Shown here: piece by piece, positions 1 through 32,000 of the stretch | Layout of the letters: each line of letters opens with the position of its first letter | Numbering within the stretch: the stretch's first letter is position 1 | DNA from: Aeropyrum pernix K1 | Lineage (GTDB): Archaea; Thermoproteota; Thermoprotei_A; Sulfolobales; Acidilobaceae | Assembly (NCBI RefSeq): GCF_000011125.1 | Contig: NC_000854.2 | Span: 1,500,001-1,532,000 of the forward strand | Length of the DNA: 32,000 nt | Direction: 5' to 3' | The notes under the pieces: model-generated | Databases searched by the model: none | What the model was told of the DNA's origin: nothing | The model's input: the letters and a program-made list of their open reading frames with translations, nothing else | Made by a program: the position numbers and the translations under genes

Positions 1-162
1 ATAGAGGTCCTCAGGAGCAACGGCTACACTGTGGGCACAGCGCTTGTCCTTGTGGATAGGGGCGAGGGAGCGGGCGAGCTCCTCGCCCGGATGGGTGTCA
101 GGCTGGTAAGCGTAGCAACCCTCAAAACCATACTCGAGAAACTAGGCTGGGGCGGGGAGTGA
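1..162 (+). CDS. pyrE: 3' end of a type-I phosphoribosyltransferase gene, most like orotate phosphoribosyltransferase (5' end outside window)
   Basis: Frame 1 is open from base 1 to TGA at 160-162: IEVLRSNGYTVGTALVLVDRGEGAGELLARMGVRLVSVATLKTILEKLGWGGE*. The VLVDRxEGxxELL...GVxLxSVxTL tail is typical of OPRTase C-termini. Confidence 0.5.
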   Translation: MEVLRSNGYTVGTALVLVDRGEGAGELLARMGVRLVSVATLKTILEKLGWGGE

Positions 163-387
163 AACCCTAATCAACGGCGGCCGCCTATAGAGCATTAACG
201 GGGCCCTGTGAACGCCCGTCGGGAGTCGCCCGCATCGTCGGAGCCGATGGGGCAGTGACGACTCCCCTGGCTTTGAGGGCCCTCCACAGCGTCTCACGCC
301 TCGCCAGCTCCCGTTATGGGAGGTATATCCAAATCCTTTAGCATGCTCGAGGTAATACTGTTTAATCGGAGGCCGGGGGTGGCTGGT

Positions 388-1011
388 ATGGCGGCTCTTA
401 GGAAGACGGTGGAGGTGCCCGAGATACCTGTGGTGGAGAGGGTTGAACTGCCGGCTGATGAGACGGCTGTTGTTGTCGTGGATATGCAGAACGACTTCGT
501 GAAGCCGCAGGGTAAGCTTTTCGTCCCCACTGCCCCGGCCACTATAGAGCCGATAAGAAGGCTGCTAGAGAAGGCTAGGTCCGCTGGAGTGAGGGTCTTC
601 TACACCCAGGACACCCACTATGAGGGGGACCCGGAGTTCGAGATCTGGGGGGAGCATGTTAGATACGGCACTTGGGGCTGGAGGATAGTCGAGGAGCTGA
701 AGCCTGTGGAGGGTAGGGACATAGTGGTGATGAAGACTAGGTACGACGGCTTCTACGGCACCATGCTGGACGACCTCCTCAGGGTGTATGGTGTCAAGAA
801 CCTCGTGATAGTGGGTACGGTGGCCAACATATGCGTGCTCCACACCGCGGGCAGCGCTGCCCTCAGGTGGTACAAGGTAGTGGTGCCCCTAGACGGGATA
901 AGCGCGCTCAACGACTTCGACTACCACGCCGCCCTGAGGCAGATAAGCTTCCTATACCGCGGCACCCTCGTGAAGAGCGTCGACGGCATAGAGTTTATCC
1001 AGGCCCGCTGA
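388..1011 (+). CDS. Isochorismatase-family cysteine hydrolase (nicotinamidase/pyrazinamidase-like)
   Basis: ORF 316..1011. It carries VVVDMQNDF, VVMKTRYDGF and GTVANICVLHT, the D-K-C pattern of the isochorismatase fold. QDTHY...WGEH resembles the nicotinamidase metal site. ATG 388 is preferred because GGGGGTGG (375-382) lies 5 nt upstream. ATG 316 is also possible. Confidence 0.8.
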   Translation: MAALRKTVEVPEIPVVERVELPADETAVVVVDMQNDFVKPQGKLFVPTAPATIEPIRRLLEKARSAGVRVFYTQDTHYEGDPEFEIWGEHVRYGTWGWRIVEELKPVEGRDIVVMKTRYDGFYGTMLDDLLRVYGVKNLVIVGTVANICVLHTAGSAALRWYKVVVPLDGISALNDFDYHAALRQISFLYRGTLVKSVDGIEFIQAR

Positions 1012-1948
1012 CCGGCTCTAGAGCCTCTGACATGTCGAGGACCTCGACGCCCCTACCCTCAGCAGCGTCTCCAAGGTTTATCATGCATATCGGGCACGCA
1101 ACCACTATTTTTCTCGAAACGCCCTCAAGCTCCTGCAGCCTAGCCCTGGCTATCCTCTTCGCCAGGCTCGGCATTAAACCCTCCACCGGCCCCCCGCAGC
1201 AATATGTCATCCTGCCGGACCTCGGCGGCTCCTTAAGCCTGAGCCCAGCCCTCTCCGCTATCCTCCTAGGCTCGCCTATAACGCCCTCGAACCTAGCGTA
1301 GTAGCACGGGTCGTGTATCACAGCCTCACCGAGCCTCGACCCCAGCCTGACCTCGCCGGATCTGTCGAGGACCTCGAGGTAGCTCTCTACCTCGAGGCTG
1401 TAGCCGTCCACATACTTGGGCGCTACGCTCCTCATTATATGCGTGGTGTGCGGGTCGATCGTCACAATCCTCTCCACACCAGCCTCCCGCAGCCTCCTGT
1501 AAACCCTGTTTATATGCCTTTCGAAGGACGATTCGAGGCCATTCTCGTAGAGTATAGCCCCGCTGTAGGCGTCGGCCTCGTACGGGTAGGCCACGCCCAA
1601 GGGCTTCAGCAACCCGTAGATACGGGCCACTATAGACTCCGCCCTTCTAATCTTGCTGGCTGGAGGCCTGACTGCGAGCCTCGCCAGACCTGCAGGGAGG
1701 ATCTTAGACGCTCTCAGCCCCAGCTCAAGCAGGCCCAGGGACTCGAGCCTCTCCATCAGCCTGACCGTAGCCCTAATGTATGGGGCAAGCTGGTACAAGC
1801 CCCCCGTGAAGAGGTATATTCTCCCCCTCCTAGGCGGCTCCTCCCTGTATGCCCACCTGTAGACGACGTCGCCGGGCGCCGGCACGGGAAGGCCGGTCTT
1901 CTCCACGGTAGTCTTCAATAGTGTGAGGTAGAGCTTCAGCCTAGCCAA
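995..1948 (-). CDS. CCG-domain (cysteine-rich) Fe-S oxidoreductase, HdrD/GlpC/LutA-like
   Basis: 317 aa ORF with HDPCYYARF...TYCCGGP and VVACPICMINL, which are CCG-type cysteine motifs. No N-terminal ferredoxin domain is visible. It is divergent from the acyl-CoA dehydrogenase gene. Confidence 0.6.
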   Translation of the reverse strand: MARLKLYLTLLKTTVEKTGLPVPAPGDVVYRWAYREEPPRRGRIYLFTGGLYQLAPYIRATVRLMERLESLGLLELGLRASKILPAGLARLAVRPPASKIRRAESIVARIYGLLKPLGVAYPYEADAYSGAILYENGLESSFERHINRVYRRLREAGVERIVTIDPHTTHIMRSVAPKYVDGYSLEVESYLEVLDRSGEVRLGSRLGEAVIHDPCYYARFEGVIGEPRRIAERAGLRLKEPPRSGRMTYCCGGPVEGLMPSLAKRIARARLQELEGVSRKIVVACPICMINLGDAAEGRGVEVLDMSEALEPVSGPG

Positions 1949-2005
1949 CCCGGCATAAGCACCCCGAGGCCCCTGCTACAGTATAGCTCATTAGACGGGG
2001 GCCCG

Positions 2006-2017
2006 CTTTAATTATTC
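2006..2017 (+). promoter_or_regulatory. TATA-like element upstream of the acyl-CoA dehydrogenase gene
   Basis: The AT-rich sequence ctttaattattc sits in an otherwise GC-rich spacer, about 60 nt upstream of GTG 2076. A GAGGTG Shine-Dalgarno-like motif lies at 2062-2067. Confidence 0.35.
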
Positions 2018-2032
2018 AATGCTGGAGAAATA

Positions 2033-2046
2033 TAGTGTCTACACTA
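2033..2046. promoter_or_regulatory. Palindrome TAGTGT-ct-ACACTA, candidate operator
   Basis: Perfect 6-bp arms with a 2-nt spacer. It lies between the TATA-like element and the start codon of the acyl-CoA dehydrogenase gene. Confidence 0.3.
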
Positions 2047-2075
2047 AGCTAAAACTAGTTTGAGGTGCTGTAGTC

Positions 2076-3293
2076 GTGGACTTCTCTCTGGGGCCGGATC
2101 TAGAGCTGTTTAGGGAGAGCCTCCGGAGGGGGCTGGAGAAGCTGCTGGGCGGGGGTAGGTGGGCCGAGATAGATGAGGCCGGCGTCCTCCCCGCAGAGAC
2201 GATTAGGGGGCTAGGAGCCCTCGGCGTCCTTGCTCTCGTCTGCCCGGAGGAGCTTGGGGGTCAGGGTGGAGGCTGGCTCGAGGCGGCTATCGCCGCTGAG
2301 GAGATAGGCTACCACGACCCCAGCATGTCGACAGCCGTGTACACCCTGCTAAACAACGCCTGGCCGTTCATTCTATCCCGCCATGGGAGCCCTGAGGTGG
2401 CGGGGGGTATAGTTGAGAAGGTTGCTAAGGGTGAAATGTTCTTCGGGATAGCCTCGACCGAGCCAGGCGGCGGGAGCGATGTGGCGGGTATCAAGACCCG
2501 CGCCGAGAGGAGCGGGGACTACTACAGAGTGTACGGCGAGAAGATACTGATAAGCGGTGTAAGGGAGGCTCTGGAGACCCTCGACTACGGGGGCTGGCTG
2601 CTGCTAGCGAGAACCGGGGGTGAGGGCCACAGGGGCCTTTCCGCCTTCGCCTTCACAGGCAAATGGGATGGCAGCCTGGCCAGCGGCCTGGAGTACAGCA
2701 TACTCGACACAATAGGGAGGCACGGGATATCCACGGGGATACTCAGGCTCGACGGGGCGGAGGTGCACGCCTCCAGGATCGTCGGAGGCGAGGGCCGGGG
2801 CTTCTACGTGGCAATGGAGGGCTTCCCCCTGGCAAGGATACTGGTGGCGGCGGCGAACGTTGGCGCCGCGAGGTGGGCGCTGGAGAGGGCCGTGGAGTGG
2901 TCCAGGGAGAGGAGGCTCTTCGGAGGGAGGCCCATAGCCTCTTTCCAGGGTGTGAGCTTCTCGATAGCGGAGGCTTTCGCAGGGCTGGAGGCGGCGAGGC
3001 TCCTAGTCTACAGGGCGGCCTGGACTGCCGACAGGTACGTTCGAGGCGAGGCTGCAAGGGAGGAGCTTAACCTGTACAGCGCTTCAGCGAAGCTGAAGGC
3101 GGTGGACACCGCCTTCTCCATATTCCAGGAGACGATGAAGATAGTCGGGGGCATAAGCTTCACGAAGGAGGTCGACGTCCACAGGGGCCTGCTCGGGACC
3201 CTATCCTACCTCGTGGGGGCTGAGGGGGCGCAGAACATAATGAAGTACATCATAGCCAGGGACCTGATAGGAAGAGAGTATGTGAAGCTCTAG
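2076..3293 (+). CDS. Acyl-CoA dehydrogenase
   Basis: 405 aa. FGIASTEPGGGSDVAGIKTRAE is the ACAD signature region. The C-terminal helical domain has GGxGFTKE-like ...GGISFTKEVDVHRGL. Length is typical. Confidence 0.9.
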   Translation: MDFSLGPDLELFRESLRRGLEKLLGGGRWAEIDEAGVLPAETIRGLGALGVLALVCPEELGGQGGGWLEAAIAAEEIGYHDPSMSTAVYTLLNNAWPFILSRHGSPEVAGGIVEKVAKGEMFFGIASTEPGGGSDVAGIKTRAERSGDYYRVYGEKILISGVREALETLDYGGWLLLARTGGEGHRGLSAFAFTGKWDGSLASGLEYSILDTIGRHGISTGILRLDGAEVHASRIVGGEGRGFYVAMEGFPLARILVAAANVGAARWALERAVEWSRERRLFGGRPIASFQGVSFSIAEAFAGLEAARLLVYRAAWTADRYVRGEAAREELNLYSASAKLKAVDTAFSIFQETMKIVGGISFTKEVDVHRGLLGTLSYLVGAEGAQNIMKYIIARDLIGREYVKL

Positions 3294-3682
3294 CCATCCC
3301 CAGGCTCGACGAGGAGCAAGAGCCCCCTGGACCCCCGCACCACAACGACATCACCGGGCCTGACAGACCCCCTCAGCAGGACTCCCCTCCAAAGCTCCCC
3401 CTCGATCTCAACCACAACCCTCCCGCCCTCCCGCACCTCTACCACCCGGCCTTTCAAGCCCTCCAAGGCGTCTGGACCTACACTAGGCTTCCTGCCCATA
3501 GCCTCCACAGCCTTGGCAGCGGCAACCGCTAGGAAGAGGGCTATGGGCGAGACCATGACCGCCGCCTCCAGGGGTGAGGCTAGCCCCAGCCTCTCCGCCA
3601 TGTAGGCAGCACCCCCTACTACTATCAATATCACAGCCGCCTCGTCAAGCAGGGCAACCAGCACGAGGAGCCTACCAGCCAA
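3290..3682 (-). CDS. NfeD-family membrane protein (short form, C-terminal OB-fold)
   Basis: 130 aa. Hydrophobic N-terminal half, then GRVVEV...GELWRGV...PGDVVVVRGSRGLLLLVEP, typical of the NfeD C-terminal domain. TTG start. Confidence 0.6.
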   Translation of the reverse strand: MAGRLLVLVALLDEAAVILIVVGGAAYMAERLGLASPLEAAVMVSPIALFLAVAAAKAVEAMGRKPSVGPDALEGLKGRVVEVREGGRVVVEIEGELWRGVLLRGSVRPGDVVVVRGSRGLLLLVEPGDG

Positions 3683-3734
3683 GCCGCCGGCCCCAGGGCA
3701 ATATCTAGTAGGCTCCAGCGGCTGTTAGATATTT

Positions 3735-4442
3735 GTGGGCATAGGGTGTCTAGAGGGTTTGAAGAGGCAGGAGCTGAGGACTTCGGAGGCGTCGAGGCTG
3801 GTGGCCCTGGTGTATGCGGTGGTGAGGGCCGTCGAGGAGTATAACGAGGACTACGACCCCCGAGAGGTCAGGGTCTCCCTCCCGCGCCGCCCAAGCCGGG
3901 GCGAGGTTCTCGTCGAGGTGGAGGCGCCGGGCTACTCGCTGGAGGATTATTCGTGGGAGCTCGACGACGGTTCCAGGATAGTGGTGGCCCCTGGGAGGGG
4001 TGTTGAGAGGCTCTCCACCATACTGCGGAGGCTCCCCTGGGAGGTGTGGAGGCTTGAGGGTGGGCTGCTGAGGGGGCTGGCTTCGGAGACGAGCGGGAGC
4101 GGCATAGAATACATCATAGTCTACCTGGTTGACGGGAGGGCAGCCCTGCTGGAGGGCGAGGAGTATAGGGTCTCTATACCCGGCCTCGGTGACGCGGTTG
4201 CAGCCGCCGTCCACACCCACCCATCCGGCTCGTGCGCCCTCTCCAGGGCCGACGTGTTGAGCGGGCTGGACCTCATGATAAACGGGGGCCTCTTCGAGGC
4301 AGCCGCCACCCCCGAGTGCATGGTTTACATGCTGAGGATAGGCCTCGTCTCGGAGGACGACTATATAAAGCTGTGGACGAGCAGGCACGGCATTATTCCC
4401 CCTCTGAGTCTAAACACGGTAGAAGTGGGTGTGGTTGCTTGA
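3735..4442 (+). CDS. JAB/MPN+ (JAMM) metalloprotease-domain protein with an unrecognised ~125 aa N-terminal region
   Basis: 235 aa. An exact JAMM motif H-x-H-x7-S-x2-D is present: HTHPSGSCALSRAD (nt 4212-4253). A candidate upstream Glu lies in GIEYIIVYLVDG. GTG start. The stop overlaps the next start. Confidence 0.65.
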   Translation: MGIGCLEGLKRQELRTSEASRLVALVYAVVRAVEEYNEDYDPREVRVSLPRRPSRGEVLVEVEAPGYSLEDYSWELDDGSRIVVAPGRGVERLSTILRRLPWEVWRLEGGLLRGLASETSGSGIEYIIVYLVDGRAALLEGEEYRVSIPGLGDAVAAAVHTHPSGSCALSRADVLSGLDLMINGGLFEAAATPECMVYMLRIGLVSEDDYIKLWTSRHGIIPPLSLNTVEVGVVA

Positions 4443-4996
4443 AGAGCCTGGGTGAGGTGCTGGAGGCGCTCTCAAGCCTCTCTAGGACAGGCTGGATGCT
4501 CAGGGGAGTCCCCCACCAGCTGGCGGAGACTGTTGCGGAGCACCTCTTCGCCTCCGCAGTTATAGCGGGGGAGATTGCGTGGAGGGCCAGGTCCTCGGGC
4601 CTCCAAGCCAGCCCTGAAAAGGCTGTGGCTATAGCGCTCTACCACGACATGGCTGAGAGCGTCATAGGCGATATATCCAAGAGGGCGGGGCTATCGAGGG
4701 CGAAGAGGGAGGCCGAGGCCAGGGCCTTCGCCTCCCTCCCCCTGAGCGAGGGCGTCAAGAACCTTTTCAGAGAGTTCGAGGAGGCGTCATCCCCCGAGGC
4801 TAGGATAGCCAGGGTGGCCGAGCTGCTCGCCACGCTCTGGAGGTCCTGCGTTTACGTGAGGCTCGGATTCGGGGTGGAGGATATTGGGCGGGGCAGCCTG
4901 GAGGAGGCCCTCGCGCTCGCCCGCGAGTGGGGGCTGGAGGAGCATGCGCAGGGCGTGGCCCGCCTGCTAGGGGTGGAGGGGTGCCTGGAGGGTTGA
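4439..4996 (+). CDS. HD-domain phosphohydrolase, YfbR-like 5'-deoxynucleotidase family
   Basis: LSRTGWMLRGV...ETVAEHLF...ALYHDMAESVIGDISK matches the R-x-GW / AEH / HD...GD pattern of the HD_3 family. The likely start is TTG 4439, overlapping the upstream TGA (4440-4442), or GTG 4457. The 4232 extension in the ORF track lies inside the upstream gene. Confidence 0.75.
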   Translation: MKSLGEVLEALSSLSRTGWMLRGVPHQLAETVAEHLFASAVIAGEIAWRARSSGLQASPEKAVAIALYHDMAESVIGDISKRAGLSRAKREAEARAFASLPLSEGVKNLFREFEEASSPEARIARVAELLATLWRSCVYVRLGFGVEDIGRGSLEEALALAREWGLEEHAQGVARLLGVEGCLEG

Positions 4997-5589
4997 CTAG
5001 GGTCTCTCTACCCTACTACGAGTATAGCATGGGCAGGGGTGGGGGGAGCCTGTTCCTGGAGGCCCACCTCTCACGCCACCTACTACCCGAGGAGATCTGC
5101 CTCCTAGCCTCTAGGAGGCCGGTGTGGCTTGACGAGAGGCCCTCCGGTGTTGTCGCGACGCCCTGGGGCAGCCCAGGAGAGGTCCTCAGGTTCTACGTTG
5201 AGCGGGCAACCATCCTCCTCACAGAGCCGCCACCCCCCAGGGAGAGGGTTTGGAGGTGGATGCTCAGGAGGCTCGGCCAAGAGCTAAACAGGCTCATAGC
5301 CGGGGGTCTTGTGGGCCCGCCGGTCCAGCCTGAGGTGAGTGAGGATGCTAGGAGGGCTAGGCTTGCGAGGAGGCTGTGCAAGGATGTGCTTGGCGACGTC
5401 ATCTCCGGCCGCCTACAGCCTGTTCACCAGGGTTTGAGGTGGAGGATAGTAGAGGTGGAAGCATCGGCTGGGGCCACCAGGGTGGCCAGGCCGGGTGGGG
5501 GGAGCGATAGGATACTGGAGTGGCTGGCTTCGAGGAACCCCGGCCTCAGGTCCTCGCTAGAGGCCCTGGCCGCCGAGGGCAGAGCCTAG
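4993..5589 (+). CDS. Hypothetical protein (no recognisable domain)
   Basis: Same strand as the HD gene. TTG 4993 overlaps the HD stop (4994-4996). The alternative start is ATG 5029. Codon usage looks like the neighbours. The 3' end overlaps the convergent hydrolase by 33 nt. Confidence 0.5.
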   Translation: MTRVSLPYYEYSMGRGGGSLFLEAHLSRHLLPEEICLLASRRPVWLDERPSGVVATPWGSPGEVLRFYVERATILLTEPPPPRERVWRWMLRRLGQELNRLIAGGLVGPPVQPEVSEDARRARLARRLCKDVLGDVISGRLQPVHQGLRWRIVEVEASAGATRVARPGGGSDRILEWLASRNPGLRSSLEALAAEGRA

Positions 5590-6396
5590 GTGGGTCTTCA
5601 CAGCCTCGATGAGCCTGGAAGCAGCCTCAAGGTGGACTAGGTGGCCGGCCCCCTCGATAACCACTATTCTCCCCCTAGGGCCTAGGATGCGGCGTGCCTC
5701 CTCTAGCAGACCAGCCGCCAGCGGGTCCCTAGAACCCACGACCACAGTGGTGGGAGCCTCGGCTGTGAGCCTCTGGAAAGCCCGGGTGTAGTCCCGCCCT
5801 GCCAGCTCCTCTACTATGCTCGCGTAGACATGGGGGCCTATTCTCTGTAGGAGTTTTAGGGCGGCTTGATAGGCGAGATTCATGTTAACCCCCCGGTATA
5901 CAGCAGCCGCGATCGCTCTAGCCGCCTCCTCCACACCCCTCTCCCTGGCGAGCCTGGCCCTAGCCCTCATCCCCTCGGGGTCGGCTGGCCTGTGAAGAGC
6001 CCCCACCAGGATCGCGCTTTCGAACCCTCCGCCGGGTTCCAGGATGTCCTTGTCCACCGCTTCGAGCACCACAAACCCGCCGAGGCTGAAGCCCATTAGA
6101 TGCACCCTACCCTGCCCCTCCCTCTTTACGAGGGCCTCCAGGTCCTTCGCCATAGCCTCCAGAGATACACCCCCCTGGCCAGGCCTGCTGCCGCCATGGC
6201 CCCTCAGGTCGGGGAGCACGATCCTCGCCCCAAGCCCGGCCGCCAGCCTGGCTATGTGGAGCCAAACCCTGGAGTTCTCCCCGAGGCCGTGTAGCATGAG
6301 GATTGTGTCGCCGCCCCACCTCGGGGGCGATATGGTTATGTAGGATATGAGGCCTCCGTCCCAAGTCTCGAGTCTAAGCGGTTCCTCGGAAGCCAA
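5557..6396 (-). CDS. Alpha/beta-fold hydrolase
   Basis: 279 aa. HGLGENSRVW (oxyanion region), GFSLGG (GxSxG nucleophile elbow) and a C-terminal GAGHLVHLE histidine motif. Confidence 0.85.
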   Translation of the reverse strand: MASEEPLRLETWDGGLISYITISPPRWGGDTILMLHGLGENSRVWLHIARLAAGLGARIVLPDLRGHGGSRPGQGGVSLEAMAKDLEALVKREGQGRVHLMGFSLGGFVVLEAVDKDILEPGGGFESAILVGALHRPADPEGMRARARLARERGVEEAARAIAAAVYRGVNMNLAYQAALKLLQRIGPHVYASIVEELAGRDYTRAFQRLTAEAPTTVVVGSRDPLAAGLLEEARRILGPRGRIVVIEGAGHLVHLEAASRLIEAVKTHLGSALGGQGL

Positions 6397-6425
6397 GGCG
6401 GCTTACACCCCTCCAGCCCCTGTAT

Positions 6426-7901
6426 TTAAGTCCTACTGCCCGCCACAACCCTCTTCACGGCCTCCACCAGCCTGAGGGGCGAGACCAGGCCCTCCTCCGT
6501 AGCCAGGTCCTCCCCAGCCTTGCCTACGGTGTAGAGTGCTGCGGCGGCCGTGTTCAGAGGGTCTGGGTCCAGGCCGAGCGCCCTCCTCCTAGCTAGGAAG
6601 CCTGCTAACACGCCCGCGAGCACGTCCCCCGTGCCGCCGACGCTCATCTCCGGGGCCCCCCAGGGCGACTCCCTGCACCTCCCCTCCGGGCTGCACACAG
6701 CGTCCACCGGGGCCTTGACGATGGTGGTGGCTCCGTACCGGGCTGCTATCTCCCTCGCAGCCCTGAGGGGAGGGAGGTCCTCCCCGCCTAGGAGCAGTTT
6801 GGCCTCGCCCCTGTGTGGCGTTAACACGGCTCCGCCCCAGAGCCTATCCCCCCTTCTCGCCAGCGCTTTGAGGCCGTCGGCGTCGACAACGGCGGGCACC
6901 CCCCTTTTCCTCGCGGCGTCGAGGACCTCCCACAGCAGGTCCTCGCCCTCCCCTCCCATGCCCGGGCCAGCCACCACCGCGTGAACCCTCTCGACAACCC
7001 GGCTAGCCTCCTCCATCCTCCTGGGCACTATCTCGGGCCTGGCCAGGGCTGCCTCCCGCGAGAAGGGAGAGGCTAGGTACACCAGGTCCACTCCCGCTGC
7101 GTAGGCGGCGAGGGCTGCTAGTATTGGGGCTCCAACGTACTCGCTGCTGCCCCCTACGACGAGAACCCGCCCACCGACGCCCTTGTGGGCGTCCCGGGGC
7201 CTCCTAGGTATCCTAGCCGCAACGTCGCCGGGGCCTGCGTAGTACTCAGCAGCCCAGGGCACCCCTATCTCTGCCGTGAGGACCTCGCCGGCGTAGAGGG
7301 GTGCGGCTCCCTTGAAGAGGCCCTTCTTGGGCTTGTGCATAGAGACTGTATAGTCAGACCTCACGGCGCCCTCGACTGCATCCCCCGTGTCCGGGTCTAC
7401 ACCCGTCGGCACGTCCACCGAGATCTTGAGGCCCCCAGCCTTGTTGTAGGCTTCCGCCGCAGCCTTAACACTGCCCCGGAGGCCCCCCTTAACGCCTATC
7501 CCTAGGAGGGCGTCGACAACAGCGTCAACACCCCCTAGGTCCAGCCAGCCAGGTGCGCCGGGCTCTAGCACCTCGACGCGGCTCGCCTCCACCCCCTTGA
7601 GCATTGTCCTCGCGGCAGGATGCTTAACCTCCCCCCGGGGGTGGGTTAGGTGGATCTCAACCCTGGCTCCCCGGGCCGCGAGCCTCCGGGCGGCTGCTAT
7701 GCCGTCGCCGCCGTTCCCACCCTTGCCCGCGAGCACAGCAACCTTGGCCCCCTGGAGTCCGCCGAGGAGGCACTCTAGAACCCCTGCTACGGCGTTTCCA
7801 GCGTTCTCCATGAGAAGCTCGATAGAAACCCCGAGGTTCTCGGCGTTGATCTCGAACGCCCTCATATCCTCTGTTGAGATAGCGTCCTCAGGGCTCGCCA
7901 T
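6426..7901 (-). CDS. nnr: Bifunctional NAD(P)H-hydrate repair enzyme (epimerase + ADP-dependent dehydratase)
   Basis: The N-terminal YjeF_N domain has LAGKGGNGGDGIAAARRLA. The C-terminal carbohydrate-kinase domain has VVGGSSEYVGAPILAALAA and GTGDVLAG. ATG 7901 (MASPEDAIS) is preferred over ATG 7958. Confidence 0.85.
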   Translation of the reverse strand: MASPEDAISTEDMRAFEINAENLGVSIELLMENAGNAVAGVLECLLGGLQGAKVAVLAGKGGNGGDGIAAARRLAARGARVEIHLTHPRGEVKHPAARTMLKGVEASRVEVLEPGAPGWLDLGGVDAVVDALLGIGVKGGLRGSVKAAAEAYNKAGGLKISVDVPTGVDPDTGDAVEGAVRSDYTVSMHKPKKGLFKGAAPLYAGEVLTAEIGVPWAAEYYAGPGDVAARIPRRPRDAHKGVGGRVLVVGGSSEYVGAPILAALAAYAAGVDLVYLASPFSREAALARPEIVPRRMEEASRVVERVHAVVAGPGMGGEGEDLLWEVLDAARKRGVPAVVDADGLKALARRGDRLWGGAVLTPHRGEAKLLLGGEDLPPLRAAREIAARYGATTIVKAPVDAVCSPEGRCRESPWGAPEMSVGGTGDVLAGVLAGFLARRRALGLDPDPLNTAAAALYTVGKAGEDLATEEGLVSPLRLVEAVKRVVAGSRT

Positions 7902-7986
7902 CCTAACCCCGGGGCACAGGACCAAGCAGAGACACCCCAGTGAGGGTTGGGTTTGCATTCGGGGCTAAATATGGGGGTCCAACGGG

Positions 7987-8475
7987 TTACAGGTCGTCCC
8001 ACCAGTCGGCCTCCAGCCTGGCCTCTGAGGACCTGTAGTAGATTGTAGGCACCCCTCTGCGGCGGAGCCTCCTCCTCAGGCTCCTGTCGCTGGTTGCCAC
8101 GTATACTTTAGCCCCCTCTACTTTGAGCTTTTCGGCAGCTTCCTCGAGGCTGTCGTCGGCGTCTCGGCTCTCAGTTTCTATGACCTCAACTCCCATCTGC
8201 TGGAGGAGCCTGAGGGCGGTCTGGGCCCTCCTGCCGAGGAGCCTTGTCCTATGTATCTCAGCGAGCCCCCGCAGCTCGGCTACTACTGTAGACGTGGTGG
8301 CGGGTTTGAAGCTGGAGTTTATCGCCTCTAAGATCATGCTTGGGGCTATTCGGCCGGAGGCCATCAGGATAAGGGTGTTGGAGTCCAGGAGAACTACTAC
8401 TTTATGAGCCCCCAGCCTATGAGCCTCCACCTCCCCATTATCCTCCTGCTCAGGGCCACCCTCGCCTTGGGCCAT
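7987..8475 (-). CDS. PIN-domain protein (Fcf1/COG1412-type, conserved neighbour of aIF2-gamma)
   Basis: VVLLDSNTL (first PIN Asp), ...ADDSLEEAA... and ...[13 protein letters not shown]. About 150 aa. The start is ATG 8475 or GTG 8430. Both overlap the 3' end of the aIF2-gamma gene. Confidence 0.7.
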
Positions 8476-9659
8476 GTTACCACAGGCCTCCTAAGCTGCA
8501 CCTCAATCTCGTCCTTCCCCGCCCTGGTTACGACGCCGAGGGTTATCGCCGTCCCCACAGAGAGCATCAGCATCTCCCCCCTCCTTATAGGCTCCACCCT
8601 AGCCTCCTCCTTCATACCCACAACCTTCTCAAGCAGGTGGTGCTCTATCCTCAGCGTGGTCAGGGGCTCCGGCAGCTCTCCCGGCTTGCCCACGACGTTG
8701 CCGACCAGGTTGTCGGCCTTTGTCACGCTGGGGTCGAGCTGAGTGCCTATAGCCACGAGGCCCCCCGGCCTCGCCTCCTCCACCTCTATACTCCCGAACC
8801 TTAGGCTAGTGATTGTGGTGTGGAGCCTGACGTACTCCACCCTGCCCCCCGGCTTCCGCACGGCCACACCCGGGCTTATCTCTATCTCGTCCCCAACCCT
8901 GAAGACACCCTGGATTATGCTCCCCCCGACAACCCCGCCGACAAGCCTCTCAGGCGGCGTGCCAGGTCTGTTGACGTCGAAGCTCCTGCTGATGTACATC
9001 ACCGGCGGCTTATCCAGGTCTCTCGGCGGCGTGGGTATGAACTTCTCTATCGCTGCCAGCACGGCGTCGATGTTAGCCCTCTTGAGCGCGCTGACAGGGA
9101 TGATCGGGCTCCCCTCGGCTATCGTCCCCTTGATGAAGTTCAGGATCTCCTGGTAGCTCTCCTTGGCCCTCTCCCTAGAGACGACGTCCACCTTGTTCTG
9201 GACTATTACTATGTTCTTGATACCTATGATCTCGAGCGCCACGAGATGCTCCTTGGTCTGGGGCTGTGGGCAGGGCTCGTTGGCAGCCACAACCAGGAGG
9301 GCGCCGTCCATAAGGGCTGCCCCGCTTAGCATGGTGGCCATCAGTATCTCGTGTCCAGGCGCGTCCACATAGCTGACCCTCCTCCTGAGGGAGGCGCTAG
9401 CCTGGGGGTCACACTCGCACACAGGCTCTGGGCTGAACCTCTCCGGGAACCCGCAGCCCTCGCACTCCCACACCTCGCCGTCGGCGTACCCCAGCTTAAT
9501 GGTCATGCCCCGCCTAATCTCCTCGCTGTGCCTCATAGTCCAGACTCCCGTGAGCGCCTGTACGAGCGTGGTCTTGCCGTGGTCGACGTGGCCTACTACT
9601 CCAATGTTGACCTCAGGCTGACGCTTGTCTCCACCGCTCAAGGCGCTAAACCCGGGCAT
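8397..9659 (-). CDS. eif2g: Translation initiation factor aIF2 gamma subunit
   Basis: 420 aa. [11 protein letters not shown]1 motif, the zinc-knuckle region [11 protein letters not shown]...CEC, DAPGHE and NKVD. Length and domain order are typical. Confidence 0.95.
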
Positions 9660-9716
9660 AATAGGGGTTTGGCTGGAGGGTATAAAGAAGGTGGGGCTGC
9701 CTGGCCTCCCGCTTGT

Positions 9717-10424
9717 TTACTCCTCCTTGTCGCCGTAGTGGATGACAATGTTTAGCTGGGCTAGGGCGGTCTTCCTCCTCTCACCCCTAGGATCGGGTAT
9801 CATCCTCCCCCTGACGCTCTTCCTCCTCCTCTCACCCCTCTCCCTGGGGTGGAAGCCCGGCGGGCCTGCTAGGAGAACCTTATACCTCCCCGACCCCGGC
9901 ACTCCAGGGTGCATTGGTATCCCTGTAGCGTCCGTGCCCCCTCTTATCTTGAACTTGAGCCCTGGCATGCCGATGAGCCCTCCGTCGAAGACGTCTCCTA
10001 TCTCAAGGCCGGCCAGCTTAACGTGGACATCATCGGGAACCGCTATCTGCCAGGATTTGGCTCTGAACGCGTCAGCCTCCGTCTCCAGCTCGCCCGCAGC
10101 CTCGCCGAGGAGCTCCATGTTGACCTCGACCACATTATCCTCAAGACCCTCCTTGACCTCGGCCTTAAAGGGGACCTTAACCTTCTTGCCGTCGGGGGTC
10201 GTGAATCTCAGGGTGAGAACCCCCACCTCGCCGAGGTTCAGCTCCTCGTAGAGCTTCCTGCTGACCCTGGCGATGGGGAGCCTCCTCCTGTCAGACTCCT
10301 TAGTCTTCCTCATGTCGTCAGTATACTCAATATCTTCTACTCCCTTCACCTTAACCCTGACAACCCTATCCCCAGCGCGGGGGTCAGATATCACTATCCT
10401 GAGTGGTGGCCTCTCCTCCGACAC
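9717..10424 (-). CDS. rps6e: 30S ribosomal protein S6e
   Basis: LRIVISDP N-terminus, then KFKIRGGTDATGIPMHPGV...LLAGPPGFHPRERGERRRKSVRG, diagnostic of S6e. GTG 10424 is preferred because GGAGGTGA lies 6-7 nt upstream. The ORF track extends to 10472. Confidence 0.9.
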   Translation of the reverse strand: MSEERPPLRIVISDPRAGDRVVRVKVKGVEDIEYTDDMRKTKESDRRRLPIARVSRKLYEELNLGEVGVLTLRFTTPDGKKVKVPFKAEVKEGLEDNVVEVNMELLGEAAGELETEADAFRAKSWQIAVPDDVHVKLAGLEIGDVFDGGLIGMPGLKFKIRGGTDATGIPMHPGVPGSGRYKVLLAGPPGFHPRERGERRRKSVRGRMIPDPRGERRKTALAQLNIVIHYGDKEE

Positions 10425-10539
10425 TCTAGACTCACCTCCACAGCCGGACCCCACCCGGGGGGTCCAGCCCAAACCTTGGGTGAGGATTCCACGGCCTAAT
10501 TAGCTTTACAATACACTCTATGTCAACGGGGTGTAGCGT

Positions 10540-12393
10540 ATGGCTGGAGATAAGGGTGGTGGCGACGGGGAGAGGAGGCTTAGGCAGCCTATAGTGGTGG
10601 TGCTGGGCCACGTCGACCACGGCAAGACCACGCTGCTGGATAAGATTAGGAGGACTGCAGTGGCCGCGAAGGAGGCCGGGGGTATTACACAGCATATTGG
10701 GGCTAGCATAGTTCCGGCTGACGTCATCGAGAAGATTGCTGAGCCCCTTAAGAAGGTTATACCGGTCAAGCTGGTTATACCCGGCCTTTTATTCATAGAC
10801 ACCCCGGGCCACGAGCTGTTCTCGAACCTACGCCGCAGGGGGGGCAGCGTCGCCGACTTCGCAATACTAGTCGTGGATATAATGGAGGGGTTCAAACCCC
10901 AGACCTACGAGGCTCTGGAGCTCCTGAAGGAGAGGAGGGTTCCCTTCCTCATAGCGGCGAACAAGATAGACCGCATACCGGGGTGGAAGCCCAACCCGGA
11001 CGCCCCCTTCATAGAAACCATACGAAGACAGGACCCGAAGGTTAGGGAGATACTTGAACAGAGGGTGTACGAGATCGTTGGTAAGATGTATGAGGCGGGG
11101 CTGCCGGCCGAGCTTTTCACGAGGATCAAGGACTTTAGGAGGAAGATAGCCATAGTGCCCGTCTCAGCGAGGACTGGGGAGGGCATACCGGAGCTGCTGG
11201 CGGTGCTCGCCGGCCTGACCCAGACCTACCTGAAGGAGAGGCTGAGGTACGCTGAGGGCCCTGCAAAGGGTGTGGTGCTAGAGGTTAAGGAGATGCAAGG
11301 CTTCGGCACGGTCGTTGACGCGGTGATATACGACGGCGTCCTGAAGAAGGAGGACATAATAGTAGTCGGCGGGAGGGAGGGCCCCATAGTGACTAGGGTG
11401 AGGGCGCTCCTCATGCCAGCCCCACTCCAGGACATCAGGAGCAGGGAAGCCAGGTTCGTCCAGGTTGACCGCGTCTACGCCGCGGCTGGTGTTAGGATAG
11501 CCGCTCCCGGCCTGGACGACGTGATCGCCGGGAGCCCGATCTACGCTGCGGAGAGCGAGGAGGAGGCTAGGAAGCTGATGGAGGCGGTGCAGAGGGAGAT
11601 AGAGGAGCTCAGGTTCAGGACGGAGAATATAGGTGTGGTTGTCAAGGCCGACACCCTGGGGACTCTCGAAGCCCTTGTTGAGGCCCTCAGGAGGAGGGGA
11701 GTCCCTGTCAGGCTGGCCGACATAGGCCCCGTGTCAAGGTCTGACGTGCTCGACGCTGCCGTAACCAGGAAGATAGACCCGTACCTGGGGGTCGTGCTCG
11801 CCTTCAACGTGAAGGTCCTCCCTGAGGCGGAGGAGGAGGCCTCGAGGGCTGGGGTCAAGATCTTTAGGGAGAGCATGATATACAAGCTGATAGAAGACTA
11901 TGAGGAGTGGGTTAAGAAGGAGAAGGAGGCCGAGAGGCTGAAGGCCCTCAACAGCCTGATAAGGCCGGGCAAGTTCAGGATACTCCCAGGCTACGTCTTC
12001 AGGAGGAGCGACCCCGCGATAGTGGGTGTCGAGGTCCTCGGCGGAGTGATCAGGCCTGGCTACCCGGTCATGGATAGCCAGGGGAGGGAGCTCGGGAGGA
12101 TAATGGCTATTAAGGATAGGGATAGAAGCCTCGAGGAGGCCAGGCTGGGGGCTGCCGTGGCGGTCTCGATACAGGGTAGGATCCTTATAGGTAGGCACGC
12201 AAACGAGGGCGATATACTCTACACTAACGTGCCCGCACAGCACGCCTATAAGATCCTCACCGAGTTCAAGGACCTCGTGTCGAAGGACGAGCTGGACGTG
12301 CTCAGGGAGATCGCCGAGATTAAGAGGAGGGCTGCCGACCACGAGTACAACAAGGTGCTTCTAAGGCTCAAAATAAAGCGTGTTAGCCAGTAG
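10540..12393 (+). CDS. infB: Translation initiation factor aIF5B (IF-2 homolog)
   Basis: 617 aa. [21 protein letters not shown] and NKID GTPase motifs, followed by the aIF5B domains. Confidence 0.95.
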   Translation: MAGDKGGGDGERRLRQPIVVVLGHVDHGKTTLLDKIRRTAVAAKEAGGITQHIGASIVPADVIEKIAEPLKKVIPVKLVIPGLLFIDTPGHELFSNLRRRGGSVADFAILVVDIMEGFKPQTYEALELLKERRVPFLIAANKIDRIPGWKPNPDAPFIETIRRQDPKVREILEQRVYEIVGKMYEAGLPAELFTRIKDFRRKIAIVPVSARTGEGIPELLAVLAGLTQTYLKERLRYAEGPAKGVVLEVKEMQGFGTVVDAVIYDGVLKKEDIIVVGGREGPIVTRVRALLMPAPLQDIRSREARFVQVDRVYAAAGVRIAAPGLDDVIAGSPIYAAESEEEARKLMEAVQREIEELRFRTENIGVVVKADTLGTLEALVEALRRRGVPVRLADIGPVSRSDVLDAAVTRKIDPYLGVVLAFNVKVLPEAEEEASRAGVKIFRESMIYKLIEDYEEWVKKEKEAERLKALNSLIRPGKFRILPGYVFRRSDPAIVGVEVLGGVIRPGYPVMDSQGRELGRIMAIKDRDRSLEEARLGAAVAVSIQGRILIGRHANEGDILYTNVPAQHAYKILTEFKDLVSKDELDVLREIAEIKRRAADHEYNKVLLRLKIKRVSQ

Positions 12394-12410
12394 GCAGCAA
12401 GCCCTCCCTC

Positions 12411-12836
12411 CTACCACTCCACTATCTCCGACTCGCTGAATAGCACCCTGAACTCCCTTTCAAAGCTCTCTGGCGAGTCGCTGGCGTGCACTATATTTTT
12501 CATAATATCGAGGCTGAAGTCACCCCTTATCGTCCCCGGGGCAGCCTTCCTCCCATCGGTAGACCCTATCATCAGCCTCACCACGCTAACGGCCTCGTCC
12601 CCCTCCACAACCATCGCAACAACAGGACCGCTCGTTATGAACTCCACCAGCTCGCCGAAGAAGGGCTTGTCCCTGTGTACGCTGTAGAACTCCTCAGCCT
12701 TCTCCCTTGTTAGACGCATCATCTTCATGGCCACTATCTTGAGCCCCTTCCTCTCAACCCTGGACACAACCTCTCCTATAAGCCCTCTCTCCACTCCATC
12801 AGGCTTGACTACCAGGAGGGTCCTCTGGACGGCCAC
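12411..12836 (-). CDS. ndk: Nucleoside diphosphate kinase
   Basis: 141 aa. [25 protein letters not shown] and NIVHASDS (active-site His). GTG start. Confidence 0.95.
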
Positions 12837-12917
12837 ACGCCTTCACCGGGGCTTGACTGCTGGAGTGTAGGGATAATAAGGGTAAGTGGTTAGGATGGGA
12901 GTCTCCAACGTTGGGTG

Positions 12918-13583
12918 CTATAGGGGGAGGACACGCCTCCCAAGCCAGGCCCTCGCCATAAGGTCTAGGGCGAAGAGGAGGAGCATCAGCCCGACCAGAG
13001 CCATGAGTGCCTTGTACGCCGGGGCGAACTGGGAGGCCACATCCCCCATGCCCGCTAAGAGTGCTAGCCATACGAAGTCCATCCACACGTGGCTGGCGTA
13101 CATTATGGCCGGCCCAAGAGGGGGGTTCCTCGCCGCCCCTGTTATCAGGGGGAAGCCGACGCTAACCCACCAGAGGAGGAAGTGGGCGTTGAAGCCGGTG
13201 AGCACCACTCCTATTATAAAGGCGCTTGAGTAGCTAGCGGGCTCAAGGGGTATGGCGTTACCACCCGCCTCCGGGCCCTTTAGGGCGGCATCGAAGGATA
13301 GTAGAGAGAAGTAGATTATGAAGAGGGAGATCGCGGTGGTTAGGGGACGGTAGAGCTTCTTAATGTGTCTCTCGATGGAGGAGCTGGCTTTTAGGAGTAG
13401 GAGGACGAAGGGGAGTTCGAAGGCCATGTGGCCTAGGGCGACGAAGACGCCTCCGATCCAGCCTAGATAGGCCCCGGCGACTATGGCGCTGAGTGAGAGG
13501 GGGCCCGGGGATAGGGCGCCGCTGGGGGTTATAATGACGGTCCTGACAGCCAGCCTGGCCAGGCCGCCCTCCTCACCCGCCAC
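12918..13583 (-). CDS. Polytopic membrane protein, possibly a LysE/RhtB-type translocator
   Basis: 221 aa with about 6 hydrophobic segments. The N-terminal ITPSGALSPGPLSLS resembles the LysE-family PGP motif. It lies between L24e and ndk on the same strand. GTG start. Confidence 0.4.
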   Translation of the reverse strand: MAGEEGGLARLAVRTVIITPSGALSPGPLSLSAIVAGAYLGWIGGVFVALGHMAFELPFVLLLLKASSSIERHIKKLYRPLTTAISLFIIYFSLLSFDAALKGPEAGGNAIPLEPASYSSAFIIGVVLTGFNAHFLLWWVSVGFPLITGAARNPPLGPAIMYASHVWMDFVWLALLAGMGDVASQFAPAYKALMALVGLMLLLFALDLMARAWLGRRVLPL

Positions 13584-13640
13584 ACCGCCACACCGCCTGT
13601 GTGCAGCTCTCCAGAGAAGGGGTGGGGATCTCTATGAAGC

Positions 13641-13832
13641 CTAGTCTAGGAGGCTCTTCTTAACCTTCCTAACCCACTCGAGCTTGTCGGGCTTGCGCCT
13701 AAGCTTTACAAAGTTCTTGTAGCACTTGCTGCTGCAGAACCACAGTATCTGGCCGTTCCTGAGCACATACATTAGGCCGGTACCTGGCTCTATGCTGCCG
13801 CCGCAGAAGCTACAGGTCCTCGACTTCGGCAT
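13641..13832 (-). CDS. rpl24e: 50S ribosomal protein L24e
   Basis: 63 aa. [13 protein letters not shown]...[11 protein letters not shown] zinc-ribbon signature of L24e. Confidence 0.95.
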
Positions 13833-13872
13833 TCCATGTACACCCTACATCCAGTGAGGGTTATGCGAGAGG

Positions 13873-13880
13873 CTTAATAG
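13873..13880. promoter_or_regulatory. Shared AT-rich TATA-like element between divergent rpl24e and rps28e
   Basis: cttaatag is the only AT-rich element in the 59-bp spacer. It lies about 15 nt upstream of ATG 13892 and about 45 nt upstream of the L24e ATG. Confidence 0.25.
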
Positions 13881-13891
13881 TCTTCACCCCC

Positions 13892-14167
13892 ATGAGATCC
13901 CCCGGGGTGTACAGGGGGTTGTCTGCTAGGGAGGGAGAGAAGAGGAGCGGAGTTATCGAGGAGTTTGGCTTCCCCGCGGAGGTCATACAGATAATAGGCC
14001 GTACAGGCGTGACGGGCGAGGTAACACAGGTTAGGGTTAGGATCCTGGAGGGTAGGGACAAGGGGAGGATTCTGACTAGGAACGTGATAGGCCCGGTTAG
14101 GATAGGTGACATACTGATACTTCGGGAGACGGAGAGGGAGGCTAGGAAGCTGAGCGGCAGGCGCTAG
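13892..14167 (+). CDS. rps28e: 30S ribosomal protein S28e
   Basis: [62 protein letters not shown] is near-consensus S28e. The N-terminal ~20 aa are longer than in most S28e proteins. Confidence 0.9.
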
Positions 14168-14214
14168 AGGCCTGCCCCGCCGGGTGGCCTATTAAAAACC
14201 AGACTAGGGTACTG

Positions 14215-15668
14215 TCAGTACGGTATCAGGGTCAGGGTTACCGCAGCCACTGGAGCTATGAGTATCATGAGTGCTATGGTGTAGCCGAATACATCCCTAG
14301 CCCTCGTCCTAGTTATGTCTAGGAGGGGTATTGCCCAGAAGGGCTGGAGTAAGTTTGTCCACGAGTCGCCGAAGCCGTAGGCTATTATGGTTTTACCTAT
14401 CGGCACTCCCAGCTCGTGGCCGGCCCTGACTAGTATTCTCCTATCGCAGCCCACTCGCCGCCCCCGCTTGGTATGAAGAGGTTCACTATGCCCGCGGTTA
14501 GGAAGGCCACTACCGGCCATATGAAGGGTGTTGAAACGTCGGCCAGGCCTTCTGCGATGATCTGGGCCGAGCTCTTGCCGAGAGGCTCGAAGGGCGTGTT
14601 TAGGAGGCCGAAGATGCCGGCGTAGAAGTGGAACTGTAGTATGACGCCCGCGGCCGATGAGACGCTCCTGTAGAAGGCCCTTGCGTAGCTCATGGGGTTG
14701 GCGTAGAGCAGGAGTCCTGTCATTAGGAAGATGAAGTTCATGGTGTTGAGGTTGAGCGCCCTGCTTATGCCCCGTGTATACAGCTCTATTGCAACCGCCG
14801 TGAAACCCAGTATGACGGTGAGTATGGCCAGTGTCCTGGAGTTCTCAAGCCTGTCCGCCAGGGTCTCGATCCTGGGCTTCTCACCAGCGGGCGCAGCCTC
14901 TTCCTTGAGGGCGTCGGGGTCGAACTCCTCTATCCCCCTGACGGGCCCTCGGGAGGGGCTTATGAGCCAGTATATCGCCAGTGCTGCCAGGGTTATCAGC
15001 AGGAAGTTTATGATAGTGTAGGGGTGGAAAATCGTCTGTGAGAGCGGTATTGTCTCGACGCCGTAGAGCTCCTTCACAACGTTGGCCAGGAAGTGGCCGG
15101 GAGTGTTCATGAGCAGCGGGGCGCTTGCCGTGAGACCCCAGTGCCATGTTAGCCCTAGGCCGCTGTATGCAGCGACGACCACTACTGGATAGTGGATCTT
15201 CCTTCCGCGGAAGGCGGCCTGCCTCCCTATCTCCCTGGCCAGTATGGCCCCGCCTATCAGGCTCAGGCCCCAGCTGAGGTATGAGAGTGCTATGGCGACG
15301 GCTGCGGCGAGGACGGCTGCCTGCTTCGTGTCCCTAGGTAGGCCGGCTATCCTGGAGAGAACCCTGTATACGAGTGGGTGGTAGGCTATAACGTAGCCCG
15401 TCACCAGTATAAGGGTCATCTGCATGCTGAAGGTCAGGAGCTTCCAGAAGCCGCCGTACCATGCACTGTAGACTAGAAACTTGACAGTACCCCCCAGCCC
15501 CACATGCTGTATGGGCCTCAGGAGGATGAGGTCGAGCACTATTGCTATGAATGTAAGGAGTATGGCGAAGATGAAGGGGTCTGGCATGACGCCCCTGACC
15601 CTTCGCTCCAGCGCCTCGCCGAAAGCCTCTAGGAAGGGACGCCTAGACTCGTCCCCCAATGAGCCCAC
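14215..15668 (-). pseudogene. atoE: AtoE-type short-chain fatty acid transporter, interrupted by a frameshift near 14437-14439
   Basis: ORF 14430..15668 ends ...IPSGGGEWAAIGEY*. ORF 14215..14520 carries the continuation in another frame: ILVRAGHELGVPIGKTIIAYGFGDSWTNLLQPFWAIPLL.... Together they reproduce the AtoE C-terminal pattern PSGGGxW..QGP....A..LG....AYG..W.N..QPFWA.P. Confidence 0.7.
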
Positions 15669-15810
15669 CCCTTGAAATCAAAACTATCCTTGATATCGAG
15701 GAAGGTCAAGTCGTTTCTAACTGCACAAATATATACAATTGAAGCTGGGTCCGCCGCGTCTCCACCGAGAACACAAGCCGGGAGGGCGGGGAGAATCATT
15801 ACACGCCACG

Positions 15811-15841
15811 GTGTACACTATTTCAGCACTACAGTGAACAC
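15811..15841. promoter_or_regulatory. Inverted repeat GTGTACACT-N13-AGTGAACAC, just upstream of the thiolase-like operon
   Basis: 8 of 9 positions are complementary between the arms. The left arm contains the perfect palindrome GTGTACAC. The repeat ends 20 nt before TTG 15862. Confidence 0.3.
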
Positions 15842-15861
15842 TTGGTTATGAGGGCTCCGAG

Positions 15862-17019
15862 TTGCCCAGGGCTGCTATAGTCTCGGCGGGCTGGTACGGG
15901 TTCAAACCCGAGGTTGGCGAGCTCAGCTTCAGGGAGATGATGTTCGAGGCCGCCCTACGCGCCTATAGTGCGGCGGGTGTAGACCCTAGGAGGGATGTGG
16001 ACGCCTTCTTCTCCTGCCAGGAGGACTATTGGGAGGGAATAGCTATTACAGACGAGTTCGCCCCCGAGCCCATCGGAGGCGTTCTCAGGCCCACCTCAAC
16101 GGTTGCTGGAGACTTCATCCAGTGCCTCGGCCAGGCTGTGATGCTAGTGAGGACAGGCTACTTCGACCTGGTCGCCGTAGAGTCCCATGCAAAGCCGAGC
16201 GACATAGCGACCATAAAGGGGGTTATGGATATGGCGCTAGACCCTCTCTACCTCAGGCCCCTCGACCCGCCGAACCCCCACTTCATCGGGGGGCTTATGG
16301 CGAACGCCTTCCTGGCCAGGACCGGCCTAGGGAGGGAGGCGCTAGCCATGGTGGCGGCTAAGAACAAGAACGCGGGGCTCTCCAACCCCCGGGCGAGCCA
16401 CGCAGCCCCGGTGACGCTGGGCGACGTTCTCTCAGCAAAGCCTGTAGTAGACCCTCTGACGGGGTATGATATCGCGCCTTTCAGCGACGCGGCAATCGTC
16501 ATGCTGGTTGCTAGCGAGGAGGCTGCTAGGAGGCTCACGGACACTCCCGTGTGGATAGAGGGTGTAGGCTGGTCTACAGAGTCTGGCACCGGCTCGCTGG
16601 CCTGGCACCAGTGGGATTCTATGCCGAGCATACGCATGGCGGTCGACATGGCCAAGTCTATGGCTGGGCTGAGCGGAAGGCCCCAGACCTTCACGAGCTT
16701 CGCGGAGCTGGAGGACAGGTACTCTTTCATGGAGATACTCTCCATGGAGGAGGCCGGTATAGCCGGTCCTGAGGAGGCCTACAGTATGCTGGAGGCTGGT
16801 GATACAGAGCCTAGCGGCAACTACCCCGTCAACCCAAGCGGGGGCAGCCTGGCCGCGGGGGTGGCCCTCGAGGCGACAGGGGGCTTCAGGGTTCTAGAGG
16901 CTTATGAGAGGCTCATGGCTATGGGTGAGGAGCTTGAGCCTGGGGCGGAGAGGGCCCTGGTGGTCTCCTGGAGGGGGCCACCCACTAGGACTGCTATGGC
17001 TGTTATACTCGGTGTTTAG
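15862..17019 (+). CDS. Thiolase-fold (SCP-x/lipid-transfer-protein type) protein, apparently lacking the catalytic Cys and His
   Basis: 385 aa. The overall pattern is that of an archaeal-type thiolase. However, the nucleophile segment reads PTSTVAGDFIQCLGQAVMLVRTG (no C-A-S-G). The C-terminal NPSGGSLAAGVALEATG replaces GG..GHP.GATG. TTG start. Confidence 0.7.
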   Translation: MPRAAIVSAGWYGFKPEVGELSFREMMFEAALRAYSAAGVDPRRDVDAFFSCQEDYWEGIAITDEFAPEPIGGVLRPTSTVAGDFIQCLGQAVMLVRTGYFDLVAVESHAKPSDIATIKGVMDMALDPLYLRPLDPPNPHFIGGLMANAFLARTGLGREALAMVAAKNKNAGLSNPRASHAAPVTLGDVLSAKPVVDPLTGYDIAPFSDAAIVMLVASEEAARRLTDTPVWIEGVGWSTESGTGSLAWHQWDSMPSIRMAVDMAKSMAGLSGRPQTFTSFAELEDRYSFMEILSMEEAGIAGPEEAYSMLEAGDTEPSGNYPVNPSGGSLAAGVALEATGGFRVLEAYERLMAMGEELEPGAERALVVSWRGPPTRTAMAVILGV

Positions 17020-17045
17020 GATGGTCTTGTGGGGGTGGATGTGCG

Positions 17046-18230
17046 GTGGTTTCCAGGCCTAATATACATGTTAAGAGTAAGGTAGCCGTCGTGGGGGCGG
17101 GGATCACGCTTTTCAGGAGGAGGATGTTGGAGACGCCCCGCGAGCTGGCGTGGGAGGCTGCCAGGCAGGCTCTAGACTCTGCAGGGCTGACCCTCAGGGA
17201 TATAGACTGTGTTGTCATAGGCAGCGCGCCCGACGCTTTCGACGGGGTGCACATGAAGGGGGAGTACCTGGCCGACGGCAGCGGGGGTCTCTTCAAGCCC
17301 ACTGTGAGGGTTTACGTGGGCGGAGGCACTGGTGTCTTCGTCCCCATAGCCGCCTGGTGGCACGTGGCCAGCGGCCTCTGCAGGACGGTGCTTGCTGTGG
17401 CTGAGGAGAAGATGAGCCACGCCAGGCCACACCCGCAGGGCGTGTTCGCCTACATCTGGGACCCTGTTCTCGAGAGGCCCCTAGGGCCGAACCTGCTCTG
17501 GATATTCGCCCTGGAGATGAGGCGGTACATGCACAAGTGTAACGTTTCAAAGGAGACTATAGCCCTGGTTAGCGTTAAGAACAAGAGGAACGCCCTAGAC
17601 CACCCCGCGGCGCAGGCAGCGGCGAACATAACCGTGGAGGACGTGTTGAACAGCGAGGTCCTCGTATGGCCTGTTAACAGACTTGACGTGAGCCCCGTTA
17701 GCGACGGTGCCGCGGCTCTGGTGCTGGCCAGCGAGAACGAGGCGAGGAGGGTGACCGACAGCCCCGTCTGGATAGAGGGTGTGGGTTGGACCCTCGACAA
17801 CACCCACTGGTACAACAGGGAGCTCGGCTACCCGAGGTACGTCCAGTACGCGGCCAGGATGGCTTACAAGATGGCCGGGATCGAGAGGCCGTGGAGGGAC
17901 ATAGACTTCGCGGAGCCCTACGACCCCTTCGACTACAAGGAGCTGCACCACATAGAAGGGCTAATGCTGGCCAGGCCGTGCGAGGCTCCGAAGCTGCTCG
18001 AGGAGGGCTGGTTCGACAGGAGCGGCGAGCTGCCTACAAGCCCAAGCGGCGGACTCCTGGGCGTGGGCAACCCAATAGCAGCTGCGGGCCTGATGAAGGC
18101 GGCAGAGCTGTTCTGGCAGCTCAGATACGAGGCGGGGGCTAGGCAGGTGAAGAAGCCCGTCCACAGGGGGGTCGCCCAGGCCTGGGGCGACCTCATGCAG
18201 GCCGGGACGGTCGTCGTCATGGGTAACTGA
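17046..18230 (+). CDS. Thiolase-fold protein paralog, apparently lacking the catalytic Cys and His
   Basis: 394 aa. VAVVGAGITLF N-terminus. The nucleophile segment is VRVYVGGGTGVFVPIAAWWHVASG. The C-terminal SPSGGLLGVGNPIAAAG has Asn in place of His. GGGGGTGG lies 7 nt before GTG 17046. Confidence 0.7.
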   Translation: MVSRPNIHVKSKVAVVGAGITLFRRRMLETPRELAWEAARQALDSAGLTLRDIDCVVIGSAPDAFDGVHMKGEYLADGSGGLFKPTVRVYVGGGTGVFVPIAAWWHVASGLCRTVLAVAEEKMSHARPHPQGVFAYIWDPVLERPLGPNLLWIFALEMRRYMHKCNVSKETIALVSVKNKRNALDHPAAQAAANITVEDVLNSEVLVWPVNRLDVSPVSDGAAALVLASENEARRVTDSPVWIEGVGWTLDNTHWYNRELGYPRYVQYAARMAYKMAGIERPWRDIDFAEPYDPFDYKELHHIEGLMLARPCEAPKLLEEGWFDRSGELPTSPSGGLLGVGNPIAAAGLMKAAELFWQLRYEAGARQVKKPVHRGVAQAWGDLMQAGTVVVMGN

Positions 18231-18244
18231 GGGGGTGGTGCGCC

Positions 18245-18790
18245 GTGCCTGATGGCGGGAAGAAGCTCCCTGGTACATACCTGAGCGAGAAGGATCTCAG
18301 GGCCCTCCCGGGCCTGGTGGAGCATACTCCCGACGCCAAGTACATGTTCTCCGCTGGCCAGGCTCAGAGCAGGTTCCTGCAGGGCCTCAGGGAGGGGAAG
18401 ATACTTGGCGTCAAGTGCCCGCGCTGCGGAAGAGTCTACGTGCCACCAAGGAGCTACTGCGAGTACTGCTTCGCCCCTACTGGAGAGTGGGTTGAGGTGA
18501 GCGGTGAGGGGGAGGTCCACACGGCTGTGGTGAGCTATATATCGACTTTTAGGGAGAGGATGGAGAAGCCCGAGATAATAGCTGTGGTGAGGCTCTACGC
18601 TCCAGGCTACACTGGGAAGAGAGATGAGTACGAGTTCCCCGGTATGTTCCACAAGCTCTGCGGCGTGAGCGAGGAAGACGTCAAGACTGGAAGGGTGATA
18701 GGGATGAGGGTTAAGCCTAAGTGGAGGCCCCCTGAGGAGAGGATAGGCAGCGTCACCGATATAGAGTGTTTCGAGCCCGTGAAGAGCTAG
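18245..18790 (+). CDS. DUF35 OB-fold / Zn-ribbon protein (thiolase-associated)
   Basis: 181 aa. FLQGLREGKILGVKCPRCGRVYVPPRSYCEYC (four-Cys rubredoxin-like ribbon) followed by an OB-fold region (GEVHTAVV...). GGGGGTGG lies 6 nt before GTG 18245. Confidence 0.8.
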   Translation: MPDGGKKLPGTYLSEKDLRALPGLVEHTPDAKYMFSAGQAQSRFLQGLREGKILGVKCPRCGRVYVPPRSYCEYCFAPTGEWVEVSGEGEVHTAVVSYISTFRERMEKPEIIAVVRLYAPGYTGKRDEYEFPGMFHKLCGVSEEDVKTGRVIGMRVKPKWRPPEERIGSVTDIECFEPVKS

Positions 18791-18794
18791 GGGG

Positions 18795-19268
18795 GTGGTC
18801 GTGGTGAACGCCCAGTGGAGTAAGAACCCGTGGAACGTGTACAAGTTCCCGGGAAGGATGGAGGTTGAGAAGTACGTATACACCCCGGGGCTGCACGGGC
18901 TAGAGTTCGCCAAGGCGTTGAAGGAGGGCAGGATAGTTGGGACGAAGTGTGGGGACACGGTGTATGTGCCCCCGACAACCTTCTGCCCCGACATGAGCAG
19001 GGGTGAGGTGGCCGAGGTCCTGGGGCCCTGGTATATCGAGTCTTATACTATAGTGTACGAGAGCCTGGACGGCAAGCCTCTGGAGAAGCCGGTCGTCATC
19101 GCGGTTATCGCTCCGGAGGATGCGGAGGGCGCTCTAGTCCACTACGTAGACGCCGACCCCGACGAGGTTTACATAGGCATGCCTGTGGAGCCCGTGTTCA
19201 AGCCTCCAGAGGAGAGGAGCGGAAACATACTGGACATACTACACTTCAAACCCACAGCCCAGTCATAA
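18795..19268 (+). CDS. DUF35 OB-fold protein paralog with a degenerate Zn-ribbon
   Basis: FAKALKEGRIVGTKCGDTVYVPPTTFCPDM keeps only 2 of the 4 ribbon cysteines. An OB-fold-like C-terminal half follows. The start is probably GTG 18801 or 18804, downstream of GGGGGTGG (18791-18798). Confidence 0.7.
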   Translation: MVVVNAQWSKNPWNVYKFPGRMEVEKYVYTPGLHGLEFAKALKEGRIVGTKCGDTVYVPPTTFCPDMSRGEVAEVLGPWYIESYTIVYESLDGKPLEKPVVIAVIAPEDAEGALVHYVDADPDEVYIGMPVEPVFKPPEERSGNILDILHFKPTAQS

Positions 19269-19403
19269 ACCCTGGAAGCCTCCCCCCAACTCACCACATT
19301 TTAAACCCTCCACCCTATTCTACCCTACACCTGGAGCTCCTCCTAAGAGGGAGCGTACCCCTGGTTCCCGCCCGCAGGCTGCTCGGCGGGGGAGTGGTGC
19401 GTC

Positions 19404-21938
19404 TTGAAGAGCAGGGTGGAGATAGAGCGAGAGGCTATCGAGGTGCTGAAGGATCTCAACAAGGCCGCCGGACCAGGGTTTACAAGGCTGGTGAGGCTTG
19501 TAGGCGCCGCCCTGAGGGCGGCGATACCTAAGAGGCATAGGGTGATGGTAGTCATCAGCGGCTCCGACCCTGTAAGGGTGGGCGCTGGCACCGCCAGGCT
19601 CCTCCTCTACTTTGAGAGGGTTTACCGCAGGACCGTTGAGAGGAGGCCCCTCAAGGTGCTCTACATGTTCCACGACGAGTTCGACGACGCCAGGCTCAGG
19701 AAGGAGATTGTGAAGAGGGCTGTCAAGGAGAAGGGGAGCATGCTAGAGCAGGTTACCGCTAGGTACGAGGAGAGCGACAGGTACTTGGGGACAACGTTCC
19801 AGGCGCTCGTCCTGGACCTGACCAACGATCTAAAGCCTAACGACGTGGGGAGGCTGGTGGAGGTTGTCGAGGGAGGCGGCCTCATAATACTGCAGGCGCC
19901 CTCCTGGGAGAGGTGGGACACGGCTCTCACGCTCTTCAAGAAGAACCTCCTGGTCCCGGGGCATGAGGAGCCCAGGCACATATTCATTTCCTGGTTTAAG
20001 AGGAAGCTCCTCGAGCATAACAGGGGTATCATAGTCTACGACGCCGACTCCAGGAAGATACTGAGCGGGGAGCCCGAGGATCCGGGAGAATACAGGAGGC
20101 GGGAGCCCAAGCCTCCCAAGAAGAGCCTCTTCCCGCCGGAGGTCTACAGGCTGGCGCTCACGCAGGACCAGCTTGAGGCGGTCAGGCTGATGGAGTGGCT
20201 CTACGACAAGCCGCCTCGTGGTAGGAAGAAGATGATTGTGATAACGGCCGATAGGGGGCGGGGGAAGAGCAGTGCACTCGGCATCGGCCTGGTTGCCCTG
20301 GCCCACGAGCTTGGCAAGGTTAAGCATAGGGTGAGGATCATAGTGACCGCCCCTAGCCCGAGCAACGTCCAGAGCCTCATGGAGCTGGCTATAAAGACCG
20401 CCGAGACTCTGGGCTTGGAGCCGAAGCCCGTCAGGAGGGGGGGCCGGATAATAGAGGTTCAGGGGAGGAAGTTCAGCCTCGAGTACTGGGAGCCGGCCAC
20501 CGTTGTGAGGCTCCAGGGGGACATAGTGGCGGTTGACGAGGCAAGCGGCATACACGTACCCCTCCTCCACAAGATATGGAGGGCGCATAGGAGGCTCGTG
20601 TTCTCGGCCACGATACACGGCTACGAGGGCGCGGGCAGGGGCTTCAACGTAAGATTCCTCTCCGCCGTGAAGAAGAGCGGCGACACCATCATAAGGGAGT
20701 TCAAGATGGAGGAGCCCATTAGGTATGCCCCCGGCGACCCGATAGAGAGATGGCTCTACAACACCCTACTCCTAAACGCAGAGCCGGCGGAGCTCGACGA
20801 GGACGACCTGAGGGATATAAGGGAGGGGAGGCTCGAGTACCTCAGGCTCGACCCCCAGTGGCTGTTCAGCCCCGAGGGCGAGGAGACGCTGAGGCAGCTT
20901 TTCGGCATCTACGTGCTCGCCCACTACAGGAACGAGCCCGACGACCTGGGGATGCTGGCGGACGCCCCTCACCATAGCATAAGGGCTGTGAGGACCGCGG
21001 GTAAGGGCAAGATAGTTAGCGCAGCCCAGGTTGCGGAGGAAGGCGGCCTGGGGGAGGAGCTCATAGACAGGCTGCTTAGGGGGGAGAAGATAGCGGGCAA
21101 CATCATACCCGACAGGATGCTCAAGCACGCCAGGATAAGGGAGTTCGGCAGGATGGTGGGATGGAGGATAGTTAGGATAGCCACCCACCCGGAGGTCCAG
21201 GGCCGGGGTATTGGTAGCTGGCTCCTGGAAAGGCTCTACGAGGAGAGCGTCGAGAGGGGCTACGACTGGCTGGGCAGCGGCTTCGGCATAAACGAGCAGC
21301 TCCTAAGGTTCTGGCTCAGGAACGGCTTCCTAGTGCTCCACCTCAGCCCTGATAGGAACCCGGTGAGCGGAGAGTATACGAGCCTGGTCATGAAGCCCAT
21401 AACCGGCAGGGCCAGGGCGGCGATAATGATAGCGGCTAGGGAGTTCAAGCTGAAGCTCCTCAACAGCCTCCACGACACCTACAGGGATATGGAGCTTGAG
21501 GACGCTATGCTCCTCCTCGAGATGGAGCCGAGGGCTCTGGAGCCGGGTTACAGGCCCAGGCTCACCAGGATACAGCTTGACAGGCTGTGGATATACAACT
21601 ACGGGCCCATGACCTACGAAGCCGCGACAGACGTTATACACGAGCTGGCTATGGCGTATTGGAAGATGGAGCCAGAGGCCAGGCCGAGGCTAGGCGATCT
21701 GGAGAGGAGGGTTCTCGTCGCCAAGGTACTGCAGGCTAAGAGCTGGGGCGAGGTGGCCCAGGAGCTGGGGGTCAGGGAGCACAAGGTCATGACAACGCTT
21801 AAAGAAGCGGTCAGGAGAATGTCCCGGGAGCTCTTCGGCCTCGCCGAAGACTCTAGAGTCGGGGTGGAGCTGCATGAGCTTGGCCAGCATGGGGAAGGGG
21901 AGCTGCGAGATATACAGGCTGGACCCAGAGAGGCCTGA
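19404..21938 (+). CDS. tmcA: tRNA(Met) cytidine acetyltransferase TmcA (Kre33/NAT10 homolog)
   Basis: 844 aa. The N-terminal HRVMVVISGSD is DUF1726-like. The helicase P-loop is ITADRGRGKSSALG. The GNAT region is RIVRIATHPEVQGRGIGSWLL. A C-terminal tail domain follows. TTG start. Confidence 0.9.
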   Translation: MKSRVEIEREAIEVLKDLNKAAGPGFTRLVRLVGAALRAAIPKRHRVMVVISGSDPVRVGAGTARLLLYFERVYRRTVERRPLKVLYMFHDEFDDARLRKEIVKRAVKEKGSMLEQVTARYEESDRYLGTTFQALVLDLTNDLKPNDVGRLVEVVEGGGLIILQAPSWERWDTALTLFKKNLLVPGHEEPRHIFISWFKRKLLEHNRGIIVYDADSRKILSGEPEDPGEYRRREPKPPKKSLFPPEVYRLALTQDQLEAVRLMEWLYDKPPRGRKKMIVITADRGRGKSSALGIGLVALAHELGKVKHRVRIIVTAPSPSNVQSLMELAIKTAETLGLEPKPVRRGGRIIEVQGRKFSLEYWEPATVVRLQGDIVAVDEASGIHVPLLHKIWRAHRRLVFSATIHGYEGAGRGFNVRFLSAVKKSGDTIIREFKMEEPIRYAPGDPIERWLYNTLLLNAEPAELDEDDLRDIREGRLEYLRLDPQWLFSPEGEETLRQLFGIYVLAHYRNEPDDLGMLADAPHHSIRAVRTAGKGKIVSAAQVAEEGGLGEELIDRLLRGEKIAGNIIPDRMLKHARIREFGRMVGWRIVRIATHPEVQGRGIGSWLLERLYEESVERGYDWLGSGFGINEQLLRFWLRNGFLVLHLSPDRNPVSGEYTSLVMKPITGRARAAIMIAAREFKLKLLNSLHDTYRDMELEDAMLLLEMEPRALEPGYRPRLTRIQLDRLWIYNYGPMTYEAATDVIHELAMAYWKMEPEARPRLGDLERRVLVAKVLQAKSWGEVAQELGVREHKVMTTLKEAVRRMSRELFGLAEDSRVGVELHELGQHGEGELRDIQAGPREA

Positions 21939-22977
21939 CAGGAGGGCTATAGAGAGGGCGGCCGAGGTCCTGAGGCGAGGGGGGCTGGTGGCGTTCCCGA
22001 CGGAGACTGTCTACGGCCTGGGGGCTGACGCCCTGAACCCGAGGGCCGCCGCAAGGATATTTGAGGTGAAGGGGAGGCCCCCCGACAACCCCCTGATAGT
22101 ACACGTGTCCAGCCTGGAGATGGCCAGGACTGTGGCCGAGATCCCTGGTAAGGCTCTTAGACTTGTAGAGAAGCTCTGGCCAGGACCCCTGACGCTCGTG
22201 CTGCCGAGGAAGCCTGTAGTGCCGGATATAGTCACAGCTGGCCTAGAAACCGTGGCCGTGAGAATGCCCGCCCACAAGGTTGCCCTAGAGCTGGTGAAGG
22301 CTGCTGGCAGGCCTGTTGCGGCGCCGAGCGCTAACCCCAGCGGGAGGCCCAGCCCAACAAGTGGAGAGCATGTAATAAGGGATCTTGACTGCATGGTCGA
22401 CGTCATACTGGACGCGGGGGAAACCTACTTCGGCGTCGAGTCCACAATAATAGATCTAACGCGGACGCCCCCAGTGCTCCTAAGGCCCGGCCCAATACCC
22501 GTCGAGGTCCTTGAACGGCTGTTGGAGGAGAAGATACTCGTGCCCCCCGAGGCGCGAGGCCTGAGGGCCGCGGACAGGCCTCTGGCGCCGGGCATGAAGT
22601 ACAGGCACTACGCCCCCGACACTCCACTCATACTGGTGGACACGAGCCCTGGAGCTGTCGAGAGGATTGTTGAGGCTGCTGTTAGGGAGGTGGCGAGGGC
22701 CCGGGGGCTCCGGGTTGCCCTGGTCGGCCCCGACGAGCTTGTCGACGTTGTAGCCCTTCTTCTAAGGCTCCGTGGCGTGGAACCGGCGGCGATCTTCAGG
22801 CTGGGTCCTCTCGCCGATACTACTGTCGCCGCCAGGAGGCTGTTCAAAACCCTGCGCCGCATAGACGAGCTCGGCAACATCGATGTCGCCATAGTACTGC
22901 CGTTCCCGGAAAGGGGGATAGGCCTAGCTGTCATGAACAGGCTTAGAAAAGCAGCGTCTAGAAGGGTTGGAGCCTAG
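21889..22977 (+). CDS. sua5: L-threonylcarbamoyladenylate synthase Sua5 (YrdC domain + Sua5 C-terminal domain)
   Basis: AAEVLRRGGLVAFPTETVYGLGADA, FEVKGRPPDNPLIVHV and APSANPSGRPSPT. The long form is about 360 aa. ATG 21889 or ATG 21874. Both overlap the tmcA 3' end. Confidence 0.9.
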   Translation: MGKGSCEIYRLDPERPDRRAIERAAEVLRRGGLVAFPTETVYGLGADALNPRAAARIFEVKGRPPDNPLIVHVSSLEMARTVAEIPGKALRLVEKLWPGPLTLVLPRKPVVPDIVTAGLETVAVRMPAHKVALELVKAAGRPVAAPSANPSGRPSPTSGEHVIRDLDCMVDVILDAGETYFGVESTIIDLTRTPPVLLRPGPIPVEVLERLLEEKILVPPEARGLRAADRPLAPGMKYRHYAPDTPLILVDTSPGAVERIVEAAVREVARARGLRVALVGPDELVDVVALLLRLRGVEPAAIFRLGPLADTTVAARRLFKTLRRIDELGNIDVAIVLPFPERGIGLAVMNRLRKAASRRVGA

Positions 22978-23000
22978 AGTGATCCAGCCACAGCGGCAAG

Positions 23001-24383
23001 CTAGCCGCGGGCGACCCTCCTGGCTATATCCACTATGACACGGGCCACATCCACGGCGGTCCTACCGAGTATCCTCACCATAGGCTCCTTCCCCACTTCA
23101 CCCTCGTCATATATCACGTCCGGAAGCCTGCCGAGGCTCTCGTAAGCGCTCCTAAGCATCCAGGGGAGAGTCCCGCCTTCGCGAGCCTTAACGTCGGGCG
23201 GTTCAGCGCGCCTGTCACCTCTGTAGGTGAGGAGGCCGAGGTCCTCTGCAGCCCTTACTACATCCTTTGAATATTTGATGTTGCCCGCCGCCCGGATGTC
23301 GGGGTTAACGCTCATGGCTGCAAGGACCAGGCGGGCCATATGCCTCGAGGCTCCGAACTCCGGCTTACCCTTAAAGACCAGCCTCCCCATGTGGACCCCT
23401 ATCCTGCCCGGGAATGCAGCCACGTCCAAGGGGGTCCTGGCGTAGGGGTATGGGATGGCCATTGCAATGTTCATGAGGACCTCAGGAACTAGGGTGTGGA
23501 CAACGTCTTCAGCCTGCCTCAGAGTCTCCCCCGCCTTCTCTAGGTTCTCGAGGACCTCCCACCTACCAGCGGGTATTGCCTGCCAGGCCACAGGGTTTAC
23601 GGGGCCGTGGCCACCTCCTATCTCCAGCCCGTAATCTACGGCGACTGTTATGAACTTCTTGGCAACATCCACCGCCTCCTCCACGCTTCTCCCCTTCGCC
23701 AGCCCGGCGGCTATGGCGGCGCTGAAGGCGCAGCCCGTGCCGTGGGTTGTAGCCTTCTCTATCCTCCGCTCCTTGAAGAGCCTGTACTCCCCCCTGTGGT
23801 ATAGGACGTCCACCACGTACTCCCCCCTGAGGTGGCCTCCCTTGACGACAGCCGCCTCCGCCCCCAGCTCCTCTACTATGATCCTAGCCGCCTCCCTAGC
23901 TGTGTCGAGGTCTACGACCTTTACGCCGGTGAGGACCTCGGCCTCGGGGGCGTTCGGCGTTACAATTGTTGCACGGGGTATCACGAGTTTCTTCAACGCT
24001 TCCTCCGCCTCGGGCTTGAGCAGCCTGGCCCCGCTCTTGGCAACCATAACCGGGTCTACAACAAGGGGGAAGCCGTACTCGTCAACCACCTCGGCCACAG
24101 CCTTGATTATCCCCGTGTTGCTGAGCATGCCCGTCTTAGCGGCGTCCACCCCCAGGTCGTCGGCCACAGCCTCTACCTGGGCCTTCACAACATCTGGAGG
24201 CACGTCGTGTATAGCCCTGACCTCCATGGTGTTCTGGGCTGTAATGCTTGTTATGGCGGAGGCGCCGTGGACGCCCATGACGGCGAACGTCTTGAGATCG
24301 GCCTGTATACCCGCACCTCCACCGCTGTCGCTGCCCGCGATTGTAAGTGCGACGGGGATCCTAGTCTTCCTAACGGGGGGCAT
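23001..24383 (-). CDS. thiDN: Bifunctional HMP/HMP-P kinase + ThiN-type thiamine-phosphate synthase (ThiDN)
   Basis: The N-terminal ThiD half has LTIAGSDSGGGAGIQADLKTF and TGCAFSAAIAAGLA. The C-terminal ~190 aa is a ThiN-type domain, as in archaeal ThiDN. ATG 24383 follows GGAGGTG. The ORF track starts at GTG 24395. Confidence 0.85.
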   Translation of the reverse strand: MPPVRKTRIPVALTIAGSDSGGGAGIQADLKTFAVMGVHGASAITSITAQNTMEVRAIHDVPPDVVKAQVEAVADDLGVDAAKTGMLSNTGIIKAVAEVVDEYGFPLVVDPVMVAKSGARLLKPEAEEALKKLVIPRATIVTPNAPEAEVLTGVKVVDLDTAREAARIIVEELGAEAAVVKGGHLRGEYVVDVLYHRGEYRLFKERRIEKATTHGTGCAFSAAIAAGLAKGRSVEEAVDVAKKFITVAVDYGLEIGGGHGPVNPVAWQAIPAGRWEVLENLEKAGETLRQAEDVVHTLVPEVLMNIAMAIPYPYARTPLDVAAFPGRIGVHMGRLVFKGKPEFGASRHMARLVLAAMSVNPDIRAAGNIKYSKDVVRAAEDLGLLTYRGDRRAEPPDVKAREGGTLPWMLRSAYESLGRLPDVIYDEGEVGKEPMVRILGRTAVDVARVIVDIARRVARG

Positions 24384-24464
24384 AGACCAGCACACCTCCC
24401 GACCTTGATCCTGTGTTACTTTTTACGCTCTAGTAGTAAAGACTCTTAGCAAATACCCTGCGTG

Positions 24465-25121
24465 CTAGGGGAGGCCCAGCAAAAGCCCTCCCGCCAGGGA
24501 GGCGAGCACCGCTGCAGCAGCAGCCGCATCCCAAGCCCCAGGCCTCCGGACACCGCGAAGACCCCAGTTTCCACGCCTCTCCGCCGGTACCTTGGCGGCT
24601 ATGGCCTCAGCCAGCACAGCTGATGAAGTGAAGGCCGAGGCCAGGAGGGGCACTGCCAGGCCCGCCACCGCCCTCCACCCCCTAAGCCCCCTCCCCCTGA
24701 GGGCGTCGAGGGCCTCTAGCACCTGGCTGATGGAGGCGTCTGCCTGCCTTGCTATGAGTACGGGGAGAACGGCTATCCTGGGGCTAACCCCCATTGCCTC
24801 TAGGAGGCGCCGTAGCTCGTGGAGACCCACCATGGATAGGCTCCCGCTGGATGCCAGGGCTACCGAGAGGACTCTGAGGGAGGTGTCGACCGCAGTCTCT
24901 AGGCCGTGGAATATCCAGACTACAGCAACTGTCGGCACGGCCAGCCAGAGAACGAGGCCTGGGGCGCGGGTGAAGACCCCTCCCGCCAGTGCTAGGGAGG
25001 CGCCTAGGAGGGTTGCCGTTATGGGCTTGTCTAGGTATAATAGGGTGAAAACAGCGGCTATCGCTAGAACCGCTGTAACCGGGTGTAGCCTGGGCTTCAC
25101 CGCGTGACACCTAAAACGCAC
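24465..25121 (-). CDS. ecfT: ECF transporter transmembrane (T) component
   Basis: 218 aa hydrophobic protein directly downstream of, and overlapping, two ECF-type ATPase genes. It contains Arg-rich cytoplasmic helices (ELRRLLEAMG, ALRGRG). It is shorter than a typical EcfT/CbiQ. Confidence 0.6.
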   Translation of the reverse strand: MRFRCHAVKPRLHPVTAVLAIAAVFTLLYLDKPITATLLGASLALAGGVFTRAPGLVLWLAVPTVAVVWIFHGLETAVDTSLRVLSVALASSGSLSMVGLHELRRLLEAMGVSPRIAVLPVLIARQADASISQVLEALDALRGRGLRGWRAVAGLAVPLLASAFTSSAVLAEAIAAKVPAERRGNWGLRGVRRPGAWDAAAAAAVLASLAGGLLLGLP

Positions 25122-25801
25122 CTGGCAGTGCAGAGAGGGTCTAGACCCCGCTCCAGAGCAGCCTTAACCGCAGGCCCAGGCTCAAGCCCCAGACCGGTCT
25201 CCTCCGGTAGCATCCGTAGAACCCTCTCCATATCACCCGAAACCCTAACCCTGCCGTCCCTTAGGATGACGGCCCAGCCCGCCACGGCTGCAGCGAAATC
25301 TATGTCGTGGCCCGCAACGAGGACAGGCACGCCCAGCCTAGCTATGAGGCTTGCCAGCCACCTCTTCCCACTACCGTCCAGACCGCTTGTAGGCTCGTCG
25401 ATAACCACCGCCTCCGGCCCCCAAGATATGGCCATGAGGACTGAGAGTATCCTGGCCTCCCCCATGCTGAGCGTGTATGGACTCCTCTCCGAAGCGTACT
25501 CTAGTCCCGCCTCCCTCAGCAGCTTAAGCGCCTCTCCCCTCCCGCCCGCAGTCCTGGCGAGGTCCTCAGCCACTGTAGGGCCTAGGAAGCCTAGGTAGGG
25601 GTTCTGTAGCGCCGCCCCCACCCTCCTGGGCCCCTCGACGCTGCCCCTATCCGGCTTGAGCAGCCTTGCGGCGAGTTTTAGGAGTGTGGTCTTGCCGCTC
25701 CCGTTGGCTCCCAGAATGGCTGTTACGCCTCGGGGTATTGAGAGCGTCACATCCCTAAGCCTCCCCCTAACCGTCACCCCTCGGAACACCCATACTCGCA
25801 A
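25097..25801 (-). CDS. ecfA2: ECF/ABC transporter ATPase component (second ATPase)
   Basis: Walker A GANGSGKTT, signature LSMGE, Walker B VVIDEPTSGLD. Confidence 0.85.
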   Translation of the reverse strand: MRVWVFRGVTVRGRLRDVTLSIPRGVTAILGANGSGKTTLLKLAARLLKPDRGSVEGPRRVGAALQNPYLGFLGPTVAEDLARTAGGRGEALKLLREAGLEYASERSPYTLSMGEARILSVLMAISWGPEAVVIDEPTSGLDGSGKRWLASLIARLGVPVLVAGHDIDFAAAVAGWAVILRDGRVRVSGDMERVLRMLPEETGLGLEPGPAVKAALERGLDPLCTARCVLGVTR

Positions 25802-26487
25802 CCATCAACACCCCGCAGGCCGGGCTCCAGAATGCCCGCCAGGACCTCGACCGCCTCACCAGGCCCAAGCTGCTTGGCCCTTCCGTCGTACACGAGGTAC
25901 ACGCTGCTGGCGGCAGGCAGGAGATAGTGGACCCTATGCTCCGCCACAACCACTCCCTCAACGTCCAGCCTTCGCAGCAGCCTGATCAGGCTCTCAACCC
26001 CGAGGGGGTCCTGGTAGGCGAGGGGCTCGTCCATAAGCAGCACCTCGGCACCCAGCGCTAGGGCGCTTGCTATGGCGACCCTCTGCCTCTCTCCCGCGGA
26101 GAGTTTGGAGACCCTTCTGTCCAGGAGGTCCTCGATGCCGAGCTCCTCGGCGAGCCTCACAGCCTCCCTCCTAGCCTCCCAGGGCGGGAGCCCCGAGGCC
26201 TCGTAGCAGTACTCCAGCTCCTCCCTGGGTGTGAGCGAGAGTATGAAGAGATCGTAATCCTGGGGGACTAGCACGGGCTTACCACGGGCCTCCACCTCCC
26301 CTCTCAAATAACCCCCATATATCCTTGTGGCCAGCCCCGCGGCAACCCTTAGTATCGTAGACTTCCCGCCCCCCGTGGGGCCGGCGAGAAGCGTTATACC
26401 CCGGGGAGCCTCTAGGCTGACGCCCCTCAAAACCCACCCGCCACCAGGGTAGCGGTACCAAACATCCCTGAGGCGGACCACGCTCAA
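25774..26487 (-). CDS. ecfA1: ECF/ABC transporter ATPase component (first ATPase)
   Basis: Walker A GPTGGGKST, signature LSAGERQRV, Walker B LLMDEPLAYQD. TTG 26487 forms a TTGA overlap with the stop of the upstream P-loop gene. The ORF track extends to 26559. Confidence 0.85.
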   Translation of the reverse strand: MSVVRLRDVWYRYPGGGWVLRGVSLEAPRGITLLAGPTGGGKSTILRVAAGLATRIYGGYLRGEVEARGKPVLVPQDYDLFILSLTPREELEYCYEASGLPPWEARREAVRLAEELGIEDLLDRRVSKLSAGERQRVAIASALALGAEVLLMDEPLAYQDPLGVESLIRLLRRLDVEGVVVAEHRVHYLLPAASSVYLVYDGRAKQLGPGEAVEVLAGILEPGLRGVDGCEYGCSEG

Positions 26488-26993
26488 ACCCTCCACACCC
26501 TCCCCAAAACCTCCCCCAGGATAGCCACCATCCTGGCCTCCCTCGCAGCTATACCACACCCCAAACCCAGGCTCCCGCCCAGGTAGGCGTTCACAACGCT
26601 GGCCTTATGTGAAGACACGGCTTTCAGCAGCAGGCCTAGGCTGCCGGAGTGGAGGTGTATCGTGGCGTCGTTGACGACAAGAACGTCGCCAGGCTCCACA
26701 GCAGCTCTCTCCAGGACTCTACTGGTCTGCTCTGCGTTGTGGCGGGCCAGCTCCCAGGCCAGCCTGCAGTCTCCCCGGGACTCTAGCCTGGGCGCCCTCA
26801 GCCCCCGGGGCCTTAGAACCCTGGCCCCGGGTATGGGAGGGAGGGGCTTTCCAACGCCCGCCACGTCGGGGGCTAGGTCTACGGCCACTATTTCCAGACC
26901 AAGCCCTGCTAGAAGGCTGGCTATATGCCACGTCAGCCTCGTCTTACCCCTCCCCTGCTCCCCCACTATCAGGAGGCCTGAGCCGTACAACAC
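26484..26993 (-). CDS. Small P-loop NTPase of unknown function
   Basis: 169 aa. Walker A LLIVGEQGRGKT lies at the extreme N-terminus. VLVVNDAT is Walker-B-like. It fills the only gap between thiW and ecfA1 on the same strand. The TTG start overlaps the thiW tail by 50 nt. Confidence 0.6.
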   Translation of the reverse strand: MLYGSGLLIVGEQGRGKTRLTWHIASLLAGLGLEIVAVDLAPDVAGVGKPLPPIPGARVLRPRGLRAPRLESRGDCRLAWELARHNAEQTSRVLERAAVEPGDVLVVNDATIHLHSGSLGLLLKAVSSHKASVVNAYLGGSLGLGCGIAAREARMVAILGEVLGRVWRV

Positions 26994-27516
26994 CGCTCCT
27001 CTCCAACGCGACGAGCGCCGCCAAACCGAGGGTAGTTCCTATGAGTGTGCTAGAAAGCCAGCCCAGCCATATAACGGTTAGTGCGCTCCTCCAGGCCTCC
27101 ACATCCCCCATGAGGGGGGCGAAAACGTAGAGCGCCAGGAGGAATCCTATGACAGCAGTGCCGAGGGGCTCCAGGAGCCCCGCAGGTAGGGGGCTCCTCC
27201 CCAGCCTCAGAAGGGCTACTGCACCCAAACCCACAAGGAGAGCCCCAGGTATGCCGCCTGGGATGCTGTACACAGTCCCAATGCCAAGAGCCATCCTAAC
27301 AAGACCCACGGCAAGGGCGAGACCGCTAGCCCACCATGGCCCGAGGGTGACACCTGCAACCACGTTCACCATGTGCTGCCACGGCAAAGCCTTAGTAGGC
27401 CCCACATCAATCCTTATGACGCTGAGGGCGACCGCAAGCCCGCCTAAAATGGCGGCAAGGGCAAGCTTCCTCTCAGGCCCGAGATGGCTGAGGCTCACCA
27501 ACACCACCCTTACCAC
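26944..27516 (-). CDS. thiW: ECF transporter substrate-specific (S) component, ThiW-like (thiazole precursor)
   Basis: About 190 aa hydrophobic protein. QHMVNVVAGVTLGPWWA, ...YSIPGGIPGALL and EPLGTAVIG match my recollection of the ThiW family pattern. It is first in an operon with ECF ATPases, a T component and thiDN. GTG 27516 lies about 30 nt downstream of a strong TATA box. The ORF-track extension to 27693 runs through that promoter. Confidence 0.6.
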   Translation of the reverse strand: MVRVVLVSLSHLGPERKLALAAILGGLAVALSVIRIDVGPTKALPWQHMVNVVAGVTLGPWWASGLALAVGLVRMALGIGTVYSIPGGIPGALLVGLGAVALLRLGRSPLPAGLLEPLGTAVIGFLLALYVFAPLMGDVEAWRSALTVIWLGWLSSTLIGTTLGLAALVALERSGVVRLRPPDSGGAGEG

Positions 27517-27543
27517 TGGCCAATAGTAAAACCTCACTAGAGT

Positions 27544-27554
27544 ATAAATAAAAG
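27544..27554 (-). promoter_or_regulatory. TATA box for the thiW operon
   Basis: The minus strand reads ttttatttata, centred about 33 nt upstream of GTG 27516. This is consistent with a leaderless or short-leader transcript. Confidence 0.45.
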
Positions 27555-27597
27555 TCCCGTTAATTAGGCTGCCGTCCCGATGAATGGAGTCTTTAAG

Positions 27598-27611
27598 GTA
27601 ACCTAGGTTAC
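27598..27611. promoter_or_regulatory. Perfect 14-bp palindrome GTAACCTAGGTTAC upstream of the thiW promoter
   Basis: Checked base by base to be its own reverse complement. It lies about 50 nt upstream of the thiW TATA box. Confidence 0.3.
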
Positions 27612-27909
27612 GACTGCAGAGGCCGAGCCTTACAGCATCAATGAGTGGCTGAGTAAACGGCAGACGGCTTCTAAGCTCGAAAGATCTTCGCAATATTGGA
27701 ATGGAGGAACTCCGATCTTAGTATACTGGGGAAGAATAATAATATCGTTGATTAGGCTCGTGCAATACTTGTAGCTAGATAGGATAAAAGAAAAGCTGAA
27801 ATTTATATCATTAGGTTGCTATGCTTGAAGAAGATGTTTATAACTCTTTTTGTACACTATAATATATTGAATTTTGTAAATAGTCTGTTTATTCCCTGGT
27901 CTGATATAT

Positions 27910-28260
27910 ATGGGTAACACTAAAAAAGAGAGAGCCAGCTCGAGATGTAAGGATGAATTTATGCAGTTTCTTAACAAGCTCATAACACTCTATGAAAGAG
28001 ACCCCAAGATAAAAATCCTCCTCTACTTAGCAGATTTGGCAGAACCGTCCTCCATTAGGAGGATTTCAAGGAACGTAGGGATGAGCCATAAAAACGTGAT
28101 TAAACATTTGAAGGCGTTGGAGAATATAGGCCTAGTTGAGGTGGCATATAAACAATCTAACCTTACCTTGTATAAGCTATCGGAACACTCTAGATTATGG
28201 ACACTACAGTTTATAAAGTGTAGACTCTACAATGCTATCACAGATGAAATAGTAGTTTAA
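27910..28260 (+). CDS. ArsR/winged-helix DNA-binding protein encoded in the AT-rich islet
   Basis: 116 aa. KILLYLADLAEPSSIRRISRNVGMSHKNVIKHLKALENIGLVEVAYKQSNLTLYKL is an HTH plus wing. The AT-rich codon usage differs from all neighbours. A TATA-like tataatatatt lies about 45 nt upstream. Confidence 0.7.
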   Translation: MGNTKKERASSRCKDEFMQFLNKLITLYERDPKIKILLYLADLAEPSSIRRISRNVGMSHKNVIKHLKALENIGLVEVAYKQSNLTLYKLSEHSRLWTLQFIKCRLYNAITDEIVV

Positions 28261-28584
28261 AGCGGGGCTTAAGCTACGAAGGTCCTTTTAAACATACCTC
28301 AATATAAGCCTTCTACCCTCCTGGTAATTTAGTTAATTAAACATGAAAGATGAGATGCATCTTCTCTTTACTGTCCAATCGCCAAAACCTAAATCTCTAA
28401 GAAGCTAGAGCAGAAATAAGAGCTAAAGTTTAGTAAAGACACTGTCTCTCAAACGATTTGCAAGTATACATCCAGAAACCAGTCTCCCATGCTTTAGATC
28501 CGAAATGGCTTGAGAAGAGTTTCTCGGTTCTTCGAAAACAGTATGAAACGGAGAGGTTGGAAAGAGTTTAGCTATTAAAATGCC

Positions 28585-28663
28585 TGGTGCGGCCGCCGGG
28601 ATTTGAACCCGGGACCACCGGCTTGGAAGGCCGGCGTCCTAGTCCAGGCTAGACGACGGCCGC
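28585..28663 (-). tRNA. tRNA-Gly (anticodon UCC), with encoded CCA
   Basis: The reverse complement is GCGGCCGUCGUCUAGCCUGGACUAGGACGCCGGCCUUCCAAGCCGGUGGUCCCGGGUUCAAAUCCCGGCGGCCGCACCA. It folds as a cloverleaf: 7-bp acceptor, GUCU/GGAC D-stem, CCGGC/GCCGG anticodon stem with loop CUUCCAA, and CCGGG/CCCGG T-stem with loop UUCAAAU. Confidence 0.9.
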
Positions 28664-28777
28664 CCGCGCAGGCTCCCTTCCTGGCCCATGATTCTCTATC
28701 CTTCGCTGGCGGTTTTTAACCTATAAACCATGCCTCCTCCGGGGGGATGATGCGGGGCTCTAACCTCTGGGCCTGGG

Positions 28778-30220
28778 CTACCTGTTTATGGCAGGCTCTG
28801 GTATGGCCGGGGGCTTCTCGCCGAGGGGTTCTGGCGGGACCCGCTTTACTATAGGCTTCGCCCATGTCCTGCCTGCTACCCAGGCTATTGCTAGTGTTCC
28901 CGCTATTATGTTGCTCAGGGTCATGGCCAGCCACACACCCATGTCCCCTAACGAGTATATGTAGACTAGCGTGTAGGCTGCTGGTATGCGGAGTAGCCAG
29001 AGCCTGGCTATTCCCAGTGCTGAGATGAACGCGGTCCTACCGCTCCCCCTGGCTACGCCCATTGCGGTGAAGAACGCTCCTAGGAACGGCATGCCCAGGG
29101 CTACTATCGATATCATGCGCTCAGCGTAGAACTGGACTTCCTCTATGCTTGTGAAGAGGGACACGAGCATGCTCCTACCGCCTACTATAGCCACGGCTCC
29201 TATTGAGAGCAGGCCAAACACGAGAGCCACACCAGTGTATGCCGCCCTGACGGCCCTCGAGATGTTGCTGGCTCCGAGGTTCTGGCCTACAACGGTCGCT
29301 GTTGCTATGTTGAAGCCGAAGGTGGCTGACTGGACTATGTGTATTATGACGAGCGATACGTTATACGCAGCCACCACGGGAGCCCCAAGCCTGGCTACAA
29401 TACCCATCATGACGAGGAATCCCATGCTCACAACTAGCCTCTGGAGGGAGACGGGGCCGCCTATCCGCAGTATATGCCCTATAAGCTGCCGGTCCGGCAT
29501 GCTGGGCTTCACTCTAAAGCCGGGGGCGCCCCTTAGGAGCAGGTAGAATGCTATAGACACGGCTGCCGCTCTAGCCAGCACGGTTGCCACCGCAGCGCCA
29601 ACAGCGCCCAGGGGCGGTAGTAGGATGAGGCCGAATATGAGTATAGGGTCGAGTATCACGTTGAGTATGCTTGATAGGGCTGAAACCTTGAAGGGCGTCC
29701 TCGTATCGCCTGACGCGGCCATCACTGCGTTGAAGTAGAATAGGGCGAGCATGAAGGGCATTCCCACGGCTTCCACGAGGGTGTAAGCCAGGGCCACCTC
29801 CAGGCTTCTGCCTTGAAAGCCCTGTAGGATAAACACTGTCTCCGCGGTGAGGATTATTGCTAGGGCGCTTGCCGCGCCGAGCATTAGGGTGGCGCCGAGG
29901 AGCTTCGACGCGTATCTCTGGGCCGACGCATAGTCCCTGGCCCCTATGGCCTGTGATACCAGTGCGGAGAGGGTTGTGTTTATGCCAATCCCTAGGCCGG
30001 CGAAGAGCCATAGGAGGGGGCTGGCGGCGGCGGGCGCTGCCAGGTCCTCCGTGCTGACCCTCCCTAGGAATATGGCGTCGACGCTCTCCTGAGTAGCCGC
30101 CAACAGCCTGGCCGCCACTATAGGGGTGGCTAGAGCCAGTATCACCTTCACGATAGGCCCCTGGGTAACCCATGTTCTCTTCCTGTCGAGGGCTTCCCTA
30201 TCCAATTTCCACCAGGACAC
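28778..30220 (-). CDS. MATE-family efflux transporter
   Basis: 480 aa with about 12 TM segments. The N-terminal LALATPIVAARLLAATQESVDAIFLGRVSTEDLAA and the internal repeat are typical of MATE (NorM/DinF). Confidence 0.85.
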   Translation of the reverse strand: MSWWKLDREALDRKRTWVTQGPIVKVILALATPIVAARLLAATQESVDAIFLGRVSTEDLAAPAAASPLLWLFAGLGIGINTTLSALVSQAIGARDYASAQRYASKLLGATLMLGAASALAIILTAETVFILQGFQGRSLEVALAYTLVEAVGMPFMLALFYFNAVMAASGDTRTPFKVSALSSILNVILDPILIFGLILLPPLGAVGAAVATVLARAAAVSIAFYLLLRGAPGFRVKPSMPDRQLIGHILRIGGPVSLQRLVVSMGFLVMMGIVARLGAPVVAAYNVSLVIIHIVQSATFGFNIATATVVGQNLGASNISRAVRAAYTGVALVFGLLSIGAVAIVGGRSMLVSLFTSIEEVQFYAERMISIVALGMPFLGAFFTAMGVARGSGRTAFISALGIARLWLLRIPAAYTLVYIYSLGDMGVWLAMTLSNIIAGTLAIAWVAGRTWAKPIVKRVPPEPLGEKPPAIPEPAINR

Positions 30221-30246
30221 CTCTATATTGGGAGCCGAAAGTATGC

Positions 30247-30254
30247 TTATAAAG
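30247..30254 (+). promoter_or_regulatory. TATA box (ttataaag) in the MATE / hypothetical-gene divergent spacer
   Basis: Centred about 39 nt upstream of TTG 30289. Confidence 0.35.
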
Positions 30255-30288
30255 GTTTAAGGGGGCACGGCGTACCCTCGGGAGCCTG

Positions 30289-30723
30289 TTGACCGAGCCA
30301 TGCAGGTCTCGGCACGTGAGCATCAGAAGGCTCGCGGCTCTGGCTGGAGAGGTTTACAAGCTTAGCCTTGCCAGCGTTTACCCACGAGAAGACGCCGTCC
30401 TACTGCTTGAGGCGGCGAGGGTACAGGCCCTAACAGTCTACCGCAAGATCAGGGGCAGCTGCCTGGAGAGGAGGGTTGCAGAGTCGAGTCAGCTAGCTTT
30501 CGAGATAGCGAGCCTGGAGCCCCTCGGTTGGGGGAGCCTTGCCCTTGCTTTGGCAGCGTTGCTCGAGGGTCTTGCTTTGAACAAGATTCGTGTTGACCCT
30601 GACGAAGCACTACGGGCTCTGGAGAAGGCTCTGGCCTCCGGAGACGTGGAGTACCTTAGGAGGAGAATGCTAAGTGTGGTAAGACCGCTTCAACGGTCAA
30701 AGGGAGAAGGTAGAGGCTGGTAG
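30289..30723 (+). CDS. Hypothetical protein (helical, no recognisable domain)
   Basis: 144 aa ORF with host-like codon usage and a TATA box at an appropriate distance. No motif recognised. Confidence 0.45.
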   Translation: MTEPCRSRHVSIRRLAALAGEVYKLSLASVYPREDAVLLLEAARVQALTVYRKIRGSCLERRVAESSQLAFEIASLEPLGWGSLALALAALLEGLALNKIRVDPDEALRALEKALASGDVEYLRRRMLSVVRPLQRSKGEGRGW

Positions 30724-30851
30724 AAGACGCTCCGGTGTAGGGCTGTGTTTCCGTACGCCAAAACCCATCTTCTACAAAAGCGGGAAAACATTACAAGCTG
30801 TATGACTAGAGTTTATCGCTGCAGACGCTCTTTAGAAATAGCCGGGTCCAC

Positions 30852-31697
30852 GTGATGGGGCTGCGAATAGTTGTGGGTTTCAAATGGGTGCCTAACACAC
30901 AGGCTGTGAGGATCGATCCTAAAACTGGAACTCTCATTAGGCAGGGCGTCCCGAGCATAATCAACCCTCCAGACCTTGCTGCCGTGGAGCTCGCTCTACG
31001 GCTTAGGGATGAGTACGGCGGCGAGGTTATCGCAGTTACTATGGGCCCGCCCCCCGCCCTAAAGGGGCTGGAGCATCTGATAGGCATGGGGGTCGACTAT
31101 GGCTACATGTTCAGCGATAGGGCTTTCGCAGGCGCCGATACACTGGCCACTAGCTACGTCTTGTCGGAGGGCATAAAGTACATTGAGAGGGAGAGGGGGA
31201 GGGTCGATCTAGCCCTCTTCGGTCAGGAGACTATCGACTCGAGCACCGCCCACATCGGAGCACAGGTCGCTAGCTGGCTTCAGTGGCCCTATATATACTA
31301 TGTGAGGAAGGCCGCCGTGGACGGCGGGAAGCTGGTGGCTGAGAGGATCGTGGAGAACTATGTCGAAACCTATGAGCTACCCCTCCCGGCGGTCGCTTCG
31401 GTGGCGATCAGAGCCTTCAAACCCCGGGAGGTCACTCTATCCGGGAAGCTCAGGTTCAAGAAGGAGAAGCCCTACAAGATAGTGTCCAACAAGGAGCTCG
31501 GGCTCGACCCCAGGTGCGTCGGCCTCAAGGGAAGCCCCACCATCGTCGCCAAGGTAACCTACCTACCGGAGATCCCGAGAAGGGCTGAGGTGTATAAGCC
31601 GAGGGATCCGAGGGACGGTGCCAGGTGGCTTCTGAGGAAGCTTTTGACGGATAGCGAGACACGGGACCTCATACTCAAGGCTCTATGGGGAGGTTGA
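30852..31697 (+). CDS. etfB: Electron transfer flavoprotein beta subunit (EtfB/FixA)
   Basis: 281 aa. VGFKWVPN...INPPDLAAVELALRL...VTMGPP...GADTLATSY, typical of EtfB. Start is GTG 30852 or ATG 30855. Confidence 0.9.
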   Translation: MMGLRIVVGFKWVPNTQAVRIDPKTGTLIRQGVPSIINPPDLAAVELALRLRDEYGGEVIAVTMGPPPALKGLEHLIGMGVDYGYMFSDRAFAGADTLATSYVLSEGIKYIERERGRVDLALFGQETIDSSTAHIGAQVASWLQWPYIYYVRKAAVDGGKLVAERIVENYVETYELPLPAVASVAIRAFKPREVTLSGKLRFKKEKPYKIVSNKELGLDPRCVGLKGSPTIVAKVTYLPEIPRRAEVYKPRDPRDGARWLLRKLLTDSETRDLILKALWGG

Positions 31698-31703
31698 TGA
31701 AAA

Positions 31704-32000
31704 GTGGGTAGGGTGGAATGCGAGAAAATATGCAGTCTATGGCCCTGCGAGCAGCCTGAGGAGTTCAGGAACGTATGGGTTGTTGCAGAGCTGGACGAGC
31801 AGGGCGTAAGCGAGGCGAGCCTCCAGATGCTCACACCGGCTAGGAGGATCGCTGATAAGCTGGGTGAGAGTGTTGTGGGTGTGATAGCAGGGCCCCCGGG
31901 CTCGAGCCAGCTGGCTGTGGAGATGGTTGAGAGGGGTGCCGACGAGGTTATAGTTGTCGAGCATGAGAGGCTCTCCGAGTACTACCCTGACGTTGTGGGG
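31704..32000 (+). CDS. etfA: Electron transfer flavoprotein alpha subunit (EtfA/FixB), 5' part (runs off the window)
   Basis: My translation from GTG 31704: VGRVECEKICSLWPCEQPEEFRNVWVVAELDEQGVSEASLQMLTPARRIADKLGESVVGVIAGPP...GADEVIVVEH. The VWVVAE...LQMLT..R..A..LG..V.GV..G...GAD.V pattern is the EtfA N-terminal domain. The frame is open to the end of the window. Confidence 0.8.
   Translation, partial: MGRVECEKICSLWPCEQPEEFRNVWVVAELDEQGVSEASLQMLTPARRIADKLGESVVGVIAGPPGSSQLAVEMVERGADEVIVVEHERLSEYYPDVVG

Follow-up and report, generated by a model that had tools for sequence, protein, structure and literature searches.

A conserved four-gene module of two thiolase-fold proteins lacking thiolase catalytic residues and two DUF35 proteins in Aeropyrum pernix, tentatively read as an acyl-CoA lyase

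The window analyzed here is a 32,000-nt stretch of Aeropyrum pernix K1 DNA, in which positions 15862–19268 of the forward (+) strand, the strand of every feature below, hold four abutting open reading frames that we call P1 to P4. P1 (15862..17019; 385 aa, TTG start) and P2 (17046..18230; 394 aa, GTG start) are thiolase-fold proteins of the PRK06066 and PRK06065 families, respectively; P3 (18245..18790; 181 aa, GTG start) is the first DUF35 protein and P4 (18795..19268; 157 aa or fewer, listed start GTG 18795) the second. The gaps between them are 26 nt (P1–P2), 14 nt (P2–P3), and 4 nt (P3–P4), and a Shine-Dalgarno-like box, GGGGGTGG, was observed ahead of each internal gene: at 17031..17038, 7 nt upstream of the P2 GTG; at 18231..18238, 6 nt upstream of the P3 GTG; and at 18791..18798 before P4. 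The ORF coordinates and box positions thus agree with an earlier note on this DNA, which described four codirectional, tightly spaced genes with a box before the internal ones. Because the third box overlaps the first possible P4 GTG (18795), the in-frame GTG at 18801 or 18804 appears the more plausible true start. The expected number of octamer copies in the window is 4.3 and the observed number 11, a count reached by only 1 of 100 shuffles; given this excess across the window, the octamer looks like a genome-wide Shine-Dalgarno-type signal, not one peculiar to the four-gene operon.

P1 matched Pfam Thiolase_C_1 and P2 matched Thiolase_N plus Thiolase_C_1, with scores of 583 bits for P1 against NCBIfam PRK06066 (cutoff 516) and 786 bits for P2 against PRK06065 (cutoff 455). 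AF2 modeling gave a pLDDT of 87 and a pTM of 0.90 for the P1 monomer and 80.5 and 0.86 for P2. In Foldseek searches, archaeal and SCP2 thiolases were the best matches to P1 (TM up to 0.86), and P2 reached a TM of 0.89 to 6et9_C, so that both folds sit in the DUF35-partnered SCP2/archaeal-thiolase clade (TM 0.79–0.89). P3 and P4 each matched zf-ChsH2 (PF12172) and OB_ChsH2_C (PF01796), which upholds the assignment of both small proteins to DUF35.

P3 combines an N-terminal helical extension with a zinc ribbon of the CxxC...CxxC type and an OB fold, and its PDB matches were 3irb, 6esq_E, 9myr_B, and 6ok1_B. All four cysteines of its ribbon, C58-P-R-C61...C72-E-Y-C75 (18416..18469), were present in 74 of 74 P3-family sequences, and the P4 ribbon in the window is down to two, Cys1 and Cys3, as the earlier note had read the pair. 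Across the P4 family, Cys2 is kept in 49 of 72 sequences and Cys4 in 46 of 72, so by these counts only some lineages have lost them. Sulfolobus SSO2064 (PDB 3IRB) is, judged by identity, a P4 ortholog: a fragment of it shared 82% identity with the gene at the P4 position in a Saccharolobus module and 53–63% with other Sulfolobaceae P4, versus 37–42% with P3.

Family catalytic columns were defined in a 164-sequence MAFFT alignment (13 canonical neighbor thiolases, 80 P2, and 71 P1 sequences) and cross-checked by pairwise and profile alignments (phmmer, hhalign). The canonical thiolases had Cys, HDCF, and GHP in 13 of 13 cases. In the P2 family, the Cys column was Gly in 80 of 80 sequences, within V-G-G-[GA]-T-G-V; the HDCF site was Y-D-P-F, its first residue Tyr in 79 and His in 1; and the GHP site was G-N-P in all 80. 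In the P1 family (n = 71), the Cys column held S, A, T, or P beside a 3-residue deletion at the nucleophile elbow, the HDCF site had D, E, or H for His and R, T, or L for Cys, and the GHP-His site had V, Y, N, or H. The Gly previously proposed at the P2 Cys position is therefore confirmed as Gly93, and the GHP His is missing as claimed, being Asn342 in P2 and variable across the P1 family. For the Ala proposed in P1, the absence of Cys stands, but the Ala itself is alignment-dependent: the residue was A82 with MAFFT, T80 with phmmer against 6esq, and a gap with hhalign, none of the three placing a Cys there. No conserved cysteine column was found in P1 or P2 across archaea and bacteria together, nor did any profile, pairwise, or fold-based alignment restore in either paralog an intact Cys-His(-Cys) set, which would have refuted the earlier reading. 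We also found nothing in the literature showing close orthologs to be ordinary acetoacetyl-CoA thiolases or HMG-CoA synthase. Since neither protein keeps a conserved Cys column and the catalytic set is replaced in both, the P1/P2 pair is, on this alignment evidence, not a Claisen thiolase, as had been inferred.

What stands in place of the thiolase residues in P2 is under strong constraint. Gly93 occupies the nucleophile Cys column within G92-G93-G94-T95-G96-V97 (17319..17336); Y292-D-P294-F-D-Y297-K298 (17919..17939) replaces the SCP2-thiolase HDCF, its YDPF aligning directly to the HDCF of SCP2 thiolase 6hsj; Asn342 of G341-N342-P343 (18066..18074) replaces the GHP His; and W380-G381-D382 (18183..18191) forms an invariant C-terminal loop. 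The residues that never varied among 79 archaeal and 119 bacterial sequences were G92, G93, T95, G96, E290, Y292-D-P-F, Y297-K298, H301-H302, N342-P343, and W380-G381-D382. Overall, 118 of 394 positions reached 97% identity or more in archaea as well as in bacteria, and mean pairwise identity was 73% among 80 archaeal sequences. P1 is not equivalent to P2 as far as sequence conservation tells: its mean identity of 49% is ordinary, and it carries a separate conserved polar set of its own among 28 positions conserved in archaea and bacteria. These include E54, D55, G59, I62, and E65, invariant in both domains, in an acidic loop, SCQEDYWEGIAITDEFAPEP (residues 51–70; 16012..16071), and T80 and D84 of the former nucleophile elbow, T80-V-A-G-D84 (16099..16113), which is three residues shorter than in P2 and thiolases (MAFFT, hhalign). 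Because residues 56–74 had a pLDDT below 50 in the AF2 monomer model, we infer, as this model suggests, that the acidic loop may become ordered only within a complex.

The P2 residue set was compared with that of DUF35-partnered retro-aldolases, in which the catalytic base is the Tyr of YDHF (TcLtp2) or YDCY (CtSal), a Gly backbone NH lies at the substrate hydroxyl in enzymes of the CtSal/TcLtp2 type, and Gln352 of CtSal stands at the former thiolase His (PMC12329534). We observed that Tyr292 of P2 shares a column with the catalytic-base residues Tyr302 of CtSal and Tyr294 of TcLtp2; CtSal YDCY aligned to P1 EDRY, which in turn aligned, in hhalign, to P2 YDPF. Gly93 and Asn342 correspond to Sal Gly89 and Gln352, and a 50-residue spacing is common to Tyr292–Asn342 in P2, Tyr294–Tyr344 in Ltp2, and Tyr302–Gln352 in Sal. 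These matches lend support to the earlier suggestion of an aldolase/lyase-type enzyme. Gly381 probably corresponds to the Sal oxyanion-hole Gly391, an inference from alignment offsets only that assumes a 26-residue tag in 9myr. In other respects P2 differs from these enzymes: it has Pro294 in place of the Sal general acid Cys304 and Asn342 in place of the Ltp2 general acid Tyr344, so that its proton donor is unidentified, and P3 and P4 lack the MaoC domain found in ChsH2 and Shy. P2 is also less close to Ltp2 or Sal (22–25% identity, TM 0.79–0.81) than to true archaeal thiolases (28–32% identity, TM 0.89), and any aldolase function would thus have been independently acquired.

The module is unstudied, with no biochemical data in the literature on any member of the four-gene set, and is found in many archaea and, fused, in bacteria. 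The order P1-P2-P3-P4 was held in about 70 of 80 loci of TACK and Asgard archaea. Bacteria had a single polypeptide of ~730 aa, a fusion of P2, P3, and P4, encoded downstream of a P1 gene. At least 628 proteins showed this P2-DUF35-DUF35 fusion at E ≤ 1e-50, and the P1 gene lay upstream in 16 of 17 metagenome loci. The arrangement, which the earlier note had thought to survey in Crenarchaeota, is thus widely conserved but not confined there. Gene-order conservation and natural fusion both point to physical association of P1–P4; complex formation itself remains an inference.

Recurrent neighbors of the module were a short-chain acyl-CoA dehydrogenase (ACAD), nearest to butyryl-/short-chain ACADs, and an acetyl-CoA-synthetase (ACS)-type ligase, nearest to acetate-CoA ligases, present nearby in 20/80 and 12/80 archaeal loci, respectively. 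Both adjoin the module in Saccharolobus; in Stygiolobus the ligase follows it; in P. aerophilum the ACAD is translationally coupled to it, and enoyl-CoA hydratase and aldehyde dehydrogenase genes lie close by; and in two bacterial genomes ACAD and ligase occur together with an XRE-cupin regulator. Several lineages also have 2-oxoacid oxidoreductase or dehydrogenase genes near the module, and Bathyarchaeia keep a canonical thiolase and DUF35 pair directly beside it. A small organic-acid substrate had earlier been deduced from an AtoE-like gene. Those grounds are weak, as the gene is split by a frameshift in the window and just 1 of 80 other loci has it as a module neighbor, but the conclusion is better backed by the conserved ACS-type ligase and short-chain ACAD.

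DUF35 proteins clamp thiolase-fold partners in Ltp2, Sal, BbsAB, PhlABC, and the archaeal thiolase/HMG-CoA-synthase complex. We propose tentatively, with somewhat less than even confidence, that P1–P4 assemble into a single heteromeric thiolase-fold/DUF35 enzyme that has no thiolase activity and is instead a noncovalent retro-aldol-type C–C lyase on short acyl-CoAs; its assembly, stoichiometry, chemistry, and substrate are all inferred. P2 is presumed, without biochemical data, to be the catalytic subunit; P1 would be a diverged pseudo-dimer partner, and P3 and P4 would clamp onto P1 and P2 and contribute to the shape of the substrate cleft. The ACS-type ligase would convert an acid to its acyl-CoA and the short-chain ACAD would yield the 2-enoyl-CoA; after hydration, P2 would cleave the 3-hydroxyacyl-CoA or catalyze its formation in reverse. 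Tyr292 of YDPF would deprotonate the β-hydroxyl, held by the Gly93 backbone NH, and Asn342 and the Gly381 loop would stabilize the thioester enolate, with acetyl- or propionyl-CoA and a small aldehyde or ketone as the products. The inferred substrate is probably a C4–C5 acyl-CoA, possibly branched and amino-acid-derived. Counted against retro-aldol cleavage are the unusually high conservation of P2 for a peripheral catabolic enzyme, the missing general acid, an active-site geometry without multimer-model support, the lack of a hydratase as a conserved neighbor (ECH in 1/80 loci, plus P. aerophilum), and an aldehyde dehydrogenase adjoining the module only in Pyrobaculum.

Several of these observations could be read otherwise. 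The ACAD is a conserved neighbor and a separate hydratase is not, as would be expected if the complex used other acid-base chemistry at two different active centers, with a second site in P1 (E54/D55/E65 of the acidic loop, T80, D84, E107, K111, D127, N324, and E337) acting, for example, as an enoyl-CoA hydratase, so that the heterodimer would be a hydratase-lyase working directly on the ACAD product. The 28 P1 positions conserved in both domains cluster at former active-site elements, and the NPSGG-loop Asn is kept in P1 and not in P2. However, we know of no thiolase-fold hydratase, the canonical catalytic columns of P1 vary by lineage at an only ordinary mean identity, and its conserved residues may just as well make contacts between subunits, given the disorder of the acidic loop in the monomer model. 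We regard this reading as unlikely, though by no means dismissible, and another enolate reaction (decarboxylation, isomerization, or Michael-type addition) is its variant, in favor of which TbSLP, with a YDCF motif, has weak malonyl-CoA decarboxylase activity (PMC12329534). The loss of every canonical catalytic residue would equally suit a noncatalytic pseudoenzyme scaffold that binds acyl-CoA or organizes the ACAD, ligase, or a true thiolase for channeling or regulation; DUF35 proteins are scaffolds in archaeal thiolase/HMGCS and fatty-acid-synthase complexes, the authors of the SSO2064 study proposed a purely acyl-CoA-binding role, and the Bathyarchaeia pair lies beside the module. We consider a scaffold quite unlikely, because the invariance of P2 falls exactly on former catalytic loops (GGGTG, YDPFDYK, GNP, and WGD) and the substituted Tyr is a known catalytic base in homologous aldolases. 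Invariance at 30% of positions across two domains is, moreover, rare for pseudoenzymes to our knowledge.

Retention of acyl transfer, by a thiolase or acyltransferase with Thr95 of GGGTG or Cys332 as an unconventional nucleophile, seems very unlikely. Thr95, two residues past the former Cys column, is invariant; Cys occupies column 332 in 118/119 bacterial and 23/79 archaeal P2 sequences; and the paralog ST0096 (4YZO) combines a Ser at the Cys column with both His. Yet activation of any nucleophile and of the incoming CoA would require both His and the acid/base Cys, all three of which are missing, and column 332, being N, S, or C in archaea (Ser in the window's own P2), cannot be a family-wide nucleophile. 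Scarcely credible is a function that has nothing to do with acyl-CoA, for instance one linked to RNA or translation like that of Trf (Sso2509), a DUF35 protein reported to take part in aIF2 release. The window further encodes aIF2-gamma, aIF5B, S6e, TmcA, and Sua5, which would fit such a role, but none of the five is a conserved neighbor in 80 related loci, Trf was absent from the P3 and P4 PDB matches even at E ≤ 1, and the neighbors that are conserved are acyl-CoA enzymes.

The two thiolase-fold proteins (P1 and P2) and the two DUF35 proteins (P3 and P4; zinc ribbon plus OB fold) are encoded on the forward strand by consecutive ORFs at 15862-17019 (P1, 385 aa), 17046-18230 (P2, 394 aa), 18245-18790 (P3, 181 aa), and 18795-19268 (P4, 157 aa). 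The gaps within this four-gene module are 26, 14, and 4 nt, and it is set off by 193 nt from the divergent upstream gene and by 135 nt from the next gene downstream. The octamer GGGGGTGG was found 7 nt ahead of the P2 start and 6 nt ahead of the P3 start; a third copy overlaps the first possible P4 start, making the in-frame GTGs at 18801 or 18804 likelier. Across the window, 11 copies were observed versus 4.3 expected, an enrichment that is as expected for a Shine-Dalgarno-type signal ahead of internal operon genes. Pfam placed thiolase domains in P1 and P2 (Thiolase_N and Thiolase_C_1), and NCBIfam assigned P2 to PRK06065 (786 bits, cutoff 455) and P1 to PRK06066 (583 bits, cutoff 516), both titled just "thiolase domain-containing protein." An Aeropyrum camini protein shares 93% identity with P1. 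Both P3 and P4 exceeded the gathering thresholds for PF12172 and PF01796, i.e., the ChsH2-type zinc ribbon and OB fold of DUF35, in line with the assignment in the earlier note; zf-ChsH2 and OB_ChsH2_C are their only domains, and no MaoC domain was detected by Pfam. The four zinc ligands (CxxC...CxxC) are kept in 74/74 P3-family proteins. Among P4-family proteins, Cys2 is present in 49/72 and Cys4 in 46/72, and the window P4 retains Cys1 and Cys3 only, just the two-cysteine ribbon that had been read from the sequence.

Catalytic columns were compared in an alignment of 71 P1-family and 80 P2-family proteins with 13 canonical thiolases, the latter being neighbors of the module in Bathyarchaeia. 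The nucleophile column was Cys in 13/13 canonical enzymes, Gly in 80/80 P2 proteins (within V-G-G-[GA]-T-G-V), and S/A/T/P in P1, beside a three-residue deletion that hhalign located exactly at the nucleophile elbow. The HDCF motif, present in 13/13 canonical thiolases, was replaced by Y-D-P-F-D-Y-K in P2 (Tyr in 79/80) and carried D/E/H at the His and R/T/L at the Cys in P1; likewise, GHP (13/13 canonical) became G-N-P in 80/80 P2 proteins, with V/Y/N/H at the His in P1. At these two sites, both variable family-wide, the window P1 reads EDRY and GVA. Pairwise HMMER alignments to solved thiolases gave the same columns. The features of a Claisen thiolase, namely, the nucleophilic Cys at the N terminus of helix N-alpha-3, the His and acid/base Cys of HDCF, and the GHP His, are therefore lacking in P1 and P2, and in neither family is any Cys column conserved when archaeal and bacterial proteins are taken together. 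With the catalytic columns replaced and no Cys column conserved, P1 and P2 cannot perform the covalent, Cys-based Claisen mechanism. The Cys- and His-less pair described in the earlier note stands; as for the residues that it placed at the nucleophile position, the absence of Cys holds, and only the particular Ala read for P1 varies with the alignment used.

A genome scan with P2 returned at least 588 confirmed relatives, and the best 80 loci, all with 68-91% P2 identity, were compared. These best 80 of at least 588 come from Acidilobales, Desulfurococcales, Pyrodictiaceae, Thermoproteales, Sulfolobales, Geoarchaeota, Geothermarchaeota, Marsarchaeota, thermophilic Nitrososphaeria, many Bathyarchaeia, and Asgard metagenome-assembled genomes (Hodarchaeota and Promethearchaeota). 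The order P1-P2-P3-P4 is unbroken on one strand in about 70/80 loci, the exceptions being mostly contig ends. A 731-aa protein (P0242) proved to be a natural P2-DUF35-DUF35 fusion, whose second DUF35, like the window P4, has two Cys only. This fusion is recurrent (27 members in the P0242 cluster; at least 628 proteins at E<=1e-50), and its named sources are bacterial: Pseudomonadota, Planctomycetes, Bradymonadales, Actinobacteria, and the Desulfobacterota Desulfopila and Desulfocapsaceae. A P1 gene lies directly 5' of the fusion gene in 16/17 metagenome loci, the remaining one (L090) starting with the fusion gene itself, and the same holds for three annotated bacterial genomes. The fusion with its preceding P1 provides Rosetta-stone evidence that P2, P3, and P4 are one physical unit and P1 a separate partner. 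Together, adjacency and fusion are strong genomic evidence for a P2-DUF35 complex, for which there are no physical data.

Over the 80 loci, mean pairwise identity was 73% for P2, 49% for P1, 49% for P3, and 40% for P4. Among archaea, 143/394 P2 positions are invariant, and 118/394 are at least 97% identical in both 79 archaeal and 119 bacterial sequences, including G92-G93-x-T95-G96, E290, Y292-D-P-F, Y297-K298, H301-H302, N342-P343, and W380-G381-D382; Tyr292 occurs in 78/79 archaeal and 119/119 bacterial sequences. When 1.84 billion cluster representatives were searched exhaustively with HMMER, P2 proved to be a tight clade, a single full-length 50%-identity cluster with members at 59% identity or more and the next full-length relatives at 44% or less. 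P1 has 28 positions conserved in archaea and bacteria, with a polar set made up of an acidic loop (E54-D55...E65), T80 and D84 at the old elbow, and E107, K111, S113, D127, N324, and E337. P1 is not simply a decayed copy, and the paralogs are nonequivalent. Only in the acidic loop is the AlphaFold model of P1 of low confidence, which would fit a loop that is ordered only within the complex. As a separate observation, the P2 column of S332 (nt 18039-18041) corresponds to the Asn in the "NPSGG" loop of thiolases and holds Asn in 29, Ser in 27, and Cys in 23 archaeal P2 proteins and Cys in 118/119 bacterial fusion proteins; P1 invariantly keeps this Asn, as N324.

AlphaFold models of P1 (pLDDT 87.2, pTM 0.90) and P2 (pLDDT 80.5, pTM 0.86) are monomers and confirm only the five-layer alpha-beta-alpha-beta-alpha thiolase fold (TM 0.86-0.89 to 6esq/6et9), pocket geometry and subunit pairing being outside their scope. 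The best matches of both belong to one clade, the SCP2/archaeal-type thiolase-fold proteins partnered by DUF35, i.e., the thiolase of the archaeal thiolase/HMG-CoA synthase (HMGCS) complex (TM 0.89), the P. furiosus thiolase, ST0096, SCP2 thiolases, PhlC, BbsB, Ltp2, TbSLP, Sal, and MucC. To our knowledge, the steroid side-chain retro-aldolases, such as Ltp2 (TcLtp2) and Sal (CtSal), are the only characterized Cys-less enzymes in this clade. According to the Sal paper (PMC12329534), from which we take the motif roles, the thiolase HDCF has become YDHF in TcLtp2 and YDCY in CtSal, the Tyr being the catalytic base; the beta-hydroxyl is bound by a Gly backbone NH; and Ltp2 uses Tyr344 as its general acid, Sal using Cys304 and having Gln352 at the Tyr344 position. 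The YDPF of P2 aligns directly to HDCF in an authentic SCP2 thiolase, and the YDCY of CtSal aligns to the P1 EDRY, which is equivalent to the P2 YDPF by hhalign. On this alignment, P2 Tyr292 corresponds to Sal Tyr302 and Ltp2 Tyr294, Gly93 to the hydroxyl-binding Gly, and Asn342 to Sal Gln352, and Pro294 occupies the position of the Sal acid Cys304.

P2 thus resembles TcLtp2-ChsH2 (6OK1; Foldseek TM 0.79) and CtSal-Shy (9MYR; TM 0.81) in its SCP2-thiolase fold with an invariant Gly (Gly93) at the Cys column and a Tyr opening the old HDCF, in the Y-D-x-F/Y form that P1 (E/D/H) does not meet. It also shares with Sal an amide residue at the old GHP His, and the module would share with both systems a DUF35 partner, obligate in Ltp2/Sal and inferred for P2 from gene order and fusion, and a place downstream of an acyl-CoA dehydrogenase (ACAD). 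The general acid, either the Cys of YDC or the Tyr at the GHP His, is unmet in P2, where Pro294 and Asn342 are invariant; by alignment, P2 has the aldolase base and the hydroxyl-/oxyanion-binding elements without either known proton donor. Unlike the module, with its two distinct thiolase-fold genes, two different free-standing DUF35 proteins, and no MaoC, Ltp2 and Sal each form a homodimer with an identical DUF35 domain on either side, and these domains are fused to a MaoC-type hydratase (ChsH2, Shy). They act on steroids, whereas the neighbors of the module indicate short acids. They share only 22-25% identity with P2, whose sequence is nearer to those of genuine archaeal thiolases, so that a shared mechanism would be convergent. 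The module is inferred to share enzyme class and partner logic with Ltp2 and Sal and to differ from them in being heteromeric, with two DUF35 partners, a different catalytic set, and conservation from Aeropyrum to Desulfobacterota.

The flanking ORFs of all 80 archaeal loci were clustered to find recurrent neighbors. An ACAD lies near the module in 20/80 loci from many phyla, and an orthologous ACAS_N-type AMP-forming acyl-CoA synthetase in 12/80; methylmalonyl-CoA-mutase-like and MeaB genes are neighbors in Bathyarchaeia, and 2-oxoacid dehydrogenase E1-beta, E2, and E3 genes in Desulfurococcales. In P. aerophilum, the ACAD overlaps the P4 stop codon, and the synthetase, an enoyl-CoA hydratase, and an aldehyde dehydrogenase are just upstream; a hydratase is not a conserved neighbor among the archaeal loci, its adjacency and that of the aldehyde dehydrogenase being Pyrobaculum-specific. 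P4 is followed by the synthetase and an MFS transporter in Stygiolobus, and Saccharolobus has an acetyl-CoA-synthetase-type ligase (ACS), then ACAD-P1-P2-P3-P4, a 2-oxoacid:ferredoxin oxidoreductase, and a second ACS. Two bacterial genomes have the module flanked by an ACAD, an ACS-type ligase, and an XRE-cupin regulator, one of them with a branched-chain aminotransferase and a 2-oxoacid oxidoreductase also nearby. The co-operonic ACAD is nearest to butyryl-/short-chain ACADs and the module-linked ligase to acetate-CoA ligases; NCBIfam typing of the neighbors gave generic matches only, below cutoffs. The recurrence of ligase and ACAD defines a conserved functional unit of ligase, short-chain ACAD, P1, P2, and two DUF35 proteins; the substrates of this unit are probably C4-C5 acids, which may be branched and amino-acid-derived.

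A small organic-acid substrate had previously been suggested from an AtoE-like transporter gene next to the operon (14215-15668, reverse strand), a weak clue, since this gene is frameshift-split in the window and neighbors the module in only 1/80 other loci (L013, Thermodiscus, where the homolog looks intact). ORF 14430-15668 covers SCFA_trans profile positions 3-382 of 453, and a second ORF in another frame (14215-14520) covers positions 382-453 (E 2.7e-25), with an overlap of about 90 nt; this single frameshift implies a pseudogene or a sequencing error. At 12-13 kb from the operon, an ACAD (2076-3293, forward) is encoded on one side and an electron-transfer-flavoprotein subunit (30852-31697, forward) on the other, and the Aeropyrum ACAD partner may be encoded at such a distance, although orthology to the co-operonic ACADs is not established. 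Translation and RNA-modification genes (aIF2-gamma, S6e, aIF5B, TmcA, and Sua5) surround the operon, with genes of this type at 8397-9659 and 9717-10472 (reverse) and at 10540-12393, 13892-14167, 19404-21938, and 21874-22977 (forward). Those for TmcA and Sua5 overlap by 65 nt, and a small ORF among them may encode ribosomal protein S28e. None of these translation genes is a conserved neighbor of the module in other loci, and a Trf-like role in translation was rejected on synteny and sequence. In Bathyarchaeia (L053, L054, L058-L064, L066-L068, L076, and L077), a canonical thiolase with its own DUF35, oriented divergently on the opposite strand about 1.3-3 kb upstream of P1, retains Cys, HDCF, and GHP (13/13), so both systems coexist side by side. 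In L102 (GCA_054928395.1), L103, and L104, genes for one or two small HTH_3/Cupin_2 (XRE-cupin) regulators occur alongside the module, ACAD, and ligase; these bacterial regulators are candidate ligand-sensing repressors, whose effector could reveal the pathway substrate.

We tentatively favor, without being confident of it, a heteromeric, non-covalent retro-aldol-type C-C lyase, with function, stoichiometry, and substrate all inferred. Catalysis would rest with P2 and its base Tyr292, P1 would be a specialized partner, and P3 and P4 would be DUF35 clamps; the complex would act downstream of a ligase of the ACS type and a short-chain ACAD. An enzyme with two active centres, or with some other enolate chemistry, in which P1 is catalytic as well, is unlikely but remains a serious contender; here the polar residues that P1 keeps in both domains have to be weighed with its variable HDCF and GHP sites. 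A non-catalytic scaffold appears improbable: it may be set beside the lost thiolase residues on the one hand and, on the other, the roughly 30% of P2 residues fixed in both domains, which place P2 function under strong selection. We give little credence to a thiolase with an unconventional nucleophile, every catalytic column being replaced. A function unrelated to acyl-CoA is scarcely conceivable to us beside the recurrent ligase and ACAD.

A bolder reading, which we also think improbable, is that module, ligase, and ACAD constitute an unrecognized archaeal and bacterial route that shortens short or branched acyl-CoAs without thiolase or NAD, the heterodimer having two distinct active centres, with P1 a new thiolase-fold hydratase and P2 a Tyr-based retro-aldolase with a new proton donor. 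The 2-enoyl-CoA from the ACAD would then be converted inside one complex to acetyl- or propionyl-CoA together with either an aldehyde or a ketone; for example, 3-methylcrotonyl-CoA would yield acetone and acetyl-CoA, bypassing biotin-dependent carboxylation.

Other thiolase/DUF35 systems were also compared with the module. The archaeal thiolase/HMGCS/DUF35 complex, the best structural match (P2 TM 0.89), is likewise an archaeal DUF35-scaffolded thiolase-fold assembly; however, its thiolase keeps the Cys, HDCF, and GHP residues that are all replaced in the module, and its partner is HMGCS, for which no gene was found among the window genes or recurrent neighbor clusters. PhlABC/MucABC acyltransferases (5M3K, 9VBO) and the BbsAB benzoylsuccinyl-CoA thiolase (7PXP) are also thiolase-fold plus DUF35 heteromers, and PhlC, like P2, has Tyr-Asp at the HDCF column. 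Unlike P2, PhlC and BbsB retain the nucleophilic Cys; PhlA, for its part, is KAS-III/HMGCS-like rather than an SCP2-type paralog; and these systems carry one kind of DUF35 only, whereas the module has two. The S. acidocaldarius fatty-acid synthase KT/DUF35 (Saci_1121/Saci_1120), another crenarchaeal heteromer handling short acyl-CoAs, was rejected as equivalent to the module: it is an active Claisen ketothiolase, 1:1 (alpha2-beta2) with a single DUF35, which recruits a reductase and a dehydratase and has no Cys-less paralog pair. TbSLP (YDCF, 5AB4), ST0096 (4YZO), and metagenomic sisters are likewise thiolase-like with altered motifs and uncharacterized function. TbSLP, unlike P2, keeps the motif Cys, and ST0096 (Ser/HDMA/GHP), at 29.5% identity to the Stygiolobus P2 (BLASTP) and 32% to the window P2 model (Foldseek), was rejected as an ortholog and is a paralog. 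The adjacent M. tuberculosis genes Rv3521, ltp4, and ltp3, annotated as probable thiolases, may offer a parallel to the module. SSO2064 (3IRB), the first DUF35 structure, shares with P4 an N-terminal helical extension, zinc ribbon, and OB fold, and retains all four zinc ligands versus two in the window P4. Its identity is 82% to the P4-position gene of the Saccharolobus module and 53-63% to other Sulfolobaceae P4 but only 37-42% to P3, identifying it as a P4 ortholog. It was solved alone, its authors proposed just a generic acyl-CoA-binding role, and neither its function nor its partners in the operon have been investigated. We found no paper describing the P1/P2 families or the four-gene unit; SSO2061, whose identity with P1 is unverified, appears in a virus-infection proteome as a regulated "acetyl-CoA acetyltransferase."

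Contrary to automated annotation, P1 and P2 proteins cannot be thiolases. Pipelines label the module genes "acetyl-CoA acetyltransferase" or "thiolase domain-containing protein," and through such labels, these genes are counted as beta-oxidation/mevalonate thiolases when metabolism is reconstructed for Thermoproteota, Bathyarchaeia, Asgard archaea, and numerous uncultured bacteria. No member of the P2 family, strongly fixed as it is across both prokaryotic domains, has yet been assayed. Should the aldolase reading prove right, DUF35-dependent retro-aldolases would reach from specialized steroid catabolism to general short-chain acyl-CoA metabolism, and a heteromeric architecture and a catalytic variant with the Tyr base and neither known acid would be added. 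The system is experimentally approachable, with cultured hosts (Aeropyrum, Pyrobaculum, and Saccharolobus/Sulfolobus), thermostable proteins, a crystal structure of one subunit (3IRB), and a natural fusion that simplifies expression.

Beyond the P2 clade, metagenomic sister families (P0250, P0257, and P0261-P0284) lie at 35-44% identity to P2 and split into P2-like (GGxTG / Y-x-[PA]-F / x-N-P-I-G) and P1-like (ED-x-x-EG-x-AI-x-DEF) types, one of them from Lokiarchaeia. Paired Cys-less thiolase-fold proteins may occur far more widely than this tight clade.

Follow-up and report, generated by a model that had tools for sequence, protein, structure and literature searches.

The window analyzed here is a stretch of 32,000 nucleotides from Aeropyrum pernix K1. 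It carries on its minus strand, in this order, the genes thiW, X, ecfA, ecfA′, a putative ecfT and thiDN, where X denotes a P-loop ORF of 169 aa from the ORF list (26484..26993) that is a candidate thiazole kinase. The thiW gene (26944..27693) encodes an ECF S component with predicted specificity for the thiazole moiety and matches Pfam ThiW at 2.8e-42 and TIGR02359 at 1.5e-59. Its ORF is over-extended; in the alignment the ThiW domain begins near residue 75, and the GTG at 27516 is the probable leaderless start. The TATA-like sequence TTTTATTTATA (27543..27553, minus strand) lies ca. 30 nt upstream of this GTG and is a putative promoter for the operon. The surroundings of the operon hold neither a TPP riboswitch nor any other Rfam element. 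The two ABC ATPase genes, ecfA (25774..26487; ABC_tran 4.7e-19, ECF_ATPase_1 1.8e-21) and ecfA′ (25097..25801; ABC_tran 4.4e-16, ECF_ATPase_2 3.2e-23), were confirmed by profiles, as was thiW; with the putative T component they may form a dedicated (group I) ThiW ECF operon. The putative ecfT (24465..25121) encodes a divergent membrane protein that has no Pfam or CbiQ profile match and matches the CbiQ-bearing P0114 weakly (E = 0.021); its position is conserved in loci L001, L005, L007 and L017. The thiDN gene (23001..24395; Phos_pyr_kin 1.7e-96, ThiN 9.6e-60, NF006346 1.3e-219) encodes a fusion of HMP/HMP-P kinase and ThiN thiamin-phosphate synthase.

A first-pass annotation of this DNA had described X as a 169-aa ORF with the motifs GEQGRGKT and VLVVND, situated between thiW and ecfA1 on the same strand. 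The ORF and both motifs are present on the minus strand, and the profile matches of the neighbors to ThiW and ABC_tran agree with this placement. The sequence TTGA at 26484-26487 combines the TGA stop of X with the TTG start of ecfA, and the Walker A codons of X are dual-coding with the final thiW codons, both of which had been correctly read. The start of X was revised. The annotation had combined a TTG start with a 50-nt overlap; the X and thiW ORFs do overlap by 50 nt, but the codon at the 5′ end of the X ORF, at 26993, is GTG, and TTG is the following codon at 26990. An SD-like sequence, GGAGAGGAG (26996..27004, minus strand), lies within the thiW tail; its distance is 2 nt to GTG 26993 and 5 nt to TTG 26990, a spacing that suits the TTG better. 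Since the A. camini homologue of X also begins at the position of TTG 26990, this codon may be the true start, in which case the overlap with thiW would be 47 nt. The Walker A motif begins at residue 11, or at residue 10 with the TTG start, instead of seven residues from the start as had been proposed.

X is a genuine gene. Its GC3 of 0.72, which is similar to that of the neighboring genes, its homologues at 23-87% identity in 328 clusters and its conserved residues place it far above a chance ORF. The 328 clusters, formed at 50% identity, come from Thermoproteota and Asgard archaea and represent a sizeable, uncharacterized family of which we found no description in the literature. Conservation was computed over 266 unique members and was 95-100% for G11, G16, K17, T18, D39, P42, G48, P68, R69, N86, N108, D109, G117, Y137, G139 and E152. 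The Walker A motif (residues 11-18, 26940..26963), in which G11, G16, K17 and T18 are 98-100% conserved, follows the superfamily pattern GxxxxGK[ST] after strand β1. The DLAP motif (26868..26879), with D39 (97%) and P42 (100%), lies at the end of strand β2, which in the AF2 model comprises residues 35-39 and ends at D39; this aspartate is a candidate catalytic carboxylate that would act as a base. Walker B (VLVVND, residues 104-109, 26667..26684) is a hydrophobic strand, 104-108 in the AF2 model, with a terminal Asp, and its N108 and D109 are 99% and 100% conserved. Further invariant or nearly invariant positions are P68 and R69 in the RAPRLE motif (residues 66-71, 26781..26798), Y137 and G139 of a Y-x-G element after strand β5 (26577..26585, both 99%) and E152 in the C-terminal helix (26538..26540, 100%), all on the minus strand. 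R69 may bind a phosphate or the transition state or act as an arginine finger, and R69, N86, Y137 and E152 may be substrate or phosphate ligands. The invariant polar residues beyond the Walker motifs could form a substrate site. A metallochaperone role, considered because the Aeropyrum group has His and Cys residues, was rejected since these are not conserved family-wide.

Searches of Pfam and NCBIfam assigned X to no family, and together with PDB searches gave P-loop-level matches only, in agreement with the earlier remark that the protein could not be placed in a named family. CbiA (18.8 bits at a cut-off of 25.4, in the P-loop region alone), AAA_5, midasin and myosin were rejected as the family of X for this reason. 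Neither the profile searches nor hhalign gave a confident match to an unrelated family. No match to HK (PF02110) appeared even at E ≤ 1, and X had no ABC_tran match, whereas both adjoining ATPase genes match at 1e-16 to 1e-19. The distant resemblance to MobB- or GPN-type proteins noted previously was not recovered: MobB gave no match in Pfam or NCBIfam, the GPN-type GTPase model NF010340 reached E = 0.2, and the predicted fold is RecA-like rather than SIMIBI.

The AF2 models of X and of a second family member, P0018, had pLDDT values of 91.3 and 90.8 and predict a minimal RecA-like P-loop fold, a three-layer α/β structure without a close solved relative. Foldseek assigned a probability of 1.00 to RecA, KaiC, FlaH, Rho and CobU, and the neighbors of both models were mainly the oligomeric RecA-like ATPases RecA, KaiC, FlaH and Rho. 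With these ASCE ATPases X has in common the P-loop, Walker B and the carboxylate that ends strand β2. The TM values, however, are only 0.4-0.55; X consists of one bare domain of ca. 170 aa that lacks modules for DNA, RNA or clock function, and it has no Pfam KaiC or RecA match above threshold. In the PDB, the fold of the Aeropyrum model was matched best by CobU (9vio, 9vis; E 1.5e-4, TM 0.53-0.59), the adenosylcobinamide kinase/guanylyltransferase of cobalamin salvage. CobU is a small RecA-like P-loop protein of a size similar to X, and it phosphorylates a salvaged vitamin precursor on an alcohol group. We downgraded a CobU-like assignment because it was reproduced neither with the P0018 model, for which CobU did not appear among the 50 best fold matches, nor by hhalign, which aligned 24 P-loop columns of family alignment A2 with E. 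coli CobU at a probability of 6%. The CobU family was also absent from the Pfam and NCBIfam matches; sequence likeness is limited to the P-loop, and no residue of X evidently corresponds to the guanylyl-histidine. Since CobU headed the list only for the Aeropyrum model and the neighbors are mainly RecA-like ATPases, the predicted fold is neutral between a kinase and an ATPase.

The fold neighbors bring to the fore an explanation in which X is a ThiW-bound accessory or energizing ATPase that does not phosphorylate the cargo. Such a protein would dock on the S component or EcfT and would gate, assemble or power transport or regulate it, for instance through trans-inhibition by thiamin phosphates, and the invariant R69 could then serve as arginine finger. 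We consider this role, the main rival to that of a thiazole kinase, unlikely.

ThiW was present in all 15 distinct loci with an X family member (the Aeropyrum window and 14 others), including one from an Asgard genome in which X is only 23% identical to that of Aeropyrum. Linkage to thiW thus extends to Asgard archaea, and the ORF is kept in orthologous operons; its absence there, like a confident match to an unrelated family, had been named in the first-pass annotation as a refuting outcome. A search with the narrower family alignment A1 gave 7 genome loci, with Aeropyrum not among them. In a metagenomic set X was found in 65 of 80 ThiW loci, and in 49 loci it lies directly downstream of thiW on the same strand, mostly with an overlap of 13-22 nt; translational coupling to thiW is the usual arrangement. 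Independent ThiW-X fusions occur twice (P0096 and P0032), and one X family member is fused to EcfT. The linkage spans at least five gene orders, fusions included, from Thermoproteota to Asgard archaea, and is tight and ancient.

Coupling to thiW and the fusions with ThiW and EcfT would suit an accessory ATPase, and the EcfT fusion, which would also fit a transport accessory, counts against a kinase. Genes for ECF-type ATPases occur in only 7 of the 65 X loci, and X follows ThiW (and ThiDN) rather than these ATPases. This distribution can be read in two ways. ThiW in the many loci without adjacent ECF ATPases might need another motor, which X could provide; we counted the weak tie to the ECF module in favor of the kinase. 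The Aeropyrum operon has its own set of EcfA, EcfA′ and putative EcfT, which would make an extra motor unnecessary there, and no ECF S component is known to be driven by a motor other than an ABC ATPase. X also differs from EcfA and EcfA′, the other P-loop proteins of the operon, in lacking the ABC signature motif and in its length of 169 aa against 234-237 aa (ca. 70%). The first-pass annotation had offered an accessory NTPase of the ECF module as alternative; we retain the ThiW-bound form of this idea as the unlikely rival described above, X being tied to ThiW and ThiDN rather than to the ECF ATPases.

The gene content of the 65 X loci is that of thiamin salvage: ThiDN occurs in 40, NCS1 in 9, TenA in 7, ThiC in 6 and ThiL in 3, and ThiR-like regulator genes and MFS or APC carriers likewise occur in X clusters. 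Examples are ThiW-X-ThiC-ThiDN (L062) and X/ThiW/NCS1/ThiDN (L100). Thiamin synthesis can use imported thiazole only after its phosphorylation, and thiazole phosphorylation is the sole salvage step for which the X clusters hold no other gene. The same genomic embedding would be expected of a thiamin-metabolism enzyme, whether a kinase or an ATP-dependent activating enzyme of another kind, that acts on a carboxylated or modified thiazole precursor, on thiamin or on an adenylated thiazole intermediate. To our knowledge the specificity of ThiW has never been measured, its substrate being a prediction from comparative genomics, and the RecA-like P-loop proteins CobU and CobA of cobalamin salvage carry out varied nucleotide-dependent chemistry. 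We nevertheless hold such another substrate to be improbable, because X clusters have separate genes for ThiD and ThiL, which fills the roles of HMP, HMP-P and thiamin monophosphate kinase, and because the complementarity of X is specifically with ThiM.

This complementarity was apparent in the metagenomic ThiW loci, where neither ThiM nor ThiE occurred in any of the 65 X loci. X alone was found in 65 loci, ThiM alone in 4 and both in none; the Fisher p value for exclusion was 0.004 to 0.013 depending on flank length, with shared ancestry not fully corrected. With ThiWs merged at 70% identity, 25 had X, 3 had ThiM and none had both (Fisher p = 0.0025, shared ancestry again not fully corrected). 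True ThiM proteins in these loci scored >400 bits, one of them matching Pfam HK at 4.9e-89. ThiM was accompanied by ThiE in all four ThiM-bearing loci, for example in the order ThiM-ThiE-ThiW-ThiDN (L041). In a neighbor-joining tree the ThiM-type ThiWs were interleaved with X-type ThiWs and, at 43-45% identity, are about as similar to Aeropyrum ThiW as those are. ThiW function thus does not require X, which argues against an accessory ATPase, as closely interleaved ThiWs function without X where ThiM adjoins. An accessory ATPase would also leave unexplained why ThiM is absent from all 65 clusters although these bring together every other step of salvage.

The absence of ThiM refers to the 5-8 kb around the X and ThiW genes. 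Some Crenarchaeota carry ThiM in ThiM-ThiE-ThiL clusters that lie apart from ThiW genes, so a distant thiM is possible in genomes with X; a search with an archaeal ThiM gave more than 8000 matches, and the 120 best, which were listed, included none from Aeropyrum. A distant ThiM, or the ThiD domain of ThiDN, might then phosphorylate the thiazole, and X would be an unrelated housekeeping protein tied to thiW merely through operon history. ThiD and ThiM are indeed distantly homologous, and ThiDN cross-matches ThiM models weakly, at 18-28 bits (NF006830 at 0.0016). We judge this explanation very improbable: we know of no thiazole kinase activity of ThiD, and operon inertia would not be expected to maintain a linkage at 23% identity to Asgard archaea, in at least five gene orders and in fusions.

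The adjacency to ThiW and the occupation of a slot that ThiM fills elsewhere make X a strong candidate for the salvage kinase. We propose, with a probability of about 0.5, that X is an ATP-dependent kinase that phosphorylates and thereby traps the thiazole imported by ThiW, in place of ThiM. The earlier suggestion, by guilt by association, of a non-orthologous thiazole kinase is thus strengthened by the ThiW linkage, the ThiM exclusion and the salvage clusters, with the activity itself being inferred. X would be a soluble kinase of small molecules, would belong to a new family of RecA-like P-loop proteins and would act at the cytoplasmic face of ThiW, possibly docked on it. It would convert imported 4-methyl-5-(2-hydroxyethyl)thiazole to thiazole phosphate by phosphotransfer from ATP, retaining the cargo in the cell and supplying the ThiN domain of ThiDN with its second substrate. 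The Walker A and B motifs, intact and invariant in the alignment, are consistent with this activity.

The proposed kinase would share with ThiM (EC 2.7.1.50, HK PF02110) its predicted reaction, its position in the pathway and its niche beside ThiW and a thiamin-phosphate synthase. In sequence and fold the two are unrelated, ThiM having the ribokinase fold and X being RecA-like with 170-200 aa. Furthermore, ThiM goes with ThiE, whereas X goes with ThiN-type synthases and never with ThiE. X would therefore be at most a functional analogue of ThiM and not a member of the HK family.

A bolder extension, possible but doubtful, is that ThiW and X form a self-contained two-protein uptake system without an ECF module. 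X would dock on a solitary ECF-type S component, to which it is occasionally fused, and uptake would become directional by vectorial phosphorylation of the thiazole at its exit or by ATP-driven gating. The proposed logic resembles that of PnuC and the P-loop ribosylnicotinamide kinase domain of NadR, in which a carrier and a trapping kinase make uptake of a vitamin precursor irreversible; the carrier and kinase families differ, and the coupling of ThiW and X is hypothetical. Such a system would represent a new way of energizing S-component carriers, widespread in Thermoproteota and Asgard archaea.

If X is a thiazole kinase, a pathway hole would be closed in many archaea, among them Desulfurococcales, Bathyarchaeia, Nitrososphaerota, Korarchaeia-like lineages and Asgard archaea, and EC 2.7.1.50 would be served by two structurally unrelated kinases. 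There would also be a first handle on the coupling of ThiW-type S components to metabolism, and vitamin B1 auxotrophy among environmental archaea, as well as their exchange of precursors, could be predicted better. Finally, the family, with its more than 300 sequence clusters, would gain a function; its database labels are inconsistent and include hypothetical, DUF87, SAR1 GTPase, EcfA2, HPr kinase and CooC.

The open reading frame of X, the P-loop protein encoded between thiW and ecfA, spans 26484-26993 on the minus strand and codes for 169 amino acids, including the Walker A motif GEQGRGKT (nt 26940-26963, minus) and the Walker B motif VLVVND (nt 26667-26684, minus) that the first-pass annotation had recognized in the sequence. 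Walker A begins at residue 11, not seven residues from the start as had been stated. The proposed TTG start held in part: the first codon (26993) is GTG, but TTG is codon 2 and may be the real start, because it is preceded, at a distance of 5 nt, by an SD-like GGAGAGGAG and the homologue of A. camini begins at the matching position. The sequence also bore out the described junctions. At its 3' end, the thiW ORF (26944-27693) shares 50 nt with X, which makes the Walker A codons dual-coding, and the TGA stop of X forms a TTGA overlap (26484-26487) with the TTG start of the following ecfA gene. The GC3 of X is 0.72, in line with neighboring genes.

Pfam and NCBIfam matches agreed with the neighbors named earlier. 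The thiW product matched Pfam ThiW (2.8e-42) and TIGR02359 (1.5e-59), the two genes after X matched ECF-type ABC ATPases, and ThiDN, the HMP kinase fused to ThiN, matched Phos_pyr_kin (1.7e-96) and ThiN (9.6e-60). At the EcfT position is a membrane protein (24465-25121), kept in Aeropyrum-like loci, that had no Pfam or NCBIfam match and aligned to a CbiQ-domain protein with an E-value of only 0.021; it looks like a highly divergent T component.

X fits no named family, in line with the first-pass annotation, and no confident match to an unrelated family emerged from Pfam, NCBIfam or PDB searches. No Pfam or NCBIfam model scored above threshold; the best, CbiA (18.8 bits, cut-off 25.4), covered the P-loop alone, and sequence and profile matches in the PDB were likewise confined to P-loops. 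A word-indexed search returned 20 relatives, the closest named one from Aeropyrum camini, and an HMM scan of 1.84 billion representatives gave 328 clusters at E ≤ 1e-3 and 239 at E ≤ 1e-10, mostly of 170-210 amino acids. Among 266 unique members G11, G16, K17 and T18 (Walker A), D39, P42, G48, P68, R69, N86, N108, D109 (Walker B), G117, Y137, G139 and E152 are 95-100% conserved. Among the sources with a name or title are Desulfurococcales, Bathyarchaeia, Nitrososphaerota, a Thermoproteota MAG labelled 'Kor3', Ca. Wolframiiraptor and the Asgard archaeon Ca. Borrarchaeum. Automatic labels on the homologues conflict (hypothetical, DUF87, RecA-like ATPase, SAR1 GTPase, EcfA2, HPr kinase, CooC1). 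No description of the family was found in the searchable literature, of which coverage was partial, and an earlier mention is possible. Judged by these sequence comparisons, X is a real gene in a new protein family. One deposited homologue, P0014 (119 aa; L005 7839-8357, L006 1040-1558), is truncated; tblastn at both loci recovered a full-length X including the P-loop and overlapping the thiW end. A 'Petrotogales bacterium' bin (L101) carries an MIT-domain protein, X, ThiW on the opposite strand and NCS1 in the order seen in Ca. Borrarchaeum (L100 4905-8683), and is probably an archaeal contig placed in the wrong bin, not a bacterial source of X.

AlphaFold models of X from the window (pLDDT 91.3, pTM 0.89) and of P0018, a 40% identical member (pLDDT 90.8), concur in an alpha/beta P-loop domain. 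Foldseek placed CobU first for the window model (TM 0.53-0.59), followed by RecA, KaiC, FlaH and CobA; for P0018 the top matches were FlaH, Rho, KaiC and RadA, and CobU was not among the top 50. With hhalign, E. coli CobU aligned at the P-loop alone. The models robustly point to a minimal RecA-like ASCE P-loop domain without a close solved relative. X belongs with neither MobB, GPN nor SIMIBI proteins, and the distant MobB/GPN resemblance suggested at first found no support. As modeled, the fold alone does not discriminate between a kinase and an ATPase.

ThiW is present in every locus with an X family member (15 distinct loci, window included). Conservation of X in orthologous operons was confirmed by Aeropyrum-like MAGs, which retain the order ThiW-X-EcfA-EcfA'-EcfT with or without ThiDN. 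Distant members occur as ThiW-X-ThiDN, with ECF genes absent; other arrangements are ThiW-X-carrier-ThiDN and, in L013, divergent ThiW/X-ThiDN. In Borrarchaeum, X (23% identical to that of the window) is convergent with ThiW, and an NCS1 carrier and ThiDN come next. Two independent ThiW-X fusions were found (P0096, followed by ThiC, and P0032), and one EcfT-X fusion within a ThiW-EcfAA'-EcfT::X-ThiDN operon. In one clade (L038 3465-4817, L045, L052, L055) a 450-aa protein whose matches to CobW, HypB and GPN-like GTPases are all weak is encoded directly upstream of X, and the operon it forms with X and ThiDN diverges from ThiW.

An unbiased survey took ThiW as its starting point: metagenomes were scanned with an alignment of this protein, and the best 80 ThiW loci were annotated by local HMMs. 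X occurs in 65 of these, immediately 3' of thiW on the same strand in 49 (overlap typically 13-22 nt) and divergently upstream in 13. True ThiM, the usual thiazole kinase (> 400 bits; Pfam HK 4.9e-89 in L041), occurs in four, and none of the 80 has both. Eleven have neither, and about half of these are short contigs or have ThiW close to the contig edge. When at least 600 nt were required on each side of the locus, Fisher's exact test gave p = 0.004; with 1500 nt it gave 0.007 and with 3000 nt 0.013. Collapsing ThiW at 70% identity gave p = 0.0025 (X 25, ThiM 3, both 0). Phylogeny is incompletely corrected in all these tests. In a neighbor-joining ThiW tree, sequences of the ThiM type are interleaved with those of the X type and occupy two or three separate positions, at least one group being Thermococcales. 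A third neighborhood, ThiF-ThiW-DUF2284 (L030 4092-6159; L094), has neither X nor ThiM; DUF2284 is a predicted metal-binding protein.

As claimed, the window cluster lacks thiM: tblastn with E. coli ThiM found no match in the window or in loci L001-L013. None of the best 120 of more than 8000 ThiM matches came from Aeropyrum. Absence from the neighborhood of X does not mean absence from the genome, because some Crenarchaeota carry thiM in a ThiM-ThiE-ThiL cluster that is distant from any ThiW. A canonical thiM combined with lack of linkage to thiW had been named as counterevidence; linkage proved strong, and ThiM was absent within 5-8 kb of the X genes. That ThiD or a distant ThiM phosphorylates the thiazole, X having an unrelated role, is considered very improbable.

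Among the 65 X loci, ThiDN occurs in 40, NCS1 carriers in 9, TenA in 7, ThiC in 6 and ThiL or a ThiL-ThiN fusion in 3, and ThiR-like HTH+ThiN genes were also found; ThiE and ThiM occur in none, in contrast to the four ThiM loci, which all have ThiE. The ThiL (AIRS/AIRS_C)-ThiN fusions (L073 14-1444, L077 3093-4085) lie upstream of ThiW-X-ThiDN-TenA, and separate ThiR-like genes are close by (L077 8830-9864; L081 1585-2541). The X clusters gather carriers for both moieties, the HMP kinase and the coupling enzyme, often with ThiC, TenA, ThiL and a regulator. The sole step that no gene covers is the phosphorylation of imported thiazole, and the sole gene lacking a function is the nucleotide-binding X, tied to ThiW, whose specificity for thiazole is a prediction. 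X is also missing exactly where ThiM is present. We propose that X is a non-homologous kinase that displaced ThiM and would phosphorylate thiazole brought in by ThiW. We give this reading a probability of about 0.5. The kinase candidacy put forward in the first-pass annotation came through the checks for counterevidence (profile match to an unrelated family, presence in orthologous operons, linkage to thiW) and is considerably strengthened. That X acts instead on some other substrate related to thiamin seems unlikely.

The main competing explanation, less probable than the kinase, is an accessory or energizing ATPase acting on ThiW or EcfT. In its support stand the RecA-like fold neighbors, the EcfT-X fusion and the fact that ECF genes are often not adjacent (ECF-type ATPases in just 7 of 65 X loci). 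A needed transport motor is less parsimonious than displacement of ThiM because similar ThiW proteins function without X beside ThiM and because X in Aeropyrum adjoins a full EcfAA'T set. Most likely the function that the X family supplies is already known, and so is the type of system, a carrier with its salvage kinase; a more radical but plausible reading is that ThiW-X is an uptake device independent of the ECF module.

The 249-aa thiW ORF is over-extended; an in-frame GTG at 27516 would yield a 190-aa leaderless ThiW, with a TATA-like TTTTATTTATA (27543-27553) about 30 nt before it. A 20-nt imperfect palindrome, TTACCACTGGCCAATAGTAA (27510-27529), spans this start and is a possible operator. 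The interval from thiW to tRNA-Gly(tcc) (28585-28663) holds an AT-rich island (27600-28580; GC 36-40% versus about 60% elsewhere). The island contains one ArsR-type winged-helix ORF of low GC3 (27910-28260, plus strand; HTH_5 2e-08) and has the look of foreign DNA, or of the remnant of an integration, beside the tRNA gene. Sua5 (threonylcarbamoyl-AMP synthase) adjoins the thi operon on differing sides in the window (21874-22977) and in L001 (6253-7392); in the window it converges on thiDN, and in the MAGs, where thiDN is missing at this place, it lies immediately 5' of thiW, which indicates local rearrangement.
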